Shown: positions 1 through 64,000 of the stretch, one piece after another
How the letters are laid out: the number at the start of each line of letters is the position of its first letter
Position numbering within the stretch: the first letter of the stretch is position 1
From: Antedon mediterranea
Lineage: Eukaryota > Animalia > Echinodermata
Assembly (NCBI RefSeq): GCF_964355755.1
Contig: NC_092674.1
Location: 30,380,001-30,444,000 of the forward strand
Length of the DNA stretch: 64,000 bases
Direction of reading: 5' to 3'
Translations under genes and position numbers: made by a program
The notes under the pieces: model-generated
The model's database searches: none
Told to the model about the DNA's origin: nothing
Seen by the model: the letters and a program-made list of their open reading frames with translations, nothing else

Positions 1-2
1 TT

Positions 3-161
3 ATCAGGAGAAATATAAAGTTCCTAAGGAAAACAAACGAAATATTCAGACAAAAAACACCAGAAATTGACTTTGATGAGCCAGAAGAACAACAATGCAT
101 CATAGACACAATGGAAACAGAGCTAACGAAACTGCAAGGACAAGATCAGGAAGAGCAGTAA
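3..161 (+). mobile_element. 3' end of an ORF entering from the left edge; possible Ty3/gypsy Pol (integrase C-terminus) remnant
   Basis: Frame 3 reads IRRNIKFLRKTNEIFRQKTPEIDFDEPEEQQ...EEQ*. IRRNxxxLR followed by an acidic tail resembles the RRNRRHLR motif at the end of K02A2.6-type gypsy Pol proteins. A purine tract (GGGGTAGGGATAA, ~457-469) followed by TGT could be a PPT/LTR start. Confidence 0.35.
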
Positions 162-1849
162 ACAAGCCACAATATTTAAAAGACTATGTCACATATGTGG
201 TATAACCCATGACATTGAACTAAAGACTATGATTGAGATTTATCACATAATGTACAGTGCATGAAACCAGTAAGGTTGCAATCAGAAAGACATTTAAACA
301 ACTAATTTCATTCTCTTTTCTTACAAACAAGTTTACTTATTCAGCTATCACTATCAGGCATTTAAGCAAAATACAATTATCAGATGTACGAGACACTTCA
401 TTAACACTACTGTTCATAATCCACAGGCTTAACGTTTTATGTTACAATATTTTGTTGGGGTAGGGATAATGTCAACAGCCCAGTAATTAAAACACTAACC
501 AATTTAATCTTGGTATCATTGTGTAGCATTATTTTATGTTTTGAAATCATATACAATAAATTCGGACAATTATTAAAGGTCAAAAGACATTGAACTTTTG
601 CACAAATGCACATTTTATCTCATAATATAGATACATTTCAATGTCACATCTCCAAATTTTGATATAAATTGATTTAAATAATAAATAAATAAATATATGA
701 TTTAAATTATGTTTTACTTATGTACCTACTAACATATGTAATAATAAAATGAAAATGAAAACAATTTACATCATGTACCATTACCACTTTTGTTTATTTA
801 TAAAATGTTAAATGTTATATTTCACCTAAGCAGGTAATACCTATATAATATTGCTGTTTTATTTGAACATAACTTAAGAAGCTCAGAAATATATCACAGA
901 GCCTTTTTGTTCAGTGTATTGATGAGCATCTTATGTTCATATAAAGTTTGCGATACACCATGTATTATTAGTTCTGAAAAGAACTGTTTTTCTACATTTC
1001 GATCAATATACTATGATCGAATGCAGAACGTCCAGGAAACTGGGAATATACATTGGTGAAATTGGGTGGGAGTATAAGCTTGAAAATGATGAGTCTGTCT
1101 GGTAACAAATGCAATTCACAAAGAAGGTGTGATGTTTAACTACTTTTTCTATTTGAATTGCAAATAGTGCGTTTAATAAATACTCAGAATAAATACTCAG
1201 TGTAAAACACTGTAACAACGCTATAATGGAAATTAAGCCAACAGTAAAGCTACCACTGGCTGGCATTATGCCAACACAACACAGTCAGATTCATTGATGA
1301 CTGGAGTGGAAAATTCCTTTTTAGCTAATAAACATTATTTAGCATGATATCAAATCAAATGCTGATTGGTTGATTCTATGTTATAAATTAATTACGAGGT
1401 AATAATCATGTGTTCCTTCAGTGTGCTCCACTAGATCATTTTAGAGTGACAGATTACAGCTGATCATTCACACCAAAACTCTGCTGAGATCTCCGGAGAC
1501 ACCCAGAGTTTGTGACCATTCAAAACGTCGAGAAACTCCAGAGATACCCCATTAACACCATCCTAGCAACACCAGTGTTTTTAAAAATAAAATTGTAAAT
1601 ACCACCCTCTATTTTTTTAATTTACATAGTGACGATCATTAGAGTCATTTTAATTGATAATATTTTTAATTTAATAATTATTTTCAAAAGTCTCAGAAGT
1701 TATATGTTTTATTTAAATACTATTTATTATTTTTTAGACCGCTATAGTATATATTTTTTACAAATTAAAGTATTTTGAAATAAAACTAAAGAAATGATTG
1801 ATCGTGTGAGGATGACCTTTTGACCTAAAAACTCTGGAGTTTGATGTTG

Positions 1850-2025
1850 GTACCTTTCACATCAAAACACCGGTGTATCTCCGCAGTTCGCCTTCCGGAG
1901 AACATTCAGCTGTTCAAACCCGCTGTTTTTAATTCTGGAGTTTTTTATTTTACCTTTAACACCAAAACATCGGGGCGTCAACTCCGGAGTGTCTCCAGAT
2001 TTTTTTCTTTTGTGTGAAAGGGGTA
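1850..2025. mobile_element. PIF/Harbinger-like MITE, family B (degenerate copy, inverted relative to 3004-3155)
   Basis: Ends are ACCTTTCACATCAAAA and TGTGTGAAAGGGGT. The internal GGGGCGTCAACTCCGGAGTGTCTCC matches the reverse complement of the 3004-3155 copy. A further relic lies at ~1465-1580. Confidence 0.65.
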
Positions 2026-2362
2026 TTGGTTTCACATATATGCTCAACGGTGAATGTGAACCTACCTATTAGCTCGAAAATAATCAATAATTTAATATCT
2101 GAGCAATAAATTTCATTAAGACATATTTTCAGACTAAACAAACTTTCTCAATGAACACATTTCTTTACATGTACAATGATGACATTCAAAATACATATTT
2201 CTCAAAAAACTGTAATAAACTGACAAATTTCTTAAAAATTAAAAAAATTTGAAATTATTTGTGTGTTTAAAATATTTGAATTATCAACATTAAAATAATC
2301 AAAGGCTAAATTACAACAATAATGAGATTATGTATTGTTTGAAGGTTTGCATGGCGAAATCA

Positions 2363-2540
2363 AATGTTGATATAAAGTTTATGGTACACCACGTGTATTA
2401 GTTATGAAAAGAACTGTTGAGTTTCTCGATGTTTCGATCAATGACGATCAAAGCATATTGATCGAAACGTCGAGAAACTCAACAGTTCTTTTCATAACTA
2501 ATACACGTGGTGTACCATAAACTTTACCGTATATCAACAA
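2363..2540. repeat. Near-perfect ~80-bp-arm palindrome, probably an inverted Penelope-like pLTR fragment
   Basis: AAGTTTTATGGTACACCACGTGTATTAGTTATGAAAAGAACTGTTGAGTTTCTCGATGTTTCGATCAAT is mirrored after a ~14-nt loop. A degenerate single arm lies at ~940-1030. Confidence 0.75.
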
Positions 2541-2736
2541 ATGAGATTATGCATAATCTTGGCACTTTGCCATAATAGGTGTAACAGTCACAAGACAATG
2601 AGACAATTGGGTGAATGGAGCGGAAATGTCCATTCATAACATTCTAGAATAGCAAATACTGCACAGTCAATGAAATTTGTTCACTGAGAAAGACATATTT
2701 TTCAACACAACAAAATTATCAGATAACAAGAACAAT

Positions 2737-4555
2737 ATGACAAGATGTAAAGGTAAGAATTAATTGTTATTATATTTAGTTTATTCGAAATATAATTTTC
2801 TTCTATATTCTAGATAAATTTATAAATTTAAATTGAAGAATTATATTAAGGTGAAGTTTCAACTTTAAAGTTATTAGTTTTGGATCTCTCACACACAAAC
2901 TTTATGCAATATAAGTTATGTTCAGACTGCCTTATGTCTGAGGTAAAGTTACGTCAGACATGCAACATTACTTTTGATGAGTGTCCACATGATGCTTAAT
3001 AATACCCCTTTCACACCAAAAGCAAAACTCCGGAGACACCCCGGAGTTGACGCCCCACTGTTTGGTGTGAAAGGTAAAATCAAGCAACTTTAAAACTGAG
3101 AGCGAACCGGAGAGCGAACTGCGGGGACACCCCGGTGTTTTGGTGTGAAAGGGGTATAATACAAGGAGCACATTGTCTGTAGTAAGGTTGAAGTAACTTA
3201 ATACAAACAAACCCTTCAGAGCTTACTGACTGATATTTTGTCAATAACTATAGTTTATTTATTTATATGTTTTGTTATTATCATGGATTTTTGAAACTAT
3301 ACTGCATTGCAACATAAATTGGTGTGTTTAAATATATACAAAATTTGTTTTAAAAAGAATGTATAAAAAGTGTGGTCTAGATAACTGTTTTGTTTTAGTA
3401 AATAAAACTGTATTTATTCAATGACATATAAATAGTAGTACAAAAGTATACAAACAATAAGACATAATAAAAACATTTCATTTAAGATAGATTGCAAATA
3501 ATATTACTTTTAGATAATAATAGTGTAAATAAAAACAAAAACAATCTTTATACAGCATAAAAATCAGGTACTATGAACTACCATATTGCAATAAACGTTT
3601 CAAATTGTGAAAAATATTTGTTCAGTGGGGAATATCTTTACATTATTTTGCAGAAATATTGCTTGGAAGTCTAATATGCGTTGGCCTACTTATGCTTACA
3701 TCAAAAGACCAAGTGGATGCCAAACAGATTTTAGATGTTCCAAAAGGCGATTCAATTACCTTACCGGCCTTATTAGAAAACGCAAATATAAATGGAGTAT
3801 GGCAATTGAATGGTCAGAACGTAACATGTGACCCAAACATGCTGGTAACTTACGACAGAGTACTTAGTAAATCCGAGCTATACATAGAACATGGTGAATA
3901 CAATCATAGCGGCCAGTACAGCTTCATTGTAAATGGTGACATCTATAAAAGTTATAGAGTAAACATCATTGGACAAATAACTAAAAAGCCCGAATTAGAA
4001 GTGCGAGAAATAAGTAGTAATGAGGTGATTTGGCAATGCATTACGGACAACGTACATCCACATCCAAATTTCTACATAGATGAAGAGCCAGTACAAATCT
4101 TGTTCATAAATGACACCAACATTTGGGTTGAACACACCACAACAGTTAAAAAAAGTGTCACTTGCTGTGTGCAATTGGAGCGTAACTACAAAGAATGTTC
4201 AACGAAAGGCTTTAAAAAACCGGAAATGACCTCAACCATCGATCACAGAGACAGTGACCTCTTGACAAACCTGAAGAGCCCTACTACTACTGATCAGAAT
4301 ACTGCAACGACTAGACCGTTCTGGACAAACCCACTCACAGATTACAAAGATACCACTACTCAAGCCTTGATAGTTATTTTGATAGTCCTGGTTTCACTAA
4401 TACTAATATTAATTATAATGCTTTTTCAAAAAGTAAACAATTACTTTAAAACCAAAATGTATGACAAAGTACCAACTTATGAAACAGTGGCAATCGAAAT
4501 GACAACTATCCCAAACCCTGAACCTGATGTAACTAGTGTGACATTAAGGGAGTAA
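2737..4555 (+). CDS. Ig-superfamily type I membrane receptor, copy 1 (exons 2737-2752 and 3654-4555), antisense within a WDR19 intron
   Basis: ATG ACA AGA TGT AAA G|gtaag joins cag|AA ATA TTG in frame, giving the signal peptide MTRCKEILLGSLICVGLLMLTS. D1 has G-x-S-I-T-L, W-x-x-N-G, L-x-I and H-S-G-x-Y. D2 has W-Q-C, H-P-x-P and V-T-C. A Thr-rich stalk, TM ALIVILIVLVSLILILIIMLF and tail with YDKV and YETV follow. AATAAA at ~4566. Confidence 0.85.
3004..3155. mobile_element. PIF/Harbinger-like MITE, family B, in the intron of Ig gene copy 1
   Basis: Perfect TIR ACCCCTTTCACACCAAAA...TTTTGGTGTGAAAGGGGT; not seen in the paralogous intron of copy 2. Confidence 0.75.
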
Positions 4556-5559
4556 ACAAATTAAGAATAAATTGTTTTAACACTCAAAACTATTTCAACT
4601 CATAAAAATGTGTAAAAAATCTCTTAAGGAAACCGTTACTTCTTTCTATAGCTTCTGTTACTGTGACCCATGAAACAAGGAGAAAAAATTAGTCTAAACA
4701 GATATTGTGGAAAATTATCATGTTACTTGATACTGTACTTATGAATACGTATGTAAAAGAAAAAAAGTTTATATCTATCCATTTACTTAACTTGTTAATT
4801 GAAAAAGTGTTTTTTTTTTAACTGTAATTGGTGAAAGCCTATCTTAGTTATGTTTATTTTAAAATTAATTTAAATACATTTAGTAGTAAAATAGATAATA
4901 TAGAATGTTCTGTATAAAGAATGTTATAATATAGAGTGTTATTCAATAACAAATAATATAAAACTAGGTACCATTATATTCAAATATTGAACAAGTGTTT
5001 TTTACAACAATATATTACATAACTAAGTATGTACATTAGGTAACATTTTAATTTTAGATATTTAATATAGGTAGTAACTACTAAGTATTTCTTACAGATA
5101 TTTACATATGTACACACATGTAAACATGTAAACTAATATTTAAGTAATAAATTAGGAGATAGGATGCTTCTCAATAACAAAAAATATATGGTAACAAACA
5201 ACATTATATTTTAATATTGAAAAAGTATTTCTTATGTGTATATTAATGTAAGTTAAGCATGAACATTAGGTTAACTAATATTTATTTTATATTTAATAAG
5301 ATAGGGTGCTTGTCAATAAGAAAAAAATATTATATAGGGACATTATAAAGCTAATATTTAATAATCTATTCTTAGGAAAGAAAATGTATTTAATAATATT
5401 GTAGAAGTGTCATATTTAAATAAATATTTATTTTGTACATTAAGGTAACTATTCTTCAGGAAAATTGTTCTTAAATCTAATATATTATTTGTTTTAAGTA
5501 TACAGTATCTTATAATTAAGGAAATAAAATGTTTTATTGATTTTATTATTATTAAGAGA

Positions 5560-5675
5560 ATATTGTATTTTAATTGTATGTTCTAGCACAGAATATTGTA
5601 TTTTAATTGTATGGTCTAGAACAGAATATTGTATGGTCTAGCACAGAATATTGTATGGTGTAGTGCAGAATATTT
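5560..5675. repeat. Short tandem repeat (TTGTATGGTCTAGCACAGAATA-like) downstream of Ig copy 1; paralog at 11435-11590
   Basis: About four imperfect units of 22-33 bp; the same array occurs at the equivalent position after copy 2. Confidence 0.8.
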
Positions 5676-6624
5676 CATTGATAATATATTAATAAACACT
5701 AGAATTACAAATTCAAATTGTTCAGTTATTTTTGTCAGGGCTTTTGACTTTGAAGTTTGAATGTTATTATGTTGCGACCCTTTATAAGGTTTGTTCTAGC
5801 ATACTCTATGTCAATATGTAGTCAATGGGTTGAATATTGTTGAACGGGTTCAATATTGTGGAACAGGTTAAACAGAATGAATAGCCACGTTCACATAAGA
5901 TTTTATCATGCTTTCGTATCCTGATATTGAATATCACGTTAACAGGAAAAGCGTTCACATAGAATTCAACATCGTGATAAGTATGCTAATGAGGTGCACT
6001 GCACTATTTTTGTTTCTACGGAGCGCCAAAAGAGCAACGATAATAAAGGACTAAAACTCAGAGGAATGCGTCAATTTCTCATGCATTTATTGGTGAAAAA
6101 CACGTTTAATTTCAATATATTTGTTAATTTGTCAATACAAATGCTGTAATATGTTACTGCTCTGTTTTCAAAGAATAATAATCGATCCTAAATCAGCATC
6201 ACTACCTAGCCTAGACCTACAGTAGGAATCCTACTAAGGATATTATGATGAATTGTTCTATTTTATTCTTTAAAAGGTTAACGAAACCGTGTACAGTATC
6301 AACAGTAACATTTTTCGTTAAGCTCTGTCTACACTATAAAACTTTATGTTACAAAAAATGTGATATGCCCATATAATATGGACATGATGTTGTCATGTCA
6401 GTACCATATTTGGGTATACCAACGTGATTGGTTGAAACTGCGTCACATGACTACAGCTGCGAGGATCGTAAATCGTATATATCCTCGAGAACGATGATAT
6501 TGACTGAGTAATTTTCACGTAATTATCGTGTCCCCTGTCATTAATCATATAAATTCTCGAGTTCGATGATATTGACTGTGTAATTTTCGTGTGCAACACT
6601 CGCGTTTGCCGATAAATAAACAAA

Positions 6625-6705
6625 AGTCATCTACTGGATCTTGAACTCGGGATGGAATTGTCACTCCATCATAAGACAACGCTTCAACCGCTGCGCCACG
6701 GAACT
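6625..6705 (-). mobile_element. tRNA-derived SINE head
   Basis: The reverse strand reads CGTGGCGCAGCGGTT (box A) ... GAGTTCAAGATCC (box B-like); no complete cloverleaf. Confidence 0.45.
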
Positions 6706-7131
6706 TGCTTGAAGAAATTAATCTTTTAAACTATTTAAGCTATGCATACATAGCGCCCTCATTTGTTATTAGTCCTCCCTAAATGTGATGAAACACCGTT
6801 TGTGATTGGTCAATACTCACGGTAGTAACCTAGTACGCGCTGAACATCCAGCGATTCGGCTCCTCGAAGAGAAGAAGACGAATTGTTTATTCGGTCTACC
6901 TGATTATAATATTATTATTAATAGGCCTATTGATGGAAATTCTTCTGTTAATTTAAACGACCTAGGCCTAAGTGAATATTTTATTGCCAAGGAATCATTA
7001 ATTAGTAATTATCTGTATATTATTCTTCGCAAGGTAAGGTGTCTAGGCAGGCTTGTTTACATACAATACAAATACTATAGGAGGCCTAGCCTAGCTTCAC
7101 CCAACCCAGCAGACTTGTTCTTGGCTATATA

Positions 7132-7328
7132 ATATAACAGATATCGTCTTCTATATCGGTAAAATATAAGATTTGACATCCCCTCCGGATGATATTATGT
7201 TCTCGGGGAATTATATATATCCCTCAGCTGCCGCTTCGGGATATGTATATTCCCTCGAACATAATATCATTCCCTCGGGGATGTCAAATCTTATATTTCA
7301 CCTCTAAGCAGGCAATATCTGTATAATA
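7132..7328. mobile_element. Foldback/hairpin MITE
   Basis: AAATATAAGATTTGACATCCCC...GGGGATGTCAAATCTTATATTT, with further paired internal segments; a fragment of one arm occurs at ~815-850. Confidence 0.7.
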
Positions 7329-7419
7329 TCACTACTAGCTAGCTGTACACAGGGCATAGTTGTTTGCTTGACTTAACAGGGTATTTCCCTACTACTACAC
7401 AGCAAGCTATGGTAACTAG

Positions 7420-8170
7420 TTTGGCACTCTGCCAAATTCAACATCAGTGACAGAATCCCCAAAGAATGGAAAATTCCATTGAAAAATCATTCTAGTCAAC
7501 AATTCGAGAATATTTGATGAATTGAAACTGCGCAATGAATTTCTATCCATTGATAGAACATTCTAGTCAACAATTTGAGAATATTCAATGAATTAAAACT
7601 GCGCAATGAATTTCATTGTAATGAAGATGTAGCTTGGTGGTTAACATGCTTGCTTTTTCCACCCAAAGTCCAGAGTTCAATGATCCTGACCTGGTGTCAT
7701 GGCTGTAACTCCCTAAACCTCAAATAAAACTTTATTATAAATTATAAAATAGCTACAGTAATCCATCCTCTAATTGGTGACTTGCTTGCTGTTGGATATT
7801 TAAGAAATGTTGAAAAAATAACTAAATAACAATTGTTTTGAAGACGTAATAATAAAACAAAAATCAGAAAATTGAAATAATTTGTTATGAATTTTAAATT
7901 AAAATTTATAATTTTTCAGACTAAAATATAAAAAATGAGAAACATTAGTATTATTAGTATTATTGAATATTAATAATAAAAATACAAACTCAGATGACAT
8001 TTTGAGTTTATCTACATAGCAATAATAAGCTAACAACAAACTTGACACTCTGCCAAAACACTCACGAGATATCTATGAATGGAGAGTGGAAAGTTCCATT
8101 GATAGAACATTCTAGCCAATGAACGAGAATATTCGATGAATTAAAACTACGCAATGGAATTCATTGTAAT
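7420..8170 (+). promoter_or_regulatory. Repeated upstream module of Ig copy 2 with kappaB-like, HSE-like and C/EBP-like motifs
   Basis: GGAAAATTCC 7468-7477, GGAAAGTTCC 8088-8097, GAACATTC 8105-8112, GAATATTC 8127-8134, and CGCAAT motifs. Homologous modules occur at ~1255-1325 (GGAAAATTCC 1308-1317) and ~2560-2680 (GGAAATGTCC 2622-2631, TTCTAGAA 2642-2649). Confidence 0.5.
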
Positions 8171-8233
8171 AAAGTGTGTTCATGGAGACAAACGTATATT
8201 TCAACACCTTTATCAGATGATAACAAGAACAAT

Positions 8234-10223
8234 ATGACAAGATATAAAGGTAATAATTATTTTTGTCATAGAAAGTTGAACTCAAATGTAATTTTCTTCT
8301 ATATTCTCAATAAATTTATAAATTTTAATTGAAGAATTGAAGATATACAGTAGTTTATATTTTATTTATTATTTATATTATTATATTACATTAGTGTTAT
8401 TATAGTATACGGCACAACTATATTGTATACTGCAGTGCAACATAAATTGGTTTTTGACTAATAAAGTAATATAATAGTAAAATATACAAAATTTGTTTGA
8501 AAAATGCATGTTTATACGGTCCATGACGGCTTGTGAATAGTGCATAAAACTGCATTGCCTTCAATGACAAATAAATATCAATAAAAAAATAGATTAAAAA
8601 AAGTAAACAATACATAATAACCTTTCATATAACGCTTTCAACATGTAGCATTAGTCCCACTTATGTGCTCAATATTTGTGTGCGAAAAAAAATGTGATTT
8701 TAATAAATTGAATTTATAAATTTTTTTTTGGTGTGTGGTGGGTCTACGGTTGGGAGTGAAAAAAAAGCTAAAATGCATATTAATGACGTCATGTGACCAT
8801 TACAGCTATTTTGGAATTCCTGTTTTTGTCAATTCAATGATAAAAACTATTTTTCTATAAGAAATTCTTATGGAATATGGGTTTCCCTCTGGATATATAA
8901 AAAAAAATTATTTTTATATAATAAAAAATTACGCATAAATCAAAGTTTTGGGTCAAAATCTTAGAATGACATTTTCCAAAAAAAAAATGGGTCACAGCAA
9001 AATTATTACTTCAGATTTTTTGTTTGCGTATTACAATGAACATAATATTGCTCTATTGGGGTGGTAACATTTGGTAACTGGGGGATGTTTTTGCACCATT
9101 ATAGATAATGATACAACTTTCCAAGGTGATAAATAATAGTTTTTCCCATACCTGATAATACCGGGTATGCAGTTCAATGATATTTGTTGATACCCGGTAG
9201 TACCGGTTATACAGCATAAAAGTCAAGTACAGTAATTAACTACCGTATTATGTCACCAATAAGCGTTCAATATTTAAAAAATTATTTTTTCAGTGGGGAC
9301 AATATATCTTCTTTTTTTCAGCAATATTGGTTCTGACTCTAATATGCATTGGCCTACTGATGCTTACATCAAAAGACCAAGTGGATGCCAAAAAGATTTT
9401 AGATGTCCCAAAAGGCGATTCAATTACCTTATCAGCCATATTAGAAAACGCAAATATAAATGGAGTATGGCAATTGAATGGTCAGAACGTGACATGTGAC
9501 CCAAACATCATAGTAACTTACGACAGAGTACTTAGTAAATCCGAGCTATACATAGAACATGGTGAATACAATCATAGCGGCCAGTACAGCTTCATTGTAA
9601 ATGGTGACATCTATAAAAGTTATACAGTAAACATCATTGGACAAATAACTAAAAAGCCCGAATTAGAAGTGCAAAAAATAAGTAGTAATGAGGTGATTTG
9701 GCAATGCATTACGGACAATGTAAATCCACGTCCAAATTTCTACATAGATAAAGAGTCAGTAAAAAACGTAACCATGAATAACACCAAAATTTGGGTTGAA
9801 CACACCACAACAGTTAAAAAAAGTGTCACTTGCTGTGTGGAGTTGGAGCGGAACTACAAAGAATGTTCAACGAAAAGCTTTGAAAAACCGGAAATGACCC
9901 CAACTATCGATCACAGAGAGAGTGACCTCTTGACAAACCTGAAGAGCCCTACTACTACTGATCAGAATACTGCAACGACTAGACCGTTCTGGACAAACCC
10001 ACTCACAGATTACAAAGATACCACTACTCAAGCCTTGATAGTTATTTTGATAGTCCTGGTTTCACTAATACTAATATTAATTATAATGCTTTTTCAAAAA
10101 GTAAACAATTACTTTAAAACCAAAATGTATGACAAAGTACCAACTTATGAAACAGTGGCAATCGAAATGACGACTATCCCAAACCCTGAACCTGATGTAA
10201 CTAGTGTGACATTAAGGGAGTAA
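8234..10223 (+). CDS. Ig-superfamily type I membrane receptor, copy 2 (exons 8234-8249 and 9322-10223), antisense within a WDR19 intron
   Basis: ATG ACA AGA TAT AAA G|gtaat joins cag|CA ATA TTG, giving MTRYKAILVLTLICIGLLMLTS. Architecture matches copy 1 and the last ~100 aa are identical. Confidence 0.85.
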
Positions 10224-10872
10224 ACAAATTAAGAATAAATTGTTTTAACACTCAAAACTATTTCAACTCATAAAAATGTGTAAAAAATCTTTTAAGGAAA
10301 CCCTTACTTCTTTCTATAGCTTCTGTTACTGTGACCCATGAAACAAGGAGAAAAAATTAGTCTAAACAGATACTGTGGAAAATTATCATGTTTCTTGATA
10401 CTGTACTTATGAATACTATGTAAAAGAAAACAAAAAGTTTATATCTATCAATTTACTTCATTTGTTAATTGTTTTGTAACTGCAATTGATGAAAGCCTAT
10501 CTTATTATGCCTATATTATAATGTTTGTTAAACTCAATTTGAATACATTTAGTAGTAAAGTAGATAATATAGAATGTTCTGTATCAAGAATGTTATAATA
10601 TAGAGTGTTATTCAATAACAAATAATATAAAACTAGGTACCATTATATTCAAATATTGAACAAGTGTTTTTTACAACAATGTATTTATATAACTATGTAC
10701 ATTAGGTAACATATTTCATTTTAGATATTTAATATAGGTACTAACATCTAAGTATTTCTTACAGAAATAATTTATGTTTATGGCATTTACACACATTTAA
10801 ACATGTAAACTAATATTTATTTTAAGTAATAATTAAAAGAGATATAATGCTTCTCAATAACAAATAATATAA

Positions 10873-11017
10873 AGCCTTGTCTACACTATCAAACTTTATG
10901 TGTCAAAAAAATGTGGTGTGTACAAATATGGATATGATGATATTTAAGCAAAGCACTACCATATATGGCCACATCAAACTTTTTTGACAAATAAAGTTTG
11001 ATAGTGTAGACAAGGCT
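10873..11017. mobile_element. PIF/Harbinger (Tourist-like) MITE, family A
   Basis: TIR AGCCTTGTCTACACTATCAAAC...GTTTGATAGTGTAGACAAGGCT, flanked by a TAA direct repeat; the paralogous site near 5190 is empty. Confidence 0.85.
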
Positions 11018-11887
11018 TAATGTAACAAACAACATTATATTTTAATTAATATAAGAAATGTGTATATTAATGTAATTGTAAGTTAAACATGCACATTAGG
11101 GTAACTAATATTTTTTTTAATATAAATAAGATAGGGTGTTTGTCAATAAGAAAAAATATTTAACTAAGTACGTACATTAAAAAATATTTATTATATTTTA
11201 ATGTTGAAAAGTGTTTCTTGTATATAACAAAGTGAAACATGAAATAACTATTTATTTTAGAAATATTTAATATAAAACTAGGCATGGTACTATTAAGTAT
11301 TATTAACAACATTAAAATATTAATAAATAAATTAGGTACTTATTTAATAATCTATTCTTAGGGAAGAAAATGTATTTAATAATATTGTAGAAGTGTCATT
11401 TTTAAGAAAAATATTTATATAAGTATATGTATATGAATACTGTATTGTAATTGTATGGTCTAGCACAGAATACTGTATTGTAATTGTATGGTCTAGCACA
11501 GAATACTGTATTGTAATTGTATGGTCTAGCACAGAATATTGTATTGTATGGTGTAGCACAGAATATTGTATGGTGTAGCGCAGACTATTTCATTGATAAT
11601 ATTAACACTAGAATTACAAATCCAAAATTGTTCAGTTATTTTTGTCAGGGCTTTTGACTTTGAAGTTTGAATGTCATGTTGCGACCCTTTATAAGGTTTG
11701 TTCTAGCAAACTCTGTGTCAATATGTAGTCAATGAGTTAATTATTGTGGAACAGGTTAAACAGAATTAATGTGTTACAAATTATCCATGGATAACTGTAA
11801 TAAGCCATGTGCATGTCAACATACAGTAAAACAATATAACTGATCATCGGAGAATAAATCATAAAAATATGGAATTTTAAAACTTAC

Positions 11888-14800
11888 CGGGTTATAAACA
11901 AATCCATCACTTTTGTCATCAATGAAAACAAGTCTGGTTCCACTAGGATCTGGGAAAAGACTACGGATGCCAACAACATGTCGGAACTCATTCACATACT
12001 GCCAGTCCTCAATGAAGAAGTAGTAAAGCTCACCAGTCTAAAGAAAGAAGTTTAGTTTTAATCATAAGACTAAAGAGCAATAATGAGATATAACATGTAG
12101 TCCAACTTTTATTTATGTTCGCAACAATTTTGCTAACGCTGATACTGTATACACATTTTGAGTTTACCTAAAAAGTGGAGATTTACACAATAATGGCATG
12201 TACATGTGGGAAAATAAGATAAAGTTAATTTTTAAATTGGATCATGAAAAATTAACTCTGTTAAAGATTCTTGATGTCTTTTATATATTTAGGCAAATTA
12301 CCAAGAATAACCACAAGCGAATTCATTCACTATCCTTCTTAAAGGTGGCAATCCTGTTCACAAGAAAAGCATATACACAAGATGCTCTACATAAACAAAG
12401 TCTTTGTCTGAGTTTTACAAATATATAAAAATACATCATAAAAAATGTTTAACAATATAAAAGGTCAACAATTTACAAAGCAAGAAGAGAATGCCCCAAA
12501 ACAGGAGTAAAAAATTAAAATCAAACATATTGCAAATCATCAATTACGTTAAAATTTTTGTTAAAAAAAAAAATAAAAATTATTAACACCTACAATTAAA
12601 TAATTTGTACTACTGTCTGTCTGAGCCAAGAAGCTTGTAATATGACACTGATATATTAAGCAAAATTGGAATTTTAGAATAACATAAAATGTACGTACAT
12701 CAGTGCCAAATATGAGGAACTCTGGAGTGAGACAATGGCAGAGAACCTTGCCATCATTGTCCTTGCCTGGAAACAGTCTTGTCTCACGCTCTTCACTTGT
12801 GCTTCCACTTTCTGTTTCAATCTGAAATTAAACCATAACATAAAGCAATGTAATCACATTCAACAGTGAAGAAATAATGTACTTTTAAAAATGGTTTTAG
12901 GCATGACAAAAATCTTAACCCAACCAGAATTACCTTACCTTATTCGTTCGTAATAATAAATAAATCTTTTGGTCACAGATTTTTATTTCATCTACAGTTT
13001 CCTTTGATTTATTTCAAAGTATTTCTGGTATTATTAATAAATCATTTAATAATCACAATTAAAAACAATTGGCCTTCAAAAAATTATGAGGTTGTGTCCC
13101 CTAATACCCTTGATAAAAGCTAGTGCCACCTCAAATAAAAATATTGTCTCACCAGATGCAACTGGACTTGGTTTTCAAATGCCACTGCTACGTAATCAGC
13201 GTTCAATGACATACTGACTATGGTTCCAAGATACTCACGGTCCTTCAGTTTCTCAGGCCCTGCAATTAAAGTAGTTTGTCATATAATTTGCAATTGTGAT
13301 ATTCATATTTGAACACAAAACATAATCCTCTACATAAAGTAAATTTTATAGACTTAGGGAGTCGAGTGAAAATCATAAACCTAACTCAAAAAGGAACTGA
13401 ATGGCTTGGAAGGCAAGTGCCTTTTAAGCTAAAGTTACTTATTATTTTTATTTATTTTCAGTTACATTCAACACCAGGAAACCCGCTACTAAATTTAATA
13501 TTATGTGAATATATTTATAATTATAAAAAAAATCTGTTATTAATAATTAGACATAAAAAAAGATATTAATTATGATTTGAAAATGAATAAACTCTTGACA
13601 TTAAAAACAATAAAATATAAAACTATTTTAACTAAAAATATATTTTATTGAAAACCATTTTTAAAAATCATGAAAATATTTATGTTAATTTTAAATTCTT
13701 TGAATTTATTAGTAACAAAATTAAATGAATGAACATAAAACAAGACTTCTTATTGTTAATGTTTTTTAATGAATACAGAAAAAATTTGAAAAAATGAAAA
13801 TCAAAGTATTAAACTTTTAACAAATATCCAAATCAATGAAATAACTGTATAACACAGATTGTCTTGCAAGGTCACTCACAGAACTGGACAAACAACTGAA
13901 AAAGAGACCCTGTGTCTGCTTCCTCTAAAGTAAGATGATTAAAAAGTTTGTTTATAATATTTTTAAGTAGGAAAAAGGAAAGTATTGCTCATTCAAATAA
14001 AGACCACTATAATGTTATTAATAACATTGGCATCACTGATGAAGACAAATGTAGTCACAGTCAGTTGACTGAGTTTTTTTTTTTTTACTTTATGTCTTTA
14101 GGCATGTGGCCAAGGATTACCAATAGTAAATTAATCACTGTCCTATCAGATAGGTTGTAATCCCCCTGGTACAAGGGCTATTTTTGTGAACCAGTTCACC
14201 GGGGTACCCCCTACACTTCTCGAATAATGAACTGGGTTCTTTAAAGTGCACACAGGTTATAACTGTACTGGACCTTCGGTTTATAGTCCTTATCCGAGAA
14301 GACTTGTTCCACCACCAAAACTAGGAGTGAGTCGGCCTCGAACGCTTTCCAATGTTGTTGGCTCTTTAGGTGCGGTAAACAACGCCTCTGCCTTAACCGC
14401 TCGGCCATTTGACTCGACCTAACTAGATCAGGTCAATTGATGTGTTATCAGTTGTCGTCTAGACCTACTGTAGAAACAATCACAACTGTGTGGAGGTGGG
14501 GAGCGAGGACACGCGTCCTAATATCCTCACATGCGCAGAAAGAATTGATATGACGCACCTTGATCATCAATCATAACTGTGTGGAGGTGAGGAGTGAGGA
14601 CATGCGTCCTAATATCCTCACCTGTGCAGAAAGAATTGATATGACGCACCTTGATCATCAATCACAACTGTGTGGAGGTGAGGAGTGAGGACATGCGTCC
14701 TAATATCCTCACATGCACAGAAAGAATTGATAACGACGCACCTTCATCATCAATCACAACTGTGTGGAGGTGAGGAGTGAGGACATGCGTCCTAATATCC

Positions 14801-17800
14801 TCACATGCGCAGAAAGAATTGATACGACGCACCTTGATCATTGGTTGTCATATTTTAAAAGCTCAATACTGTATACTACTGTAATCACATACTGGAAATG
14901 TTGAATAACAAATGGTAATAATGTTTACATAATGATTGCCATGGAAATTGTTATGAATATTATGACAATGCAGATAAAAAGCAAATACCAATCTATGATA
15001 CTTCAATTACATCATAATTTTAAACTATTATTTTGTTCAACCACTTATTAAATGAATACCTACATATGATCTTTACCAATAATAATATATAAACTTTGTA
15101 ATAATTCTAGACTTTAATTCATTGTGATGAGGACATAGACTGGTAAATTGCTGTTAATGTTGTTAATGCAATTTCTCCCAGTACAATCCTACCCCTCATT
15201 TTTATTAACAAAATGTTATACCATGAGACTATTGTACATACAGTACAGTATTAAAAGAAATCACACTTATCCTATAAAAAATGAAATGGATAGATTATAT
15301 ACACGTGAAATTTGACAGCAAGGTGCAGTACAACAAATAACACTTGTGGTCAATAGGATGGTGATATTGGTTGAAGGTTAATTAAAATATGTGATATATA
15401 GGAAAACATGAAGGCAGATGTTAGGTACAGTTGGTTGACTTATGCATTTTCAGTAGAAACCCTTCTTTGAGACACACCTACACCTCCCCCCCCCCACAAG
15501 ATGTGGGGGGGGGGGGGGGGTGTTACTATATTTTATCACACTACAGACAACCCATATTTAGAGAACATTCTTATTAAGAGGGACACTTTTGTTAGGTGCT
15601 GAAGTGTCACCTTAATTAGGAATCTACTTTTTAAGCAGTAATGACACTCAATAATGGTATATCTGAAATCTTTTATTAAAGCACATGGTTCCTTTGATAG
15701 TGGTATGGCTCCACTTGTCTTATTTGCATCCTGTATAAAATGTTATTATAATTAAATGCAATGTTAACAATATTGTCATGAAAGTGTGTGTATTGATATT
15801 AAAAATCACACACGTGAAAAGGCACTTGATTCCAAACAAAAAACTTACATGTTGAAGAGTCCTCATATTCATCTAAAACGAACACAAAATTATGATGTAT
15901 TACACATTTTGTAATGGGTAAAATCTCAATCATTGAACCACTTTATATGTTGGTATATTGAAGATGGGCCACTAAACTTTAAGACTATGTAAAAATAAAG
16001 TCACATGGTAAACTGAAATAAAAAGACTTAAAGTAGATTATTCCTACCTTTTGTCCCAAGTACATAGAACCAGGCTCTGTTGTTCATGCCAACTACAAGA
16101 TGATACGGACCAAGGGCAACAAATGTTGGTTCGACCTCTATGCTGATCGGGAAAGCTGGTTCCTGAAAAAGTATGAAGATGTAGTTATACAGTGCACAGA
16201 TGAGCGACAAAATGCCAACAAAGTTTTCTTATAATAACGTTTGACAGGTGTTCTAAAAGTGTTCCGTCTTCCGTGAAAATAAAGGATATCTTAAATACAA
16301 AATGGTTCCTTTAAGTCTGTTTTCCATTAGTGAATATATTTGCGCGAATCAAACATTCCTGATTTATGATTGGTTGCGCATTTTTCCACGTCACAAAAAG
16401 TAGATGAAAATATCAATACGCAATAAATTCGGCTAGTGGAAAACAAGCTTTGAATAATAATAATGTTCAATTTATATAGCGCGAAATGCAGAGTGCCTCT
16501 AAGCACAGAACATTCAACAAAAAATCTAAACAGCACACAATTAATTAATGTTGAAAGCGCAAATTAAAAATGTGGGATTTAACATAACTTCAATTAAAAC
16601 AAACAATAAATGCTAAATTGTCTATAGTACAGATAATAAACAAGAACATTGCGGTAGGATTTACAAGATATCTTGTCTATAATACAGATAATAAACAAGA
16701 ACATTGCGGTAGGACTGGTCTAACTGACAAAAAAATATCATTTTAAAACTTTATTTATTCTTATTCTTTACCTGGTCAACATGGTTGACAACAGTGACTT
16801 CTAGTAATGATGTGAGGTAAGCAATACGGGTTCCCCATGCATCTCCCAACACCGGTAACTTTGTAAGATATACATGGACACTGCCTCTAGTGGAGCTGAC
16901 CGCTAGCAATTGTCCATCATCAGTCCAGGCCATCTTACCCAAGCCTTTAGTCTCATCTTCCAACTCAACAATAGCATACATTTCTTTCAGCTCACTTAAG
17001 TCATGGATTTTAATGCTGTAAGATCATCATATTATTTAAACATTGTACATACACACTTATATGATTTTGATGATGAGTAAACATATTCGTAAGACGACGT
17101 TTGTTTGAATGCTGACAGTAAGCTTTTTAAGTCGTTTTGTAACTGTGAAGCTAGATGTAACTGCTAACATGTTTTACAACTTGTTTATATGATAAAAATA
17201 TATTTTTGCAACTCTCTCTCTCAAATCAATGACAAGTATAAATTCTATAAATAAACCAAAAAGATGAACTCTTCACTTACGTGTTATCTCCACATGATGC
17301 GGCTTTGTTAAGTGACAACGAGATGGCGATTGACGTTAAATTGTTTTTGTGGTTACGAGCTTGGAACAACTCTTGTCCGATCTCACTTATATGTGTTGAG
17401 ATCACAACCAGGTAGCCATTGGAAAATCCTATCATAATGTAACCATCACCATACCTATAGTGAAGAAACAAATTGTTTTTATTTAAAATTTTCCTATTGT
17501 CCAGCGCTTAGAGAGGCATTTTGAGCTATATAAATTGAACATCATTATTATATTTACATGTATTAAATTCCAATTTTATGACTATAACAAAAAATCCTTT
17601 CAAGACACAATAATAATTAATTGAACACACATTTATTGGCAGCATTGGCTTGCCATACATGTTCTTACCATTTATATCCAACAACATTGCCATAACGAGG
17701 CTGAAACGCAAGCTCAATCGGGTTATCAGAGTCATTTAGGTTGTACAGGAATATGGTTTTATGACCACAACATATGCTTACCTATGCAAAGAAATATACA

Positions 17801-20800
17801 AATTGAAATTAGAAAAATTCTTATATAAGTAAAGCTCTGTCTACACTATCAAACTAGTTTGACAAAAATGTGATGTGCCTAAATATGGTAGTGATATGAT
17901 ATCATCATGTCCATATATGGGCACATCACATTTTTTTGTCGCATAAAGTTTGATTTATATTTTGTTTCAGTTCTGTGCTATTTGTTATTTGTCTTCTATG
18001 TGTTATATGACAATACTATAACGTATGGTGAGAGTCATTAAAGAATTATTGAATGATAGTGTAACAGAAAGGTAACAAGTTACAAAAAGTAAACAAATGC
18101 TAGACAAATTAAGAGAGAAATTAAGTAATTTGTGTACTCACTGTATTTTCACCATTGGGGCTTCTTTCATCAACTTTCATTTCTGAAAATTGAATATCAT
18201 GAGGTTCTGAACGAAGAGGTGTCTAAAGAAAAAAAAAGGATTAATTCAAACAGGTAGTGGATTATTCAAAATTGAAGTAACCACCACACATCTTTACCCA
18301 TAAACCTGGCTAAACATGTGGCTTAAGTCATCGTTGACATATAGTAATAGCTGACAGGGTACAACTTTTCAAGCAAAGAGTCTGTAGTTATAAGCCGGTT
18401 GTAGCTGGCTAATAGGGAGGTTTCGCAATCTTACGAATACGATAACGAAAACGGATACGTCACGCACACGTATTCGTTTTTCGTAAGCCAGTAACATTTT
18501 GTTTCGCATGGAAACAAATTATTGAGGGCGCCGTCCAAAATATGACTGCGGTAAATTTGAGCGAAGCGCAGGTACGTGTTGCTTGGTGCTTGGCTGCCTA
18601 GGCCTAGCGTAACATCAAAGCGAGTGAGGACTTTAAAAACTGCTATTTATCAAAATTGACCTGGCAATTTAGTAAATTACTTTAGTAAATTACTTTCAAT
18701 AAAAGTATAATTATATTGTAATCATGAATCATTCCTGATTCAAATGCAAAATGTGCAAAATAGATCAAAAACTATACTTGTTTTGTAGTTACGAATATGA
18801 CTGGTGATATTCGTCAACACGAATACGCTTTACGAATATGAAATGGGGATCAGCTCAAAATGTGTGACGTACTGTATCCGTTTTCGTTATCGTATTCGTA
18901 AGGTTGCGAAACCTCCCTATTATATTCATTCTATTTACTTTTATTTCAGATAGTACATCCATATACAAAATATACAAAAAAGATAACAAATTTCACCAGG
19001 AAATTAACAATAGCATGTTCCACCTTAAATTTCCTAAAATATCAACGCTGATGTACAGTAGTTTGGAATACTGTAGTCATAATCATGGTATGTTTATTTT
19101 TCCATTCAAAAGAATTAACAGAAATTTGATTTCCAAACTGGCATATCAAATATATAAACAAAACAGTAAAAAATAAACAGAAAATTGCACCATGACATTA
19201 ACTATGGTTTTCATAATTAGCTTATTACAACTATGATGAATTCTGTTCTTAAAACTATGAATGGAGTTCGTCCAATATTCATAAAAATGAAACATCATGC
19301 TTGCGCTATTATAATATGTTAACATATTTAAGTGTGCCTACCTGCTTAATTGTATCACCCTCCTGGTTACTGATTGATATAGACTTATCTTCACTACCAA
19401 GACATAGTAGGTTCTTATTGTTCCAGGCACCACAGGTTATTTTTCTGGTGTGTTTGCCAAGAATTGGAACTTTCCTGAAATGTTCATAAAAAAAAAAACA
19501 AGATGAATAAACTAAACATAGATAATAAAAATAAATTAAACAATACAAATTGAATACAGTATGTTTGAAGAAAATTATATTATTACCATATATAACCGAG
19601 AACAGTCCCAATAAGGCTTGGGTATGAAATTGGGAGTTACACATGGAGTTTTATTGAGTACATACCTTGAGGTTTGGTGGTTATATATAAGGAGATTGCC
19701 TTTGCTGGTACCAACAGCTAATTGTGGTCCAATTCTTGACCATCGGACAAAGCTGAGGCCATCTTTGAACCCACTGTCCAGTTGAGATGTCTTGTGACTG
19801 TTAGCATCCCAAAGAAAGATGACTGGGCTACGTTCACAAACCACGGCTAAGGTGTCACCATCTTTGTCCCATTCAAGGCTGTTGCAAATGCTACACAAAA
19901 AAATAGGTCACAAATAATATTTATGGTTAGAACAATGACAGATAGATAATATATTTTTTCCTATATAAAATAAATGAACTACAGTGTATGAAAGCATTTT
20001 TTACGTTGTATTCAGTCTAATCAAATGAAGTGATCAATGATCAAGAAGAATAATAAAATACTTTTATTGTAAAGATTTTATAACTGGTTATGACGTAATT
20101 CTATTGTATTTTAAAAAATATATTTTTTTTAAAGACAGTATGCTGTAATTTTGCCACCAGCACTATCAGGAGAGTCTTCTACAGCGATATTTTTGTTTTC
20201 TGACAATCCGCCAGGATAGTGTCCTGTGTTTTCCTATGCTTGTTTTTGTTTTCTGACAATCCGCCAGGATAGTGTCCTGTGTTTTCCTATGCTTGTTTTT
20301 GTTTTATGTAATTTTTGCTTTGTACTGTTTTTTTTATTGTATTTCTTTTTCTGGGAAATAAATGAATATGAATATGCATGGTTATTCCATAGTTCAAGGA
20401 TGAAAACTTTTCTAATTTCCTATTTTTGCTTCTTAGCATAAATAAACAGGCCTCTAAGCTTTTGTAGTATGTTAAGGTACAGTACTACAGACAGTACTCT
20501 AGCCTATCGTCAACTCTCGTCAAACTGTCGAGAGAAAAAAACATTAGCAAACTTTCTTTTGGTTGGGTAGTAGAACTTAAAATAATAACTTTACCCAGGA
20601 AGGTTAATTTCATCAACAAGTTCTCCATGTCTGTCAAACAAGTTGACGGTGTTACTGGTGCCAGATGATGCCAAGTAATTGCCAAGTGTTTTCTGCCATT
20701 CAAACTTTACTGCACCCGTTCCATTTGTTTTTTCTGTGATTTGAAAAACTCTCTGAAAAATTAAACAAGGAACACCACTAATGTATATAGGCCTATAAGC

Positions 20801-21063
20801 TATTTCTTTCTTTTGTTTTCAAATCATGATAATTCATTGAGGATTCAATTAGCTAGGCCCAACTATGTTAGGCCTAACCATGTTTGTGTTGGTTGCTAAA
20901 CCTACAAGCGTCCTCGAGCCGCCGTACGGGCGTAAAGAGAAGAGAGTCACTTTCATTCATAGATAGCCTAGAAATATAATCGATCAAAAATTGTTTACAA
21001 AATAGGAGTTTATATCATTAGCTTTTACTAAAGTAGTAAAATCATTATATTTTATACCTTCAT
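11888..21063 (-). CDS. WDR19: WD repeat-containing protein 19 (IFT144), first 12 coding exons; gene should continue beyond the left edge
   Basis: Exons ~21058-21063 (MK), 20595-20752 ([12 protein letters not shown]...FDRHG), 19666-19890 ([10 protein letters not shown]...[11 protein letters not shown]), 19342-19474 ([15 protein letters not shown]), 18142-18222, 17669-17781, 17281-17454, 16772-17016, 16048-16162 ([10 protein letters not shown]), 13154-13260, 12719-12821 and 11888-12037 (FIEDWQ...[23 protein letters not shown]). All show GT-AG boundaries and are colinear with vertebrate WDR19. Confidence 0.95.
14160..14415 (-). mobile_element. Deu-domain tRNA-derived SINE (copy)
   Basis: The reverse complement has TGGCCGAGCGGTTAAG ... 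TCTTCTCGGATAAGGACTATAAACCG ... GTGCACTTTAAAGAACCC, matching 31281-31625. Confidence 0.75.
14479..14842. repeat. Tandem repeat, ~91-bp unit x4, within a dispersed element
   Basis: Units start at 14479, 14570, 14661 and 14753. The 5' flank (AGGTCAA...CAGTTGT...GACCTA) plus one degenerate unit recurs at ~58420-58600. Confidence 0.85.
18410..18922. mobile_element. MITE with ~55-bp terminal inverted repeats (Harbinger/ISL2EU-like termini)
   Basis: TAATAGGGAGGTTTCGCAATCTTACGAATACGATAACGAAAACGGATAC...GTATCCGTTTTCGTTATCGTATTCGTAAGGTTGCGAAACCTCCCTATTA. Confidence 0.8.
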
Positions 21064-22699
21064 CTTTACAAAACCTAGAATTCATTTAATTTTCCAGGTT
21101 TTTGCAATTGTTTTTCGTCGTGGTTTTTGTTTTGTCGTCTGATAATTTGTTTATTGAGTAGCTATGTTAATATGGCACGCACAAAGCGCAAAAATCACAC
21201 ATCCATATATACGGCGCGCCTCCTATAATCTGGGTCTATGCACTTTTTAGAAGACATTTAAAGAAGATATCCAAATCCTAAAAGAAAGCCTTATTTTAAA
21301 ATGGTGCTGGAATTTAGCTCAAATTAAATAAAAGAGAAATTATTGGTCCTTTGGGAACATCTAAATTACGCGCTTGCTCTTTGATTAATTTGGCCTATAA
21401 AGTAAGCTACGGTCTTATATCAGACAATACCTGATTCAGTGTTCTAGTTTGATCATCATCCCCATATAGTTGTCGTCTGTATTCGTGACGTCGTCGAGTG
21501 TTCATCACTGCTTCCACATGTTTACTCCTGGAAGGTTCGCGTTCAGAATTGCCAGTTTGCGTTATATTAGCCATGGTAAACTAATTCGTCAATAATCCAT
21601 GATTTTAATGGCTATATATATTTACTAGTAATGCGGTCAACCAACATCATCATATTATTATCTTATGCATCAATCGCCATAAATGATAATAATGCAGCAC
21701 TTGACCTCCCGTTTGAACTTAGTGAAATGTGTAAGCAAGTTTCAGTATATTATTTTTGAACAAAGAAATTAATCAGTCTTCACTATAAGGCCTACTATTA
21801 ATAATGCGCTGAGATGAGAGATGCTTATGATGATATCAAAAGGACTTTGTACGACGCTAAAAGAGAAATGCTCTTTAACGATCAACGTCAAATCCCAACA
21901 GTCAAAAATCAAAATATGTCGATAACTTCTTTAGATCATTCATCAATAAACCTGCCTATTTGTTCGTCATCGTCTCTCTAATTTTCAACGCACGAGAATC
22001 ATCGTTGAGTGCAAAATGGCAGCAAATGCAAGATCATCAGCAGAAACACGCACACACACGTCACGCGCACACGTCACATACACGACGACACAAGTTAATA
22101 ACTGCAATTTGCCTGATTTCGTTTGTATTGCTCATAATATCGAGTTGGTAAATGGTTGACGTTTAAGTAATATTAATATTCTTAAGTACACGTTCATTAC
22201 GGACAACATAATCAATAGCGTTATTCATTTCCTACACTGATTGACTTGTCCTCACTTTATGCAAATCAATACTTCATTGTAACTTACAAGAATACGGTTT
22301 ATTCTACCACAATTGAAACACTCGTTTTGAAAACAACAAATTGTGTATCATGCAAAATTGCCATTACTAATTACAAAACGAGGTGATCCAAATTCGGTTG
22401 CATAGCAACACAATGCCTTGGGTAATTATAGTGGAGAATACAATATTGTTATTATAGTATGAGCAACCATGAATTTATGACAATTATTACCTTGAAACGG
22501 TCTGTTCAACACGGATGCTATTTTTTGATACAGACCTATTTAGGAAAAAAAGAAAAACAAAGTGATGGATCAACATAATTTATAGGAGGCAATTATATCT
22601 TGTCATGGTTGAAAAGTGCATAGGCCTATACAATAAGGCTATCCCTTTATATTTTGATTTTAGGGCTTATAAAATAAATCTACGTTTTGCAATATTTAA

Positions 22700-23034
22700 A
22701 GATGTATTGTCCCCCAAAAACATAAAAAATGAAGATTAATTAAATCAGACTTTGAATATGTTATTTTGTAGTTTTAATAAAGTTATTCACTTCCATAGAA
22801 AAAAAAAATGTTTTCACTTGTAAAATGACAACATAAATGGTTAAATTCAATCAAAAATCCATTGTCTGGCAGCCAATTTGACCATTTTTTGCTTTAAATT
22901 ACATTTTTTTCAGGTAAATACATTTTTTTTCGATCCAAATTTTGGTCAAAGTGGATAACTATTATGTTACATTAAAATGGAATATTCAACAAAAAATGTT
23001 TTAAGAATTATTTTTTCAGGGGGACAATACATCT
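22700..23034. mobile_element. Kolobok-like non-autonomous DNA transposon
   Basis: TTAA|AGATGTATTGTCCCC...GGGGACAATACATCT|TTAA: TTAA target duplication with 5'-RR termini. Confidence 0.8.
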
Positions 23035-23253
23035 TTAAAGGGTACGCGCATTATATTATTACATTTCATTTGAATATTGTTTTCCTGTATTTTTTCTGTA
23101 TTTGCCAATTGGTTCGATCAGTATTTCTTTTTATTATTTCAAACGGTAGAATTTATTTTAATTATGCTTTTTCAACAGTGCCGAAATACCTAGTCAGTTG
23201 GAAGAGCAGCGCATTTTGTATAATTATTCAGCGAAAAATATAACAGCGCATAC

Positions 23254-24184
23254 ACGGCCGGACGCGATTTTTTTTTTCGTACATAAGTTGGGGACCCCCC
23301 TCATGAAACGTCACAAAATAAACATGAATAATTCATCAGTTAAATTTTCTTCTTCCGTGTGCACCCAAGCGTATAGCAACAAGAAGTGATTACACAAGAA
23401 GTGCGGTACGATTCTAGGCCTATCTCCGCTGTTGTTGCGCCGTGCGATTTCATAGAAGAATAGCGACGTTTTGTGTGGATTGTCGAAATAATCAGCCTTT
23501 AGTTTATGGTGTTTTTAATATAATTTATTACTAAAGAATTACGTGTTAAAATTATAGTTTCTATTAATACTATTAGGCCTAATTATTAGTCTCTAAACCC
23601 ATGTCTATTCTAGGCCTAGTAGTAGCTGTGTGGGTGTGTGTGACGTGTGTGTGTATGACACAATCCGAGTAGTAATAAGTCAGCAAAATTAAACAATAAA
23701 CATTACACAAAAATACATTTTTTATTCTCGTGGGTCTAATCTTCCCATCTCATGTGTTCATATACGCACATTTTTAAAGTTCCTTTGAGTACATGCATAT
23801 TGTTTGATAATAAAATAGCAGAATTAAAAAAATACAGTACACAAATTATACACATTCTTTATTCTTGTGGGTCTAAGCTTTCTTTGGGCTATGTCCAATT
23901 AATTACTACTTAGTTTAATGTCTTGCCTAGCTGTCGATTAGCCTCGACTCGACACATTTTGTGTGAAGAAGAGTGCGCGAAGGCAATCACGTGAATTGAC
24001 CTAGAATCCTAGGCCTACTGTAGAAATAAAGTATCGTATCGCAGTTGTGTAATCACTTCTTGTTGCTATACGCTTGGGTGCACACGGAACAACAAATTTA
24101 ACTGATGAATTATTCATGTTTATTTTGTGACGTTTCATGAGGGGTCCCCAACTTATGTACGAAAAAAAAAATCGCCGGCCGGAC
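23254..24184. repeat. Long inverted repeat (~170-bp arms, ~580-bp spacer), foldback element between the WDR19 and NARS2 starts
   Basis: 23254-23425 (CGTACATAAGTTGGGACCCC...CATGAAACGTCACAAAATAAACATGAATAATTCATCAG...) is mirrored at ~24005-24184. Confidence 0.85.
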
Positions 24185-24412
24185 ACAAAATCAAAATCGG
24201 TCCCTCGTTGAATAAAATGGTTATTATTGTACTCGTATTTCTTAATTATAAAACACTTTGATAATAAATAAAATAAAAAAAAATATTAATAATTATCAGT
24301 TTTATAAATTACAAAGTCTCTTTAGATTCTAAAGTTTAATAATTAAAATTAAAATTTAATAAATAATTCTATTACGTACAAAGTTTTCAGCAGACGACGA
24401 ATATACCGAAAC

Positions 24413-27400
24413 ATGGCGATGACCGGTGTGTTTTCCTTGTTTTTACGAACATGTCCTGCACCAGTAACTTTATTTCCACTTACAAAAGCTTATATTATAC
24501 GAAAATACTGCACATCAAAAAGTGTATCAGATGTTTTAAAATTGGATATTCTACAGACGACGGGAAATATTATTACGAACCCGGTAACTTAGTTTTGTTG
24601 TTAGCCCCCACGTCCACAACATGCATGCTAGTGAATTAGAGAATAGGCTGACTCACTCACACTCACAGCCTTATATGCCCCGTGGAAATTGACCTAGCTT
24701 GCCAGGCCTACTTAGCTGGGACTGTAAGAGATTAACGACTCAACCACATGACCTCTTTTATTTATTTATTATTATAGACTACTTTCTTTATATTTCTCTA
24801 TGTTTAAAATAATTTATAATAATATACAATTTTCCCAATTTTGTTTCTGTATGTTTTTTTAGGGATGGGTACAAGCTATTCGTTCACATAAAGGAATATG
24901 TTTTCTTGATATCAATGATGGTTCATGTATTGACTCCCTTCAAGTGGTAGCAAAGTCAGATGCTATGCCAGAGTAAGTCGGAATTATTATTTCGATTAAA
25001 AAAAAAAAAATAGCGTAGAGTAGAATTCAGGATTGTTTAAACGGGAGAGCGCTAATATAATAAATTTTATTAATATTATTATTTATATATATATTAGTAA
25101 AATAATCATAGTTTGTCAAAAATATATATCAAAAAGTGGTTAATATTAATTTAATTTTAGCTATCAAGCAGGGAGCATGCATTTTTTTTTATTGCTTTAT
25201 TAAACAATGAAAAAAAAACAACTTTAAATTATTATTTTTTTCCAATTATGAAGTGAAATAACAATTGGATGTTCAGTACAGATAGAAGGATCGTTGGTAC
25301 GAAGCAAATCCCCAGGCCAGTCCTCAGAACTCAAGGCAGATATTGTCAAAGTCATTGGAGAGTGCAATCCACAGGTAAATGTTACCTCTCATTTAGATTC
25401 ATTAGATAAATGGTCACAAAACCGAGTCCACATTTCTATGACATTATTAACTATAACACAAAACAAGATAATGTAACTCTATATGCACCACTCCACACAC
25501 ATGACAGTATGCATACAAATTGCAATGAGCTAGAGCCAGAGTGGAGAAATAGCCTTCAACAATGAAGTTTGCTCTAAGAGTACAGCAACACTCATTGGGC
25601 CTGCAGTGTCTTGCTGGTATAGTAGGCTGCTACTCTGGGCCTGCAGTGTCTTGCTGGTATAGTAGGCTGCTACTCTTTCACTTCAGTATACCATCATAAC
25701 TAATTTTTTTCTAATAACTATTTTACAATAACAATATTCTATTTTCGTTGTCACACAGGAGTATCCGTTCAAACCAAAGGCACGGTATCATGCAGACTTT
25801 TTGCGACAGCTTCCTCATCTACGATCAAGAAACAATATTTTTAGTTCATTGTTAAGAATTCGGAATGCGGCAACAATTGCGACTCATAAGTTTTTCCAAG
25901 ATAGAGACTTCCTGAATGTACACACCCCGATTATCACGTCCAATGACTGCGAGGGCGCTGGAGAACTGTTTGCTGTTAAGGTTTGCGCTGTTCTTATATG
26001 TACAAAGCACTTTCATGGAATGTTATTTTTATTTTGTGCATGCAAAAAAAAATTACATTAAGACAGATTTTAAAACTCAAATTCTATGTGCTGCACAAGT
26101 CATAATATATATCTCGGTATCTTTATTTTTAAAAACATGACAATTCACTGAGGCAAATAAAAATCTGTAGCAGCCAAACATTTTTTAATAATTTCATACA
26201 AAAAAAATATATAAAAAAAAACCCAAAAAACAAAAGAGAAGCAGCAAAATTGAAAATGTTCGTAATAAAAATAATATAGGAATAATAATAGTTTCAACAT
26301 GTTGTATAATGTATTTTTTCAGTCTGCAAATACAAAAGTAGAGGATGTCAATTTTTTCAATGTTCCTGCATATCTAACTGTTTCTGGTCAGTTACATTTG
26401 GAATGCATGGCATGGTAAGACTTTAGAAATAATTTCTTAAGCTCTGTCTACACTATCAAACTTTATGTGATGTGCCCATATATGGACATGGTGATTTCAT
26501 ATCACTACCATATTTGAACATCACTACCATATTTGGGCACATCACACTTTATTAGTCCAACTTGTTGATAGTGTAGACAGAGTTTAGATAGTCTCACTCC
26601 ACTCCTGCTGTGTAAATAGATATCTTAAAATGTCTTGTCTGATTTTCATAAATTTGTTTGGCCCATGGGACTGTGTGGGGTAGTACACTATCTTTTGTGT
26701 TCTGTCTATTTAATAATATATTTCTTTATTATATAAGTTCTCATAGCAAAGTGTACACAATAGGGCCAACGTTCAGGGCTGAGAACTCGAAAAGTCGTAA
26801 GCATTTATCAGAATTCTACATGGTTGAAGCGGAGATTATTAATACAAAAACAATAGAAGATTTAACACAAGTAAGAATAATGTTAATGAAGATATCAAAT
26901 AATTGTTTTACGGTCATGGACTAACAGACAAACAGACAAAATTACATATTTCCTTTTCACAATCCATTCTCCACTAATTTATTATATCCATAACGCATTT
27001 TAAGTAAAGTGAAAAAAAAAAACTGAATATAAACATTGTGTAAGTTTTTGTACTAAAATTAATTTACATTACTGTATATTTAGTTGATTGAAGATTTTGT
27101 AAAAGAAACAACACAGCATGTTCTTGAGGAAAGATCAGAAGACGTTTGTTTATTTCACAAGCAAGTAGCGCCAGGTCACAGGGTACAGTATACTGTATAA
27201 TTATTAAAATGCCTTATTTAATATTTCATATGAATGTTACTTGTGATTGAATAATCATAATATAGATCATGTTATATAACACTTAAATAAATTCCTGTCA
27301 TTTGATTGGACGATTGTGGGTCACATGGCATGCAATAGTATGATGATGATATTAAACTTTTTGTTTGGTTCTTTTCTTACAGGAAATCATTGATAAAATG

Positions 27401-28976
27401 CTGAAATGTAATTTTAATATGTAAGTACTGTATTTTAATAATAATAATGGTAGTCATATATAGCGCCTAATACAATATTTCTAAGCATTTTTCACACTAA
27501 AACGATCCATAAAATATCCTAACCAAAAAAGTTAGAAAAGCAGAGGAACCATTTACACCGCTCCTTCTCCAGCACTTTGAAGCTCCCACGTGAAACTAAG
27601 CGATCAACATACTTGCACATTTTAAGACAACAACATTTATTTTAATTTGCTACATATTTAGTATATCATACACAGAAGCAATTGCACTCTTGGAGAAGAA
27701 CTCAGACAAATTCATCAATAAACCATTTGTAAGTAAAAATTTGTTTTTTGAAAAAAATAGAAATGTAAATCAAGAGTGTAGAGTAGAGTTGTAGCTTAGT
27801 GGTTGATATGCTTGACTACCGATTCAAGGATCCTGTGTTCAAATCCTGTCAGATGCCAGGATTTTTCTTCTCATGACAGGAACAACTTCATTACCACAGA
27901 CTTGTTTAAGACTTTGTTTATGGAGAGAGTCTTGTGTATATGTTTGTCTTTTGCCACCTTTGAGGAGGATAGTGAATTAATTTGCTTCCTTCGCAATTTG
28001 CCATAATATATTAAAACAATCTGTACTTCTTTTCATTTTTAGTGGGGCTGTGATTTGAATACGGAACATGAGGTGTTTTTGGTGCATTATTTTGATGATA
28101 CACCAACATTTGTAGTAAACTTTCCAAGCGAAATAAAAGCATTCTATGCAAGAGAGAATGACGACAGTCCACAGACGGTAAGGCTTTCTCTTTACTCCTC
28201 CTTTACATTTAGAATACAGTATTTGTCTAAAATTCACAATAGCGCAGTTTAACTTTTAAATAATATACTATAGTTTTATGTATAGGTCTTACAATGATGA
28301 AGGTGTTGCCCGAAAGTTCTGCTAATTTTTCTGGCTGTTTTACTTTATCGTTTTGATTTAGCTTTTCGGTTTTTTTTGTATCTCCATTGAGATCCAGCCA
28401 CTGATACCCACAGCATTGTCATTTTTTCAGTAATTTTCCTTTGGATTTATATATATATATATATATGTTTTATATTTTATGTATCCCTTTAATTTTTCAT
28501 TCATGTTTAAAACTTTGTAAATCTTGTCTGTGTATTGTGATTTTAAAGTTTTATTGTAAGTTTTTAAATATGTTTTTATGAATGTTTTTAATCTATTGCT
28601 CTAAACAGGACTAACAGGTGCAATATATGGTATGCTCTTTAATCCTGTATGAATAAGTTAAAAAAAATCTCATACTTACTCTTTGAAGTACGACTGTTTC
28701 CAACAGGTATCAGCAGTTGATTTACTGGTTCCTGGTATTGGAGAGCTAGTTGGTGGAAGTCTCCGAGAAGAAAGAACAACTGTTTTAGAAGAAAAACTTA
28801 AAAATAATGGTTTATTAGATGTGTACGATTGGTACGTAGATCTACGAAGGTTTGGTTCGGTACCACATGGGGGTTTTGGATTAGGGTTTGAGCGGTATCT
28901 ACAGTTTTTGTTGGGGGTAGAAAATATAAAAGATGTTATACCATTTCCACGGTTTACTCATTCCTGTAGATTATAA
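24413..28976 (+). CDS. NARS2: Mitochondrial asparaginyl-tRNA synthetase (multi-exon)
   Basis: Exon 1 (from ATG 24413) encodes an acidic-poor, targeting-like peptide. Later exons read [10 protein letters not shown]...[66 protein letters not shown], and [12 protein letters not shown]...[12 protein letters not shown]...DVIPFPR. Confidence 0.95.
26440..26584. mobile_element. Family A MITE
   Basis: AGCTCTGTCTACACTATCAAAC...GATAGTGTAGACAGAG. Confidence 0.8.
27785..27925 (+). mobile_element. tRNA-derived SINE (second family)
   Basis: Box A TAGCTTAGTGG and box B GTTCAAATCC; a related degenerate head lies at ~7628-7700. Confidence 0.5.
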
Positions 28977-28983
28977 TTTATGA

Positions 28984-29225
28984 ATAACCAATGAGCTGCT
29001 AGAGTGCAGACTCCAATGTTATGACTGTTTAAAATAATCAATGAGCTTCTATAGATTGGCTGGAGTGTGGACTCCAATGTTATGAATGTTTAAAATAACC
29101 AATGAGCTTCTATAGATTGGCTAGAGTGCAGACTCCAATGTCATGACTGTTTAAAATAATCAATGAGCTTCTATGGATTGGCTATAGTGCGGAATCCAAA
29201 GTTATGAACGCTTAAAATGAGCAAT
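28984..29225. repeat. ~61-bp tandem repeat x~4 in the NARS2 3' UTR
   Basis: The unit AATAACCAATGAGCTTCTATAGATTGGCTAGAGTGCAGACTCCAATGTTATGACTGTTTAA begins ~8 nt after the stop codon. Confidence 0.85.
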
Positions 29226-30007
29226 GGAGCAAATATAACGGCTATTTAATATGATTGTTACACAGTCACACACAACTACACCTGTGTAATAACATCCATA
29301 TCAAACTCAATTCAGGATCCCATGCACTTGGCTGTACAGTATATCTGAAGAACTATTACAAAGTAATAGAGCTGTACTGAAAGAGTCAATGAAATACATT
29401 TTCAACAAAGTTCATGTTCAAGTTCTCTTTTATTGAAAATACATTTTATCTATCGCAAAACTACAAAAGCTAAAAGTTAAAAAAGAAGCTGCTAGGGTTG
29501 TAATTTATACATGTAAATGACAACACAGAAAACTTACAATGCTTTATCGGACATCACACACATTTTGTAATGTTTTTTTATGATCACCAGATGTGATTAA
29601 ATATTATAAATAACCACAAATTTATCGTTGTTTTTTATCTCTTTTTGGCAAGAACAGTGATGTTACATTCACAATATTAATTTTTATTTCCTTGATATTA
29701 AAGAACAATTATGGATGGAAGACACATTTGTCTTTGATTCTGATTTACTGTACCTGCACAAATAAGCCCAGAGTGTTTCAAAATTTATTGAGTTTAATAG
29801 AGAGTGATGATGAATTCAAAATTATCATAGAGTGTAAGTTTATGAAGTAGTACTGATTGTATACATACAAATCATTTATTTAGTGCGATGTACGGATCCT
29901 GTTAGCATAGGAATAGTGTAAAAGTAGGTCTCATTCGAATAGGTACAGTAAGGACGATTCATGAACAAACAATTAAACATTAAATGTATTCAAATCTATT
30001 GGTCAAA

Positions 30008-33000
30008 TTAGGAAGATACGTTGATGGTCTTGTAACCAGTAAGGTTCGTTAGTTCCTTGGAGTTGAACCCAACGATAAATTGACGACTTCCGCTGCGCTT
30101 TGGTGTCAAACGAGCATTCAGTTGAACATTCTCATTTCCCCTGATGTGCCTAAACAAAATATTACAAAATGTTATTAATGATATTAATTAATAATATATA
30201 TCATTGATACTCAAAATACTGGACACCCACCCCAATATGTCTGGTTTTCCTGAAATTCTGAATGTATTTATAATGGTAAAAAATTATAATTATTTAGAGG
30301 TCAAGAAGAGTCTGACTGTGGGAGGGGTTGTTATTCAGTCCATTAATGGATTCATTGATTGTACTTACTTGTATGGAATGCTCTTAGAGCCTTCTATGCC
30401 AGGACCTTCTACACGGAACACACACTGGGTCAGGTTGATCTCTAGCGGGTTGGTGAACTTTACAGTTAAATTGAAGGCTTCATCAACAGTCACAGTACTG
30501 TCATCAACCTATAAACCACAACAACATGGATTCATTCATACAATTTTGTTATATATTTACATAATATACAGGGTTCTTAAACTTACAGCACAAAATATTT
30601 TTATACCAGTTCGTATTTACATAATGATATGAATATCTTTATCATTTAATTTGGCTTATAAATAAGCTCCGTCTACACTATCAAATTGTATGTGGAAAAA
30701 AAATGTGACGTGTTCTAATAGACATGATGATGTCATATCAATACCATATTTGGGCACATTACACTTTTTATCAAACTAGTTTGATAGTGTAGACATGGCT
30801 TTAAACTTACAGACACATCCAGATCTGGTTTGGTAAGACTTAAGTCATATGTACCAGAGAAAGCCTGCTTGGTTTGCTGGACTCCAGCCATTATAAAAAA
30901 CTTGATGGCTGCATAGTCAACTAACTCTGGTATGTACTGCTCTGCTTCTACTTTGAACACCAATGTTGTTGCTGAGAAAAGAGCAAAGTATTACTCATTT
31001 AAAATTGTAATATAAACACAGATATTGAAACAATTTGCCTGGGTTAAAGGTTATGTTGACATACAGTATTCACCAATCAGATATTTCCCCTAAATACTAG
31101 GTATTATATCAATGTACATTCATATATAAACAGATATTGAAAATATTTGTTTACAATTGTCTAGGTTATTAGCTTGTGGACATATTCACTAATCATAGAT
31201 ATTTTCCTTAATACTAGGTTGTTCACTGTGATATTCAGATTATAATTTTTTTTAATTTTAGGTGTACATATACAGAATACGTGAGTGAGTGGCCGAGCGG
31301 TTAAGACAGTGGAACCGTAATTACGTAGCCATAACATCGGCAGGGATTCAAGGCTCACTCACTCCATGGTTCTGGTGGTAGAACGAGTCTTCTCGGATAA
31401 GGACTATAAACCGTAGGTCCAGTGTACACATCTAGCTCGTGTGCACTTTAAAGAACCTAGTACATCTTTCGAGACGAGTAGGGGGTTACCCCGGTGTATT
31501 AGTACACCGGGGGTTACCCCGGTGTATTAGTACATCACAGCCACTGATCACCAACTGGGCCCTCTGGGAGACCAGTCTTTGACTGAAGAGGTTACCCAGT
31601 ATAAATATATATTTCAATTCAACTGTGAATACAGATGCTTATAATGACATATTATTAGGTAAAACAATTGATATAGGTAAATAAATCACAATTATAAAGA
31701 AAATTAACAATGACATAATCATATTATTGGTGTAACCCATTTCCAGCATAAAAACTTACAAGCATTTGCCTTCAGTTCCGCGTATTTCTTATCACGGATA
31801 GCGATTCCTGCGACCACACCAGTATAGTACACAGTCTTGCCGTTCACGTTTACAAACAAATTTCTTTTCTCTGAAGTTGTGTTCTTAACGGTGACCTTGA
31901 CATCAAAGTCTTTTCCGATCTTGACATCGTCAGGAATGTTGACGGAGAAGCTGACATCGGTTGAGACGTGCTTTTGGAGACGTTTCTTCCTGCGTATGCT
32001 ACGGAGTGCAGTTGCCACTGAAGTACGCTCTTCAACTGAGCCTGTAGTGAATATTTATAAACAATATTTGTTTATTATAATTCTGTAATACAGCATCTGA
32101 TGTTTTTCACATGTGACGGCTGTATTATGGAAGGTTATTTTAAATTAGGATATAATTGTCACATGTGGGAAATATGATATAGTACCAAGAATTTGCTTAA
32201 ATGTTTAGTTAACTGCTGTTCAAGAAATACAATTTTCCTTCGTACATTTCAAACAAAACTGTTACAGCAGTTTTAAGAGCCCTAGTGGATGGAAGAAACA
32301 AATCTATTGAAATTTATGGACACTTTTCACACAAAAAATACAAGAAGTCAATCAACCAAAACTCTAAATGTTCCAGCATGGAACAATATTTATGGAAAGA
32401 GAATGTTTAATTATAGAGCATCAACCTTATGGAATAATCTTCCTGTACATATCCGTAAAAATTATGAGACACTTAGTCAAGTTGAAATTAAACATCTTGT
32501 ATAACTTCTATTGTACATAGTTTTAATATAGCTTTTACTTTTATTTTTCTTGTATTTTTTTCCAAATCTGGACCTCTTGGGAGACCAGTACTTGTGTATT
32601 GAAAGAGCTATTCCAGAATAAAGAAAGATTTGTATTGTATTGTATTGTATCTAATAACTCACCCTCTCTAAATTTATAGTCATTAGTAACATCATGTCTG
32701 GCGTATCTTCCAACAGCCTTTGTGCTCATATTCATGCCTACATAGTCTGAATCGGTATCAATGACTGAAAAGTTCTAAACATCAAGGAATTTGAGTTAAT
32801 ATTAAACATTAATAAATACTACCAATCATGAAATTTGCAGATAATGACAATTCAAAAGATAAAAAATTAATTTTAATAATGATTAATAAATAAAAAAATT
32901 GAAAAGACAAATAACTGTGCATACCCTTCCATCTTCACTAACTCTCCAATCAACCTTTTCAGCATTGACTTCCGCAAAGACAAATTTGGTGTCGTAATCA

Positions 33001-36000
33001 AGATAAACATGTCCTCTCTTGATAGCAGTCAAAGACGAGGGACCCATACGATAGATTCCGGCACTAGTCTCTTGTGGAGTGGCATCAACAGCCTGCCACC
33101 CTCCATAGCCGTCAGGAAGGTCAGCTCGAGCCATCCAGCAGTCATTCCAAACATGGAAATTCCTATAAGCAATAACATAAAATTGGACAAAAGTTGTGAC
33201 TTACAATAAGCAGTGGCATTGGGAAGTGTTGGATACAACATCAAAATGATACCAATCTAGAGACAAGCTGTGCAATATGGCACCATTTTACTCTGGGTGT
33301 TGGGGAAGAGGGATCAGGGGAAGAGAGCAATGTGCGCACACTCCTCTTTTGACAACTAAAATGAAATTATGAATTAATTCCAATTTCTCAAATTCAATAT
33401 ATTTTATATATGCTTCCACATTTAAAACAATCATGGACTTTTGTACTTTTAGCTGATTGAAGACAGTACAGTTGCGATGTGTTTTTTTTCTTACCAAATA
33501 CTGTCATCATTAAGGTCCTCCAGTGGATCACCATTGTCGTCGTAATGGTAATCCAGAGTGAGGTTGGCATCAGTGTCATGGGCTGAGCCAAAGTTGGTAG
33601 TGGTCCTTGTAGGTACACCAAGTGCTCTCATCACTAAAAGAATACAACCAGCAAGACATAAGATAACAAATATATAAGAAATAACTACAATAATGAATAA
33701 TATTTTGCCTCTAAAGTCAAATGTTTGTTTGAAACAGTTTTCTGCTATTTGGTGCCTGTATAGACAAGTTACTGTCACATGACTACAAAGACTGTTATTT
33801 GATTGGCTGAGTTCACAGCCCTCATCAAACTCACAATGGTGCATGGGTTCAAATTAGTTTTCTGCAATTTGTTAAAATTTTCACCTGGTTAGGTGTAACC
33901 TGAATCCAACCTACCCAACATAATTACACAATGACATTCATTAAAAACCTACATGTTGTGAAAACGGAGCCAAAAACCCAGCATTGTCCATATTTGACCG
34001 ACTGACCAGTCTTCATGTACTCTTCCAAGATGGCCACACTACCATTCCAAGTGGTTGGCGATGTACCATCTTCATAGTCTCCACTCCAGTTACCAACCAA
34101 AACGCCATCATCATCCTGGGAGTTCACCTGTTATAGAACAAACAAATGTTTTCTTTATGTTTCCTCAACTTTTTTATAAAATTGTTTCAAAAACAAAGTT
34201 GAATGAACAAAAAACCTACCATTGCAGACATAGCTCTCGTGACTTCGACAACATTAGAACGCTTTACTTGTGATAAGCTGGACCTTTCCAACAGAAGCAT
34301 GGCACACTCCAAGGCGACTGCCTCAAATTGACCTTGATACCAAGGACCGCTGCCAATCTGCTTCTTGCTACCGTAGAAGTACTGACCGTTTTCATTCATT
34401 ACATACTCGTTTCGCTCTTTGTCATCTTCCATGTACACATCACCCTCTAGAATTGTGGGGAAAAATGATTAAATACTGGGTGGTCAAAGTAATGTGTGTA
34501 CACTGGACCTACAGTTTATAGTCATTATAGTCATTATCCGAAAAGACTTGTTCTACCACCAGAACCATGGAGCGAGCGAGCCTGCCTCAAACCCTTGTAG
34601 ATGTTATTACTACATTATTAAGATTCCACTGTCCGTTTGGCCACTCATTCCTAAGTATACAAGGATGTAAACCACAAAGACACCAATTTAGATGTACTTA
34701 CTTTTGAACCATGGGTTAAAGAGCATAAATATATCGTCATCAAACTTCATCTCATTCTCATCAGCATTGTTCACCCTAGTTATCACAATCAGTTCATGTC
34801 TGCCGATGATCATATCAGCATCTCCAGGGTTGACACACAGGCAAACCTTGGTTCCTTTGCTGCTTACTAAAGTCACGCACCATTCGTCTTCCACTTTCTT
34901 TTTGGCAAATGGTATGATAATACGAGAGCCGTACGAAACACGGGGGCGATTACCTGGAATACAACAGAGAATTATTAGTATGGCAGTTATGGTGAGTTTG
35001 ATGAGGAGATGGACTGAGATTGCATTATGATATATATTCACCATTTTCAAGAGATGCAACCTGATGTATTGTTGCCAAAGACAGACTTTGAACGCCAAAT
35101 GTGGCTTGTCAACTAAGGGAATATTTTTGCCAAATGCTACACAATACAACTTTATTACTACCAATTTATCAAATGGTATCTGCCAAAAATGCAATACAAA
35201 ACCATTTGTCCTACTCCATATTTGGATGGATCAGCAGATATGGCTAATCAATTTCAGATTCAGATGGGTAAAAAAGTTGTGTACTGCTAATTATATTTTT
35301 TCTTTTAAATTAAGGCAACAATAAAACAAGAAGTAAAAAAAATGGAAATAAACATCTTTAAAAGTTGTTAATTAACAACAGCTGTTATTAATTACTTTAA
35401 GATATTTGAAAGGCAGCCACACCAAGGGCAACTTTAAGCATTAATGTAATAGAAAGTATGGAGGGTTCTCCATGTAGAAACTAATGAGTTGTTATAGAAA
35501 ATAAAAATGTCTAGTCATGATGAAGAAATTTTATGTATTTGAAGGTAATTCTAATTAAAACCATGGAGCTATACAAAGCCAATTTTATAGCTCCATGTTA
35601 GATCCATTCAGATTCAAGATTCAAGAAATTTTATTTGTCCATAAAAATGGAAATTCACTTTGCTTGGTAGATTAAAACAACAATATTGCAACAATTTAAA
35701 AACGTGCAGTATTATAACAGATTAAAAATACAAGATAAAAAGTTAAAAATACTGTTAAAAATGTAAAACTATTAAAAATTGCATTAACGTCTTACATTAG
35801 AATTAAAAATATGAATGCTATTTACAACAAAGGATTTTCTAGTTCTACAAAGATTTGCTTTTGGAGGTCGTAGCCTAATGCCTGATCTATTTAAGTTATA
35901 ACAGTATTCATGGATTTATTTTAGAAAAGTTCTTTAGCCCACATCACAAATTGTAAGGTTTGAAAAAAATGTGACAAAGAAATTACTATGAAATAGTTTT

Positions 36001-38085
36001 CTCCTTGACTTCACTATTATAATGAAAGTAAGTTTAGATTATGTGTTAGTATGTGAACTACCGATCAACCCTTTGTACTTCATAACACAATTGAACTCAT
36101 GAATCAACAACCAATGAATGCACGGATTAAATCTCAAAGACGCTGAGCATTATTTCAATTTACTGACTTAATCACGCCATAACGAAGGAAGGAGAAGGAT
36201 TATTTATTCAAGAGCAACATTGTACAACTTAATCACGCCTTAACAAATTTATGTTCAGGGGAAGGGATAGAAATATTTATTCAAAAGACTGTAAAAATCA
36301 ACATTGTTTGTACACCTTTTGTTGTTTACTTTTACTTTCTTTCACTATTCAGATATAATTATAAAAGGAAAAACAATGTTAGTTTCACATTAGAGAGATT
36401 TGAAATCTTTTGTTTTTATAAAGTTCTTTACCAATAGTTATACTGTAATAATGATTAAAGAAATAAATTTAAATAACTAATTCATTTTATTTGGTTTTTT
36501 TTTTCAACAATTTTCAACCAAAATTTGATGCGGACCAAGATGTGAAAACAACATTTTTTTTTTATTTGGCCTAACATAAAACACTAAGTACTAGTAGAAT
36601 GTTTTAACAGTTACTATAGTATTAACAGGGAAGAGTTCCCTGGTATTAATAAGAAGTAACATTCATGCAATGGAAGCTTTATATCAGAAATTGTACACTA
36701 AAAAGTTAATTGTTTGTCAGGGCTTTGTAGTATAAGTACAAAACATGAAGGTCGACTAATTATACTTTGCTTTTGAGGAGGTCCCTGGAAAAGCTGCTGG
36801 CTTCCTGTTTTAATTGTGATAATAAGAGCAGACTACAGTATAGGTATACTCCAAGGCTAGATTATGCAACTGCATCTGAGAGGTATCCAAGGTTGCATCA
36901 GTCAAGGACCTCTAATTTAATACAAGAGCATTTTATGAATGAAATATTAACTACTGGATTTATTTCACACAACACATATAAATTAGTTTTTAATAAATGA
37001 GTCAATAAGCGAAATATTTAAGGAAATTGATTCAGTATTACTATCAATCAGGCATTCAAATCCTTCTAAAGATAAATTTACATATTATTATTTCCACCAT
37101 GGAGGTATATACACACATAACCGATACCATAGTAAGTTCAATACCAGTGAACATAGGTAGGTAGGCAATCTTATTGTTTATAATTTTGAATATACAATGT
37201 AAAGAATAATCCCATTAACAAAAGAAAATGTTAGACTATAATAAAACATACCAAATCTGAGCTCGATTGTGATGTTGTCTTGAGCTGGCTTAAATTCTCG
37301 ATCAAACTCAACTTCAAGCGTAAAAGACTGCCCTCTACGGAGGATTAACTCATCAATTTCATATTCGCTTGTGTGATGTTCCCTCTTATTTCGCTCCAAC
37401 AACATGTCAATGCTTTTAATTTTCAATTGTTTTGCTTTGAAATAAACACATTTGTAAGTCTGACATTTGAAAATAAATAAAAATTAGAATTTATACCAAT
37501 ACTGCTGAAAATAAACCAGTTTGGTTAGATTGTTTTAACTTCTTCCTCAGAATTTAAAATATATATAATTTATCAGTGTAATTTTTTGACAAGGTTATAG
37601 TTCATTAGTAATTATAATTTTGGGTCACCGAAAAAAAAAAAAAATACCAGCAAATTACTATAATACCATCTTTTTATAATGATTCTGTTAAATATTTACT
37701 TTTTAACTGCATCAATAGAGGGAGAAATTATTTATTTATTCTATTCTTTATTTTCTTAATTCTATTTCTTTTGTTGATGCATTTAATTCTATTTTTTAAA
37801 TAATTTTTTTTCTTTTCTTTTTGGATGAATAAATTATTGAAATGAAATAAAACACCGCCGCTTGTGAAATACATTTAAAAAACAGATTTTTTAAAAACAA
37901 AATTTACCTGTTACTGGTGGGGCTGGAATAACAATTTCCTTGTCCGAGACATTCCTTCTACCAGGTTGTTTTCTTAAGTCGTTAATTTTCGAAGCATTAC
38001 GAGACACTGGGTAGGGTTCATAACGTCCAGAATAGCCAAATCGGGTTGGCGCACGTGTTCTTCTGCTTGATCTTCGTGGTGCCAT
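30008..38085 (-). CDS. Transglutaminase (protein-glutamine gamma-glutamyltransferase) with an Arg-rich N-terminal extension; 12 coding exons
   Basis: [25 protein letters not shown], catalytic [34 protein letters not shown] and FVFAEVN, then C-terminal barrel exons to the stop at 30008. A non-coding upstream exon is likely near 38620-38790. Confidence 0.93.
30665..30800. mobile_element. Family A MITE
   Basis: AGCTCCGTCTACACTATCAAA...TTTGATAGTGTAGACATGGCT. Confidence 0.8.
31281..31625 (+). mobile_element. Full-length tRNA-derived SINE with Deu/Nin-type central domain and LINE-like 3' tail
   Basis: Box A TGGCCGAGCGG. The central CTTCTCGGATAAGGACTATAAACCGTAGGTCC...GTGCACTTTAAAGAACC...TTCGAGACGAGTAGGGGGTTACCCCGGTGT resembles the Deu domain of AmnSINE1/SINE3. 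A 3' stem-loop lies at 31555-31599. A partial minus-strand copy occurs at ~34495-34650. Confidence 0.78.
32289..32650 (+). mobile_element. 5'-truncated CR1/L2-group LINE 3' end
   Basis: HTKNTRS...[18 protein letters not shown] is typical of the CR1/L2 ORF2 C-terminus. It is followed by a 3' UTR stem-loop, AATAAA and a (TTGTA)n tail. Confidence 0.75.
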
Positions 38086-39108
38086 GGTTGTACTTTAAAA
38101 AAAAAATATCATTATAAATAGTTGTGAAATTTACTATGTGATTGGTGGTGGCCTAAGGGCGACACGTTAAATGCAAATTAAACAGCTCAGAAGACATGTT
38201 ATTGTTATAGAAATAAAAATAATAATATTAAACATATGATATATTAATATAAATTTTTTTTTAAAGTAGCGCAATTTATTTATCCCATTGAAAACTTTTG
38301 AATTGAGCGAATTAATTTGTCTAGTGGCCAGAAAACAGACTTTACGGTGCTACCCAATGTAGTTATTTCTACTTAGCAAAAATACCTCTGCCCTTTGCGT
38401 TATTTTTACTCTGCGCACAGCAGACAAAACGGTGCCTGGATATGTTATTGTTTATGCCACCTTTTGGTTGGCTGGGCTTGGCTGCTGGTGGGGAAAAATT
38501 AATCAATGAATTTCGTTTATTATTCTCCTTCTTACAACAACAAACTGATCTATCTGTCTAGGCTCTAATCATCACAGATTTACAGTAGGATATTTACTGA
38601 TTACTCAAAATATACTTACATAAACAAGTAAGGAAGGTGTTTAGGACGGACTCGATCAATACCTTCCTGCTCAAAGACAGCAGAAACAGAAAGAAAGGAG
38701 GAAAGTGCGTGTGTTGTGCCGGTTTTTGGTGTCGCGGGAAAATCCTTTTGTGAGGGCGCTGTTTTGCTCTTACAAGTTTGGGGAGAGATGCCAAAACGTT
38801 TTTAATTGTTTTATTTGATGAGTTTTAGAATAATTATTATAAAGAAGATTATAATGATGAACACTAACTATTGAGGAAAAAAGTTTGCGTCGCGTGGCAT
38901 ATAATATGATGATGCAGCAGCATCAGTAACGCGGCTGCACAATAAAAACAATTATTTTATAAAACGCGCCCCTGGGCATTACGTCACGAAACAGTTTCTC
39001 GGACTCTACCACTTTTAGAAGGGGATGAGTTAGCAGATTGTGGTAGATGTCATAAAGCCTTCTAAATTAAAAATATATATTGAAAATTAATTGCATTTTG
39101 CATCAACT

Positions 39109-41976
<2,868 letters not shown>

Positions 41977-41984
41977 TGTCTATC

Positions 41985-42105
41985 AGTGTCATGTCATTGC
42001 ATGTTGGTGTCATGTCAGCGTCATTCCAGCGTCATGTTGGTGTCATGTCAGTGTCATGTCAGCATCATGTCATGTCAGTGTCATGTCGACATCATGTCAG
42101 TGTCT
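41985..42105. repeat. Low-complexity (GTGTCATGTCA)-like repeat in the PTGR2 3' UTR
   Basis: Repeated TGTCATGTCAG motif just after the stop codon. Confidence 0.7.
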
Positions 42106-43316
42106 TGCAAGCTTTACTGCGCACAGTTAACCTTTAAAGAGAATCAATAAAATGCCAAGTGTTATTACATTATTGAAGCAACCATAAATTGTTTCAGATA
42201 CTTGTACAACACCATTCCTCAACTTTTATACAAATTACAACCATGTAACTTAAATGCCAACACCTTGCTCAAGTTTCAAAATTTTAAAATTCAATTGATA
42301 TTATGTCTGGCTGCAACAAATGTTAACTGTACCATGTACATATCCTCCATGGTGCATGGTGTCTGTTATGGACGTGGAACTGTTGTGTTGCAGCCACAGA
42401 TAAACTCTGTGATCTCCGGAGCTCAGCATCCTGATGTTAGATTGCCTTGGTTAAATGAATAGGATACTGGATTAATTAAGTGAAATCTGTACTGATACTG
42501 TGCATTGTGATGATGTACTAGTTCAGCATTCGTCCAAGACGAGATTTGTTTCTGTACTGCCATTATTACCAGTCTTGCCTAGAATTCCTTTAAAATATAG
42601 AAGTCATATTTTTGTACTTCCTACAAATTATAACTGTACAGAATTAGATTAACAAAGTTAGAATTAGTGAAGAAATGTCAATTTACTATATAATCATTGT
42701 TTTCCAGTGTTGTTCCAAAATATATTTTGTATAAGTAATAAAGCCAAAGTTTGAATGTATTCTGGGTGTGCTACAAATGGAAACACAGGGTTTTGCAGGC
42801 AGACCCCACTTTGCCAAATTCTGCCTACGGTTCTGTACATGATAGCTGAGCTAGCAGGGTATACAATTGTCATCTTTATAGTTGAATTTATTGTAACAAA
42901 CTACTTATTTATTATACTGTAAAAGTAAAATTGTTTCGTAAAGTTGTTTTGATCCAATTTCAGTTTGAAAATGTCAAGTTTCTCAATTTTGCATTGAAAA
43001 CTATGAGTTTTCCACTGTGATCAAATGTCACCCATTTATAAAGTTAGGATGCTTTTGGGTTGAATCCTTGATACCAATTAAAGAAATCCACAAATCAGTT
43101 ACAAATAAGTGTTTTATTGTCATATATATACCTTATTTAGATACAAAGCCATCTGTTTATAATCTATAATGTTATCGTAATCCAGGACATGGTCATAATT
43201 TGAGATACAGAAATAGTGTTAATATTCCTCATGATCCCTTATTAGGGAATAAACTGGTGAACTTGTGTGTTTTATTTACAAATGTTACATATTCATGATT
43301 TGAAGTCTGTAAACTT

Positions 43317-46300
43317 TTACATATTCATGGCTTCAAGTCCGTCTTCTAAAAATCGTTTATAAATGCTCATAAATTTAGCGACAAACGCTTCTAGGTGATA
43401 AATGACTTTGCTGCCCATTTGAAGTCTGTGTTCATAAAACGCTGCAATTTGCGTAATCTCTGATTTCAGTTGACCATCACAATTAGTGATTAGTTCCTTC
43501 AATAAAGCCTGTGAAAATATACAACAATTTCATTAACTACCCCCATAATCAAATGGTACAATCAACAATTTTGAACAAGTTCCTAAGAATACTATTCTAT
43601 ATTACAAGGAAAATAAAATTTTACAAATGATTTACCTTTATAATAATATCAGCCGGAATACAATGTGTTAATAGTTCATAGAGACGACCTCTGACCTCTA
43701 ATAACATTTTCGGACTCTGTTCCTGAACAATCTTATTGGCTGTTTCCCTTAGGAATACCTCCCAGTCTGGTTCTTGTACCTCTTGCTGTGCACTAAATGG
43801 ATACCTGGAATACAGGAGAACTTGGTAAATGATTTGATATGCTTAACCCTTTAAGCTCTGTCTACAAACTAGTTTGACAAAAAGTGTGATGTGCCCAAAT
43901 ATGGTAGTTATATGACATCATTATATATGGGCATATCACATTTTTTGTCACAAAGTTTTATAGTGTAGACAGAGATCATTTTGATGCATTGGAATGTTAT
44001 CAGTTTCCAACAATTCAAATGTTAACTTACTGCTGCACTCTGCAAGCTTCACACATAAGAATGGCACGACGTAGATTTCTGCCAGACTTCTCTGCAACTC
44101 TTCTGGCCAGTTCTATCGGGAGTGTTAATCCTTCTTTTTTACAAATCGTTTGCAAGATTTGAGAGATCTGCAGATTAGAAAAACTAGTATTAAGGGTCTT
44201 TCACACGTGCCGGAACAGGTGTGATAGGCTCTTAAGTCAGCGACTGGAGATATTGCGAATTTCAATAAATATCTCCAAGATAAATTATGAATTACTGTAT
44301 CAACACAAAAATGTACAAACCTCATCAAGAGATGGCGCTGCAACCCTTACACCGAGGCATCTACTTCGAATAGCAGGAATGACCTTGCTAGTTGAGTTAC
44401 TACAGAGGATTAGACGACACGTTGACATGTACTTCTCCATCGTACGACGCAATGCATGCTGGGCATCTTTTGTTAGTCTGTCAACCTCGGTCAGGATTAC
44501 CACTTTAAAATAAAATTACTTTGACAAATAATCTTACCATGATTAATATTTAATACTTGGATGGTCAAATGTACTCTTTAAAGTTCTTTTTTAAACATAA
44601 AGCTTTGTCTACACTATCAAACTAGTTTGACCATGTGCCCAAATATGGTAGTGATATGCCAAAAAGTAGTAGTCAACGTTTCCATATATGGGCACATCAC
44701 ATTTTTGTCACATAAAGTTTGATAGTGTAGACAGAGCTTTAGACAGCACACAAACAAACATTACTATACATATATTATTCAAGTTTTAAGGCTTCAGGGA
44801 CATTTTTTACTAAAACTTTTAAAAACTAGAATATTTACAAGTGTGAAAATATCAGTTCACAACACAGTAGTTAGACTTTCTTTATAAAGAATATATTTAC
44901 CTTTGAATTCTCTTTGAGCAGACGACTCAAGTTGTTGCGTTTGTGCTACTGTCTTTATCAACTCTTGAATTACCACTCTATCTTGTATTCCAACATCACT
45001 AACATAAATACAGAAGAACAGTATTTAAAATGGTATGTGGACTAGCAGGCCTACTTTAACACCAAAATATGGAACCAGCTACTGTTGCAAATCAACCATA
45101 TCAGAATATGATTTTGATTTGAATTTATTAGGAAAATCATCATAAAAAATACAAACAAAGTGATAACATAAATTACTGACATTACAAATAATACATTTAT
45201 AAAAGATTTTCCAGGATAGCCAAAAAAGCTTATCAGCTTATTTCCATTGGGATCCTTTTATAATCTAAAATAAAAAATATAAAAATTATTGCATCAAACA
45301 CAAAAATATAACAAAAACAATAATATAATAAAAAAAAAAAAGTTAAATTAAAAGACTATGATTGACTTATAGTTATTGCTTACCTTGGGTTGACCTCTAT
45401 GTGGTAATTACTTGCAATAGTTGTGATTTCAATCTTCTTTTTAGATGGTGTCTGCAAAAATGGCACAATATTTTTAATTTAACAAAAATTATTTGAAAAA
45501 AATTCAAGCTATGTTTAATAATGCCACGTTTAATAATGCCACACAGGATAACAACCTAAACTACAAGATTCACTCCATGTTGCAAGATAGATTTACTCCA
45601 TGTTGCAAGATTCACTCAAGTTGCAAGATTCACTAAATTTTGCAAGATTCACTAAATTTTGTAAGATTCACTTCAGTTGCAAGACTCACTCCATTTTGCA
45701 AGATTTACTCAAGTTGCAAGATTCACTCAAGTTGCAAGATTCACTACAAGTTGCAAGATTCACTACATTTTGCAAGATTTACTACATTTTGCAAGATTCA
45801 CTCAATCACAAGATTTACTCCAATCACTCAATCATAAGATTCACTTCAATCACTCAAATTGCAAGATTCACTCCAATCATATATCATATGGAATACTCAC
45901 TGTGAAAGTCTGGTGTTCAATACGAAGCTTCTCAACACCTGTGCCATATACCTCTCTAAGCAAACACATAATTCGTGTCTTTTTCCCAGCACCAGAAGGT
46001 CCATATACAAGAAGATGAGGAAAATCTCCACGATTTACCTAAAAAAAACCTAAAAATAAATATCCATCTCTTTCTTTTTTTTTTTAATATTAAAATACAA
46101 TCATAAATCTAATATCAAATTATTAATAATATTAATAGGCCTAGGCTACTTATTAAAATAATTTTTTTTAAAACATTTTGTCTCTATTCTAAAGATTGGC
46201 CAACATAAATCAATTCAAGATCCGTATGTCTCAAGGCCCAAATAATTCTAGTGACCTCAATGATCCACCGAGATTAGCCGGCCATAAATGCTTCTCTCTC

Positions 46301-46534
46301 TCTTTACAAATTTCTACACAACAAAAGTCTAGGCCTAGCATATATCAGCCCCAGGTACTAGTGAGGCCTCCTAGCCTAGCTAGTAGCCTCCTACTAGAAG
46401 GCCTAGCCTAGGCCTAGTGTTTGAAATGGTACAAAACATTAAATTACCAATTTCTTTAAATTAGCTGCTTGGTTTTTATGATAATCCAACTTCGAAAGAG
46501 AAGTTGGACGATATTTATCAACCCATAAACTCAT
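43317..46534 (-). CDS. RFC3: Replication factor C subunit 3
   Basis: [10 protein letters not shown] (exon 46448-46534), Walker [71 protein letters not shown] and [22 protein letters not shown]. Confidence 0.96.
43854..43975. mobile_element. Family A MITE
   Basis: AGCTCTGTCTACA...ATAGTGTAGACAGAG. Confidence 0.75.
44601..44738. mobile_element. Family A MITE
   Basis: AGCTTTGTCTACACTATCAAAC...GTTTGATAGTGTAGACAGAGCT. Confidence 0.8.
45562..45880. repeat. Minisatellite (~19-21-bp TTGCAAGATTCACT core) in RFC3 intron 2
   Basis: About 15 imperfect units, ending ~20 bp from the exon-2 donor. Confidence 0.85.
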
Positions 46535-46755
46535 CTTTATATCGAAAAACAACAAATCTTTTAAAATTATTCCTTATGTACCGAATTTCGCGCGTTTTCC
46601 TTCCGATCAACTAAAAACGTAGGAGGTATAGATTTGGTACACAATTGGTACCCAAATAGGGTTGTAAATTTTTGGGAAACGACCAATCGCGGATCATTTT
46701 ACGATTTCCGATAGATGGTTTATTCATGTACGACGTGTGTGCTTAATCCGAGAGG
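46535..46755. promoter_or_regulatory. Compact bidirectional promoter region for RFC3/TDRD3
   Basis: 221 bp separate the divergent ATGs; contains E2F-type TTTCGCGC (46586-46593) and CCAAT (46683-46687). Confidence 0.7.
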
Positions 46756-49700
46756 ATGGAAGACACGCTAGCAAAGAAAGGATGGTAAGATACGATTTTA
46801 CTTATGTTAAAGATGATTTTTTATTGATTATAGATTAAGAATAATTAATGTATAATTTCAATAACCAATACAAACGATTTGATTGTTTAAACTTGCACTG
46901 TATACATTTTTACTTTGAGTTCAAGCTAGGCCTAGCCCAGTCCTAATTCTGGATTTTCCCGCAGCCGGTTTGCGGTATATTTATACCTTCTAGGCCTAGA
47001 TCCTATTTTACGGGCCGTCTGTGTGGGTATACAATTTATGTAGGTCATAGGCCTAGCTCAGAAATAATGTTTCATCTTCACAATTTTGTATTAAAGAAAT
47101 ACTTATAAATTCTTAAATAAAACTTAAATGTTAAAATATTATTAAACGTTTTACTTAAAAAAAAGTGATTTGTTGTTTGTTTGACCTGTCCTATGTAACG
47201 TTTAAATTTATATTATATTTAATATTAATATGATTTCACTTTCTCAGGCACCTAACTGCTAATGGAATACAGAGATGTAAAGATGGCCTTCCAGTTGGGA
47301 ATGCAGAAGCAGTAATTAAGAATGCACTTAATGTAAGTAACTGGTATAAATTAAGAATGCACTCAATGTAAGTAACTGGTATAAATTAAGAATGCACTCA
47401 ATGTAAGTAACTGGTATAAATTAAGAATGCACTTAATGTAAGTAACTGGTATAAATTAAGAATGCACTCAATGTAAGTAACTGGTATAAATTAAGAATGC
47501 ACTCAATGTAAGTAACTGGTATAAATTAAGAATGCACTCAATGTAAGTAACTGGTATAAACTAAGAATGCACTCAATGTAAGTAACTGGTATAAATTAAA
47601 AATGCACTCAATGTAAGTAACTGGTATAAATTAAGAATGCACTCAATGTAAGTAACTGGTATAAATTAAGAATGCACTCAATGTAAGTAACTGGTATAAA
47701 TTAAGAATGCACTCAATATAAGTAAAATGGTATAAACTAAGAATGCACTCAATGTAAGTAACTGGTATAAATTAAGAATGCACTCAATGTAAGTAACTGG
47801 TATAAATTAAGAATGCACTCAATGTAAGTAACTGGTATAAATTAAGAATGCACTCAATATAAGTAAAATGGTATAAACTAAGAATGCACTCAATGTAAGT
47901 AACTGGTATAAATTAAGAATGCACTCAATGTAAGTAACTGGTATAAATTAAGAATGCACTCAATGTAAGTAACTGGTATAAATTAAGAATGCACTCAATG
48001 TAAGTAACTGGTATAAATTAAGAATGCACTCAATGTAAGTAACTGGTATAAATTAAGAATGCACTCAATGTAAGTAACTGGTATAAATTAAGAATGCACT
48101 CAATGTAAGTAACTGGTATAAACTAAGAATGCACTCAATATAAGTAAAATGTTATAAACTAAGAATGCAGTCAGTGAAATATGTAAGTAAAGACATACAT
48201 TAAAAAATGCACTCAGAGTACAGAACATATTACCAAAGTAAAAATCTTTATTAACAGTCACATGATGTGAATTCATTTTATTTTTACATGTTTTATTGTA
48301 GATTGATTTACGTCACATTGGAGATAAGTTCCTTCCAGTTGACATCAATAAAGGCAAAGTTGATACTGTGAGTTGCACTGGAATGTTGTGTTTTAGGCCT
48401 GCCCCTAAATTAAGTAGAATATCCCCACTTCTCAATTGTAACGTCAGGCTTAAATCTCACCAGATTACATTTCACTCTTGCCTGGTCTTATTAAACCAAT
48501 ACTGTACTTCTTGTAATCACATTATTAATAGTTTAGTTTGGATTTCCTACAGTACCAGCAAGAAGTGTCGTAATGGCTGTGATAGCTCATTGACTAAACC
48601 CAGGGCTCCAGAGCTTATGGGACACTGAGCAGTGCCCAGAGTATTAAAATATGTTGAAAAGGCTAAAAACGGCTGAAGCCTCCAGCGTTAGAGGGCCACT
48701 TAGGTTTCCTAAACCGGGCCCTTTAGGCCTTTGTATTACACCAATGCCAGCAAGTTGAGTAACTGCAATGTCATAACTTAATTCGAGTATTACCATTTCA
48801 AATTAGTTGCAAGGACCATGTGTACTACAAGTATTGAAGGTTAGGAATATTGCTGCACCTAAGATTAATGAAGGGTCAACCTTTGCCCCGAGGATGCTCA
48901 GACTCCAGTTGACCGATGGACATTCAACTTGCTCTGCTTTAGAAATTGAAAATATACCAAAAATTAAGTATGAACTTACTTTGTTATTTTGTAATAATAC
49001 TTTGAGAAATCTACTACAGTTGTGCTTAAATTAAATTTTTGATAAAACAATCTAATAAATGAAATGCGTTAGATGCTCTAATTGACCATCATTTAGAAAA
49101 TGAATAGATATAATTATTTGTTATTGCCATATCCCCAATAGAATTGATGGTCTAATCCCACTCCCTACTTTATGTCTGATTTCACAAACAGGCATATCCC
49201 TGGGTTAAGTCCCATTAATGACTTTTGCATGTGGGCTCTAGCCAGTTCAGATGAGTTTTTAAAAGAAATGCTTACCAATAATTTATTTCCTGAACTAAGG
49301 TTTCCACAGGTATAGTCCCACCCCCGCGGTGGTGGGTGTGTTGAATTCTACCAGAAGTTATACGGTATATAGTAATGTTAATCAGACTACTTCAGTTTAT
49401 TTCAAGTTTATTGTTGCACAAAATACAATATACAGAACATTTAAATTAATAAATATAATTGTGTGAGGAGGACGCATTAAGCCAAGGATTTAATAATTAG
49501 GATATGTATGTATTATCTCTACAGCATTGACACAGGTCCTGGAACCAAACTACTACTTACTGGCTGTATTTCACTTCAGAAAGGGATGCTTTTACTCAAT
49601 AGTGGTAATACTAAAAACCTAGGTGGCAGAGTGGAAGAATTGTATTCAAAATGGCTGCTTGCAAAGGTAATAACTGTCGGATATTTGTGTCTTTTAATTA

Positions 49701-52700
49701 TGTCTGTCATTTCAGGAATTGATAATTGTATTATTATTGATAACTAAGTTCAACTAAGTTCTCATCTAAGTTCTAACTAAATTGTCAACTAAGTTGTCAA
49801 CTAAGTTCTAACTAAGTTGTCAACTAAGTTCTAACTAAGCTGTCAACTAAGTTCTAACTAAATTGTCAACTAAGTTCTAAGTTGTCAACTAAGTTCTAAC
49901 TAAGCTGTCAACTAAGTTCTAACTAAGCTGTCAACTAAGTTCTAACTAAGTTGTCAACTAAGTTCTAACTAAGTTGTCAACTAAGTTCTAACTAAGCTGT
50001 CAACTAAATTCTAACTAAGCTGTCAACTAAGTTATAACTAAGTTGTCAACTAAGTTCTAACTAAGTTGTCAACTAAGTTCTAACTAAGTTGTCAACTAAG
50101 TTCTAACTAAGCTGTCAACTAAGTTCTAACTAAGCTGTCAACTAAGTTCTAACTAAGTTGTCAACTAAGTTCTAACTAAGTTGTCAACTAAGTTCTAACT
50201 AAGTTGTCAACTAAGTTCTAACTAAGTTGTCAACTAAGTTCTAACTAAGTTGTCAACTAAGTTCTAAGTTGTCAACTAAGTTCTAACTAAGCTGTCAACT
50301 AAGTTCTAAGTTGTCAACTAAGTTCTAACTAAGTTGTCAACTAAGTTCTAACTAAGTTGTCAACTAAGTTCTAACTAAGTTGTCAACTAAGTTCTAACTA
50401 AGTTGTCAACTAAGTTCTAACTAAGCTGTCAACTAAGTTCTAACTAAGCTGTCAACTAAGTTCTAACTAAGTTGTCAACTAAGTTCTAAGCTGTCAACTA
50501 AGTTCTAACTAAGTTGTCAACTAAGTTCTAACTAAGCTGTCAACTAAGTTCTAACTAAGCTGTCAACTAAGTTCTAACTAAGTTGTCAACTAAGTTCTAA
50601 CTAAGTTGTCAACTAAGTTCTAACTAAATTGTCAACTAAGTTCTAAGTTGTCAACTAAGTTCTAACTAAGTTGTCAACTAAGTTCTAACTAAGTTGTCAA
50701 CTAAGTTCTAACTAAGTTGTCAACTAAGTTCTAAGTTGTCAACTAAGTTCTAACTAAGCTGTCAACTAAGTTCTAAGTTGTCAACTAAGTTCTAACTAAG
50801 TTGTCAACTAAGTTCTAACTAAGTTGTCAACTAAGTTCTAACTAAGTTGTCAACTAAGTTCTAACTAAGCTGTCAACTAAGTTCTAACTAAGCTGTCAAC
50901 TAAGTTCTAACTAAGTTGTCAACTAAGTTCTAACTAAATTGTCAACTAAGTTCTAACTAAGTTGTCAACTAAGTTCTAACTAAGCTATCAACTAAGTTCT
51001 AACTAAGTTGTCAACTAAGTTCTAACTAAGCTGTCAACTAAGTTCTAACTAAGTTGTCAACTAAGTTCTAACTAAGCTGTCAACTAAGTTCTAACTAAGT
51101 TGTCAACTAAGTTCTAACTAAGCTGTCAACTAAGTTCTAACTAAGCTGTCAACTAAATTCTAACTAAGTTGTCAACTAAGTTCTAACTAAATTGTCAACT
51201 AAGTTCTAACTAAGTTGTCAACTAAGTTCTAACTAAGCTATCAACTAAGTTCTAACTAAGTTGTCAACTAAGTTCTAACTAAGCTGTCAACTAAGTTCTA
51301 ACTAAGTTGTCAACTAAGTTCTAACTAAGCTGTCAACTAAGTTCTAACTAAGTTGTCAACTAAGTTCTAACTTAGTTCTAAATAAGTTACAGTAAGTTCT
51401 CATCACCCTATCTCACATACATGTTTTTGTGTTTAAAATGTCTATGTATATATCTATAAATAGTATGTATATTTTCAACAATGTTTTTAAGAGAGTTTTT
51501 ATTATTTTCTAACTATTGTTAGAGTTTAGCATCACACAGTAGATCAACTAGACAAGATGGTGGCCCGCCTTCCTGGGTTCAGTTTGGTCAAGGTGGTGTT
51601 CAAATAGGTGTGCAGCGGATGGGAGGAGGTAGAAGAGGTATGCCAATTTTGACTCATCAACATTTTACATTTTATTCATTTCATCTAATGTCTGAAAAGT
51701 TCCTACTTTCTTTTAATAATATTTTTAATTTGTCCCAAAATATTTATGAATATAGTACTAAATCTCTGTCTACACTATCAAACTTTGTATGAAAAAAAAC
51801 CATGATGTGCCCATATGTGGACATGATGATGTCATATCACTACAATATTTGGACACATCACACTTTTTTGGTTCAAACTAGTTTGATAGTATAGACAGAG
51901 CTTAAGGTCAAAACTGAATCTAGAAGAAGAATAGTTTTATAAGATAATAAAATTAATCCACGTTTATTCATTCAGGTCTGAAAAAATCATTAGAATCGCA
52001 AAGAGAACACACAGAACTTGACAAAGAGTTTGAAGAACAGAGAAAGGCTGCGATTCAGGAACTAACTAAAAAGAAACAAGACAAGTCCTTAGGCCTAGGA
52101 AAAGTAAATATGGCGGCGGACAGGGGACGGCAGAAGGAGAACAGAAACAGTGGTCCAGTGGACCGTAATAGTAGGGAGGCTGCTACGGGCAAGTTCCAGA
52201 AGTTAAAACCTGAAGGGATATATAGAGAACTTAATTACAAGCCGAGCGTAGTAAGTACTTTTAAGTTTGTTTGTTTCATTTACAAAATAGAGCAGATATT
52301 TATAATTTAGAAAAAAAAAGATAAAAATAGGTAGTAATTACTTTAAGCATTGACCACCTGAGCAGTTGGCGACATGACAAGAATACTAAGAACTATATTT
52401 ACAAATATATATATATATATATATATAAAGAAAAAACAACATTAACATTTGAATATATGAATACCATTTCATTATAGAAATTGTTTTTAACAACCTCATC
52501 GCAATCATATCAGCATCAGAAAATATGTATATTTATTATGATAAAACTTGTAAACAAACTAGACATTATTTTGCCTGTCTTAAAATACATCAAGAACAAG
52601 ATTTGTATATCAAACATGTTGGGCCATCATTTCTAGATTGAATAGTACTGTACTATAAAAAATCTAACGTTAGAGTTCACCCTCTAGCCAACCATAGAGA

Positions 52701-55598
52701 TATTATATAATATCAACCAACTCTTAATATGTCCAATGATTAGAATGTACATGTACTTTAATGTCTGTGTTCTTTCTGCAAGGTTGACGACAAAGATACT
52801 AGAAAGTTAGTAGACATGGGTTTTGCCAAAGACTTAGCGACATCAGCATTACGAATCCATCATGGTAACTTTGATGCAGCTCTAGACTCATTGGTATCGG
52901 AGTCTAAGTATGATGACAAGCGGCAAGAAAGACAGTCATGGCCTGGTAGTAATAGACCAGACTATAATAGAAGAACAGGTATAATAATAATAATAATACC
53001 CTGGATTTATATAGCATTTATATAAAGTTGTAAAACCTCTAAGCGCTGAACATTATTACCCCAGTCAGTTTGTACTTAATTCAATTCTTCTCAACATCTG
53101 GACATTCATGTAAAATAAAACTTATTTCTATTTCAATAATGTTTTACCAGCTACAGTACTACCCTGTATCTTAAAATGTTTTTTCTTTTCTTTCTTATTT
53201 TTGTGGAAGTTTTGCTGACTAGATTGTATTGCCTCATTTATATTTAGAACTAGGAACACTCTTCCTTGTTGAGAACTAGGTACATAAATAAAATAAATAA
53301 AAATGTAGTCACTTTTATATAATATAAATAGTGTATTTCAATTTTAAATGTTAGCATTATTTTTTTTCTCACCAAAAAGAGGATAACCAGAGGCGAGATG
53401 ATTATCAAAGAAGAGATACTGATACTAGATGGAAAAACAATGACACAAGAGGAAGAGATAATGACACCAGAGGAAGAGATAATGATGCCAGAGGAAGAGA
53501 CAATGATCCCAGGGGAAGAGATGATCCCAGAGGAAGAGATGATACCAGAGGAAGGGACAATGATCTCAGAGGAAGAGATGATGCCAGGGGAAGGGACAAT
53601 GATAGGAGAAAGGAAAGTGATCCTCGAAAAAATGGAGATGACTTTAGGAGACGAGAAAGGGAGGATTTTAAGAAAGGTATTTAAATTTGTATTCACTGAT
53701 ATTGAATAAATAAACTTTATTAACTGATTATAGGTATATGAATTTGTTCACAATATTTTTTTGTAGGTGGAAGAAAACCACGGGTAGAGGAGGAAGAAGA
53801 AAATGGGGGTAGCAGGCCCTCTGGTCCGTCCACACTCTTTGATTTCCTGGCAACTAAACTTGGTGAGCCAGAAGGTGCAGGTAAGTAGATCATAACAAAA
53901 CATATAGCAAGTTTCTTGGCTACTGTTAGAAAAACTAGTAGAAAACTAGTTATTAACGGAGTGTAAAATTGTTTTCTCTTAATACCTACAGAGAAATCAA
54001 AGCCAACTCGTAAAATAAACTCAGACTATGAACAGCCATCTTCAGTGAAGGAAGCTGGTATAACTTTTCAGCATCGTGGGGGAGGATCAAAACGTCAAGT
54101 TGACGAAGGAAATAATTCCAGAGAGGACGATCATAAAGGGAACCAAAGAACTGGACCAAGAGATACGCGTAGTAAAAATTGGCAGGATAACCTACCGCCG
54201 CGTTTTCGGAAGGAACAATCTAATTCCCTTCCAAGTAGCGCTCGTAATTCCCGCCGTGATTATGATCATGAAGACAATCATCGTCATACAGATTATGAAA
54301 GGACTTTTAACAATGAAGGTCGTAGGTCACATCGTCAAGGAAATTATAATAGACAATCGGATGAACATTCAAATAATGATAGACAAAGGAATTATGACAG
54401 GAGGTCAAAGTTCAGGGATCAAAGGTCATATGATTCACCAAGGAAACATGATAGACCAGCGAGTTATAACGGAGAAGATTATTATGATCGTGGAACGAAT
54501 CAAAGGCAGCGACACTATTGTGATAACAACGCAGAGGGGGATCAAAACAAGAATTGGAATGCGTATAACAATGCGCAAGAGTTTCAGGCGGATGAACTAC
54601 CAAGTCCACCACCTGCACCCGATGCTATAGTATATGAACAATCAGCACAGCCAATCGCAATGGTTCAACCGCAAATGGTGGCTGTATTTCAGTGGAAACC
54701 AGGCGACTCCTGTCTTGCAATGTGGAATGATGGAGGAGTAAGTCATGTTGAAGTTTATACAATAATGGACAATTAAGATCTACATTAGAACCCTATTAAA
54801 TGGACACCGTTGAGACCCTAAAAAGGGGTATCCCCCTGAATATTATTAAATAGTATTAAAAATATATATTTCTCCTTGTTCATTTCATAGAAAAGTTTCC
54901 CCTTAATAAGAGTGCGTCTGAATAGGGTATACCAAAGGATGGTTCTACTGTATTATTTACCAGTTGAAGGGATTCAACAATAGACTCCAATAATAACATT
55001 TATTTATCCTTTCAGTTTTATCCAGCCAGAATCCAAAACATAGATCCAACTGGACAGAGTTTCTTTGTATACTATGAAGAATATGGAGATTATGCCCATG
55101 TACAAGTTGGTGACCTACGACCTTATATGGGACAGTGGGTAAGCAGAAACAAACTTTAAAGCACTGTCTACACTATCGAACTAGTTTGACAAAAAAGTTC
55201 CCAATACGGTAGTGATATGCTCATATATGGTAGTGATATGACATCACTATTTCCATATATGGGCACATTACATTTGTTTGTCATATAAAGTTTGATAGTG
55301 TAGACAGAGCTTAAATAGTGTTTCATTTAATTACAATATCATAGTTCATTCTAAATCTTGTTTTCATTAAATTCAGCAGACTACACAGCTGATGTATTCA
55401 AACTCAATGACCCAACCACCACCACCACCACCACAAACACAGATGATTGACAGCTACCAAGGCCAGCTATCTGGTATATTAGAGGTACGACGAGGGGGAC
55501 AAGGTGTAATGAAGAGGCCTGCTAACGGACCTCCAAGAGAGAGGAGATCTGTACGACCAGGTACTCAAGTTTACACCCCTCCGGGGGGTCGAAGTTGA
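46756..55598 (+). CDS. TDRD3: Tudor domain-containing protein 3 (OB fold, UBA, Tudor, C-terminal EJC-binding motif); ~13 exons
   Basis: ALN|[45 protein letters not shown]...[53 protein letters not shown], Tudor [15 protein letters not shown], and C-terminal LEVRRGG...[10 protein letters not shown]. Confidence 0.93.
47314..48190 (+). repeat. 35-bp tandem array (~24 units) comprising the TDRD3 exon-2 end plus its 5' splice site
   Basis: Unit AATTAAGAATGCACTCAAT|GTAAGTAACTGGTATA; the first unit contains the real exon/intron junction at 47332/47333. Confidence 0.92.
49741..51380. repeat. 23-bp minisatellite (~70 units) in a TDRD3 intron
   Basis: Unit CTAAGTTCTAACTAAGTTGTCAA, built from two related subrepeats, with T/C variants and occasional 4-bp deletions. 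Confidence 0.95.
51762..51902. mobile_element. Family A MITE
   Basis: TAA|ATCTCTGTCTACACTATCAAAC...GTTTGATAGTATAGACAGAGCT|TAA. Confidence 0.8.
54782..54952. mobile_element. Tc1/mariner-like MITE relic
   Basis: TA|CATTAGAACC...GGTTCTACTG|TA termini; a related relic occurs at ~15450-15630. Confidence 0.55.
55160..55311. mobile_element. Family A MITE
   Basis: TAA|AGCACTGTCTACACTATC...GATAGTGTAGACAGAGCT|TAA. Confidence 0.85.
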
Positions 55599-56155
55599 TG
55601 AAAACAGGCCGTTGAGATATTTATAAAAAGAGATATGAACTTTGACCCCATTTCCAATGAGGTTAAAGTTCAAAGCCTTTATGGTGATTGTTTTCGGCCA
55701 AACCAAACAGATGATATTTTGTAAAGCATTACTTGTTACTATACACTGCCAGAGTTAAATAGCCAAGTGAGTTAAATAATGATTTGTTTGACTTGAGAGT
55801 GTTTATAATTGAAGTATGTTCTAAGCCTTAGAAGCTGTAGATGATGGATGGTGATAATTATTGTACAAGGTGATTGATACAGTCGACTAGCTGTTAACCC
55901 GACACACTTGGCCTTGCTTACCCACAGTAATTGTGTTTCTCCCAGAAGTCTCTGTTTTTGTGGACCTAACTTAATGTCTTGTTTTTGGTTGAATTGACTG
56001 TAAAAGAATGAGTGAATAACTGTCTGATATCTAGGTATAGATCTGATGGTCAATTATTATGGATGAGTTTGCTAGGCGATGTGAAAGAACTATTATAGTG
56101 TTCAATACATTGATTGTAAGAAACTTGGCAAACAGCAGCAGCGGATAATATATAA

Positions 56156-56260
56156 AGCTCTATCTACACTATCAAACTAGTTTGACAAAAAAATGTGATG
56201 TCATATCCCTACCATATTGAGGCATACCACTACAGTAGTTTGATAGTGTTGACAGAACTC
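56156..56260. mobile_element. Family A MITE (short) in the TDRD3 3' region
   Basis: AGCTCTATCTACACTATCAAACTA...TAGTTTGATAGTGTTGACAGAACT. Confidence 0.7.
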
Positions 56261-59145
56261 TCAGCTTGCTTTTAAGTAACCCAAACCCCACCTGAACTAT
56301 CCCACCTTTTACACTTCTTCCCAATATATAGCTACTGCTGCATGAGATTTGGAAAAAATCTAATGAAAGCTGATTATCTGTAAATTTAGTTTTATATAAA
56401 ATAATGCGAGTAATAATATCAAATTCAGTATATCGCATATTTTTTGTAATAGATGCTTTTGATTAATTATTTGTATTTGCTCGTCATAATTTGTCCGTCA
56501 TTTGTATAAACGTATAGTGTTGCTCCAGCACCTTGAATTGATAGCACTTAAAGTGGTTGACAAAGTATGTGTAAGTAAGCATTGTATTCAGTTCTACAGA
56601 GGCAGATCCAGGATGGTTTAAATGGAAGAGGGTGGGGGGAGGGGAGGGGTGGGGTGGGGTTAGTGAGGGCTAACATATAATCATATCATCATATCATATA
56701 TGTATATTTATTGATGGAATAAAAATAATTGTATAGCAGTATAAAAATGGAAATATTAATAGTCTGTCAAAAATAGAAAAAGTAGTTCATGCCAAAGGGG
56801 GAGAACATGACCCAAGCCCCACCCCCTGGATCTTTCCTTGTTCTATTTCCTTATGTTAGGTGCAAAAGTTGTTTAAAGCCTAATTTGGTATCATATTTTT
56901 AACAACTATCCTTGTTAATCTACAGTTTTGTTTAACAGCACTGTATTATGATGTTTTGCCCGACCTGCAACTCAAGCTTTGTTAAGTATGAACCTACATG
57001 ATTTAGGACGCTAGAATGTGCCTAACAAGGGTCCACATATGACAGGGATCATGGGTCATGTGACAGGGCTTCACATACAAAGCTATAAAAAAAACACCTG
57101 TAAAACTGTACAGTGTCAGTATGTAGTTACAGTAATATAAATTACGTTAGGAGTACTTAAATCCACCCCTGGTAAAAGTAAGTACAATACCAATGATATT
57201 TTCACAAACAAGAAAGTAATACCCAATCCTAAAAAACCACATTTGTAAAGTATTGTATATTTTTTTAATTACAGTATTAAACATTTTGTGAAATAATTTT
57301 ACCATAATTTTAATTAAAATGTTTTATATTTTTAATTCCTCATTATTTACTCATTTAACAGATTTAAAACAATAAATACAGGAATTACTCATAAGCATTA
57401 GTACGAAGAATGATTAAATTATTTCCAAATTGTTTCCATGAAGTATGAGGTCAGATGTATGAGGTCGGTTAAAGTAGTACTTAAATAAAAAATGGTGTTC
57501 AAAAATGTCATTAATAAAAAATATTAGTTAAAAATAGTAATATCCAAATACATGTTTATTTTACTAAAAACATGCTTATATTTTTATGATTTTTCATTTT
57601 GATGAAAAAAAATATTATAATTTATGTAAATTAATTTTTCACAGGCTAAAATAAATTATGAATTTCATAATTAAATAATGTATTTTGGAAAGGTAAACAG
57701 TTTTTTATGGTGATTGTTTTGTTTAAAAATTAGAATAGGAAAAACTTTGTGAGATATTGGCTTATATTGTCACCTGTTAGTTATTGTGGATATACAGTAG
57801 GTATGTTTAGAGAAGTGACAACTTGATTATAACATACTTATTTAAATATACCAATGAGATGTCATTACACGTTAATTACATGATGGTTTAATGTTTTCCA
57901 TTTAGTATGTTCTTTGGTGGAAGTTGGTTAATGGATCTTAATGATTTTGTTCATTTTTAGTAGGTTGTTGGAAAGTATTAGTATTAGTATAATAATAACA
58001 TATCATTTATATTATTTCATATGTGTACTTGTTTAGTGGTCTTTTTATTTATTAAAAGAAAAAAAAACAAAAGCTATACTTTTATCATAAGCTTATCAAT
58101 ATCTTTAATTTTTTAGTAAAATGCTCAACTATTAGTATAAACTAATAATAAAGCCAGGTTAATGTTTATCATATAATATATTGTGCATTAGTGGCTTAAA
58201 AAAATTAATATGCAATACTATTTTTGAATTTAGAATAGTAGAAGCTTAAAAATTATAATTTAGCAATGTATTAATTGTTACGTTTAGTATTCTGTATTGT
58301 ACTGTACAGTATATTTGTATAGCATTTAAAAATATTGTATAGGTATTTGTTTTAAATATACAAATCAATTACAAACATTGTTGTCATAGTTTTGATTGCT
58401 TTCTGAGTTATTCTGACAATAGGGAGCTGTCAATTTGGGATGACCAATGACCTAGGTCAGGTCAATGTATGTCGTCAGTTGTTGCCTGACCTAGAAATCA
58501 TCAAACCTGTGTCGAGGTAAGGAGCAAGTCCCAACATTTCTGCATGCTCACAATGAATTACCATGACGTAGTTTTGTTGTCGTTTGTTGCAAATCACAAT
58601 GTAGACATTTTCTTCGGATACATAATTGAAACGACGAAGAAGTTTTCAAACATATTTATTGCCACTTTTAATATATTTAAATTTGTTCAAAAATTTGATG
58701 AATAACTGTACTATATGTTTAAAAAAATTTAAAATATTAATTTAATTTGAAAAAAAATATAGATAGAATGTTACTTATTTCACCATATGTTAAAATAGAT
58801 TAGAATAAAATGGTCATTACACAGTTAACTAAACCAATCAATAAAATCAAGACAATAACATTTTATTAGCAGAAATGTCCATCAACTGAGCTACATACCT
58901 CAACACTGTACATTTAGCTGAATCCTACTCTAGGCCTACATCCCAATACAAGCCAAATCTCCATATTAACTCTATATCTCAAATAATTAGGCCTGGGCCT
59001 ACAAGCAATAACATTTTCTATATTCAATCAAAATACATATTGAAACCATTTTGTACAGATATTTTGGAATAATTTTGTTACATTTATCTTTAGTATATTT
59101 AAGTTGTTCTATGCACTCAATAATGTTACAAACAGCAATAATTTG

Positions 59146-62100
59146 TTAATATCGAATTTCATCATCTCTTCTTAAACTTTGCTGAGCAAAGAATTGGGTG
59201 ACATTATCATAATAGTCTTCAGATAACCAAAAGCACTGTTGTGGATCCACATGATTCGAGCTACAAGAAGCAAAAGGATAAAATATTTATTATATTATAC
59301 ACATTATACAATTATCTGTGAAGTTACAAGATAGTATTTGAACAAAGATAATACAGTGAAGAACTGTGTAAACAGTTACATACAATGCTTCCATCAGTAG
59401 TCCCATAAATGGACTGTTAAAATACATCCAGCGAGAACATGTGACCTTTTGCTGACATGGTGAGCATCATAACCATTAGACCACGTGTTTCTTGGTTATT
59501 ATGTTATATATCATGGAGAAATAGTCTCCATGGTTATATACATGTATATGACATCAACATTAACTGATACACATAAAAAACTACTTATGTACACCTCTTC
59601 TGGAAGCATTGATTTCAGAAACAAGGGAAAGATTGAAATGACTCTTCCCTGCTGAAACTGTTAAGTTTTGTTTGTGTTTGTTTATAATCTATTTATAAAT
59701 AAGCACACATTCAACAGTTAATATACAGCAACAATACCTTGTTCCGTTGCAGAATTTCACAATGATATATCCATCATTTGTTCCCACTATCTTTCCAGGC
59801 AAGTAAATGATGGACACGGCATTGGCAACCGCAAGAACGTGATCTCCTAGAGCTAATCTCTGTCGGCGAGTGAAAGAACCGAATATATGTTTTGTGTACT
59901 GGGAACTTTCTTCACCATTTGCCCATTGTAGATGAAATTGGAAAGTTTGGCCAATTCTTTCTTTGATGGATGCTGTAAGAAAAATGATGTGAACCGTTTT
60001 TTTATATTTAGCATTGCATGAAATTTATTATACTTGTATCCCAAAGTCAGTGTTTATAATTAAATACATATTGGAAAATTTCATTTTCTATTCCATTGAT
60101 TGTGAAAATCTCATTAAAATCTAATTTATTTTCCATTTCTATCGCATCTTACCTAAATGGTACATGCCATCTCCATCATTTCTTGCCACCACAGCCGATC
60201 CAATCAACGACGTCTCACAATTCATTATATAAGCTACTAACTCTTCATATAGTTGGTCATTTATTTTGTAAAGCTCTTCTCTGGGCACTTTAGCTTCTTC
60301 ATCATCATAGAATAAAACTTGACACCAGAGATCTGGGAATGAGCGGGTAATACGACCTGGTGCGTAACGAAAAGGGTAGTCAGGATGTAGACCAATTATT
60401 AAATCTCCAGCCTAAAAAATAACAATTTATTTATTACCACAATAATACTAAGACATTTTATGTATGAATTATTGCCCATACAGTATATGAATCGTGCCCA
60501 TATATGGACACGATGACATTATATCACTACTATATTTGGGATCATAATACTTTTTTTGTGAAACTAGACAGAGCTTCACATTTGTGTTTTATAGTGAATC
60601 AGCTATATTATCACCTGTATAATAATCTCTGAATCTTCTTTATCTGTAAATATATGTTTTCTATCAGCTTTTTCAATTGCTCCAACATTATCTGTTATAA
60701 AGTATTGACCATCTTCTGCTTGTTCTTCAATTGTTCCTACAAAAAATAACGATGATGTGTTGAATATCTGCTTGCTATAGTAGTGAGAGTTTAAAATTAT
60801 ACTTTTGAAATTTGAGTGATTGTCGTAAAAGCTAACCTCTGTAAAACCATCCATCAACTGGCCAGCGTGCAAGCACCTCTTCGCCATCTTCTATTTTATC
60901 ATCAAATTCTTCTTCTATGATTGATTCATTTTCACTTTCATCAGTACCTGGCTGGACTTCTTCTGATTGAGTACTTTGTTCGTGTGTTGGTGCTTTCTTG
61001 GTGAAGAAATCCTTAAAAAAGAATAAAATATGCTATAAATAAAAAGACATGGTACTTATAATCTTAACAAGGCCATTTTACAATGCCAGTGATCAACAGC
61101 TATAACTTTATTAGGAAGGTATAGGTACTATGTCTTAAATGGAACATACCTGATGCTTGTCTAGGAGTTCTTGTTGTTTGTCCTGCAGTTTTTTGTGTTT
61201 GTCTTGTAGCTCTGCATGGTGACTGTCATAACCCTTTTGTACTTCATTTATCTTCTTAACAGTGTGTTTAAGTTCCTCACGTAATTCCTGAAAAATGTAA
61301 AGGAAGATTTTAAAGGAAGCTTTTCAACAATAGTGGTCAAGGAAAGGGTATACATGCAAGGGCTAGTAAAGATGGGCTATATGAATATTGCTGTTATGGT
61401 AAAATAAATTGTACTGACCTCTTGAGACCTGAAGTGATCTGTTTGCTGTTGGTTCAACTGATCTTGAAGCTCTTCAAGTTTGTGAAGGAACTCTTTGAGA
61501 GATTCTCCACTTAACTGTGAGGTTGCCATATCAGGTTCATCTTCACCAGCAGAGGATCCAGCACTAGAATCTTCACTCTTACTGCCATCATTCTTGGAAT
61601 CATCCTCATTTTTCTGAGTTTGTTCATGATCTGGAGATGCTGATCTTGATGAATGTTTTGAGTCAGGTGGTGAACAAGACCTGGATGATGATTTAGAAAC
61701 ATGAGATGCTTCTGATTTGTGAGAAGAATGTGACCCTGATCTCTTTGAAGAATTTGAACGTGCTCTTTCTGATGAATTTGAATCTGACCTTTTGGATGAA
61801 CGTGACCTATCAGATGAGTCTGACCTGTTTAGTGAGCGGGAACCTGACCTTTGAGTTGATCTTGAATGTGAACTTTTTGATGATTTGGAACTAGACCGAG
61901 ATTGTGTTCTCTTTGAAGATCTTTCATTACTGGATGATCTTGAGCGGTCAGAAGCTGCACTAGAATATTTGTTCTGTTTATTGTCTGATTCTCTGGATCT
62001 CGATCTGGACGTGGACGGAGACCTACTAGATGACCTATCAAACTTTACACCTGATAAATAGAAAATTTAATTTATATAAAATGTTATATTTACACAACCC

Positions 62101-64000
62101 AAAGTTTTGGGACAATATTTTTACATAGTAAATATAGGGCTTACCTTTCTTTTCCTTCTCTTTATCTTTTTTCTTTTTCTTTCTTCGTCTGTGTCGCTCT
62201 CTTCCTCTATCTTTGTCCTTTTTCTTTTTATGATGTTTTGGCTTTTCTTCCTCTTTCGTTGCTTTATTCTCCTCATGTATTGTAGAGTGAAGACTAAAAG
62301 TGAAATAATTCAAAGTTTATAAATAATTAATAAGTCGGTATAGTAGTATACAATTCTTACTGATTGTTATTTGTATGACATTAGATGTTATAAGTAGTGC
62401 AACAAAAGGTGTTTTACTTTTGGAAATCGACTCCTTGTAAATCCCAAATAAACCGTAAAGCAAAGTTGTAGCGGGATTTGGTGATCTTCACAATAGAGTT
62501 TCTTTGGACGTTTACCTGAAACAATACAATAGTTTATTAAAATAATCCTGGTTTATGTTCTGTAATACCGAAGTGGCTCTCTGTTTCAATATCAAATAAT
62601 ATTGTCTTTATGTACTACACAACACATGGATTTCATCAAAATAAAAATATGGAAATGTAATGAAAACCTTTTAGATAAATTTACAAACTTACTGCTTTGT
62701 TGTTGAACTTAATTATGGTGTAAAACTTTGCTTGTTTCGCTTCATGAATCGGTGTGATTTGAACCATTCCTGGTACCCAACATTGGTAGGGCACTTTTCC
62801 AGTTTTGACCAATACATAATCTGCCACCTGTGAAATAGATAAACTTTTTGTAGATTACAAGTGAGTACAGATCATCTTGTAACAAACTGGGTTAGTGCTA
62901 CCAGACTGACACCATGAATATGTGAATATTGTAGCTCAATGTATGTATTGGCCTATCTTTGATCTTGAATCTACACTCAATGTGTAGATAGAGGTTGGAC
63001 ACTCAATGTGTAGATAGAGGTTGAAGAGGAGAGAGCTAGTCAAACAAAGGTGACCCTTGGTGGTCAAACTTAGAGATCAGCTTCGAGATGTTTTTAGTGA
63101 AAGTGGTCGCAGTTGTGGAGTATGGAAGGGTACTCCAGTCTCTGACTGGAAATAACAAATTCCATTCTCCCTATGGCTGAAACATTGTGATGTCATGTTT
63201 CTTAGGTCGATTTCAAAAGAATAATCAAGGCTTGGGACTACTGTATATCAATTTTATATCAACTTACCCTGAGATAGGGACACGGCCTGGCACCACTCAT
63301 AGGAATAACAAAACGTGATGGTACTAAACGCTGAGTTGTATCGTAGAACTGGACTTCAATGTGACGGGCATTTGGAACATCCACAACAGTGCCTATTAAA
63401 TTTATATATTATTATTTCGTTTATTTTATATTTAATGAGTTCATGGTTTGGGAGAAAGCATCTACAGGTACATATATTTTGAAAAATTGAAAAAACCCAC
63501 ATGTATTGAAATTGTTGTCATTTTTTTAACATAACTTCTAGAAGGGATCCATGATAATAATGACTACCAATTACTGCTTTATCTATGTTCACTTTAATAT
63601 CTTTTTTCTATTTTGTATATTCATTCATTATTATCTAAATAAATATTATCTGAAATCTGAAATAACATGATGGTACAGTAGTGTCATGGTAAATGTGTTT
63701 AGCATCATTGTACAGAGCTTTCATGGTATAGGTTTCAGCATCATGGTACAGTGTCTCGGTAGTGTCATGTTAAAGGTGTCACATATCAGGCTGTTATTTC
63801 TTTTTTTTAATCATAGAAACTCATCAATTAATCTCCTTTATAACCGGTTTACCTTTATAATAGAATCCGTTCTCATCACTCCGTGCTATCACATGCATTC
63901 CTTTCATTTTGTCTAAGACACAGCGAACTCGTTTCTTACTAAGAGCCTTCTTGAGTGGTTTGTCTGTAGTTTTGTGGCTACCAGTAACCAAAGCATTGAG
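59146..64000 (-). CDS. VWA3B: 3' part of a VWA3B-like protein (DUF4537 Tudor-like modules, RS-rich linker, coiled coil); 5' part lies beyond the right edge
   Basis: HVIARSDENGFYYK|GTVV...FVIPMSGARPCPYLR|VADYVLVK...WVPGMV...KFYTIIKFNN|...IVKITKSRY matches the DUF4537 region of VWA3B. It is followed by Lys/Arg-rich and Arg/Ser-rich exons and a second module, VLARWPVDGWFYRG...AGDLIIGLHP...YAPG...YLPGKIV...VKFCNG. Stop at 59146. Confidence 0.72.

Follow-up and report, generated by a model that had tools for sequence, protein, structure and literature searches.

Members of the CD2/SLAM group of immunoglobulin (Ig) superfamily receptors bind a self-ligand or another protein of the family through the first domain (D1) and are expressed on blood cells. 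The B7 family combines an IgV domain containing the canonical disulfide with a following IgC domain, and the Alr proteins of Hydractinia are extremely polymorphic between alleles and bind homophilically in an allele-specific manner. Ig genes usually have one domain per exon. Ig membrane proteins confined to one lineage are common, as are genes nested in introns. Crinoids are the sister group of all other echinoderms and include a feather star used in regeneration studies; to our knowledge, almost nothing has been described on their Ig-type surface receptors. SLAM ectodomains are described as consisting of a first domain that lacks disulfides, followed by a truncated, two-disulfide C2 domain, and the family has one GPI-anchored member (PMC11012012). 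The account of Alr in bioRxiv 10.1101/2022.03.04.482883 gives a V-set D1 with a C'' strand, I-set D2 and D3 domains, an Fn3-like domain in most of the proteins, six invariant cysteines, ITAM or ITIM motifs in part of them, and 41 loci.

The locus analyzed here lies in a 64,000-nucleotide stretch of the Antedon mediterranea genome (hereinafter the window) and consists of two intact tandem genes nested in antisense orientation within an intron of the cilia gene WDR19. The relevant features are as follows.

1..11887, - strand: WDR19 intron portion hosting both genes, continues beyond the window
2737..2752, + strand: copy 1 leader exon, coding part (five codons plus one nucleotide, followed by a phase-1 intron; GT donor at 2753)
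3654..4555, + strand: copy 1 large exon, with the remaining signal peptide, D1, D2, stalk, membrane segment, tail and stop
3722..3970, + strand: copy 1 D1 (aa 29-111), I-set Ig domain
3971..4213, + strand: copy 1 D2 (aa 112-192) with Cys134, 176, 177 and 187; low confidence
4082..4120, + strand: D2 patch (aa 149-161), 9 of 13 residues changed between the copies (permutation p 0.0001)
4253..4704, + strand: tract nearly identical to copy 2 (3 differences in 452 bp), covering the stalk end, membrane segment, tail and start of the 3' flank
4367..4552, + strand: copy 1 membrane segment and 42-aa tail with YDKV and YETV
8234..8249, + strand: copy 2 leader exon, coding part (GT donor at 8250)
9322..10223, + strand: copy 2 large exon
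9390-9638, + strand: copy 2 D1
9639-9881, + strand: copy 2 D2
10035-10094, + strand: copy 2 membrane segment
10095-10220, + strand: copy 2 tail
11888..12037, - strand: WDR19 exon, the last one in the window, ending at residue 543 of 1345 (donor at 11887)

The splice sites of both genes are of the GT-AG type, and the spliced frames are open over 918 nt, encoding 305 aa each, one more than the approximately 304 aa given in the earlier note, which had otherwise correctly described the two intact two-exon genes. The products are identical, letter for letter, to uncharacterized RefSeq proteins of A. mediterranea (XP_071951671.1 for copy 1 and XP_071951670.1 for copy 2); thus, the genes were not missed by annotation, contrary to what that note had anticipated. 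The window covers WDR19 (XP_071951647.1, 1345 aa) only up to residue 543, so that, as noted before, over half of the protein (802 residues) lies outside. No 6-mer from these residues is present in any of the six frames of positions 1-11886, and a search of the same region for a WDR19 exon with 82 WDR19 proteins as queries gave no match better than E 0.033, in agreement with the original reading. Given that residue 543 is the last one in the window and that no exon was found in 1-11886, the host intron is at least 11.9 kb long. Measured lengths of 10 WDR19 introns within the window range over about 0.17-2.8 kb, which bears out, for WDR19, the 0.1-3 kb range previously given for the other introns of the window. 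The window yielded no additional copies or pseudogenes of the receptor pair, and an Rfam search of positions 1-12000 gave no matches.

In D1, the B- and F-strand cysteines are absent, Trp55 and Tyr94 are retained, and Cys64 is the only, free, cysteine; W55, G92 and Y94 are invariant in all seven alignment rows, in keeping with the C-strand Trp and tyrosine corner expected of an Ig beta-sandwich. The D1 profile matches I-set domains of titin and MyBP-C (best single-domain E 0.00094), and the Anneissia japonica relative described below matches the Pfam I-set family above the cut-off (E 5e-9). The D1 model (pLDDT about 90) consists of DSSP strands A', B, C, C', D, E, F and G, with no C'' strand, and its best fold matches, found in a wide search in which the matching rows do not extend over D2, are titin/MyBP-C-like (Z 13.3, rmsd 1.5, 81 residues aligned), with V domains scoring lower (TREM2, Z 12.1); the model was seeded with four known I-set rows and leans toward I-set. 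Judging by profile and model, D1 is a short I-set Ig domain of about 83 aa without the canonical cysteines, rather than the V-like domain proposed originally.

D2 is probably a truncated C2-like Ig domain, so that the claim of two Ig domains is confirmed for D1 and only probable for D2. The domain has four cysteines in both copies and two in the Anneissia relative; Cys134, a PxP motif and the F-strand cysteine (Cys176/177) are invariant in all three rows. The D2 model (pLDDT about 50) has six strands, with the G strand unformed. Nine of the 10 Atlas matches listed carry Ig families (C2-set rows, score 0.88-0.89), which is a lead only, and the top Foldseek rows are proteins with two Ig domains, aligned across about 185 columns at a two-domain rmsd of about 10-12. 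The D2 profile gave only two chance matches in PDB (E 0.8-1.2), and D2 matched no Ig family in Pfam.

The remainder of the protein conforms to the type I layout that had been outlined for it: a hydrophobic N-terminus in both products, a cysteine-free 51-aa stalk after D2 that is S/T-rich (31-33% S+T), one uncharged membrane segment (aa 244-263), and a tail with tandem YxxV motifs (Y275DKV and Y281ETV). At least two YxxV motifs appear in 3% of 20,000 tail shuffles; both motifs also fit YxxPhi, of which at least two occur in 15% of the shuffles. An immunoreceptor-type tyrosine tail, as implied by the earlier note, was not found: the tail contains no ITIM, ITSM or ITAM (no TxYxx[VI] and no [IVLS]xYxx[LV]), and the residues two positions before Y269, Y275 and Y281 are N, K and P. 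In nephrin, phosphorylated YDxV is described as binding Nck (PMC12159891); YDxV occurs in 1.7% of tail shuffles, and its resemblance to the nephrin-type Nck site, a single occurrence, was picked out post hoc.

The only relative with a full ectodomain found in the protein databases, among proteins of 138-534 residues taken into the homolog searches, is XP_033105357.1 (LOC117107723) of Anneissia japonica, an uncharacterized protein of 251 aa with 28% identity across 185 residues; its E value was 3.9e-5 in the library search and 1e-11 in a pairwise comparison. It has a signal peptide, a Cys-less I-set D1, a homologous D2 and a short stalk; its C-terminus is hydrophobic and lacks a tail, from which GPI-like anchoring is inferred. 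YDxV is absent from this sole outside relative, which has no tail. The nine library-search matches comprised copy 2, the Anneissia protein, four multi-I-set proteins aligned on D1, and three repeat proteins without Ig families, which were taken as spurious. In Pfam, both Antedon proteins gave weak membrane-segment matches only, none at the cut-off, and no Ig family; a single-sequence search of PDB returned no matches, and a single-sequence fold model (pLDDT 44) was unusable. Within the databases searched, the pair is crinoid-restricted by sequence similarity and has no one-to-one ortholog among known genes, in line with the lineage specificity proposed earlier. The literature search, with subscription papers and supplements outside its scope, yielded nothing on this receptor family or on WDR19-nested genes.

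Each gene unit is preceded by two modules that contain NFI-type and Rel-like sites:

1261..1317, + strand: unit 1 distal module, TGGC-N5-GCCA palindrome and GGAAAATTCC
2560..2631, + strand: copy 1 proximal module, Rel-like site 115 bp before the ATG
7422..7477, + strand: unit 2 distal module, perfect TTGGC(N5)GCCAA
8043..8097, + strand: copy 2 proximal module, one-mismatch palindrome, Rel-like site 146 bp before the ATG

The exact TGGC-N5-GCCA sequence, given as the NFI consensus in PMC12630593, occurs at three sites in the 64 kb window (0.15 expected), all of them upstream of the Ig receptor genes. The four modules are not independent because they are homologous copies of one another; the Rel-like pattern came from fitting by eye, and strict GGGRNWYYCC is matched by none of them.

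Sequencing runs provide a weak hint that the pair is transcribed. In run X5, presumed by guess to be RNA, contigs lie over exon 2 and the 3' flank and carry copy-2 letters at all three distinguishing sites in 3845-4050. Across the eight bins that cover exon 2 and the 3' flank, the X5/X1 depth ratio is 0.20-0.29 in seven and 0.06 in the other one; in six low-repeat flank bins it is 0-0.04. The mapping spanned positions 1-8340, short of the copy 2 large exon and junction, with no X5 cover in 8063-8340; the 15 splice joints listed (336 more exist) include none from either gene. Because all mapped runs are contigs, neither strand nor expression level is obtainable.

The differences between the two copies are unevenly spread, with 42 in one stretch of 599 bp and 3 in another of 452 bp (p 8e-8). 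Divergence amounts to 7% in the 5' part of exon 2, and codons 206-305 differ by one base, with no nonsynonymous change, so that the amino acids of the tail are unchanged. The divergence is concentrated in the ectodomain and clustered in the membrane-proximal D2 (dN/dS 0.95, compared to 0.46 in D1 and 0.75 overall). The D2 patch includes multi-base changes and may reflect one mutational event. The introns align at 0.56 identity (0.53-0.54 for five shuffles), with local blocks of 70-79%. Given these nearly unalignable introns and the altered D2 patch next to an almost identical membrane and tail part, the copies are, on sequence comparison, old paralogs, and gene conversion is likely behind the shared tract; the identity of the tail may thus owe to conversion rather than constraint. 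That the copies are haplotypes of a single gene assembled in tandem would fit the near-identity of codons 206-305 and the summed X1 depth, which is not clearly doubled over exon 2 (450-650, against 355-676 in flanks, where repeats inflate the bins), but is very improbable in view of the intron and exon 2 divergence. Furthermore, X1, which may be the assembly's own source, has exact contigs for each copy's own flanks (depth 270-325) and a shared-part contig at 504, and run X6, from another organism, contains two overlapping but distinct contigs for exon 2, with 6 and 14 deviating letters. Equally far-fetched, in our view, is acquisition from a virus or other mobile element followed by retention in the host. 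The location of both domains, the membrane segment and the tail in a single exon, the intron-nested position and the fold matches to viral two-Ig proteins could be read this way, but retroposition or intron loss accounts for the structure equally well, the viral fold matches are generic (8-22% identity), a relative exists in another crinoid family, and none of 57 pattern matches in viral contigs or 595 in metagenome contigs was confirmed.

We propose, with about even confidence, that the pair are type I receptors for recognition or adhesion at the cell surface whose phosphorylated tail would signal to a Nck-type SH2 adaptor. Under this scheme, the signal peptide would be cut after A28, and the S/T stalk would hold a glycosylated two-domain head away from the membrane, where it would bind a matrix partner or one on another cell. 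Clustering would lead to phosphorylation of YDKV and YETV by a Src-type kinase, and YDxV would recruit Nck and hence actin; alternatively, the motifs could act as YxxPhi sorting signals. The old tandem duplication would have yielded two binding specificities sharing one signalling tail, with gene conversion and purifying selection keeping both tails alike, and NFI together with a Rel-family factor (NF-kB or NFAT) might drive transcription independently of WDR19.

An immune role of the pair is possible. The stronger version, that it belongs to an expanding immune or self/non-self cluster, CD2/SLAM- or Alr-like, with a homophilic Ig head on immune cells, we consider unlikely. Such a cluster is suggested by the lack of the canonical pair in D1 and the short four-Cys D2, as in SLAM ectodomains, by the tail-less Anneissia relative, which parallels the GPI-anchored SLAM member, by the fast divergence (28% identity to Anneissia, the D2 rate, the 9/13 patch), and by the Rel-like upstream sites. 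However, D1 is I-set with no C'' strand, ITSM, ITIM and ITAM are lacking, and there is no Fn3-like domain, unlike most Alr proteins. Moreover, dN/dS is significantly above 1 in no domain, so positive selection is not shown; the differences fall in D2 whereas D1, the usual binding domain, is the more conserved, and the patch might stem from a single event. With two Antedon proteins and one from Anneissia in the protein databases, by which family size was judged, the expansion claimed in the earlier note is not apparent. Rather less probable still, we believe, are non-immune developmental, neural or gamete adhesion molecules, with YxxPhi sorting only and constraint relaxed after duplication. IgLON adhesion proteins are among the best Foldseek rows, both tail motifs fit YxxPhi and such pairs arise in 15% of the shuffles, the overall dN/dS fits relaxation, and NFI sites are not immune-specific; but fold matches at 11-15% identity are uninformative on function, the tail is unchanged between the copies, and both frames are intact although the introns have diverged almost to shuffle level, which indicates long-acting constraint.

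The receptor reading outlined above can be compared with the known systems. Titin, MyBP-C and obscurin-like I-set domains resemble D1 in fold and in the missing canonical disulfide, but they belong to intracellular multi-domain proteins with 12-22% identity over one domain, which implies no shared function. The pair is not a member of the CD2/SLAM, B7 or Alr families. B7 membership is ruled out by the absence of the B/F cysteines and of the C'' strand in D1. With Hydractinia Alr, the pair shares lineage restriction, clustering, type I Ig architecture that Pfam misses and the lack of canonical cysteines; Alr membership was rejected given the absence of a V-set D1 with C'', an Fn3-like domain, the six invariant cysteines and ITAM/ITIM, and given the Cys-free 51-aa stalk that follows D2. 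Nephrin, also a membrane protein of the Ig superfamily, carries YDxV in its tail, but three times compared to once here, and has a far larger ectodomain; no homology is claimed. The resemblance to CD2/SLAM that had been suggested is a fair analogy of layout without family membership: the disulfide-less first domain (only Cys64 in D1), the second domain with extra cysteines (four here, in a low-confidence D2 that is probably truncated), the tyrosine tail and the tail-less relative are alike, whereas D1 is I-set, of about 83 aa, and not V-like, ITSM (TxYxxV/I/L/T) is absent, the whole ectodomain is encoded in one exon, and no sequence link was found. Most speculatively, and improbably, this could be a crinoid counterpart of CD2/SLAM that evolved independently of vertebrates, with heads made of a disulfide-less I-set and a truncated C2 domain, signalling and GPI forms, diversifying ectodomains, a conversion-kept tail, NFI/NF-kB-type switching, a role in self/non-self or pathogen recognition and more members in the same WDR19 intron. 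The pair likely represents a previously undescribed crinoid family of two-Ig surface proteins, small and fast-evolving, whose head varies while the tail stays fixed and the upstream module is conserved, which makes it a candidate for cell recognition.

The two genes, copy 1 (2737-2752 joined to 3654-4555) and copy 2 (8234-8249 joined to 9322-10223), each have an open frame of 305 aa and a GT-AG intron in phase 1. A database search returned a single cluster of two proteins, XP_071951671.1 (identical to copy 1) and XP_071951670.1 (identical to copy 2), both labelled 'uncharacterized protein [Antedon mediterranea]', which places the window in a feather star. The splice structure proposed in the earlier note is that of the RefSeq models for both copies and, given that identical RefSeq proteins exist, its claim that annotation had missed these genes does not hold. 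Furthermore, the 16-nt coding exon was called without a homolog as guide, which suggests RNA support behind the RefSeq models. The gene pair is real, correctly described and already annotated, albeit uncharacterized. The encoded proteins carry 3-4 N-glycosylation sequons and are organized as follows.

Domain layout of the proteins encoded by the pair
aa 1-28, signal peptide predicted from hydropathy and from the cleavage pattern V-x-A
aa 29-111, D1, first Ig-type domain
aa 112-192, D2, probable second Ig-type domain
aa 193-243, S/T-rich stalk
aa 244-263, uncharged membrane segment
42 aa after the membrane segment, tail

Pfam and single-sequence PDB searches with these proteins retrieved no Ig family. 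A search of 1.84 billion representatives yielded nine matches: copy 2, an uncharacterized Anneissia japonica protein (P0009, XP_033105357.1) that matches D1 and D2, four multi-I-set proteins that match D1, and three unnamed repeat proteins that carry no Ig families; a profile search gave two proteins, nothing beyond this earlier search. P0009 contains a Pfam I-set domain above the cut-off, shows 28% identity over 185 residues, and ends in a hydrophobic C-terminus without a tail. Viral and metagenomic searches found no relative, a search of literature listings found no description of the family, and passages of PMC11999971 hold nothing on crinoids. In the databases searched, this pair of two-Ig surface proteins is restricted to crinoids.

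The earlier proposal of two Ig domains stands for D1 and is only probable for D2. A three-sequence profile matches I-set domains of titin and MyBP-C, and four of the seven rows on which the structure model was built are known I-set domains spanning D1 only. D1, modelled at pLDDT about 90, is an Ig domain whose closest structural matches are MyBP-C C2, OBSL1 and titin (Z 13.3-12.7, the top one at rmsd 1.5 across 81 aligned residues); its description as V-like has to be abandoned, the model having no C'' strand and V domains ranking below the I-set matches (Z about 12). D2, modelled at pLDDT about 50, is probably Ig: it retains PxP and two cysteines spaced 42 residues apart, Atlas features point to C2-set clusters (0.88-0.89, a lead only), and the top Foldseek matches are proteins with two Ig domains, aligned at a poor overall rmsd; D2 sequence searches retrieved no Ig family.

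The tandem YxxV previously noticed in the tail is present as Y275DKV and Y281ETV, with two residues between them, and both also fit YxxPhi sorting signals. Neither motif fits ITIM (as defined in the paper on Alr, the Hydractinia allorecognition family; bioRxiv 10.1101/2022.03.04.482883), ITSM (PMC11012012) or ITAM. YDKV fits the YDxV pattern, noticed after the fact and arising in 1.7% of tail shuffles; YDxV binds Nck in nephrin (PMC12159891).

Residues 1-543 of the Antedon WDR19 model (XP_071951647.1, 1345 aa) map to 11 exons on the minus strand, from 20758 to 11888. For the remaining 802 residues, no 6-mer occurs in any of the six frames of 1-11886, and 82 WDR19 proteins compared with this interval gave a best match of only E 0.033, in agreement with the earlier reading that the left part of the window holds no WDR19 exon. 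The host intron is therefore at least 11.9 kb long, versus 0.17-2.8 kb for the other ten WDR19 introns measured. Upstream of the RefSeq model start, 21431-21568 (-) matches a WDR19 isoform from Anneissia (its residues 4-49) at 64% and, judging by sequence, is a possible alternative first exon. At 3-161 (+), a frame already open where the window begins (stop at 159-161) encodes 53 aa, basic then acidic, that resemble a receptor tail or protein end; it has no match to the Ig pair and could represent the 3' terminus of a third gene on the plus strand within the same intron.

Transcription of the pair is only hinted at by contigs from X5, a run from another sample taken by guess to be RNA (no run is recorded as RNA), that give neither strand nor level and also cover intronic sequence. 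They lie on exon 2 and on the flank 3' of it, and at all three distinguishing sites in 3845-4050 they carry the copy-2 letter; no splice joint of either gene is among the joints listed. Another X5 contig (108-303) overlaps the open frame at 3-161. The X5 contig placed on 5414-5882 continues for 267 letters that differ from copy 1, so that the 3' end of copy 2 might reach towards the WDR19 exon. In the interval 11467-11887, duplicated unit 2 (the segment with copy 2) stops just about 130 bp short of the WDR19 donor.

Each unit has one distal and one proximal upstream module, in which TGGC-N5-GCCA precedes GGAAANNTCC by 45-62 bp, the latter a pattern resembling NF-kB/NFAT sites. All three exact TGGC-N5-GCCA palindromes in the window lie in these modules (0.15 expected), the palindrome of the fourth having one mismatch; TTGGC(n5)GCCAA is the NFI site (PMC12630593). 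The modules also hold four of the seven GGAAANNTCC matches (1.27 expected), for a pattern fitted by eye in homologous modules. Their survival amid diverged spacers suggests that they are working promoters. The interval 7463-7626 holds short, tandemly arranged pieces of the copy-2 promoter region, 81-90% identical to 8083-8174.

Thirty of 305 residues distinguish the copies, with dN/dS of 0.75 overall, 0.46 in D1, 0.95 in D2 and 0 in the membrane segment and tail; no domain has a significant excess of replacements between them. Differences are concentrated in residues 149-161 (9 of 13; permutation p 0.0001), partly via multi-base changes. Divergence falls at 4253, with 42 differences in the 599 bp before this point and 3 in the 452 bp from it onwards (p 8e-8), and with the same drop at synonymous sites (p about 0.03-0.05), and the introns align at 0.56 versus 0.53-0.54 in shuffled controls. 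Intron divergence and the drop are consistent with a tandem duplication that is old and whose 3' part later underwent conversion, and agree poorly with haplotypes of one gene. In run X1, the flanks proper to each copy are matched exactly by contigs at depth 270-325, and the part that the copies share by a contig at 504; the run's summed bin depths, blurred by repeats, do not separate the two readings. X6, from another organism, has two different exon-2 contigs.

A high-copy repeat block between the units (5880-7400), very deeply covered in all runs compared, includes a palindromic element at 7129-7329. Palindromic MITE-like elements lie at 2365-2539 and 10869-11021, the second of which belongs to a family with about ten occurrences across the window, and tandem repeats at 14477-14841 (units of about 91 bp) and 47314-48215 (units of about 70 bp). 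Exons seen as ORFs at 25732-28976 (+) and 31719-37483 (-) presumably belong to an asparaginyl-tRNA synthetase and a transglutaminase gene, respectively.

The most likely reading of the pair, at about even odds, is that of a receptor for recognition or adhesion that has a phosphotyrosine tail; its belonging to an immune or allorecognition cluster appears unlikely. Of the likeness to CD2/SLAM and Alr originally suggested, that of layout to CD2/SLAM stands. Unlike Alr, the pair has no V-set D1, Fn3-like domain or ITAM/ITIM. The pair is not assigned to CD2/SLAM because D1 is not V-like and ITSM is absent; what recalls the CD2/SLAM layout is a first domain without a disulfide, a probably truncated second domain with extra cysteines, and a tail-less relative.
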